DNA of 32,449 nucleotides from Candidatus Omnitrophota bacterium (GCA_035496795.1 DATJEJ010000022.1:1-32449); one strand, 5' to 3'. Shown: positions 1-32,449, counted from the stretch's first letter. Program-made: numbers and translations. The notes: generated by a model not told the origin, from the sequence alone.

Positions 1-7
1 GATCCGG

Positions 8-1168
8 ATGGAGCGGCGCGACCAGCTGCTCGCGCTGTTCACCATGGGCACGGGCGAGATCCTGCTCGGCCTGGACCTCGGGGGCTTGGTGACCTACGCG
101 AACGCGGCCGCGGAGCAGGCCCTCGGGGCCTCCCCGGGAGGCCTCACGGGCCGCCCGCTGGAATCGATGGCCATGCTGGGGGCCGGCGAGGAGCCGTTCG
201 GGCTGGTCGGCGCGCTGGACGGGGAGCGCGAATTCTCGGGGGAGGTCTGCTTCGTGCGCGCCGACGGGTCCCGCTTCCCCGCCGAGGTGCGCCTCTCCCC
301 CGCCGTGGACCGGCAGGGCAAGCTGAGCGCCCTCGTCCTCCTGGGCCACGACGTGACCGAGCGCCGGGAGCGTGAGGCGGATCTCGAGAACCGCACGCGC
401 GAGCTCGCGCTCCTGAACGAGCAGCTCCAGCGCGCGGTCGCCGAGCTGGAGGAGGCGCGCCAGGCCCAGAGCGAGTTCGTCGCCAACACCTCGCACGAGC
501 TGCGGACGCCGCTCAACGCCGTCATCGGCTTCGCGAGCCTGATCGAGCAGGGCAACCACGAGTCGGAGGAGGAGGCCCGCGACTTCGCGCAGCGGATCCG
601 CACGAGCGCCGAGCACCTTCTCGGACTCCTGAACGACATCCTGGACCTGGCGAAGGTCGAGGCGGGGCGCTTCCAGCTCTCCATGACCGATGGAGACGTG
701 CGCGGCCCGGTCCGGGAAGCGCTCGACGCCGTCGCCTCGCTCGCGGCGAGCCGGGGGCTCGCGATCGCCGCGGAGCTTCCCGAGGGCCCGCTCCCCGCCC
801 GGCTGGACCCGGTCCGGGCGCGGCAGGTCCTGCTGAACCTGCTTGGGAACGCCCTCAAGTACACCGATAAGGGAGGGGTGCGGGTCCGCGCCTGGAGGGA
901 GCCCGCCACGGGCGAGGCCAAGGTCGAGATCGTGGACACGGGCATCGGAATCTCCAAGGAAGGGCAGCGCCGGCTCTTCACGAAATTCGGCCGGGTGGAT
1001 CTCACCTACGCCGGACGGCGTTCGGGAACCGGACTCGGGCTCGCGATCTCGCGGGCGCTGGTCCAGGGGATGGGCGGAAGCATCACCGTCGAGAGCGACG
1101 GCCCGGAGCAGGGCACGCGCGCGACGGTCTCGTTCGCGGCGCCGGCTTCGGAGCCGGCGCTCCGGTAG
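8..1168 (+). CDS. Sensor histidine kinase (PAS + HisKA + HATPase_c), no obvious TM segment. The N-terminus may continue upstream of the window.
   Basis: 386-aa ORF. H-box SHELRTPLNAV, N-box NLLGNALKYT, G1 DTGIGI, G2 GTGLGLAIS. PAS-like N-terminal segment (LVTYANAAAEQALG ... GHDVTERRE) followed by a coiled linker. No in-frame stop between base 2 and the ATG at 8. Confidence 0.9.
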   Translation: MERRDQLLALFTMGTGEILLGLDLGGLVTYANAAAEQALGASPGGLTGRPLESMAMLGAGEEPFGLVGALDGEREFSGEVCFVRADGSRFPAEVRLSPAVDRQGKLSALVLLGHDVTERREREADLENRTRELALLNEQLQRAVAELEEARQAQSEFVANTSHELRTPLNAVIGFASLIEQGNHESEEEARDFAQRIRTSAEHLLGLLNDILDLAKVEAGRFQLSMTDGDVRGPVREALDAVASLAASRGLAIAAELPEGPLPARLDPVRARQVLLNLLGNALKYTDKGGVRVRAWREPATGEAKVEIVDTGIGISKEGQRRLFTKFGRVDLTYAGRRSGTGLGLAISRALVQGMGGSITVESDGPEQGTRATVSFAAPASEPALR

Positions 1169-1188
1169 TCCGCCAGGAGGAGGGTGCC

Positions 1189-1617
1189 GTGCCGGGGCGA
1201 ATCCTGGTCGTCGAGGACGACCCGATGAACGCCAAGCTGTTCCAGCTGATCCTGGCGCGCAAGGCGGGGTTGACGGTCGAGGTGACCGAAGACCCGGCGC
1301 TGGTGCTGGAGCGCGCCCGCTCCGGCGACATCGACGTGATCATCATGGACGTCTCGCTCTCGAACAGCGAGTGGGACGGAACGCCGGTCGACGGACTGGA
1401 GATCTCGCGGCGGCTCAAGCGGGATCCCGTGGCCGGCCGGATCCCGATCCTCCTCGCGACCGCCCATGCCATGAAGGGCTCACGCGAGAACTTCCTGCGC
1501 GCCTCGGGCGCGGACGACTACATCTCCAAGCCGATCGTGAGCGCCGATGAGCTGGTCGCGCGCATCGAAGCCCTGATCGAGAAGAGGAACCATGCCTTTC
1601 CGCCTCCTCCTCGTTGA
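1189..1617 (+). CDS. Single-domain response regulator (receiver only)
   Basis: GTG at 1189 preceded by AGGAGGAGGG (1175-1184). Receiver motifs ILVVEDD, phospho-acceptor Asp in IIMDVS, conserved Lys in ISKP. No output domain. Confidence 0.85.
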   Translation: MPGRILVVEDDPMNAKLFQLILARKAGLTVEVTEDPALVLERARSGDIDVIIMDVSLSNSEWDGTPVDGLEISRRLKRDPVAGRIPILLATAHAMKGSRENFLRASGADDYISKPIVSADELVARIEALIEKRNHAFPPPPR

Positions 1618-2392
1618 CGACGAAGCGCACAACCGGAAGCTCCTCCGGATGGTGCTCCGCAAGGGCGAGTACGAATTCGTCGAGGCGGAGGACGGGGGCA
1701 AGGCGCTCGACATCCTGGCGAAGGAGACGATCGATCTCGTCCTGCTCGACCTGATGATGCCGAACCCCAACGGCTTCGACGTGCTCCACGCGATGCGGGC
1801 CAACGACCGGCACCGCGACATCCCGATCATCGTCGCGAGCGCCTCGACCGCGCCCGACGACGTGGAGCGCAGCCTGAGCATGGGGGCGGTGGACTACTTC
1901 ATGAAGCCGCTCACCGAGTGGGACATCCGCTTCCAGCTCCCGATCAAGGTGCGGAACGCGATCGCGCTCCACCGGGCCAGCGACGAGCGGCTCAAGGCGG
2001 AGCGGATGAAGGCGGTCTCGGCGATGGCGGTGGCGCTGAACCACGAGATCAACAACCCCTTACAGGTGATTCAGGGGAACGCGCAGCTCCTGTACGTGCA
2101 CCCGGGGATCCCGCCGGAGGCCCGGGAGAAGGTACAGCGGATCCGCCAGGCCACGGAGACGATCGCGGGGCTCACCCACCGCGTGGCGGCGCTGCGCGAC
2201 ATCGTGACGGTGGACTATCCGGCGGGAAACCGGACCACGGTTCCGATGGTGAGCTTCAAGGCCTCGACGACGACCCGCGAGACGGGAGCCAACGGAGCGG
2301 AGAAGGACGGAAGCGCGGCGGACGGCGGAGCGGACGGAGGCGGCGCCTCCGAATCGAACGACGCGCCCCCTCAGATCCCTAGGGCGGGGTAG
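1592..2392 (+). CDS. Response-regulator receiver fused to a HisKA/DHp-like H-box domain, without an ATP-binding (CA) domain. Gly/Asp/Ala-rich tail.
   Basis: ATG 1592 preceded by AGAGGA (1583-1588). Overlaps the upstream gene by 26 nt. REC motifs LLLVDDE, LLDLMMP, FMKP. H-box NHEINNPLQVIQGNAQLL (His codon 2042-2044). No N/G1/G2 boxes before the stop. Confidence 0.8.
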   Translation: MPFRLLLVDDEAHNRKLLRMVLRKGEYEFVEAEDGGKALDILAKETIDLVLLDLMMPNPNGFDVLHAMRANDRHRDIPIIVASASTAPDDVERSLSMGAVDYFMKPLTEWDIRFQLPIKVRNAIALHRASDERLKAERMKAVSAMAVALNHEINNPLQVIQGNAQLLYVHPGIPPEAREKVQRIRQATETIAGLTHRVAALRDIVTVDYPAGNRTTVPMVSFKASTTTRETGANGAEKDGSAADGGADGGGASESNDAPPQIPRAG

Positions 2393-3012
2393 AGCCAGTT
2401 CAGGATCAGGAAGTTGAGGCGGCCGAGCAGGAGCGCGATCCGGCCCATCACGGTGAATCCGAACGCCGCGCCGAACGAGATCATCAGGAACCAGATCCCC
2501 AGCCGCGCGATCCGCGACGTCACCGCGTTCTGCTCCTTCGAGAAGAAGAAGTAGGTCAGCGTGCTGTAGACCCCCACGATGAAGACGAACGACACGAGCA
2601 GCGTGTTCGCGTTCAACGGCCAGAGCGGCTGGATCGTCCGGGCCAGCTGCGGCAGCACCTCGCCGTGGATGCGCCGCGTGAACTCGACGCCGATGTAGTA
2701 GGCCACGTAGATCGCGAGCGCGTAGCGCGACACCCACCCGATCCGCGGCACGTAGCGCATGTAGAGCAGGAGCCCGATCCCCCCCGCCACGAGCAGATCC
2801 CAGTTCGCCGCGAAATCGGCCTTCAGGGGGTCGTACAGATTCGGCACCAGGGTCTGGTTCAGCACGATGCCGATGTAGTAGCCGAGCGAGACCCCCGCGA
2901 AGAGGCTCTCCGCGAAACGGAAGAAGGGATTGTCCTTGTAGAGGAACGAGAACGCGAAGAGCGTGAGGAGCGCCGAGATCCAGATCCCGATTCCGGGGAA
3001 GGTCGCGCTCAC
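2371..3012 (-). CDS. Polytopic integral membrane protein, unknown family (last gene of the four-gene membrane module)
   Basis: 213-aa ORF. GTG 3012 preceded by AAGGAG. About six hydrophobic helices (GIWISALLTLFAFSFL, GVSLGYYIGIVL, LLVAGGIGLLLY, ALAIYVAYYIGV, LLVSFVFIVGVY, LGIWFLMISFGAAFGF). No catalytic motif recognised. Confidence 0.7.
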   Translation of the reverse strand: MSATFPGIGIWISALLTLFAFSFLYKDNPFFRFAESLFAGVSLGYYIGIVLNQTLVPNLYDPLKADFAANWDLLVAGGIGLLLYMRYVPRIGWVSRYALAIYVAYYIGVEFTRRIHGEVLPQLARTIQPLWPLNANTLLVSFVFIVGVYSTLTYFFFSKEQNAVTSRIARLGIWFLMISFGAAFGFTVMGRIALLLGRLNFLILNWLYPALGI

Positions 3013-3046
3013 GCCCGAGTCTCCTTCGATCCGCCGACCGTTCGGC

Positions 3047-3925
3047 TCATAGGGCCTTGCGCTCCTTCCCGCGCGTGACCAGGAACGCCACGTTCCCCAG
3101 GAAGATGAACATCAAGATCACGGTGTGGAGCACGGTCTGCCCGTCCATCCCCTTCGTGGCCGTGAAGTACTTGGTCTCGTGGTAGTAGCGGTTCAGCGAC
3201 GGGTACTTCGCCATGAGGAGCTTCTCGTACTCCGCCGCCCCCTTCATGCCGCCGAGCATGCCCTCGAGCTGCCCCGCGTTCAGGTAGGCGTAGTACTTGG
3301 GCGCGCTCACGGCGGTCGGCCCGATGATGATCGGCGTGCCGAACTGGGCGTGGACCTGCGTGATCCAGTATTCCCCGATGACGCCCGTGGCCACCGTGAA
3401 GACCAGCGCGACGTGATGAATGTCGTGAATCCCCTTCATGATCGGGAACTCCGAGATCTTGCGCCCGTTCACGTCGGTCGGGAACGCGTCAGCGATGTTG
3501 TCGCCCAGGCGCCGCATCACCGCGGCCGCGCCGTCCTTGTAGCCGAGATTGATGTAGTCGACCCCGTACCGGAGTCCCGGCGTCTCGGCCACGATGCGCG
3601 CGACCGAGTTGTTCGCGAGCCCCAGCCCGCCGAGCGGATAGAAGGCGCACACGATGACGCGCAGCTTTCTGAGGAAGCACTGGCGCAGGAACGCCTCCGC
3701 CATGGGGTCGTTCTCGGGCGCCGACGAGGGGCCGTAGTCGTAGGAGATCCAGACCACGTCGCCGGGCTTCAGCCGCTCGATGAACTCGAACGCCTTGCGG
3801 GTGGAGGCGGTGGTGGTGACCGGCAGCCCGATCGGCACGACGATCGGGGTGATGAGGCTCACCAGCACGAAGAGATAGATCCACCGGCGGTCGAGGGCCA
3901 GCATCCAGCGGAAGAAGCGCTGCAT
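3047..3925 (-). CDS. Membrane protein with TM - ~230-aa soluble domain - TM architecture, unknown family
   Basis: 292-aa ORF. ATG 3925 (alternative ATG 3904). N-terminal helix IYLFVLVSLITPIVVPIGL and C-terminal helix VLHTVILMFIFLGNVAFLV flank a non-hydrophobic domain. 14 nt downstream of the preceding gene. Confidence 0.7.
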   Translation of the reverse strand: MQRFFRWMLALDRRWIYLFVLVSLITPIVVPIGLPVTTTASTRKAFEFIERLKPGDVVWISYDYGPSSAPENDPMAEAFLRQCFLRKLRVIVCAFYPLGGLGLANNSVARIVAETPGLRYGVDYINLGYKDGAAAVMRRLGDNIADAFPTDVNGRKISEFPIMKGIHDIHHVALVFTVATGVIGEYWITQVHAQFGTPIIIGPTAVSAPKYYAYLNAGQLEGMLGGMKGAAEYEKLLMAKYPSLNRYYHETKYFTATKGMDGQTVLHTVILMFIFLGNVAFLVTRGKERKAL

Positions 3926-3939
3926 CTAGCGGACCCCGC

Positions 3940-4743
3940 TCACGATTCGCTGCTCCCCAGACCGAGATAGCCGCGCTCGATCCCGAGGATGACGCGGACC
4001 GCCATCGAGGCGGCGCCGAGCGCGGCGCCGATGATGATCCCCGACTGCGCGGCGCCGTTGGGCGTGTCCATGATCCATTCCGTGAGCCGCCCGAGGGCCT
4101 GGCTGGCCGAGGCGGCGGCGGGCTGGAGCGGCGGGAACGGAACCGCGAGGAACTCGAGCAGCGGCACGCGCCCCGCCATCACGAGCCCCGCCGCGAACAG
4201 GAGAATGGTCGCCTCCGTGTTCCGCGCGCGGAACGCGCGGAACGCGGCCGAGGCCATGAAGAAGGCCAGCAGCGAGAAGATCGTCGACTGGAGCGGCTGG
4301 AAGAACCGGTCCTCCATCCATTTGAACGGCGTGGACGAGCCGTCCGGGGCGAAGCCGATCCCCTGGCCCGAGACCGCCCCCCAGATGGAGAAGGAGCCCA
4401 TGACGAAGAGCCCGGTCAGGAGCACGGCCGAGAAGAACCACCCCGCCTCGCGGCGCGCCACCTTCCGGCTGCTGTTCTGGATCACGTTCACGATGCCGAG
4501 GAGGAGCGCGAAGCCGGCCACGATGATGAGCCACTGATCCAGGCGGGGGCTCATCCCCGTCTCGCCCGAGAGGAAGTTCTTGGGTACGTAGAGCGACAGG
4601 ATCGGGACGATCCCGGCGATGAACGCGACGATGAGAGGAATGCGGCTCCGCATCGCCGGGCTCCCCAGCCCCAGCGCGATGCCGATCGCGGGAAGCACGA
4701 AGAAGCAGAGAACCAGCGCGACGCGTCCGAACTCGAGGTTCAC
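3940..4743 (-). CDS. Polytopic integral membrane protein, unknown family
   Basis: 267-aa ORF. GTG 4743 preceded by GGAGGAGA. Multiple hydrophobic helices (VALVLCFFVLPAIGIALGL, LIVAFIAGIVPILSLYV, LIIVAGFALLLGIV, FFSAVLLTGLFVMGSF, IFSLLAFFMASAAF, ILLFAAGLVMAG, GIIIGAALGAASMAV). Confidence 0.7.
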   Translation of the reverse strand: MNLEFGRVALVLCFFVLPAIGIALGLGSPAMRSRIPLIVAFIAGIVPILSLYVPKNFLSGETGMSPRLDQWLIIVAGFALLLGIVNVIQNSSRKVARREAGWFFSAVLLTGLFVMGSFSIWGAVSGQGIGFAPDGSSTPFKWMEDRFFQPLQSTIFSLLAFFMASAAFRAFRARNTEATILLFAAGLVMAGRVPLLEFLAVPFPPLQPAAASASQALGRLTEWIMDTPNGAAQSGIIIGAALGAASMAVRVILGIERGYLGLGSSES

Positions 4744-4774
4744 GCTGCGGTCTCCTCCGGGCGCGCGGCCGTTC

Positions 4775-5995
4775 TCATTGGGTCTGGAGAAGCTTCGCGA
4801 CCCACATGCTGCCGAACGTGGCGAAAGCGATTCCCGCCAGGCCGACCACGATGCAGAGCGCCTTGTAGATGTCCTGCCCCCGGATCGAGCCCAGGAGCAC
4901 CGGTTCGCGCGAGAGATAGGCGCTGGCGGCGTACAGCTCCTCGCCGATCAGCGTGTAGTCGCAGGTCGCGACGAAGAAGGGGAGCTGGGTGGGATCGGCC
5001 TGTCCCGCGATCTGGATCGCGCCGACCGACTGCCCCGTCTCGGCCAGGATCAGCGACTCCGCGAAGAAGTACCCGACCAGGAAGATCGTGGCCGGCCGCT
5101 CGCGCACCATGCGCGCCGAGACCGCGGCGGTGAAGGCGAACTGGTCGTACGTCACGTAGTTCACCATCTCCTCGCGATAGAGGTCGGGACGCCCCTCGGC
5201 GAGATAGGCGCCGCGCACCGTCTCGCGCGCGGAAGCGAACGTGAGCGGATCCTTGTTCGCGACGTCGAGGTCGGTGCCGTAGCGCGCGGTGGCGCGCGCG
5301 ACGTGGCCCAGGATCGACATCGAGGCCACCGTCTGGATGTCGTCCATGCTCTGGATGCCCGGGATGTAGAGCACCTTCTTCCCCGTCTCGGTCGCGCGGC
5401 CGATCGCCTCGTCCACGGCGTTCAGTCCGGCGATGCGCCGGATGAAGATCGGCTTGCCGGAGTGGGCCATCTGGATCGAGCCGAGGAGAGCGACGAGGAA
5501 GATGAGCGTGGCGATGAGGGAGTTGGTGCGGTCCTTCCGGAACCAGTTGTCGTGCGCCGAGGCCGGCTCGCTCACGACGGCGGTCCCCGCCGCGGCGGTC
5601 GGGGCGGCGGCGGCCGCGCGGGTCGTATCGGCCGGCGCGGCCGGCGCGCGGGCGCGAAGCTCGTACCGATACGTATGCTTCTCCGCCGCGCTCGCGTCCG
5701 TGTACGTCTGCGTCCCGAGCGGCACCTCGGCGAGCGCCTTCCACTCGAACGCCGGCGCCTCCGCGCGCCGGATCTCGATCAACGATCCCGCGGGAAGCGC
5801 CGCGCTGTCGGGATCGGTCCAGGTGAGAAGGATCGAGCCGCCGGAATCGCCGGGTTTGTCCTGGGCGACGAAGTTCGTGGGAGCGGGGAGTGCCTGGGTC
5901 GGGACGGGGGGCGACGGCGGCGCGGCACCCTGGGCCGATACCGCCGAGGGCGTGAACAGGACGGCCAGGAGGATCCAACCTACGGCCCATCGCAC
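4775..5995 (-). CDS. Secreted/anchored protein: signal peptide + FN3-like domain + Ala/Pro linker + TM + ~200-aa domain + C-terminal TM. Unknown family.
   Basis: 406-aa ORF with GTG start at 5995. Signal peptide MRWAVGWILLAVLFTPSAVSAQG. FN3-like stretch PTNFVAQDKPGDSGGSILLTWTD...YTD...YRYELRA. Helices LIATLIFLVALLGSI and ALCIVVGLAGIAFATFG. Confidence 0.7.
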   Translation of the reverse strand: MRWAVGWILLAVLFTPSAVSAQGAAPPSPPVPTQALPAPTNFVAQDKPGDSGGSILLTWTDPDSAALPAGSLIEIRRAEAPAFEWKALAEVPLGTQTYTDASAAEKHTYRYELRARAPAAPADTTRAAAAAPTAAAGTAVVSEPASAHDNWFRKDRTNSLIATLIFLVALLGSIQMAHSGKPIFIRRIAGLNAVDEAIGRATETGKKVLYIPGIQSMDDIQTVASMSILGHVARATARYGTDLDVANKDPLTFASARETVRGAYLAEGRPDLYREEMVNYVTYDQFAFTAAVSARMVRERPATIFLVGYFFAESLILAETGQSVGAIQIAGQADPTQLPFFVATCDYTLIGEELYAASAYLSREPVLLGSIRGQDIYKALCIVVGLAGIAFATFGSMWVAKLLQTQ

Positions 5996-6027
5996 GGGCG
6001 CAGCCTATCGGCGCGCCGCGCGGGGTG

Positions 6028-7086
6028 TCAACGTACTTTTCGCCCCCGGATCCGCATGATCGGCCACACGTAGACGGAGAGGACCGGCCAGCGGGTGCAG
6101 AAGAACCGTAGAACGTCCTTCACCCACTGCCGCGGGTGCGTCTCGATCTTCCGGGAGAAGAAGGCGGGAAGAAGCTCCGGTTCCAGCCCGGCCTCCCTGA
6201 ACTTCCCCTTCATCCAGAAGGGATTCAGCTCGCGCTCGGGGTACTGGCCGTCGCGCGGGTCGCGATAGCGAAAATCCGGGCGGCGCCGGACGGCGCCCGT
6301 CTCGAGCAGCTCGCGCGTCCCCTCGATCACGTCGGCGCCCACCAGGCCCCGCGTCGCGCGGGTCGCCTCGAAGAGCTGGTTGCGCGCGAGCGAGGGGAAG
6401 TGTTCGCCGATCAGGGCGCGGCGCGCCGCGAAGTAGGGGCCGTTCGGCTCCGCTTCCATGTCGCGCCATCCGCGCCGGCGGCGTCCCCGCGCCGGCAGGT
6501 AGAGGGAGTTGTTCTCGTCGCTCAGGAAGAAGATGCCCCCCGGCCGAAGCAGCCGGTTGGCTTCACGCAGAAATCCCTCGAGGTCGCGGACGTGGGAGAT
6601 GACGCAGTTGGCCATGACCCCGTCGAACGACGCCGAAGGAAGCTCCATCGCGATCCCGTCCCCGTACCGCGATTCGAAGTGCTCGGGCGAGAGCGGCGGA
6701 TCCACCGCCTGCGCCAGGTAGGTCCCCACGGCGACCATGTCGCGGTCGATCTCGGTGGCGAGCACGCGCCGGGCACCGTAGATCGCGACGAGGAGCGCCT
6801 CGATGCCGAATCCCGCCCCCAGGTCGAGCACGTCCTTTCCCTCGGCTTCCAGGTAGTCGAACATCGCGCGCCCCTTCTGGAGGACGTGCTCGATGCGCGC
6901 CGGATTCCGGAGGATGTTCAGGTGCTTGTAGTAGACGAGGAAGTACTCGGGGAGCTTCTCGCGCAGCGCGGCGTCGCTCTGCATGAGGATCGCGCGGAGC
7001 GAGGCGAGACGGCGGGCGACGGTTCCGCTCGCGGGCCCGTGCGCCGCCGGCGAGGCGGGCCCGCGCGCGGTCGCTTCGGGGGTCAC
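6028..7086 (-). CDS. Class I SAM-dependent methyltransferase with a ~150-aa C-terminal extension
   Basis: Motif I VLDLGAGFGIEAL, then DGVMANCVISHV and LLRPGGIFFLSD. Start taken as GTG 7086, which forms a GTGA overlap with the upstream stop at 7083-7085. Alternative ATG at 6984. The 456-aa track ORF extending to 7398 overlaps the activator gene and was trimmed. Confidence 0.75.
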   Translation of the reverse strand: MTPEATARGPASPAAHGPASGTVARRLASLRAILMQSDAALREKLPEYFLVYYKHLNILRNPARIEHVLQKGRAMFDYLEAEGKDVLDLGAGFGIEALLVAIYGARRVLATEIDRDMVAVGTYLAQAVDPPLSPEHFESRYGDGIAMELPSASFDGVMANCVISHVRDLEGFLREANRLLRPGGIFFLSDENNSLYLPARGRRRRGWRDMEAEPNGPYFAARRALIGEHFPSLARNQLFEATRATRGLVGADVIEGTRELLETGAVRRRPDFRYRDPRDGQYPERELNPFWMKGKFREAGLEPELLPAFFSRKIETHPRQWVKDVLRFFCTRWPVLSVYVWPIMRIRGRKVR

Positions 7087-8831
7087 TGCCCGTTGGATTC
7101 GCTGAGGATCCGCGCGCGGCGGATCCCGTGGAAATTCATCCGATTGTGGAGGTGCTGACGGCTCACGCCCAGGGCGCGCGCCGCGCGCGAGACGTTCGAC
7201 TCGCACTGGCGGAGCGCTTCGCGGATCGTCTCGGCCTCGACGGCGTCCAGCGTCTCCCGCAGCGTGTGCTGGCCGTCCCAGCGCCGGGACACCGTCGCGC
7301 CCAACCCGAACAGGGAGGGCTCGAGCGGGGCTCCTTCGTCGGCCAGCGCGACCGCGCGGGCCATCGCGTTCTCCAGCTCCCGGACGTTTCCGGGCCACGG
7401 GTAGCGCAGGAGCAGCTCCCGCGACTCCACGGTGAGACCGCGGGTCGTCTTCGATTGCTGCTTCGCGAAGAGGTCCAGGAAGTGCTGCGCGAGGAGAAGG
7501 ATGTCCTCGCCGCGCTCACGGAGCGGCGGCGATTCGATCGGCACCACGTTCAACCGGTAGAAGAGATCCTGGCGGAAGCGGCCGCCGTCCACCTCGGCGC
7601 GAAGATCGCGGTTCGTGGCCGTGATCAGGCGGATGTCCACGCGGCGGCTGACCGTGTCGCCCACGCGGCGGATCTGCGAATCTTGAAGCACGCGGAGGAG
7701 CTTGACCTGCAGCGAGGCGGGCATCTCGCCCACCTCGTCGAGGAACAGCGTCCCCTGGTCGGCCGCCTCGAACAATCCGACGCGGTCCTCGTTCGCACCC
7801 GTGAAGGCGCCCTTCTTGTAGCCGAACAGCTCGCTCTCGAGCAGGTTCTCCGGGAGCGCGCCGCAATTGACGGCGATGAAGTTCCGGTCCTTGCGCGGCC
7901 CGTGGAGATGGATCGCGCGCGCGACCAATTCCTTCCCCGTCCCCGTCTCGCCGGTGACCAGCACCGAAACCTGGGTCGGGATCACCTTCTCCATCAGGTC
8001 CACGACGCGCTGCATGCGCGGGCTCTTCCCGATCAGGAGTCCGTAGCGGACGTCCTCCTTGAGCGCGCGGCGGAGATTCAGGTTCTCGATCTCGAGGCGG
8101 CTCTTGGAGTCCTTCAGCGCCTCGTGCAGGCGCGCGTTCTCGAGCGCCACGGCGACGAGCGCGGCGAAGCCCTCGAGGAGGGTGATGTCGTCGGGAGTGA
8201 ACTCGTGGGCGATGGAGTGCGAGTCGATGTAGAGCACGCCGAGGACGCGTCCCGCATTGGAGATCGGAAACGCGACGACGGTGCGAAGCGAGAGCTCGCG
8301 CACGCTCTTTCGATCCTGGAAGAGCGAGGAGCCCATCGCGTCGGGAACCCAGACGGTCTCGCGGCGGTGCGCGGCCTCTTCGGCGATCCCCCAGGAGATC
8401 TGGAAGTCGTCGGAGGGCACGGTGGTCTCGTCCTTGCTGCGCGCGACCTCGAAGTGGAGCTTGCCGTCTTCCCTGCAGAGCATCAGGAAGCCGCGATCGG
8501 CGCCGGCGACCTGTACCACCGCGTCCACGATGCGCACGAGAAGCTCGTTCAGATCGAGCGTGCTCGTGACCGCGCGGCTCGCGTGCAGCAGATGCTGCAG
8601 CCGGTCGAGATCGGAGGTGACCCGGGGACGCGAAGGCGATCGCGGCTGGGTCAGGAGCTCCCGCTCCCACTGCGACAGCCCGCGGCTCAGGGCTTCGAGG
8701 GGATCGTTTTCGGGCAGATTCGCGGGATGGCTTCCGAAGGGTTTCGGAAGTGGGTCTCCCAAAGGCTTACCCAGGGGGTTCGACGAGGCGGCCGACTCGT
8801 TCTCGTGGAATGGATCGGTATGTTGGGACAT
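7083..8831 (-). CDS. Sigma54-dependent transcriptional activator (bEBP): Pro/Gly-rich N-terminus + GAF + AAA+ + Fis-type HTH. No receiver domain.
   Basis: Walker [15 protein letters not shown] loop, ESELFGY, Walker [10 protein letters not shown]-terminal [22 protein letters not shown]-like region [22 protein letters not shown]...VLYID. ATG 8831 preceded by AAGGA. Confidence 0.92.
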
Positions 8832-8892
8832 CGCGTCCTTGCCTCACAGTGCCGGCGCGCCCTGCGCGTCGGAAGGTCCCGGTCGACGATGT

Positions 8893-8921
8893 ACAATACA
8901 ACTGTAAAACTCGATTGTCAA
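8893..8921 (-). promoter_or_regulatory. Sigma70-type promoter candidate for the activator operon: TTGACA-N17-TATTGT
   Basis: On the minus strand, TTGACA is at 8921-8916 and TATTGT at 8898-8893, with an exact 17-nt spacer. It sits in the only AT-rich patch of this region. The -35 overlaps the stop codon of the upstream transferase gene (8918-8920). It lies about 60 nt upstream of ATG 8831. Confidence 0.5.
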
Positions 8922-9943
8922 GTGTCGGAAGTGGGGGTGAGACGCTTTCGTCTCAGCGAAGCCCCGAAAATGGCGTATCCAAGCGCCAAAATTAGGACTG
9001 CGCCCAGTGCCAGCGGAGCACTTTTCAGGCTCCAGACCCCGATTCCGAGGGCGGAAGTGACAGTCACGAGGAGGGAAATTAAGGCCACAGTCCCCCACCG
9101 TCCACAAATCCGACCAAGTCGGTGGGTCGTATGGTCGGTGCTTCCCTCGGCGATGGGACGGCCGGTGGCCAGGCGGTCGAAGACCACGAAGAGGACGTCG
9201 AAGAACGGATACGAAAGGATACAGAGAACCCCCGCCGCATGGGGCACCGTGAGGGCGTCGTCCAGGGCCTGCAGCGCCAGCGTGGCCAGGACGAAGCCGA
9301 GCAGATGGCTCCCCGCATCGCCCAGGAAGATGCGCGCGGGAGGGGCGTTGTAGACGAAGAATCCGGCGCAGGCTCCCGCCAGCGCCCATCCGAGCGCGCG
9401 GTCCATTCCCGCCCCGAAGAGGAGCGAAAGGGCGAGGAATCCGGCCGCCGAGATCGGCACCACCGCGGCCACGATGCCGTCCATGGCGTCGAGGAAGTTC
9501 ACCGCGTTCAACAGGCCGACGACGCCGACGAGAGCGATCGCCGCGAGGAGCGGCTGCTGCGCGAGAAATCCGCCGCCGCGCGCGCCCCAGAGGATCAGCG
9601 TCACCGCGGCCGCGATCTGCCCCGCCAGCTTCCCCATCGGCCGCATCGGCCGGCGATCATCCACCAACCCGAGCGCGAGCGAGAGCGCGGCCCCGAAGAG
9701 CACGCCGGCGCGCGGCCATTCGATGTCGGCATGGAAGAGGACGTTTCCGAAGAGCATCCCCAGCGCGACCGCGAGGGCCACGGCCACGCCGCCGAGGAGC
9801 GGCGTCGGCTCGGGATGGTGTTTCCGCGGATCGGGATGGTCGAGATATCCGAGGGCGGGCGCGAGGCGGCGGAAGAGCGGCGTCACGGCGAGCGCCACGG
9901 CGAAGGCGAGCGGGGCGACGAGCGGTGTCAGGTGCGACGTCAA
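8918..9943 (-). CDS. Polyprenyl-phosphate HexNAc-1-phosphate transferase, WecA/MraY (glycosyltransferase 4) family
   Basis: 341-aa polytopic ORF with TTG start at 9943. Motifs DHPDPRKHHPEPTPLLGG, LVDDRRPM, NAVNFLDAMDG, FLGDAGSHLLGF. Confidence 0.85.
   Translation of the reverse strand: MTSHLTPLVAPLAFAVALAVTPLFRRLAPALGYLDHPDPRKHHPEPTPLLGGVAVALAVALGMLFGNVLFHADIEWPRAGVLFGAALSLALGLVDDRRPMRPMGKLAGQIAAAVTLILWGARGGGFLAQQPLLAAIALVGVVGLLNAVNFLDAMDGIVAAVVPISAAGFLALSLLFGAGMDRALGWALAGACAGFFVYNAPPARIFLGDAGSHLLGFVLATLALQALDDALTVPHAAGVLCILSYPFFDVLFVVFDRLATGRPIAEGSTDHTTHRLGRICGRWGTVALISLLVTVTSALGIGVWSLKSAPLALGAVLILALGYAIFGASLRRKRLTPTSDT
8938..8955. repeat. 7-bp perfect inverted repeat with 4-nt loop (TGAGACG CTTT CGTCTCA)
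   Basis: Read directly. It lies inside the last ~12 codons of the WecA-family gene, just upstream (on the minus strand) of the activator promoter. Confidence 0.4.
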
Positions 9944-9991
9944 ACCGCGCGCATCCTCAGGCGGAGGTCGTCGTCACGCGGGGCGCATCGC

Positions 9992-11221
9992 TCAGCGGGG
10001 GAGCGCCCGGATCGGTGTCGACGCCGTGCCCGAGCGGGTGCCGGCGTCGCGCGCCGATTCCATCGCGAGCACCGAGGCGTCCCAGGTGAACCGGGCGCGC
10101 GCCCAGGCGCGGCCGAGACTGCCCAGCGCGGCCGCCGCCTCGGGATCGCGAAGGAGCGTGATGGCGTGGGTCGCGATCGTGCCGGCGTCTTCGCCGACGC
10201 GCAGGATCCCCTCGGGCACGGGCTCGAGGCCGGCGCGAACGGCCGGCGTGGTCACGACCGGCGTGCCGCTCGCGAGCGCCTGGACCACCTTGTTCTGAAC
10301 CCCCGCGGCGAAGCGATGCGGCGCGACGAACAGCGTGGAGCGGGCGAGCTCGCCCTCGGGATCGTCCACGAACCCGAGCACCCGCACGCCCGGGACCCGC
10401 TCGGCCCACCCGCGCAGCGCCTCGGAGCCTTTCCCCGCGATGGCGAGCGTCGCCTCGGGCACTTCGGCACGCACCCGCGGGAAGACCTCGTGCACCAGGA
10501 ACCGCACGGCGTCGCGATTGTGGAACACGTCGTGAAATCCGAGGAAGAGAAGGCGGGCGCGCTCACGCACGGCGGGGGCGCGCAGCCGTTCGGGGTGCAT
10601 TCCGTTGGGAACGACCCGCACGCGAGCCTCGGGGGCGATCCGCGCCAGGTGCCGGGCCTCGGCCTGGCTGATCACCCAGCACTCGTGGAACCGGGGCGCC
10701 ACGGCGGCCTCGTAGTCGCGGATGCGCGGCCCCTCCAGCTGATAGAGCCACCGGTCGGCGCCGCTCCGGAACGGAAGCGAGCGCTCGATCCCCGCGGAAA
10801 TGACGTCGGTGAGGTCGAGGACCCAGCGGGCGCGCCCGCGGTCCAGGTGCGGCAGGGCGTAGGGCGCCATGCGGAAGAGATGCGTCACGACGACGTGGGG
10901 CCGCACGCGGCGCATCGTCTCGTCCACGCGCTCCCGCATGCGCGCGGAGCGGTAGTAGGCCGCCTGGAGCGGAAAGCGTCCGGGGATCGCCTGCGCCGCG
11001 CGCAGCCACGAGAGCGGACGCGGGAGCGGCACGGTGTCCACGCTCCGGAGCGTGCGCTGGAGCGGAGCGAGATCGTCCTCGCTCTGGCGCCGCGTGTCGA
11101 ACGAGAGGAGGTGGACCGCATGCCCGGCTTCCGCCGCCGCGCGCATCATGTGATAGACGCGAAACCGGTCGCCTCCGACCGGCGGGTAGGGCATGCGCGA
11201 CGTGAGGACGAGGACGCGCAT
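9992..11221 (-). CDS. Glycosyltransferase, GT-B fold (CAZy GT4-like)
   Basis: Start trimmed to ATG 11221 (MRVLVLTSRMPYPPVGGDRFRVYH, a typical GT4 N-terminus). The C-terminal half has the GT1/GT4 pattern (LLFLGF...VRFL, FVAPHRFAAGVQNKVVQALASGTPVVTT). Confidence 0.8.
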   Translation of the reverse strand: MRVLVLTSRMPYPPVGGDRFRVYHMMRAAAEAGHAVHLLSFDTRRQSEDDLAPLQRTLRSVDTVPLPRPLSWLRAAQAIPGRFPLQAAYYRSARMRERVDETMRRVRPHVVVTHLFRMAPYALPHLDRGRARWVLDLTDVISAGIERSLPFRSGADRWLYQLEGPRIRDYEAAVAPRFHECWVISQAEARHLARIAPEARVRVVPNGMHPERLRAPAVRERARLLFLGFHDVFHNRDAVRFLVHEVFPRVRAEVPEATLAIAGKGSEALRGWAERVPGVRVLGFVDDPEGELARSTLFVAPHRFAAGVQNKVVQALASGTPVVTTPAVRAGLEPVPEGILRVGEDAGTIATHAITLLRDPEAAAALGSLGRAWARARFTWDASVLAMESARDAGTRSGTASTPIRALPR

Positions 11222-11230
11222 AGAGGCCGC

Positions 11231-11277
11231 AGTATACCACGCGTGAAATTGACACCGGCAGCGCCGTCCCCGAGACT
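11231..11277. promoter_or_regulatory. Divergent promoter candidates in the 64-nt gap between the GT4 gene and wzx
   Basis: Minus strand: TATACT (11236-11231) lies 9 nt before ATG 11221. Plus strand: TTGACA (11249-11254)-N17-GAGACT (11272-11277) lies 8 nt before ATG 11286. Neither start codon has a Shine-Dalgarno sequence. Confidence 0.3.
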
Positions 11278-11285
11278 CCGCCCCC

Positions 11286-12668
11286 ATGTCCGGTACCGAG
11301 CGGCTCGCCACGTGGAGCAGGCGCCTCCAGCGCTTCGCGTGGGGCGCGGGACCTGCGTTGATCTACGCACCGCTCGGTATTCTCCGCAACAAGTGGCTCG
11401 CCTCGACCCTGTCCGCGCCCGGGCTGGGCGTGCTGGCCCAGGTCCTGTCTGCGATGAACTGGCTGGGACAGGCCGCCGGGCTCGGGCTGGGCCTGCCGGT
11501 CACGCGCCTGGTCGGCGCGGCGCGGGCGGCAGGCGACAGCGCGCGCGAGCGCGCGGTCATGCGCACCGCGCTCCGGCTCGCGCTGGGAACCTCGGGCCTC
11601 GTCGCGGTGCTGGTCCTGTTCGGCGCTCCCTTCCTCGCGCGCGCCCTGCTGGGATCCGCGACCTACGCGCCGCTCTTTCGCATCGCCTCGATCGGGATCG
11701 TCGGGCTCGCCGCCGCGGGAACGCTCCTCGCGCTGGCCGCGGGCCGAGGCGACATCCGACCGCCGATCACGATCGCCGCTCTCGGGGCCCTCCCCGCGAC
11801 GGCGCTGACCTTTCTCCTCGTGCCCCGATGGGGGCTGGCGGGGGCGATGATCGCGGCCGCCGTGCTCTACCCCGCCGGATGCCTGGCCGCGCTCGCCGTC
11901 CACCGCCGCGGATACCGGACCGCGTTCGTGGGCGGCACCGCCGGGAATCCGGGCGAGCCCGCGTGGGCGATGGCCCGGGTCGGCGCCGCGGGCCTGGCGC
12001 TCGGGCTGCTCGATCAGGGCGTGCTCCTCGTGCTCCGGGCGCACTACGTGCGGACCTACGGGGCCGCCGCGAACGGATTCCTCCAGGCCGCCCTGGCGCT
12101 GAGCCAGCTGACCGGGTCGCTCTTCTACACCTACCTCGCGAGCTACGCCTTCGGCACGCTGAGCGCGGCGGTCGCGGCGGCCGGACCCGGCCGCGGGGCG
12201 GCCGCGGCGGGCGCCTACACGCGGCGCCAGGGTCCCGCGATCTTCGCCCTCGCGGCGCTGCTCTTCGGGATCGGCATGATGATCTCGACGCCCCTGCTCC
12301 GGATCCTCTTCTCGCACCGGTTCGATCCCGCGCGTCCGCTCATGGCCTGGGCGCTGCTCGGCGAGTACGGACGCGTCGGCATGCAGGTTCTCCTCCTCGG
12401 CGCGCTGCCGGTCGGCGGGCTGCGCCTCTACGCGCCGATCGCGATCGCCTTCCCGGTCGCGCTCGCCGTGAGCTACGCCGCGTTCACCGCGACGGGCTCC
12501 GGCACGTTGAGCCTGCCCCGCGCCTACGCCGCGGCCGGCGTGATCGCCGCGATCGCCGCCGCCCTGATCATGAGCCGCCGCGGCGTGACCCTCGGGGCCC
12601 GGGAAGTCGGAGTCCTCGCCGGCGGGGCGCTCCTCCTGGCCGCGATCGCGAGCCAGGTGCTCCGGTAG
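11286..12668 (+). CDS. wzx: Wzx-like oligosaccharide flippase / polysaccharide biosynthesis protein (MOP superfamily)
   Basis: 460-aa protein with about 12-14 hydrophobic helices. N-terminus LRNKWLASTLSAPGLGVLAQVLSAMNWLGQAAGLGL resembles the PST-family N-terminus and parallels the second flippase at 30622-32130. Confidence 0.7.
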   Translation: MSGTERLATWSRRLQRFAWGAGPALIYAPLGILRNKWLASTLSAPGLGVLAQVLSAMNWLGQAAGLGLGLPVTRLVGAARAAGDSARERAVMRTALRLALGTSGLVAVLVLFGAPFLARALLGSATYAPLFRIASIGIVGLAAAGTLLALAAGRGDIRPPITIAALGALPATALTFLLVPRWGLAGAMIAAAVLYPAGCLAALAVHRRGYRTAFVGGTAGNPGEPAWAMARVGAAGLALGLLDQGVLLVLRAHYVRTYGAAANGFLQAALALSQLTGSLFYTYLASYAFGTLSAAVAAAGPGRGAAAAGAYTRRQGPAIFALAALLFGIGMMISTPLLRILFSHRFDPARPLMAWALLGEYGRVGMQVLLLGALPVGGLRLYAPIAIAFPVALAVSYAAFTATGSGTLSLPRAYAAAGVIAAIAAALIMSRRGVTLGAREVGVLAGGALLLAAIASQVLR

Positions 12669-12672
12669 CGGG

Positions 12673-12678
12673 TATACT
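12673..12678 (+). promoter_or_regulatory. Isolated TATACT -10-like box between the wzx stop and the next start codon
   Basis: TATACT at 12673-12678, 4 nt after the wzx TAG (12666-12668) and 8 nt before TTG 12687. No convincing -35 was seen. Confidence 0.2.
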
Positions 12679-12686
12679 CGGCCGGC

Positions 12687-13901
12687 TTGGACGCTCCCGG
12701 CTCGAGATCACGGCTTTTGACGCCGCTTCGGCCCGCGCTCGAGCGCGCGGCCGCTCTCGCCCGTCGCGCGCGAGCGCGCCTCTTCGGCTCGGGTCTCGCG
12801 CGCGACGTGAACGCCGCGTGGCGGCCCGCGGACGGCCACCGGCCGGCGCGCCGAGCGCTTCTCCTGCACGTGGTCGAGCTCTTCCGCACGAAGCCCGGGC
12901 GCCATGCGCATCAGAACGTGGGCCAGGTGCACGAGCTGGCGCGCGCGCTCGCCGAGCGCGGCTACGCCCTGGACGTGGCGGACTGGTTCGAGCGAAGGCC
13001 GGTGCTGCGCGGCGCCTACGATCTGGTGATCGACCTCCATCCGCGGGAGCCGGCCCTGTACGACGCGCACGTTGCCCCAGACGCGAAACGGCTCTCCTAC
13101 ATCGGCGGCTGCAACCCCTCGTGGAGCAATGCCGCCGAGCGCCAGCGCCTCCTGGACCTGCGGGCGCGACGCGGCGTCTCGCTCAAGCCGCGGCGGCAGG
13201 TGCCTCCCTTTCCGCCCGGCCGGTTCGAGTCGTTCGACGCCATGCTCACGTTCGCGGGGACCGTGGCGATCCGGACCTTCGACGAGTTCCGCCTTCCGCC
13301 GGTGCACCGGCTGGTGAACAACGGCTACGAAGACCTCGTCCCGACGCCCCCCGACCGCCGTGATCCGCGCTGCTTCCTCTTCCTCGCGAGCCTGGGGCAG
13401 GTCCACAAGGGCCTCGACCTGCTCCTCGAGGTGTTCGCCGCCCGGCCCGAGCTCACCCTGATCGTGCTCTCCCGCTTCCGCCAGGAGCCCGACTTCGTCG
13501 AGGCCTACCGGCGCGAGCTGTTCGAGACACCCAACATCCGCGCGATCGGCTTCCTGGACGTGGACGCGCCCGCGTTCCGGGATGCGCAGGAGCGCGCCGG
13601 CTGGCTCATCCTCCCCTCGTGCGCCGAGGCGCAATGCGGTGCCATCACGGTGGCGCTCTCGCTCGGGATCCCCTGCGTCGGAAGCGCGGCGTGCGACATC
13701 GACGATCCCGAAGTGATCCGGCTGCCCGGCACCGATCTCCCCACGCTGGGTGCCGTGGTGGACGACCTGGCCCGTCGTAGCACCTCCGAAGTCCGCGCGC
13801 GCTCCGAGGCCTCGCTCGCGCTGGCGCGGCGCGTCTACACGCGCGCCGACTACGCTCGCTCGATCCGCGCGGCGCTGGACGCCGTGCTCGAGGGCGCATG
13901 A
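12687..13901 (+). CDS. Putative GT-B fold glycosyltransferase (degenerate GT1/GT4-like C-terminal domain)
   Basis: C-terminal pattern FLFLASLGQVHKGLDLLLEVF...LIVLS...ILPSCAEAQCGAITVALSLGIPCVGS. Start uncertain: TTG 12687 is the furthest upstream, and an in-frame GTG at 12807 is the alternative. Confidence 0.55.
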   Translation: MDAPGSRSRLLTPLRPALERAAALARRARARLFGSGLARDVNAAWRPADGHRPARRALLLHVVELFRTKPGRHAHQNVGQVHELARALAERGYALDVADWFERRPVLRGAYDLVIDLHPREPALYDAHVAPDAKRLSYIGGCNPSWSNAAERQRLLDLRARRGVSLKPRRQVPPFPPGRFESFDAMLTFAGTVAIRTFDEFRLPPVHRLVNNGYEDLVPTPPDRRDPRCFLFLASLGQVHKGLDLLLEVFAARPELTLIVLSRFRQEPDFVEAYRRELFETPNIRAIGFLDVDAPAFRDAQERAGWLILPSCAEAQCGAITVALSLGIPCVGSAACDIDDPEVIRLPGTDLPTLGAVVDDLARRSTSEVRARSEASLALARRVYTRADYARSIRAALDAVLEGA

Positions 13902-14704
13902 GCGCCGCAACCATCGCGTGCCGGCTCTGCGGCGGGCCGGCCGCGTCCCTGTTCTCGAAGACCGTTCTCGGACGGCACGACGTTGGATATTTCCAGTGTC
14001 CGCGCTGCGGGCTCACGCAGACCGAGGAGCCGACCTGGCTGAAAAAGGCGTACGCCTCGCCCATCGCGGCCGCCGACACCGGCGTGCTCCAGCGGAACCT
14101 GGCGGCACGCCGGATCGTCGCGACCTTCCTCCACCTGGCGGGCGTCCGCGGCGATCCCTGCCTGGACTACGCCGGCGGATACGGCCTCTTCACGCGCCTC
14201 ATGCGCGACGCGGGGTTTTCGTTCACCTGGTGCGACCCCTACGCCGCGAACCTCTTCGCGCGCGGGTTCGAATGGAGCCCCGCGATCGGGACGCCGCGGG
14301 TCGTGACCGCGTTCGAGGTGCTGGAGCACTGGGCGCGCCCGCTCGAGGAATTTCGCCGGATCGCGGCACTCGGCCCCGAGTGGATCGTGACGAGCACGGA
14401 GCTCCATCCCGGCGTGACCCCCGATCCGGCGTGGCCCTACCTGGTCCCCGAGACGGGCCAGCACGTCGCGTTCTACCGGCCCGACACGCTGCGGCTCCTG
14501 GGGCGCGAGGCCGGTTACCCGCACGCGCGGATCGGGCCCGCGTACCAGGTCTTTGGGAGGCGGCCCATTCCGGCGGCGGCGTGGTGGCTCGCGCTGCGCC
14601 TGGGGGGAGCGCTGGAGCCGGCGGTGCGCCGGCTCCGCCCGGCACTCACGCTGGCCGACAGCGAGCGAGTCCGCGCCGCGGCGCGCGGCGAAGAACCGCG
14701 CTGA
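13898..14704 (+). CDS. Class I SAM-dependent methyltransferase with N-terminal Cys4 zinc-ribbon
   Basis: CRLCGG-x20-CPRCG, motif I CLDYAGGYGLF, and AFEVLEHW. The ATG at 13898 overlaps the upstream TGA (ATGA). Confidence 0.75.
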   Translation: MSAATIACRLCGGPAASLFSKTVLGRHDVGYFQCPRCGLTQTEEPTWLKKAYASPIAAADTGVLQRNLAARRIVATFLHLAGVRGDPCLDYAGGYGLFTRLMRDAGFSFTWCDPYAANLFARGFEWSPAIGTPRVVTAFEVLEHWARPLEEFRRIAALGPEWIVTSTELHPGVTPDPAWPYLVPETGQHVAFYRPDTLRLLGREAGYPHARIGPAYQVFGRRPIPAAAWWLALRLGGALEPAVRRLRPALTLADSERVRAAARGEEPR

Positions 14705-15801
14705 TGCGGCCCGTCGTCTTCACGGGCGACGCCTTCCGGATCCAGAGCCGGGGCGGCATCACCCGCTACTTCAAGGAGACGATCGCGCGCCTGTCCCGTC
14801 CCGTGGAGGTGCTGGCCGGGTGGCACCAGTCGCCGGCGCTCCGGACGCTGGCCGTACCAGTCCGCGAGGCGGCGTTCGTACCGCACCGAAGGGGGCTCAC
14901 GCGACCGCGAGCGCTCCTGAACGCGGCCTGGGACCGCGGGCCTCTTCGCGACGCCGCGCGCCGGGGCGCGATCCTTCACCCCACGTACTATCGCGACCCC
15001 CGGTCGCTGCCGCGGACCAGCCCCGTCGTCGCGACCGTCTGGGATATGACCCACGAGCGGTTCGCGGGACTCTTCCGCCGGCGCTTCTGGCAGGCCGCGG
15101 ACGCCGCGCGCTGGAAGCGCGCGCTCTGCGCGCGCGCGGACCGGATCGTCTGCATCTCCGACGCGACGCGGCGCGATCTGCTCGCTTCCGTCGACGTGCC
15201 CGAGGCGAAGCTGCACGTGATCCATGCCGGCGCGCCCGACTGGACGGGGATCGCCGCACGGCCGATGCCCGCCGTTCCCCTGCCCTTCTTCCTCTGGGTC
15301 GGGGACCGTCACGGCTACAAGAACTTCCTCCCGGCCATGGAGGCCTGGGCCGCGAGCGCCGCGGGACGGGCGACCGCGCTCCTCTGCGTCGGGGGAGGTC
15401 CGCTGAGCGCGGAGGAGCGCGATGCCGCCGCGCGATGCGGCGCCCTGGAGCGCGTGCTCCATCGCGCGGCCGACGACGCGGAGCTGCGATGGGCGTACGA
15501 GCGCGCGGCCGGGCTCCTCTATCTGTCGCGCTCCGAGGGATTCGGCCTGCCGGTGCTGGAGGCGATGTCGCTGGGATGCCCGATCGTGGGATCGCCCGCG
15601 GCGGCGCTCCCCGAGGTCGTCGGCACGCTGGCGATCCTCGCGGACCCCGAGGACCGGGAGAGCATGGCCGCGGGAATCGAGCGCTGCCTGGAACAGGGAC
15701 GAACGCCCGAGGGCGCGATCGCGCTCCGCGCCCGCGCGGCCCTCTTCACGTGGGACCGCTGCGCGCGCGAGCACGAGCGGGTCTACGAAGCGCTGGACTG
15801 A
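14704..15801 (+). CDS. Glycosyltransferase family 1 / CAZy GT4
   Basis: ATG 14704 shares one base with the upstream TGA (TGATG). MRPVVFTGDAF...GGITRY, FFLWVGDRHGYKNF, LSRSEGFGLPVLEAMSLGCPIVGS (EX7E motif). The 683-aa track ORF was trimmed. Confidence 0.85.
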   Translation: MRPVVFTGDAFRIQSRGGITRYFKETIARLSRPVEVLAGWHQSPALRTLAVPVREAAFVPHRRGLTRPRALLNAAWDRGPLRDAARRGAILHPTYYRDPRSLPRTSPVVATVWDMTHERFAGLFRRRFWQAADAARWKRALCARADRIVCISDATRRDLLASVDVPEAKLHVIHAGAPDWTGIAARPMPAVPLPFFLWVGDRHGYKNFLPAMEAWAASAAGRATALLCVGGGPLSAEERDAAARCGALERVLHRAADDAELRWAYERAAGLLYLSRSEGFGLPVLEAMSLGCPIVGSPAAALPEVVGTLAILADPEDRESMAAGIERCLEQGRTPEGAIALRARAALFTWDRCAREHERVYEALD

Positions 15802-16652
15802 GTCCCGGGCGGCGTGCCGCGAACGGCGCGGCGAACGAGCCGCGCGGCCCGAAGCATCCCCACCGCGCCGAGCAGGCGCCGCAGGGCGAGGCGTGGCATC
15901 TCCACGGCACCCGCGAAGAGTGCGAATTCCGCCGCGGCTTGGGCCCCGAAGCGCTCGCGGACGATGCGGCCGCGCTCGCGGAGGAGGCGCACGTACCGCC
16001 GCTCGCTCACGCCGCCCGCTCCCATCGAGGCGGCGACCTCCGGCACGAAGCGCTTCGTGATCTCCGGCCGCTGGAACACGCGGATCACCCAGTCGTAGTC
16101 GGCCGCGATCGCGAAGCGGAGGTCGAAGCCGCCGGCGGCATCGAACACGGAGCGGCGGCAGAAGATCATCTGGTGCCCGCACCGGTTCTGGAGGCGAAGC
16201 CGCGCCAGCGAGACCGGTCCGCCGACGATCTCCCGCGTGCGGAGCGCGTCGTCGCGCCATTCGAGCAGGCAGTGGACGAAATCGGCGCCCCCGCCGCCGC
16301 CGACCACGCGCGCAACCGCGTCGGGCGCAACAAAGCGGTCGTCGGCATTCAGGAAGAAGAGATAGCTGTCGCGGCGCTCGACCCTCGCGATCGCCCGGTT
16401 CATGGCGTCGTAGATTCCGGCGTCGGGGGCGCTCTCGAAGCGGAGACTCCCTTCGCGCGCGCGGAGCAGGTCGAGGGTGCCGTCGGTCGACGCCCCGTCG
16501 AGGACCAGGTAGTCGAGCGGCCGGTGGGTCTGCGCGAGCACGCTCTCGATCGTGGCCGGGAGCGTCGCGCGCGCGTTCCGCACCACGGTGATCACCGTGA
16601 CGTGGGGCGGCCCGCCCGGCGGGAGCGTCACGATCGGGGAGGGAGCGGCCAC
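15783..16652 (-). CDS. Glycosyltransferase family 2
   Basis: GTG 16652. VTVITVVRNARATLPATIESVLAQT, LVLDGASTDGT, FFLNADD. Confidence 0.85.
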   Translation of the reverse strand: MAAPSPIVTLPPGGPPHVTVITVVRNARATLPATIESVLAQTHRPLDYLVLDGASTDGTLDLLRAREGSLRFESAPDAGIYDAMNRAIARVERRDSYLFFLNADDRFVAPDAVARVVGGGGGADFVHCLLEWRDDALRTREIVGGPVSLARLRLQNRCGHQMIFCRRSVFDAAGGFDLRFAIAADYDWVIRVFQRPEITKRFVPEVAASMGAGGVSERRYVRLLRERGRIVRERFGAQAAAEFALFAGAVEMPRLALRRLLGAVGMLRAARLVRRAVRGTPPGTQSSAS

Positions 16653-16659
16653 GGAGCCG

Positions 16660-18072
16660 CTAGACGGCGCTCGGATCGCGGAACAGACGCACCACCGTGA
16701 GCGCGAGGATCTTCAGGTCGAAGGCCATCGACCAGTGCTCGATGTAGTAGAGGTCGTACTCGATCCGCCGCTCCAGCGGCGTGTCGCCTCGCAGCCCGTT
16801 CACCTGCGCCCACCCGGTGATCCCCGCCTTCACGTGATGGCGCAGCATGTAGCGCGGCACCGACGCGCGGAACTGGTGCACGAAGAGCGGCTGCTCGGGA
16901 CGGGGCCCGACCAGGCTCATCGCGCCGACGAACACGTTCCAGAGCTGCGGCAGCTCGTCCAGCGAGAGCTTCCGGAGCACCGCGCCGGCGCGCGTGCGGC
17001 GCGGATCGTCCTTCTTCGTCCACCGCGCGCCGTCCGATTCGGCCTCCGGCACCATGGTGCGGAACTTGAGCATCCGGAAGCGCCGGCCGTTCAGCCCCAC
17101 GCGGTCCTGGACGAAGAAGACGGGGCCCCTGGAATCCAGCTTGATCCATACCGCGATCGCGAGCAGAACCGGCCACAGGACGAGCAGCCCGGCGCCCGCG
17201 AAGACGACGTCGAACGCGCGCTTCAGGACGCCGTTCCAGCCCTGGTCGGGACTCTCGGTGACCAGCACCACCGGCATGCCGTCGAAGTCCTCGACGCTCG
17301 CGTTCAGCGTGAACGCGCGCGCCAGGTCGGGAACCAGCCGCACCGCGGCCGTGGAATCGCTGAGGCGCTCCAGGGCGAGGAGCTCGGCTTCATGCTCCTC
17401 GCGCGCCAGCGCGAGGTAAACCAGCTGGGCGCCGGTGCGCTCGACGAGCTCCGGCAGATCGTCCACGCAGCCGAGCACGGGGAAACCCGCGGCCTCCGTG
17501 ACGGACTCGGCACTCCCCTCGGCGCGCGGCAACGCGCTCACGAAGCCGTGTACCTGGAAGCCGTAGTCGGCGTGCAGCGTCATCTTCCGCGCCACGTGCG
17601 CCGCCATCGGTCCCGTTCCCACGATCAGCACGTGGCGCAGGTTGTGCCCCTGCCGCCGAAGTCGTCGCAAGGTGGAGCGCACGGCGACGCGGGCCCCGCA
17701 GAGCGTGAACGCCGCCAGGACCGCGAAGAGGAGGAGGACGGAGCGCGCGACCTCGCCCCGTAGGAAGTAGGAGCCGAGCGCCGCGAGCGCCGCGACGATC
17801 GCGATCGCCTGGAGCACCGCGAGCAGCTCCTGCGAGAGCCGGGCCGTGCGAGCCGAGCGGTAGAGGCGGAAGCTCCGCAGCACGAGGAGCGACACCGGCG
17901 TGAGCACGGCGCCCATCCAGAGGTAGGCGCGCATCGGCGGAATCCCGAGCGGCGCCGCGAGCGGGAGCAGGTGGAATCGCGCCCAGTAGGCCGCCAACCA
18001 GGAGCCGAAGATGAGGAGGGCGTCCAGTGCGAACACGGCGCTGGCGAAGAGCTGGCGGTGCCTCGAGAACAT
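16660..18072 (-). CDS. Undecaprenyl-phosphate hexose-1-phosphate transferase (WbaP/WcaJ-type bacterial sugar transferase)
   Basis: 470 aa. N-terminal TM bundle and a central Rossmann-like segment (VLIVGTGPMA). C-terminal catalytic domain LKRAFDVVFAGAGLLVLWPVLLAIAVWIKLDSRGPVFFVQDRVGLNGRRFRMLKFRTM...DELPQLWNVFVGAMSLVGPRP. Confidence 0.92.
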   Translation of the reverse strand: MFSRHRQLFASAVFALDALLIFGSWLAAYWARFHLLPLAAPLGIPPMRAYLWMGAVLTPVSLLVLRSFRLYRSARTARLSQELLAVLQAIAIVAALAALGSYFLRGEVARSVLLLFAVLAAFTLCGARVAVRSTLRRLRRQGHNLRHVLIVGTGPMAAHVARKMTLHADYGFQVHGFVSALPRAEGSAESVTEAAGFPVLGCVDDLPELVERTGAQLVYLALAREEHEAELLALERLSDSTAAVRLVPDLARAFTLNASVEDFDGMPVVLVTESPDQGWNGVLKRAFDVVFAGAGLLVLWPVLLAIAVWIKLDSRGPVFFVQDRVGLNGRRFRMLKFRTMVPEAESDGARWTKKDDPRRTRAGAVLRKLSLDELPQLWNVFVGAMSLVGPRPEQPLFVHQFRASVPRYMLRHHVKAGITGWAQVNGLRGDTPLERRIEYDLYYIEHWSMAFDLKILALTVVRLFRDPSAV

Positions 18073-18095
18073 GGGGCTTCAGTGGCTCCGGGTCG

Positions 18096-19220
18096 TCACG
18101 ATCGGAGCGGCGGCGGTCCGAGAAGCGCGCGCGCGGCCGCCTCCACTTCGGCGATCTCGATCAGGTTCACGCAGGGCAGCTCGGGACGGACGCATCGCAC
18201 CTGGCTGCAGGGGAAACAGGGGACGCGATGGTGGAGCGCGACGACCCGCTCGGCCCACGGGCGGAACCGCCGCGGGTCCTGAGGGCCGAAGAGCGCCGCC
18301 ACCGGCGTGCCGCACGCGGCCGCCAGGTGCGCGATTCCACCGTCGTTTCCGATGAGGAGACGGCATCGCTGGAGCAGCGCGCCCGCCTCCGCGATGGAGA
18401 GCGTCCCGAACCAGGACAGGGCGCTCCCGCGCGCGTGCGACCGCACCGCGGCCTCGACGTCCCGCTCCCCCGCCGAGCCCATGATGACGACCTGCGCATC
18501 ATAGTGCGCCTCGATCCAATCGGCAATCGCCGCAAAGCGCTCCGGGAGCCAGGCGCGCGGCGCCCAGGAGGCGCCGGGATGGAGGGCCACCACGGGACGA
18601 TCCGCGGAGACGCCGGCTTCGGCGTGGCGCCGCGCCAACGACGCGCGCGCGGCGTCGGGAACGTGAACCTGGACGCGCGCGCCGGCGGCGCTCGCGCGGC
18701 CGCCGAGCAGCGGCTGGACGATCGCGAGATTCGCTTCCACCTCGTGGAGGGGCGGCCGCGCGGGATGGAGCCGTCGCCCGATCCAGTCGCGGAGCCGGGC
18801 CGTCCCGCGATCCAGCCGGCGGGTCGCGCCCACCTGGAACGGAAGGAGGAGCGTGCGCGCGTCGCCCCGCAGCTCGACCACCACGTCGTAGCGGGCGCCG
18901 GCCGGTATCGGGGGCGACCGCCGCCGTCGCGCGTCGCCGCCCGCGCGGCGATAGCGCGGCGAATCGTACGTCCGAACGCGCGTGAGGAAGGGCAGCCCCT
19001 CGAACAGGGGCGCGACCGAGGGCGCCATCAGGAGGTCGATCTCCGCCTCCGGATGCGCTTCCCGGAGCGCCTGGAGCGCCGGGGTGGCGGTGATCACGTC
19101 GCCCAGATGGTCCAGCTTCACGACGAGGATCCGGCGGACCGGCCCGCGCCGCGCCAGTCCGAGGAGATTCACGACGGCGGAGACGAGCGCGGAGGCGAGG
19201 AGGAGCCCGTATTCGCTCAC
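18096..19220 (-). CDS. Glycosyltransferase family 9 (heptosyltransferase-like)
   Basis: GTG 19220 overlaps the upstream TGA (GTGA). ILVVKLDHLGDVITATPALQALREAHPEAEIDLL and LLIGNDGGIAHLAAACGTPVAALFGP. The 731-aa track ORF was trimmed. Confidence 0.85.
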   Translation of the reverse strand: MSEYGLLLASALVSAVVNLLGLARRGPVRRILVVKLDHLGDVITATPALQALREAHPEAEIDLLMAPSVAPLFEGLPFLTRVRTYDSPRYRRAGGDARRRRSPPIPAGARYDVVVELRGDARTLLLPFQVGATRRLDRGTARLRDWIGRRLHPARPPLHEVEANLAIVQPLLGGRASAAGARVQVHVPDAARASLARRHAEAGVSADRPVVALHPGASWAPRAWLPERFAAIADWIEAHYDAQVVIMGSAGERDVEAAVRSHARGSALSWFGTLSIAEAGALLQRCRLLIGNDGGIAHLAAACGTPVAALFGPQDPRRFRPWAERVVALHHRVPCFPCSQVRCVRPELPCVNLIEIAEVEAAARALLGPPPLRS

Positions 19221-20470
19221 GTGCGGAGGGCCGCCTCCCCCGCGGCGCGCTCGGGTCGCGACGATCCCGGCCGCCCCACGACCTCGCCGATCAGGGCCGC
19301 CTGCCGCCGCGCGGTCGACTCCAGCGACCATCGCGCCTCGGCCAGGGCCCTGCCCTGCGCCCCCAGGCGGATCCGCTCGGCGGGATCGCGCAGGAGCCGG
19401 ATGACGGCATCGGCCAGATCGCGCGGCTCGTCGGCGCACGCGTACTGAAGCTCCGGCTCGAGGTCCAGCCCTTCGGCGGCGAGCGAGGTGGCGGCGACCG
19501 GAGCGCGCGCGGCCATCGCCTCGACGATCTTCACGCGCGCGCCCGCGCCGACCCAGAGCGGCACCACCACGACCGTCGCGCGCGAGTACTCCTCCTCCAT
19601 CGAGGGCACGTCGGCCGCGACGACGACGCGGTCGCCGGCGCGCGAGGCAGCCGCGCGCAGCGCGGCCGGAGGGGCCTTCCCCGCCAGGCGCAACCGGGCC
19701 TCGGGCGCCTCCGCGCGGATCCGGGGCCAGCCTTCTTCGAGAAAGCGGAGCGCCCCCTCGGCGTTGGGCGCCCACGCGAACGATCCGGGAAGGAGCACCA
19801 CGGGCGGGCGGGTGGGGCTGGGCTCCAGGAAGCGCCCGAGATCCACGCCGACCGGGAGCGTCCGCACGCGCGCTTCCGGAGCGATCGCGCGGAGCGCCGC
19901 CGCTTCCCCTTCCTGGATCGCGAGCACGAGCGCCGCGCGCTCGCACAGGCGGCGCTCCGCCATGCGGAGGCGCTTCGCCTGGAGCCGCGCGTAGAGTCCG
20001 GCCGCGGAGGGGCCGCGGTCCCTGGCCTGGCGCTCCATCCACCGGTGCTCCGCGTTGTGCTCGCGCAGCACCATCGGCACGCCGCTCAAGTCCTCGACGT
20101 AGGGCGCCAGATGCAGATGGTTCGCCAGGACGTACTCCGGACGGTCGCGCGCCACCGCCTCGCGGACGGCGCGCGCGAACGCCGGGTCCTGGTAGCGCGC
20201 GAGCGTGAAGGGCCATCGCCCGACGGCGCCGCGCCAGGCCGCGACCGGAAGCGGCGGCGGCCGGTGCGCCACGCGCACGATCCGCGCGCACACGGCGGCG
20301 ACCGGCTCCGCCACCGGAGCGGAGACTTCCGCCGGCGGCACGAAGGAGATCAGCGTGACGTCGTGGGTGCGGGCCGCGGACCAGACGCTCTGCCAGAGGA
20401 CGATCCGCCCTCCGTCATCGAGGGGCCACGGAAATCGAGGGGTCAGTACGAGCGCCGCGGGGCGGGGCAT
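19217..20470 (-). CDS. Glycosyltransferase family 1 / CAZy GT4
   Basis: N-terminus LVLTPRFPWPLDDGGRIVLWQ. C-terminal pattern VVLLPGSFAWAPNAEGALRFL...VVVVPLWVGAGARVKIVEAMAARAPVAAT. Confidence 0.85.
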   Translation of the reverse strand: MPRPAALVLTPRFPWPLDDGGRIVLWQSVWSAARTHDVTLISFVPPAEVSAPVAEPVAAVCARIVRVAHRPPPLPVAAWRGAVGRWPFTLARYQDPAFARAVREAVARDRPEYVLANHLHLAPYVEDLSGVPMVLREHNAEHRWMERQARDRGPSAAGLYARLQAKRLRMAERRLCERAALVLAIQEGEAAALRAIAPEARVRTLPVGVDLGRFLEPSPTRPPVVLLPGSFAWAPNAEGALRFLEEGWPRIRAEAPEARLRLAGKAPPAALRAAASRAGDRVVVAADVPSMEEEYSRATVVVVPLWVGAGARVKIVEAMAARAPVAATSLAAEGLDLEPELQYACADEPRDLADAVIRLLRDPAERIRLGAQGRALAEARWSLESTARRQAALIGEVVGRPGSSRPERAAGEAALRT

Positions 20471-21674
20471 CCACCGATGGTACCCCAGCGCGGGACCGGG
20501 CGCTTCCAGCCGAGAGACCGGCGGAGGAGGCGGCGGCGGCGAATCCCATGCCCACCAGGACGCAGAGGAAGTCCAGCAGCTCCTCGTCGCCCAGGTTCCA
20601 CTCGAACATCCCGGCCACGAGGAACGCGACGAGCGCCGCGACCGCGGCCAGCCGCATCGCCGACCCCAGATCGCCGCGCGGGAGCGGCGCGCGCCAGTGG
20701 TTCCCCGCCGTGCGGAAGAGCCCGACCAGGAGCCAGGTGAGCGCGGCGAGCCCGACGACCCCCATCGTCGCTCCCACCTGCACCACGACGTTGTGGAGGT
20801 GGCCGTGATCCTCGGTCGCCTGCGGCACGCGGTACTTCCGGTAGAGCTCGCTCAGGTCCTGGATCCCCACCCCCGTGACGGGATGGTCGCGGAACATGCG
20901 CGCGCCGGCGTCCCACATGTAGAGCCGCTCCACGTTCCAGACGCTGTGCGGGTCGAAAGCGCTGAGCGCTCGCTCCCGGTAGTGTGGCGGCAGCAGGAAG
21001 AGTGCCGCGACCGCCGCTCCCGCGAGGATCGGGAGGAAGCGCGCGCGCAGGCGCGCGAGGATGACCGCGCCGGCGACCAGCGTGGCGATCCAGGCGCTCC
21101 GCGTGTAGGAGCCGATCAGCGCGGGCGCGAGGAGCAGAAGGAACGCGGCGGCGCCGACCTTCCAGCGGCGGGGCCCCCGCGCCACGAGCGCCATCGCGAC
21201 CGTGGCGAGGAGCGTGGCCTGACCGCCGTAGGTGAGCGCGTGGCCGACCAGCCCCTTCACCCGCGCCGGGAAGACGCCCCCGTCGTGCACGAACCGGACG
21301 AGCGCGTAGACCGTCGCGGGCACCGCGGAGATCAGGAGCGCGGCGATCGATCTCCTCATGATCTTCGGATCGCGCGCGTGATACGCCGCGACCGGCACGA
21401 GCGCGAGCAGGAGCCCCTTCGTGACGCGCGGGAAGGCGCGCGCCGGCTCGAGCGCGAACACGGATGCGATCAGCAGTGCCGCGATCCAGCCGAGCGCGGG
21501 AAGGTCCGCCGGCGTGCGCTGCCAGCGCTGGCCGCCGGGCGACCACCAGGCCGCGAGCGTCAGAGCACCGCAGAGGACCACGGCGATCGAGATCGGCGCG
21601 ATCGACCACGGGAGCGCCGCGACGAGCAGGAGGAAGGAGAAGGCGGCGGCCTGGTCCAGGAGGGAGCGGGACAT
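20415..21674 (-). CDS. O-antigen polymerase/ligase-like membrane protein (Wzy_C domain)
   Basis: Polytopic. Characteristic segment SYTRSAWIATLVAGAVIL followed by a periplasmic-type loop containing HLHN. Start taken as ATG 21674 because promoter-like elements occupy 21683-21711. The alternative ATG at 21701 gives the 428-aa track ORF. Confidence 0.8.
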   Translation of the reverse strand: MSRSLLDQAAAFSFLLLVAALPWSIAPISIAVVLCGALTLAAWWSPGGQRWQRTPADLPALGWIAALLIASVFALEPARAFPRVTKGLLLALVPVAAYHARDPKIMRRSIAALLISAVPATVYALVRFVHDGGVFPARVKGLVGHALTYGGQATLLATVAMALVARGPRRWKVGAAAFLLLLAPALIGSYTRSAWIATLVAGAVILARLRARFLPILAGAAVAALFLLPPHYRERALSAFDPHSVWNVERLYMWDAGARMFRDHPVTGVGIQDLSELYRKYRVPQATEDHGHLHNVVVQVGATMGVVGLAALTWLLVGLFRTAGNHWRAPLPRGDLGSAMRLAAVAALVAFLVAGMFEWNLGDEELLDFLCVLVGMGFAAAASSAGLSAGSARSRAGVPSVDAPPRGARTDPSISVAPR

Positions 21675-21682
21675 GGGCCCGC

Positions 21683-23745
<2,063 letters not shown>

Positions 23746-24925
23746 CGGGCGGCCAGCGCCTCGGCGATCCGATCCCAGGTGAAGCGCGCCCGGACGCGCG
23801 CTCGGGCGCGTTCGCCGAGCGACGCGCGCTCGGCGGGCGAGGCGATCAGCCGCTCCAGCGCCTGGGCGAGCGCAGGGACGTCCCCCTCGGGCACCACGAT
23901 CCCGGCGTCGCCCACGACCGAGGGCAGCCCTCCGCTGCTCGAGACCACCACCGCCGATCCCGCGGCCATCGCCTCCATCGCGAGGCGGCCGAACTGCTCG
24001 GTCGCGCTCGGCGTCGTGATCGAGGGCATGGCGGTGATATCGAAGGCGGCGAGGAGATCGGGCATCGCTTCGTGCGGCACGGGGTCGACGAACCGCGCCC
24101 GCTCGCCGAGCCCCAATTCAGCCGCGAGCCCGCGGAGCCGCTCGCGCTCAGGCCCCACCCCGGCAATCAGCACCGTGGCGTCGCCTCCCGAGCGGAGCGC
24201 CGGAGCGGAGGCCCGGAGCAGCAGGTCCAGCCCCTTCATCGCGAGCAGCCTCCCCGCGTAGCCGATCACCACGCCGCGGGCGCCCAGCCGTGCCCGGGCG
24301 GCCTGCCTCCGCTCCGGCGTCGGCTCGGGATAGTCGGCGAGATCCAGCCCGTGCGGCAGGACGTCGATCGGCCCCCGGTATCCCTTGGAGCGCAGCACGT
24401 CGCGCACCTCTTCCGTGACGGCGCCCGCCGCCACGCACTGGCCGTGGACCCAACGCTCGATCGCCGCGTAGAGGGGGGATGGACGATACGGATAGCGGAA
24501 TCCGCGCGACAGGTTGTCGGACGTGAAGAAGAGCGCCTGGGCGCGCGGAGCGGCCACGCGGCGCGCGACCAGCGCCTGCAGCGCCATGAAGCTGAACGGC
24601 TCCTCCCAGAGATGCACGATCTCGGGACGCGACCGGCGCATCGCGCCGAGGAGGCCGCTCACGTAGAACCCGCGGTTTTCGTACCCGGGCCAGATCACGG
24701 CTCCGGTCCGCAGCCGGTAGCCGTCGGCGAGGCGCTCGGGCGGCCCCGGCAGCCGCACCGAGCGGTAGTTCTCGACCCACCGGTCGGGGGCGAGCACGGT
24801 GAGCTCGATCTCTTGACGCGCCGCGAGCGCCGCGAACTTCCGGCGGTACGGAGCCACCCCCGCGGTGTGGTCGATCGCGAGGACGCGGATGGGAAGCTGA
24901 CGCGTTTCCGCTGCCACGCGCCGAC

Positions 24926-26326
24926 TCACACGTCACTCGCCGGCTCGACTCCTCGGTCGGCGCTCAGCGCGATCAGCGCCCCGACCCCCAGCCAGAGCGG
25001 CACGCTGACCTTGTCGACCTGATAGGCGTTGAAGAGGCCGTGAACGGCGTACGTGGCGAGTCCGCCGAGAACGCCGAGAGCGAGCACTCTCACCTGAGCA
25101 GAGCGCGCGGACCGGAACGCCCGCAGACCTCGGCGCACAACCGCCGTGAAGAACCAGACCGCCGCGCCGAATCCCAGAATGCCCGTCTCGCAGAGCCATT
25201 GGAGCGCCTCGTTATGGGAACCCATGGGAGCGAAGATTTGAGGCGTCCAGATCAGATGTCTTCGATAGCGGCGGTATTCCGCGACGTAGCCGTTGTAGCC
25301 GACACCAAGCAGAGGATGCGCCTTGATCATTTCAGCCCCAGCGACCCACCGGTTCACGCGCTCGAGATTGGATACGTTCTGAGCATCGGTGATCGTCGCG
25401 GCGCGTCGGCCGAGCTGAGACCCAACCCACGTGCGCGGCACCAGCACGATGCCGGCGACCAGTGCCATGGAGAGGAGGAGTCTGGCGATCGGACGCACGG
25501 ATCGCCGCCAGAGATACCAGGCCAGCAACACGGGAGGTAGGACGACGATGACGGATAGCCAGGCCGCGCGGGTGAAGGAGAGCGCAAGACCGGTGACTTG
25601 TGCCGCCACGGCCATGGAATACCCGAATCGAGCCCGTCCACGAGCCTCGAGAGCGAGCAGAACGGTGAGCGGCAGGAGAAAGCCAAGGTACGCAGCGTAG
25701 GTCCCGTGCTCCGAGAAGAAGGGTCGCGCCACTCCGTAGGAGATGTTCCCCTCACCGCCCAGGACCCTGATCGCGCCGTACGCGCCCACGATCGCTCCCA
25801 TCGTCGCGGCCAAAGCGGCCCAGCGCGCCCGCCGTTCGGCGTTGCATCGAAGGGAGGGATACACCAGGAGGCCGAGCGCGGCATACGTACCGGTGACCAG
25901 CATCGCCTTGAGTCCCACGCCTGGGTGCTCCCCGAGAAGGGTGGAGACCAGGGCGACCCCGGCGAACGCGATGACCGGAAGTGCCACATCTCGCGGCAGA
26001 CGTGGAGTCCGTCCCTGCCACAAGCTGCGGATCACCCAGCCAAAGACCAGCAGAACCAGCATGGGCTCGCTGGGCAGGAACGCCGCGAGGCCATCGGTGA
26101 TCGGTCGCTCAACGGAGAGAGGCACTGCGATCCAAAAGAGAACGCAGGCGAGCTCGGGGAGGCGTATGGCAAGGAGGCCATAGAACACCGCCGCCGCCGT
26201 TCCAACCGCGAGAAGGACTTGATGGGAGTAGATCCCGCCGACGAGAAGAATCACTTCCATACCCACCAAGGCAGCGAGCGCCGGCTGGAAAGGGGCTTGG
26301 AGGCGCGGCAGGCGGGAAGCGTTCAT
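24926..26326 (-). CDS. Second O-antigen polymerase/ligase-like membrane protein (Wzy_C domain), lower GC than its neighbours
   Basis: The ATG at 26326 overlaps the upstream TGA (ATGA). Polytopic, with SFTRAAWLSVIVVL followed by a loop containing MGSHNEALQ. The 658-aa track ORF was trimmed. Confidence 0.8.
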   Translation of the reverse strand: MNASRLPRLQAPFQPALAALVGMEVILLVGGIYSHQVLLAVGTAAAVFYGLLAIRLPELACVLFWIAVPLSVERPITDGLAAFLPSEPMLVLLVFGWVIRSLWQGRTPRLPRDVALPVIAFAGVALVSTLLGEHPGVGLKAMLVTGTYAALGLLVYPSLRCNAERRARWAALAATMGAIVGAYGAIRVLGGEGNISYGVARPFFSEHGTYAAYLGFLLPLTVLLALEARGRARFGYSMAVAAQVTGLALSFTRAAWLSVIVVLPPVLLAWYLWRRSVRPIARLLLSMALVAGIVLVPRTWVGSQLGRRAATITDAQNVSNLERVNRWVAGAEMIKAHPLLGVGYNGYVAEYRRYRRHLIWTPQIFAPMGSHNEALQWLCETGILGFGAAVWFFTAVVRRGLRAFRSARSAQVRVLALGVLGGLATYAVHGLFNAYQVDKVSVPLWLGVGALIALSADRGVEPASDV

Positions 26327-27108
26327 CGCGAACGAGAACCGTTCGTCAGCAGCAGGACGCAGTCGCCGGCGAGCGCGACCGAAGCGAGCGCCTCGGGCGT
26401 GACCGGCTCCCCCGCTTCGTTTCGCCACGAGGGATAGACGCGAAGGGGGTCCAGCACTTCCGCCAGGCGCTCCTTCCGCTCGCGCTCCGGAAGGCGTCCG
26501 GCGTGCAGCGAAAGATGGAGCGCGGGGCGCTCCGCTTCCAGCTGGGCGCGCATCGCCGGGAGCAGCTCGAACTCGCCACCCTCGATGTCCATCTTGATGC
26601 AGTCGATCCGGCCGGGCTTCGCGATCTCCAGCCAATCGCGCCACGCGATCGACAACACCGGCATCGAGGGCTGGTCCGCCGCCGCGAGCAGGGACGATTG
26701 GCTCGTGCCCAGGCGACCGCCGGCCCCGTAGAGGCGCCGCATGCCGGTCTCGGCGCCGAGGGCGGCATTCATCGGCACGACGTTGGCCAGCGCGTTCAGA
26801 CGAAGGTTCCAGAGAAAATAGCGGTAGGCATCGTGGTCGGGCTCGAAGCCGTAGACGAGGCGGGAGCGGCGCGCCGCGAAGAGCGTCGTCGGCCCGATCC
26901 ACGCGCCGACGTCGGCGAACACGGAATCGGGGCCCAGGGACCGCTCGAGAAAACGGAACGTGGCCGGCTCCCAGCGGCCGCGGCTCACGTCGCGCCAGAA
27001 GCCGATGTGGTCCGGGTCGGTGCGGAACCGCTCGCCGCCGATACGCGCCGGGTGATACCCGCGCACCCGATGGAGGAGCCGCGCGGTCCCGCGAATCAGC
27101 CGCCGCAC
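26323..27108 (-). CDS. FkbM-family methyltransferase
   Basis: GTG 27108. FADVGAWIGPTTLFAA, NAALGAETG, IDCIKMDIEGGEFELLP. Confidence 0.85.
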   Translation of the reverse strand: MRRLIRGTARLLHRVRGYHPARIGGERFRTDPDHIGFWRDVSRGRWEPATFRFLERSLGPDSVFADVGAWIGPTTLFAARRSRLVYGFEPDHDAYRYFLWNLRLNALANVVPMNAALGAETGMRRLYGAGGRLGTSQSSLLAAADQPSMPVLSIAWRDWLEIAKPGRIDCIKMDIEGGEFELLPAMRAQLEAERPALHLSLHAGRLPERERKERLAEVLDPLRVYPSWRNEAGEPVTPEALASVALAGDCVLLLTNGSRSR

Positions 27109-27109
27109 G

Positions 27110-28186
27110 TCATCCCGCGGCGCGCCGTTCCAGGAGCAGCGCCGCCGCGGCGCTTCCCAGGAGACCGATCAGGAACCCGGCCATGACGATGACCGACCGC
27201 CTGGGGCGCGACTTGTGGAGCGGCGGCTCGGCGCGGTCCAGCACCTGCACGGTGGGCGTGTCGCGCGTCTCGCGGATGCGCGCCTCCTCCAGCTGGGAGG
27301 TCAACAGCTCGAAGACCTGCTCCTGCACCTTGACGTCCCGGTAGAGGCGCGCGACGTCGAGGCCCGCGGCGGGAAGCGTCCCCACCTGGCGGTCGACGGC
27401 GGCCAGCTCTTCGCGCACCCGCCGGACCTCTTCGCTGTTCTCGGCCAGCGACTGGCGCAATACCTGGAGCTTCACCTCGAGCGCGGTCCGCTGCGCCATG
27501 AGCTGCGCCCCCATCTCGGCGTCGCTCCGATCGGTCGGAGAGAGCGAGGGGAGCCGCTTCCTCTGCTGATAGTCGCGAAGCAGGTCCTCGGCGGCCCCGA
27601 GGTCGCGCTTCGCCACCTCCAGCCGCTGCTCGATGAAGGCGCGGGTCCGCGTGGCGCTGGTGGTGCGCGTCTCCTTGTTGAAGCGGTCAAGCTCCTCGAT
27701 GTAGGCGTTGGCCATGGCGGCGGCCGTCTTGGGATCGCGGTCCTCGGCGAGAATCGCGATCGTCCCCTCGTCCCCGACGCGGAACGTGACGTGCCCCTCC
27801 AGCTCCTTCACCGCCTTCTCGGCGTCCGGGACCTCGTAGCGATGAACGAGGTCGAAGCGGCGCACGATCCGGTCGGCGACGGTGCGGCTCTTCAGCACCG
27901 CGACGAACACGTCGGCCAGCGTGGGCGCGCCCGGCATGCGCAGGCTTCCGAGGCCCCGCGGCATGAGCTGCGAGACGACGCTCGATCCGAGGTCGTCCTC
28001 CGTGGGCGGCAGGAGCACCGCGCGCCCCGTGTACCACTTGGGGAGGAGCAGCGCGATCACCAGGGCGACCATCGTCGTCGCCGCCACGTTCAGCGCGAGA
28101 AAGCGGCGCCTGCGGCGGAGGATGCCCAGCAGGTCCCCTATCGACGGGTTCGGGGACTCGCGGAACGCGGGGTCGATCGCCTTCAC
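27110..28186 (-). CDS. Polysaccharide co-polymerase / chain-length determinant (Wzz/GumC-like PCP) without a tyrosine-kinase domain
   Basis: GTG 28186 overlaps the Wza stop (GTGA). Wzz N-terminus LGILRRRRRFLALNVAATTMVALVIALLLPKWYTGRAVLLPP, a long coiled-coil region, a Pro-rich segment (AEPPLHKSRPRRS) before the second TM. No Walker A after it. Confidence 0.8.
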   Translation of the reverse strand: MKAIDPAFRESPNPSIGDLLGILRRRRRFLALNVAATTMVALVIALLLPKWYTGRAVLLPPTEDDLGSSVVSQLMPRGLGSLRMPGAPTLADVFVAVLKSRTVADRIVRRFDLVHRYEVPDAEKAVKELEGHVTFRVGDEGTIAILAEDRDPKTAAAMANAYIEELDRFNKETRTTSATRTRAFIEQRLEVAKRDLGAAEDLLRDYQQRKRLPSLSPTDRSDAEMGAQLMAQRTALEVKLQVLRQSLAENSEEVRRVREELAAVDRQVGTLPAAGLDVARLYRDVKVQEQVFELLTSQLEEARIRETRDTPTVQVLDRAEPPLHKSRPRRSVIVMAGFLIGLLGSAAAALLLERRAAG

Positions 28187-29841
28187 TTCGTGGCCTCGCG
28201 AACGACCAGGTAGATGGTGGCCACCTGGGCCGCCGTGGTCAGCACGTCGCGGACGCTGGCCCACGTGCTCCGCTCCGGCTTGGCCGGGACCCAGATGGCG
28301 TCGCCGGGCCGGAGCTCCCCCGCCTCGGAGAGGCTCACCATGCCCCCCGTGGCCGCGCGCGTCACGCGGATGTGTCCCTTCCGCGCGCGGGAGGTGAAGC
28401 CGCCCGCGTCCTTCACGTAATCGCCGGCGTCCCGCCCGGGGAGGTACGGCACGTAGCCGGGGGCGCGCACCTCCCCCTGCACCGAGACGAGCGCCACGCG
28501 GCGCGGAACCACGATGCGGTCGCCGTCGTGCAGGGTCACGTCGCCGCGCGGGTCGCCCCGGGCGAGGAACGCCCCCACGTTCGCCGACACGGCGCGGCGC
28601 TCGCGCGCGCTGCTCACCACGAAGTCGCGGTCGGCCGGCGTGAGGAAGTCGGGATTCCGCGCCGCAAGCGACTGGAAGGCGGAGTCGCCCGGGGCATCGT
28701 CGGGACGCTCCACGCGCGTCGCCGCGCTGTCGGCCTCGGGCGTGAAACCGCCGGCCTCATCGAGGACCGCGCGAAGGCGGTCCACGCCGGCGCGGATCGG
28801 ATAAGGGCCCGGCCGGGCCACTTCGCCGGCCACGAGCACGGCGTCCCCTTTCATCCAGCGGACGCGCGAGGGAACGTAGAGGCGGTCCCCTTCCTGAATG
28901 GGGAGATCGGTCGCGCCGCCGGGCGAGGCGGTCGCCTGATCGAGAGGCGCGGGCGTGCGCTCGGAGCGACCCTCGGCGTCGAAACGGTCCAGCACGGCGT
29001 CGCCGAGCGCCGCCTCGGGAAGCGGGCCGCCCGCGAGGGCGAGGATCGCGCTCAAACGGTCGCCGGGAACGAAGTCGTAGCGGCCCGGGTGCGCCACCGA
29101 TCCCCAGACCTCCACGTGGCGTCCGGCGGGAGGCACGAAGAGAACGTCGCTCTCGAAGACGAGCGGGTCGGCCGCCAGCGCGCCGGCCCGCGAGGCGAGG
29201 ACCAGATCCACCGGGATCGTCTCGGCGCCCCGGCGCACCTGGATCCCACGCCGAGCCCCGGCTCCGGTGATCCCTCCCGCCGCCTCGATCGCCTCCGACG
29301 CGCGCACCGGCGCCTGCAGCGTGACGGTGCCGGGCCGCACGACCTCTCCGGTCACGTACATGCGGAAGCGCCTGGGGCGGTACAGGGAAAAGCTGAATCC
29401 CTTCCCGCGCACGTAGGGACGCATCCGGTCCCGAACCCGCGCTTCCAGCTCCTCCAGCGTGAGCCCCGCCACCTGCAGGGAGCCCACGTCGGGAAGAACG
29501 AGGTCGCCCGCGGGGCCGACCCGAACGATCCGAGGCTCGAGCAGATCCGAGTAGCGGAGCGCGAACTCGTCCCCCGGGCCGACGCGGTACGTGGCCGGGT
29601 CGACGCGCCCCGCGATGGGTGGCATGATGTCGGACGTGGGGAGCGCCTGCGGGGCATCCGACGGCACGCTCCGGGACCCGGATTGCCCGAAGGCGCCGGG
29701 CACGAAGGCCCCGGCGCAGCCGGCCAGGAGAAGCGCGGCCGGCGCCCAGTGGAACCGGCGCCTGCAACGTACGTTCGAAACGCGGCGTGGGATCAAGTCG
29801 ACAATCATGCCATGGGCCGTGGACAGGTCCAAGCGCCTCAT
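28183..29841 (-). CDS. wza: Outer-membrane polysaccharide export protein (Wza-like: Poly_export + repeated SLBB domains), probable lipoprotein
   Basis: Lipobox-like LLLAGCAG. Poly_export motif YRVGPGDEFALRY...VGPAGDLVLPDVGSLQVAGLTLEELEARVRDRM. Repeated ...GDRLYVP / GDRIVVP / GDAIWVP units. Hydrophobic C-terminal helix VLTTAAQVATIYLVV. Start ATG 29841 (alternative 29808). Confidence 0.85.
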   Translation of the reverse strand: MRRLDLSTAHGMIVDLIPRRVSNVRCRRRFHWAPAALLLAGCAGAFVPGAFGQSGSRSVPSDAPQALPTSDIMPPIAGRVDPATYRVGPGDEFALRYSDLLEPRIVRVGPAGDLVLPDVGSLQVAGLTLEELEARVRDRMRPYVRGKGFSFSLYRPRRFRMYVTGEVVRPGTVTLQAPVRASEAIEAAGGITGAGARRGIQVRRGAETIPVDLVLASRAGALAADPLVFESDVLFVPPAGRHVEVWGSVAHPGRYDFVPGDRLSAILALAGGPLPEAALGDAVLDRFDAEGRSERTPAPLDQATASPGGATDLPIQEGDRLYVPSRVRWMKGDAVLVAGEVARPGPYPIRAGVDRLRAVLDEAGGFTPEADSAATRVERPDDAPGDSAFQSLAARNPDFLTPADRDFVVSSARERRAVSANVGAFLARGDPRGDVTLHDGDRIVVPRRVALVSVQGEVRAPGYVPYLPGRDAGDYVKDAGGFTSRARKGHIRVTRAATGGMVSLSEAGELRPGDAIWVPAKPERSTWASVRDVLTTAAQVATIYLVVREATK

Positions 29842-29879
29842 TGTTCCGTCGCCAGGGACCGCAGGAGCCGATCGTTGCG

Positions 29880-30653
29880 ATGAAGAAGAAGAGCGAAGCC
29901 GGCTACAACGAGCGCCTCTTCTCCGGCGATCTCCGCGGACAGCTCCATCGGTCGCGGTTTCGATGGCTGCACGAGAGCGCGCGGAGGGTGAGCGCCCCGT
30001 GCCGGCACGTCCTGGAGCTCGGATGCTTCGACGGCCGCTCCATCGCCCATCTCCCCCAGCGGCCAACGACCTACCTGGGGCTGGACGCGAACTGGGAAGG
30101 AGGGGTCGACCTCGGCCGTTCGCGCTGGAGGGACGACCCGGGCGTGCGCTTCGAGATCTGCTCCACCCCGCTCGAGCTGCGCGCGTTCGTCGCGGGGCAG
30201 CGCTTCGACACGACCCTCTGCCTGGAGACCCTGGAACACGTCGCGCCGGATCTCCTGGATTCCTACGTCGAGGAGATGGCCAAGGTCACCACCGGCTACT
30301 TCATCGCGACCGTTCCCAACGAGAAGGGGCCGGTCTTCCTGGCCAAGTACGCCATGAAACGGCTGTTCGGGGACTATTTCCACTACAGCCCGTCGGAGGT
30401 GCTGGCGGCCTTCCTGGGACGGATGGACCGGGTCCGGCGGGACGATCACAAGGGATTCGATTACGAGACCGTCGTCCGGCTCATCGGGAAGCATTTCGAT
30501 CTCGTCGAGGTCTCGCCGTATCCCTTCCGGCGCCTTCCCAAGTGGACCGGTTTCGGAATCGGCATCGTGGGCAGGGCCCGCGCCGTATCGCCTGCGGAGG
30601 CATCATCGGCCCCTGCCGCGCTCACTCCGGAGACGGGCGCTCCCGCTCGCTGA
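29880..30653 (+). CDS. Class I SAM-dependent methyltransferase
   Basis: ATG 29880 (MKKKSEAGYNE). Motif I VLELGCFDGRS, and CLETLEHV. The 288-aa track ORF was trimmed. Confidence 0.7.
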   Translation: MKKKSEAGYNERLFSGDLRGQLHRSRFRWLHESARRVSAPCRHVLELGCFDGRSIAHLPQRPTTYLGLDANWEGGVDLGRSRWRDDPGVRFEICSTPLELRAFVAGQRFDTTLCLETLEHVAPDLLDSYVEEMAKVTTGYFIATVPNEKGPVFLAKYAMKRLFGDYFHYSPSEVLAAFLGRMDRVRRDDHKGFDYETVVRLIGKHFDLVEVSPYPFRRLPKWTGFGIGIVGRARAVSPAEASSAPAALTPETGAPAR

Positions 30654-32130
30654 TCGCCAGCCGCCGGCGCGCCACGTCCAGCAGCGCCAGCCACTCCCGC
30701 CGCCGCACCACGATCGCCGCCCATACGACGAGGGCCAGCCCTCCCAGCCCGACGCCGACCAGGTTCTTGGGCGTCCAGGCGATAAGCCCCAGCAGGAGCG
30801 CCAACGAGGCGCCGAGCAACCGGCGGTTGTCGGGACCCAGCTTGAACCCCGTCGAGCGCCGCGCGAGCCAGTAGTGGAGCCCGGCGTGGGTCATGTGCGC
30901 CAGCACGTAGCCGATCACCACGCTCTTCAGCCCCACGCGGTCCACCAGGAGCACGAACGCCACGAGCAGCGTCACCCCGTAGATCACGTCGAACAGCACC
31001 CAGGGGCGGAGCCGGTTCCGCGGCACCAGCCAGATGCCGAACATCCAGGCCGCGGCGCGGAAGTAGTCCCCCAGGAACTGGATCGGCAACAGGTCCAGCG
31101 CGGGGAGGAAGCGGCCGCTGTAGAAGAGCGGGACCCAGATCGGCGCGCCGACCAGGATGGCCGCGCAGAATCCGGTGGTGAGGAGGAACGCGAGCCGCAC
31201 GCCGCTCCGCATCACCGGCGGAACGTCGGCGTCGTTCGGCAGCGCCGCGATCTCGGGCCACACGTTGGCCGTGATCGCGTTCAGGATCGTGGGCATGAGG
31301 AGCCCCGACACGCCGACGCAGACCTGGTAGATGCCGTTCGCCGGCAGCCCCAGCTTGTCCACCAGCATGGAGCGCAGCACGAGGAGCGTGAGGGTCGAGG
31401 AGAGGCCGACGAGGAGCGAGGAGATGCCGTAGCGGAGGAGGGGGCGCAGGAGCGGCTTCGCCGTCGCCGCGGCGGGCCCGGTTCCCGCGCCCGGACCGGG
31501 CGGGCTCGGCGCCCGGGGCGCGCGCGGGGTATGGGGCGCGAGCAGCCGCCCGCTCCACCACGCCCAGATCGCCGTGATCACCACGAGCTGCGCCACCGCG
31601 CCCGGCACGCCCCACAGGAACGCGAGCGGGACGATCGTGGCGATCTGCGCCACGGCGATCGCCACGTTGAGCCCCGCCATGGAGCGGACGGCCTGGTGCC
31701 CCTGCAGCATCGAGATGTTCACCGAGGCCACGGCCGAGAGCGGCACGGAGGCCGCGCCGAGGAGGATCGCCCACGTGAACGCCGAATCGCGATAGATCCC
31801 CGCGGCGAGCCAGGGAGATGCGAGCGCGGCCAGGAGGGCCAGCCCCCCTCCGACCCCCCAGGCGAGCCGGGATCCCAGGCGCGTCAGGGCGTGCACGCGC
31901 GCGAAGTCGTTCGCGGCGCGCGCCTCGGCGATCATGGCCACGAGCCCGTTTCCGATCCCGAGCGTGGCGAGCGGGACCAGGACCGCGGTCAGGGAGGCGA
32001 GCTGGGCGAGGACGCCGGTCCCCTCGGGGCCGAGCCGCGCGGCGAGGATCTTCGCGCGCACGATCGCCGCGACGACGGTCGCGACGGAGCCGAGTCCGAG
32101 GATCGCGGTGGAGCGGACGAGCCGGCGCAC
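30622..32130 (-). CDS. wzx: Wzx-like flippase / polysaccharide biosynthesis protein (MOP superfamily)
   Basis: GTG 32130 preceded by AAGGGAG. 502 aa with many TM helices. N-terminus STAILGLGSVATVVAAIVRAKILAARLGPEGTGVLAQLASL. Confidence 0.8.
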   Translation of the reverse strand: MRRLVRSTAILGLGSVATVVAAIVRAKILAARLGPEGTGVLAQLASLTAVLVPLATLGIGNGLVAMIAEARAANDFARVHALTRLGSRLAWGVGGGLALLAALASPWLAAGIYRDSAFTWAILLGAASVPLSAVASVNISMLQGHQAVRSMAGLNVAIAVAQIATIVPLAFLWGVPGAVAQLVVITAIWAWWSGRLLAPHTPRAPRAPSPPGPGAGTGPAAATAKPLLRPLLRYGISSLLVGLSSTLTLLVLRSMLVDKLGLPANGIYQVCVGVSGLLMPTILNAITANVWPEIAALPNDADVPPVMRSGVRLAFLLTTGFCAAILVGAPIWVPLFYSGRFLPALDLLPIQFLGDYFRAAAWMFGIWLVPRNRLRPWVLFDVIYGVTLLVAFVLLVDRVGLKSVVIGYVLAHMTHAGLHYWLARRSTGFKLGPDNRRLLGASLALLLGLIAWTPKNLVGVGLGGLALVVWAAIVVRRREWLALLDVARRRLAISERERPSPE

Positions 32131-32142
32131 GGCTCCCTTTGG

Positions 32143-32449
32143 CTAGCGGGACCCGTAGGTCCGTTCGTAGTACTGCCGGAACGCGCCCGAGCGGATCGCT
32201 TCCCACCACGGGCGGTTCGCCACGTACCAGTCGATCGTCGCCTCGATCCCGCGCGCGAACTCGACCTGAGGACGGAAGCCGGTCTTCGCCTCGAGGTGGG
32301 ACGCGTCGATCGCATACCGCCGGTCGTGCGCCGGACGGTCGGTCACGTGCTGGAGGAGGCTCGCGGGCTTCTTCAGGCGCTCGAGGAGGAGGGCCGCGAT
32401 CTCGAGCACGGAGCGCTCGTTTCCTCCCGCGATGTTGAAGGTCTCCCCT
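32143..32449 (-). CDS. rfbB: dTDP-glucose 4,6-dehydratase, 3' part only (the gene continues beyond the window end)
   Basis: The frame is open to base 32449. GETFNIAGGNERSVLEI...VTDRPAHDRRYAIDASHLEAKTGFRP...GIEATIDWYVANRPWWE is the canonical RfbB C-terminus. Confidence 0.9.
   Translation of the reverse strand, partial: GETFNIAGGNERSVLEIAALLLERLKKPASLLQHVTDRPAHDRRYAIDASHLEAKTGFRPQVEFARGIEATIDWYVANRPWWEAIRSGAFRQYYERTYGSR

Follow-up and report, generated by a model that had tools for sequence, protein, structure and literature searches.

A conserved four-gene module of DUF6754 and three further membrane proteins in diderm bacteria, with no apparent resemblance to characterised transporters, secretion systems or enzymes

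Transporters of the GldA-GldF-GldG type combine an ABC-2 permease with an auxiliary protein made of a transmembrane (TM) helix, a large alpha/beta periplasmic domain and a second TM helix. Two other kinds of inner-membrane complex offer themselves for comparison: Na+-NQR/Rnf, with several subunits that include two small 6-TM proteins of ca. 200 aa and a bitopic periplasmic alpha/beta protein (NqrC/RnfG), and Tol-Pal or TonB-ExbBD, with a periplasmic arm borne on a linker. Here we describe a four-gene module that invites comparison with all of them, found in a stretch of 32,449 nucleotides from a Candidatus Omnitrophota bacterium (from here on, the window).

The module consists of four ORFs, (i) to (iv), packed on one strand (Table 1) with spacings of 31, 14 and 34 nt. 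This layout had been described in an earlier note made from the sequence of the window, and its coordinates, lengths and spacings were all reproduced, as were the two ribosome-binding sites claimed for genes (ii) and (iv). The architectures that it proposed for the four proteins were recovered by hydropathy and inspection of the sequences and, for (i) and (iii), in AF2 models. It had also held the coding to be genuine; as there are thousands of homologues, and the order of the four genes is kept in 118 complete modules elsewhere, all four ORFs are real genes beyond doubt.

Table 1. Features of the four-gene module, in coordinates of the window.
Feature	Position	Strand	Basis or remarks
Gene (i), DUF6754 protein, 406 aa, GTG start	4775-5995	-	ORF and Pfam PF20539
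(i) signal-peptide-like N-terminus, residues 1-21	5933-5995	-	Hydropathy, sequence (AVSA|QG)
(i) small beta-rich ectodomain (~85 aa, residues 36-118), possibly FN3-like	5642-5890	-	Marginal PDB profile match
(i) Ala/Pro-rich linker, residues 119-147	5555-5641	-	Direct sequence reading
(i) TM1, residues 159-177	5465-5521	-	Hydropathy 2.14; long helix in AF2
(i) Rossmann-like alpha/beta domain, residues 178-364 (~185 aa), predicted cytoplasmic	4904-5464	-	AF2
(i) TM2, residues 365-393	4817-4903	-	AF2 helix 226-254 (domain numbering); hydropathy 2.08
Ribosome-binding site GGAGGAGA, gene (ii)	4751-4758	-	7 nt 5' of GTG 4743
Gene (ii), polytopic, 267 aa	3940-4743	-	ORF, hydropathy
Gene (iii), bitopic, 292 aa	3047-3925	-	ORF; TM, ~230-aa alpha/beta domain, TM
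(iii) TM1	3827-3883	-	AF2
(iii) Rossmann-like domain, predicted periplasmic	3140-3826	-	AF2
(iii) TM2	3074-3139	-	AF2
Ribosome-binding site AAGGAG, gene (iv)	3021-3026	-	8 nt 5' of GTG 3012
Gene (iv), polytopic, 213 aa, 6-7 TM	2371-3012	-	ORF, hydropathy

The same note found no recognisable family signature in any of the four products, which has to be corrected for protein (i). Its residues 148-402 match Pfam PF20539 (DUF6754) with 371.1 bits (E=3e-111, model positions 2-256 of 257), far above the gathering score of 27 bits that defines membership, although the family itself is uncharacterised: neither function nor structure nor partners have been described for it, and no mention of it was found in the literature searched. 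The match is shared by all 60 close homologues of (i), a protein with at least 8000 homologues (2101 clusters at 50% identity). New for DUF6754 are an obligatory partnership with three other genes, a TM-domain-TM topology with a predicted cytoplasmic domain, variable ectodomains and a link to a GlmL-type ATPase.

A signal-peptide-like N-terminus was present in 101 of 123 representative DUF6754 members and is kept even in the shortest ones. Over the family the ectodomain that follows ranges in length between 16 and 550 aa, with fn3, Ig or beta-propeller domains in some members and clear fn3 repeats (E=1e-23) in the longer ones. That of the window protein had been called FN3-like. It is indeed beta-rich, but the FN3 assignment is only marginal, with a weak best true FN3 match of its profile against the PDB (3mpc, E=0.022) and no Pfam fn3 in the window protein or 59 close homologues. 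The alpha/beta domain, modelled by AF2 as alternating beta/alpha units flanked by two TM helices (pLDDT 93.8), retains 50-60% identity between phyla. Its membrane-adjacent flanks have a net charge of +3.4 (family-wide positive-inside count), and from this charge bias and the signal peptides the domain is predicted to be cytoplasmic and the variable arm periplasmic.

Protein (iii) also has an alpha/beta domain between two TM helices (AF2 model with TM, beta/alpha repeats and TM, pLDDT 85.0), probably in the opposite orientation. An invariant DRR precedes TM1 and the C-terminal tail is Arg-rich, which places both termini inside and, by the same charge bias, predicts a periplasmic domain. Conserved polar residues (Q263, H267, N278) are found in TM2. 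The protein has neither a Pfam nor a PDB sequence match, and 60 diverse members of its family are likewise devoid of Pfam matches. Proteins (ii) and (iv) together provide ~12-13 membrane helices. Seven hydrophobic segments were counted in (ii) versus six TM helices in the core of its family; this core is predicted N-in/C-in, and the clade of the window protein adds an N-terminal hydrophobic segment (residues 8-26). Conserved polar residues near the membrane are E35, R96 and R191 in (iv) and R169 and E256 in (ii). By profile comparison the two are unrelated polytopic proteins, with hhalign probabilities that stay below 1.2% both when the proteins are compared whole and in all half-versus-half pairings between them. 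Neither profile had a match among the PDB sequences, and the only trace of a family was a sub-threshold Pfam TMD0_ABC match of (ii) (E=0.01, 16.4 bits versus a cutoff of 27).

More generally, nothing above threshold was obtained for (ii), (iii) and (iv) in Pfam, NCBIfam, PADLOC or PDB sequences, the PADLOC anti-phage defence models giving zero matches at E<=0.1. Pfam and NCBIfam agree with the earlier reading that ABC, MFS, RND, Sec, secretin, glycosyltransferase (GT) or peptidase signatures are missing, and neither the profile searches nor Foldseek on the AF2 models of (i) and (iii) gave a confident match to any characterised transporter or secretion family. The Foldseek matches of these two models were generic alpha/beta ones (E 2.5e-3 or worse, TM-scores ~0.3). 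The lists contained GT-B glycosyltransferases and sugar-nucleotide enzymes (OtsA, UDP-GlcNAc 2-epimerase, PimA, BshA) together with dehydrogenases and TIM barrels, and MurQ was the top match for (i). When the alignments were placed on the AF2 models, the invariant residues of both domains fell where beta-strands end C-terminally and the next helices begin. Doubly wound alpha/beta folds have their canonical binding crevice there, and by these fold principles the invariant residues are putative ligand or partner sites. The module thus appears to resemble no characterised transporter, secretion system or enzyme, and would represent a widespread piece of cell-envelope machinery.

Among the known systems, the GldAFG-type transporters come close in several respects. 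Like the module, they and the binding-protein-dependent ABC transporters have polytopic subunits of ~6 TM that build a core of ~12 helices; GldG, like (iii), has an alpha/beta periplasmic domain tethered by a TM helix at both ends; an alpha/beta domain lies on the cytoplasmic face, as in (i); and their distribution in the FCB group is akin to that of the module. However, no subunit of the module contains Walker A/B motifs, an ABC signature or an ABC_tran match, the cytoplasmic domain of (i) is, unlike in the GldAFG type, fused between two TM helices, and no ABC permease family (BPD_transp, ABC2_membrane, FtsX and others) matched (ii) or (iv) above threshold. PF09822 (ABC_transp_aux) was not found in (iii) or its 60 diverse relatives, and no ABC ATPase gene lay in the module or consistently near it in 80 loci, where the only recurrent ATPase was of the ASKHA type (gene B, see below). 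The likeness is one of architecture only. As for Na+-NQR/Rnf, whose NqrC/RnfG is comparable to (iii), NqrD/E and RnfA/E are homologous to each other whereas (ii) and (iv) are not. No Rnf-Nqr (PF02508) match was found by Pfam in the module proteins, no FMN_bind, Fer4 or FAD/NAD-binding match by Pfam or NCBIfam, and no FMN-attachment or Fe-S motif was detected. The only link is a weak RnfC_N match in protein A of other genomes, which is not encoded in the window: its N-terminus resembles the RnfC/NqrA barrel-sandwich domain below threshold (E=6e-4, 20.2 bits versus a cutoff of 25.6). Tol-Pal and TonB-ExbBD share with the module an arm on a linker, but their subunit architectures are different, and Pfam and NCBIfam found no MotA_ExbB (PF01618), TonB_C or TolA signatures in the four proteins. 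In the MotA/ExbB/TolQ stators the bitopic partner has a conserved membrane Asp, while TM2 of (iii) conserves Q, H and N instead. Wzx, Wzy, Wzz/PCP, GT families and sugar transferases were equally without matches (Pfam, NCBIfam).

The strongest evidence that the four genes belong together comes from other genomes. Complete (i)-(ii)-(iii)-(iv) modules were found 118 times in 160 loci, (i) being followed by (ii) 148 times, (ii) by (iii) 134 times and (iii) by (iv) 121 times, with almost no other order. They come from at least ten phyla of diderm, mostly uncultivated lineages, among them Eisenbacteria, Zixibacteria, Latescibacterota, Poribacteria, WOR-3, Fermentibacteria, Ignavibacteria and an anammox planctomycete. 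Genomes commonly have two or three anciently diverged tandem copies (49-66% identical to each other versus 70-98% to their orthologues elsewhere), and the tandem duplication copies the whole four-gene unit. All other gene families recurred in at most 17 of 80 module loci. These counts, with the tight spacing and the ribosome-binding sites, show that the four genes are passed on jointly as one unit whose order is fixed, in an ancient system that is widespread in diderm phyla. That they are unrelated membrane genes, neighbours by chance and without a common function, is hardly conceivable given the identical order, strand and adjacency of so many modules and the duplications that take all four genes along; the synteny data effectively refute it. 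The earlier note had proposed a genuine, uncharacterised four-protein module embedded in the envelope and had suggested looking for co-occurrence in the same order; the cross-phylum synteny, together with the lack of any match to a characterised family, bears this out. From the synteny we infer that the four proteins associate physically as subunits of one cytoplasmic-membrane complex, for which we suggest the name "DUF6754 system".

The surroundings of the module in the window are a PAS histidine kinase, two receiver proteins, a sigma54 activator, a methyltransferase and polysaccharide genes (GT4, Bac_transf), and a function had been suggested from this two-component and polysaccharide context. 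Such a suggestion is not supported, because the two-component system, the activator, the methyltransferase and GT4 are common only to the four closest relatives (L001-L004) and absent from all the other ~75 module loci, so that the position beside a polysaccharide locus says little about function.

Our best, though tentative, reading is a four-subunit inner-membrane machine for translocation or energy transduction with a variable periplasmic arm, which would move something or transmit work across the inner membrane. The membrane core would be built from (ii) and (iv), with (iii) as a tethered periplasmic domain for binding or hand-over, and a cytoplasmic partner would couple to the machine at the cytoplasmic domain of (i). 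By its variable arm each paralogous module would attach to a different partner in the periplasm or outer envelope. In many genomes a plausible partner would be an upstream GlmL/MutL-type ASKHA ATPase with a 375-aa companion, both of which would be encoded elsewhere in this organism. Since no subunit is like a known transporter, channel, motor or ATPase, it is only the architecture that points to transport or energy transduction, and no substrate-related gene was found consistently linked to the module. An envelope-embedded module, as first proposed, is supported; the transporter, glycan machine and sensor then offered are all still candidates.

The glycan machine would be a membrane-bound enzyme complex building or modifying an envelope polymer or lipid (glycan, lipid-linked sugar, surface-protein modification), with catalytic Rossmann-like domains and polytopic subunits that hold a lipid-linked substrate. 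In its favour are the invariant acidic and polar residues of both alpha/beta domains, which lie in the crevice where such folds canonically have their active site, the many GT-B and sugar-nucleotide enzymes in the weak Foldseek lists, and the polysaccharide locus that adjoins the module here. We nevertheless consider it unlikely, as those structural matches are generic, the polysaccharide context is limited to the closest relatives, Pfam and NCBIfam gave no GT, acyltransferase, polymerase or flippase match, and no sugar-nucleotide or lipid-carrier gene recurs in the 160 loci. We are just as doubtful of a machine that spans the envelope as a structural element or transmits force across it, with a function like that of Tol-Pal, TonB or gliding motors. 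Here the arm of (i) would reach peptidoglycan or the outer membrane, and the inner-membrane core would draw on an ion gradient or on the ASKHA ATPase for the maintenance, movement or remodelling of the outer envelope. The length-variable, Ala/Pro-rich arm behind a signal peptide, with its FN3, Ig or propeller domains, would suit this role, as would the restriction to diderm lineages, the polar residues within TM helices, the different arms of ancient paralogues and the presence of genes A and B directly beside tolQ-tolR-tolA-tolB in two loci. But this adjacency is known from a single lineage, no MotA/ExbB/TolQ, TonB, OmpA-like or peptidoglycan-binding signature was found (Pfam, NCBIfam), and some members have an ectodomain of only 16 aa, so the arm is not essential. 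Such a machine also overlaps the translocation or energy-transducing reading rather than excluding it.

Improbable, in our opinion, is a transmembrane sensor or signalling complex in which the ectodomain of (i) would perceive a cue from the envelope or from outside, with the conserved cytoplasmic domain as its output. A variable outside and a conserved inside are the typical receptor layout, regulatory genes flank the module in the window, and it may be co-transcribed with the sigma54 activator, since the methyltransferase gene upstream is 32 nt away and a sigma70-like site lies at 8921-8893. These regulatory neighbours, however, are not kept beyond the closest relatives, and the two-component genes are convergent to the module, not co-oriented with it. 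HisKA, HATPase, GGDEF, HAMP, anti-sigma or STAS domains were not found by Pfam or NCBIfam, and three more obligatory membrane subunits, two of them polytopic, with a conserved periplasmic domain, exceed what a sensor usually needs.

The translocation or energy-transducing reading can be taken further in genomes where the ATPase genes are at hand. There, a GlmL/MutL-type ATPase and three small or unknown proteins are the one recurrent partner, encoded directly upstream: in 15 of 57 module loci the genes D-C-B-A came directly before the module in the same orientation, and the module was immediately downstream in 23 of 40 independently retrieved A loci from at least seven phyla. The set is absent from the window, and hence was out of reach of the earlier note, and from most module loci, so any coupling may be indirect or merely syntenic, and A/B also adjoin housekeeping genes without any module. 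It is rather unlikely that module and ATPase set together make up an ATP-coupled trans-membrane machine of a new class, with no relation to ABC, P-type, Sec and stator-type systems. The cytoplasmic Rossmann domain of (i), clamped to the membrane, would be the docking site of the actin-fold ATPase, which would power transport or mechanical work by way of the heterotetrameric core, and interchangeable periplasmic arms would set the envelope target of each paralogous module. If so, the FCB group and allied phyla would possess a housekeeping envelope system without a counterpart in model bacteria. GlmL/MutL/EutA-type ASKHA ATPases are reactivases of B12-dependent mutases, a likeness that applies only to the accessory gene B of other genomes. 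B matches Pfam MutL (E=1e-128) and the NCBIfam GlmL models, but stays far below the equivalog cutoffs of the latter (232 versus 475 bits), has an extra C-terminal region of ~130 aa, lacks mutase genes beside it and shows 65-90% identity between phyla; it is therefore a distinct paralogue of the GlmL family with another role.

The four tightly packed minus-strand genes that the earlier note had described, here called (i) to (iv) and together the module, are all present where it had placed them, as are their two ribosome-binding sites, and the gaps between the genes are 31, 14 and 34 nt. Because the G+C content of the window is ca. 70%, long spurious ORFs overlap on the opposite strand; judged by sequence comparison, the real genes are those picked out by the homology data. 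The close homologues carry the annotation Candidatus Eisenbacteria.

Features of the module, of its surroundings in the window and of the upstream genes A to D found in other genomes (L, loci retrieved from other genomes or metagenomes)
Feature	Position	Strand	Description
Gene (i)	4775-5995	-	406 aa, GTG start
Gene (ii)	3940-4743	-	267 aa, GTG start
Gene (iii)	3047-3925	-	292 aa, ATG start
Gene (iv)	2371-3012	-	213 aa, GTG start
Ribosome-binding site GGAGGAGA	7 nt 5' of GTG 4743	-	
Ribosome-binding site AAGGAG	8 nt 5' of GTG 3012	-	
Receiver + HisKA dimerisation/phospho-acceptor fusion	1592-2392	+	without HATPase_c catalytic domain; Gly/Ala/Asp-rich C-terminal tail
Methyltransferase ORF	6028-7398	-	longest form
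Sigma54-activator ORF	7083-8831	-	overlaps methyltransferase ORF in different frame
Polysaccharide locus	8918-18072	-	
GT4-family transferase	8918-9943	-	WecA/MraY-like
GT4/GT1 glycosyltransferase	9992-11311	-	
Long ORF	12708-13910	-	no Pfam match
Long ORF	14515-16260	-	no Pfam match
WbaP-like bacterial sugar transferase	16660-18072	-	with CoA-binding-like domain
Gene D	upstream of module		~148 aa; hydrophobic segments, membrane-associated
Gene C	upstream of module		~133 aa
Gene B	upstream of module		~616 aa; Pfam MutL/GlmL, E=1e-128; ASKHA-fold ATPase; 65-90% identity between phyla
Gene A	upstream of module		~375 aa; 50-70% identity between phyla; invariant N-terminus M-A/G-H-A-Y-T-P-G-L
Example loci with the A-D set	L025:970-7141; L037:1164-5035; L081-L160, e.g., L141:7397-11122		

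The module is a real, ancient and strictly collinear unit. By tblastn with the four window proteins, the genes were found in the order (i), (ii), (iii), (iv) and on one strand in nearly all sufficiently long loci. Over the 160 loci retrieved from other genomes and metagenomes there were 118 complete modules, (i) was followed by (ii) in 148 cases, (ii) by (iii) in 134 and (iii) by (iv) in 121, and other orders were almost nil. Conservation of the gene order across genomes, which had been proposed as a test of the module, is thus very widespread. When all ORFs of the first 80 loci were clustered, no further gene family appeared in more than 17 of them, which, together with the fixed order, indicates that the module is self-contained; coincidental adjacency of the four genes is effectively excluded. 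A “solo” gene for (i) at L034, in a complete Zixibacteria chromosome record, was considered as a sign that the module can split and was rejected. There (L034:7509-9896) the gene enters a masked run of N, after which comes the sequence of an SppA-like peptidase, and the join reflects a gap in the scaffold or masking of the sequence and is no real fusion.

The absence of any recognisable family signature, claimed earlier for all four products, does not hold for (i), whose residues 148-402 match Pfam PF20539 (DUF6754, E=3e-111), itself an uncharacterised domain; it does hold for (ii), (iii) and (iv), which have no Pfam or NCBIfam match, and none of 61 diverse (iii)-family proteins matched Pfam either. 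Compared with the full set of PDB chains, by sequence and by profile, none of the four proteins gave a significant match, a PADLOC scan matched nothing, and the searchable literature contained neither a mention of DUF6754 nor relevant papers on GlmL/ASKHA, PF13941 or a membrane complex in the phyla concerned. An exhaustive search for the DUF6754 domain gave 2101 clusters at 50% identity, in which it is C-terminal without exception, preceded by N-terminal regions that differ greatly in length. The conserved domain of (i), predicted to be cytoplasmic, retains 50-60% identity between phyla. In the scan of species-representative genomes the loci belonged to Eisenbacteria, Latescibacterota, Zixibacteria, Poribacteria, WOR-3 and Fermentibacteria/Aegiribacteria, and further to Ignavibacteria, Coatesbacteria, Marinimicrobia, an anammox planctomycete, Acidobacteriota and others. 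There was no cultured host among the best matches listed from two DUF6754 searches, and the domain was not found on plasmids.

Of the four products, two are polytopic and unrelated to each other; the other two are bitopic, each with a conserved Rossmann-like domain between its two TM helices. The AlphaFold2 model of (iii) (pLDDT 85, pTM 0.83) runs from an N-terminal TM helix through this domain of alternating strands and helices to a long C-terminal TM helix, and residues 140-406 of (i), modeled with a diverse alignment (pLDDT 93.8, pTM 0.86), follow the same general plan. Foldseek searches of both models against PDB returned only generic alpha/beta proteins with TM-scores of ca. 0.3 (best E-values 2.5e-3 for (iii) and 6.5e-3 for (i), the latter to MurQ). 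The invariant residues of both soluble domains (residues 185-362 of (i) and 36-255 of (iii)) include E203, E313, E319, C345, D346, E352 and E353 in (i) and D63, E71, D123, D151 and E234 in (iii). They lie where a strand ends, at its C-terminus, and the next helix begins, a position that in such folds is usually the ligand-binding crevice and that may mark a candidate site in the modeled (i) and (iii).

With regard to topology, family-wide counts give ca. 3.4 Lys+Arg in the N-terminal and ca. 3.9 in the C-terminal tail of (iii), with neutral domain flanks, so that both termini are predicted to be inside and the domain periplasmic. The opposite arrangement is predicted for (i), in which a net charge of +3.4 next to its two TM helices, on the side facing the domain (family-wide), and a signal-peptide-like N-terminus in 101 of 123 family representatives, retained even by the shortest members, would place the conserved domain in the cytoplasm and the variable N-terminal arm, or ectodomain, outside. 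Charge bias and signal peptides thus predict that the alpha/beta domains of (i) and (iii) lie on opposite sides of the membrane. Loop charge alternates cleanly in (ii) and fits six TM helices with both termini inside. In the Eisenbacteria clade (the window and its closest relatives, L001-L004) this protein has an additional N-terminal hydrophobic segment, residues 8-26, absent from family-core matches, which start at about residue 27-31; it would put the N-terminus outside or serve as a signal sequence. There are 6-7 hydrophobic segments in (iv), whose orientation is less clear than that of (ii). By eye, (i) and (iii), and likewise (ii) and (iv), had looked like possible paralogues; this was rejected at the sequence level by BLASTP and by hhalign with diverse alignments, with probabilities of 4% or less throughout, also when only domains or protein halves were compared. 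Internal 3+3 repeats were not found in (ii) or (iv). The order of secondary-structure elements is common to the models of (i) and (iii), and (ii) and (iv) might yet be remote relatives of some known membrane fold.

Two or three complete modules stand in tandem at 24 loci (among them L014, L019, L025, L026, L055, L064, L077, L078, L081, L085, L087, and L112). Copies at the same locus share 49-66% identity in the DUF6754 domain, as against 70-98% with orthologues in other genomes, which indicates that the duplications are old and that the copies have been maintained. Tandem paralogues bear ectodomains of unequal length; in the (i) family as a whole the ectodomain ranges from 16 to 550 aa (median 134), the long ones containing fn3 repeats, BamB/PQQ-type beta-propellers or bacterial Ig domains, and many match nothing in Pfam.

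Four further genes, in the order D, C, B, A, precede the module on its own strand in 15 of the 57 module loci that extend far enough upstream; these 15 come from at least seven phyla. No characterised relatives were found for A, C, and D; homology of A to NqrA/RnfC was considered and rejected, its N-terminal barrel-sandwich match being sub-threshold and a profile search against PDB finding nothing. As a reciprocal test of the link between A and the module, 80 metagenome loci were retrieved with A as the query. Forty of them extended 4.5 kb or more downstream, and in 23 of these the module came directly after A, often present twice or three times. Where A/B had no module downstream, the neighbors were housekeeping genes (tolQRAB, accA, era, release factor). 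In one lineage (L086:5128-8291 and L090:6447-9613) tolQ-tolR-tolA-tolB directly follow A/B, replacing the DUF6754 module. None of A to D is encoded in the window; its module is likely to be one among several paralogues, and any A/B partner would lie elsewhere in the genome.

We propose that the four proteins would form one inner-membrane complex that moves a substrate, or transmits mechanical work, from one side to the other, assisted in many lineages by what would be a cytoplasmic GlmL-type ATPase. A transporter or energy transducer is the reading we tentatively adopt, as a real possibility that falls short of an even chance. A Tol/TonB-like structural machine spanning the envelope, which overlaps with the transporter or energy-transducer reading, seems unlikely as such, and we would give a similarly low probability to an enzyme complex acting on envelope polymers. 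The module has none of the defining features tested for ABC, GldFG, Rnf/NQR, stator-type and polysaccharide-assembly systems. An envelope role had been argued in the earlier note from the neighboring genes. PAS histidine kinase, receiver and receiver-HisKA genes flank the module convergently, and the genes upstream on its own strand encode a methyltransferase, an activator of the GAF-sigma54 type, a WecA-like transferase of the GT4 family and more glycosyltransferases. This neighborhood is common to L001-L004 only and absent from the remaining module loci; being lineage-specific, it is weak evidence, and we rejected local context as a functional clue. That the module is a sensor appears quite improbable.

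One subunit was already known as a member of a catalogued DUF. The rest of the system is new with respect to all searchable sources: its obligatory partnership of four genes, its topology and structures, the differing arms of the paralogues and the link to an ATPase. If the four proteins are a functional complex, it ranks as a major piece of inner-membrane machinery and a very widespread one, often with two or three modules per genome. It is missing from every model organism and from the structural database. It probably bears on how the envelope is built, energised or used in Zixibacteria, Eisenbacteria, Latescibacterota, Poribacteria, WOR-3, Ignavibacteria, anammox bacteria and their relatives. 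What had been a DUF and three ORFs lacking annotation is now a testable unit of four subunits, with its topology predicted, two of its domains confidently modeled, conserved residues as candidates for a ligand site and a candidate partner ATPase.

Within the window, the convergent receiver-HisKA gene and gene (iv) overlap by 22 nt at their 3' ends, and the methyltransferase gene stops 32 nt short of gene (i). Upstream of the module 15 sequences matched a sigma54 promoter, fewer than the 20 that chance would give, and none of them was usefully placed; a single sigma70-like site was found upstream of the activator gene. In L001 activator and methyltransferase are fused in an 893-aa protein (GAF, sigma54 AAA+, methyltransferase) and in L003 and L004 they occupy separate frames, as in the window. 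The arrangement is either a frameshift or a gene fusion in one lineage, and it hints that activator and methyltransferase are linked in function. The two long ORFs of the polysaccharide locus that lack a Pfam match may be wrong frames. The same locus has two differing candidate initiating phosphoglycosyl transferases.
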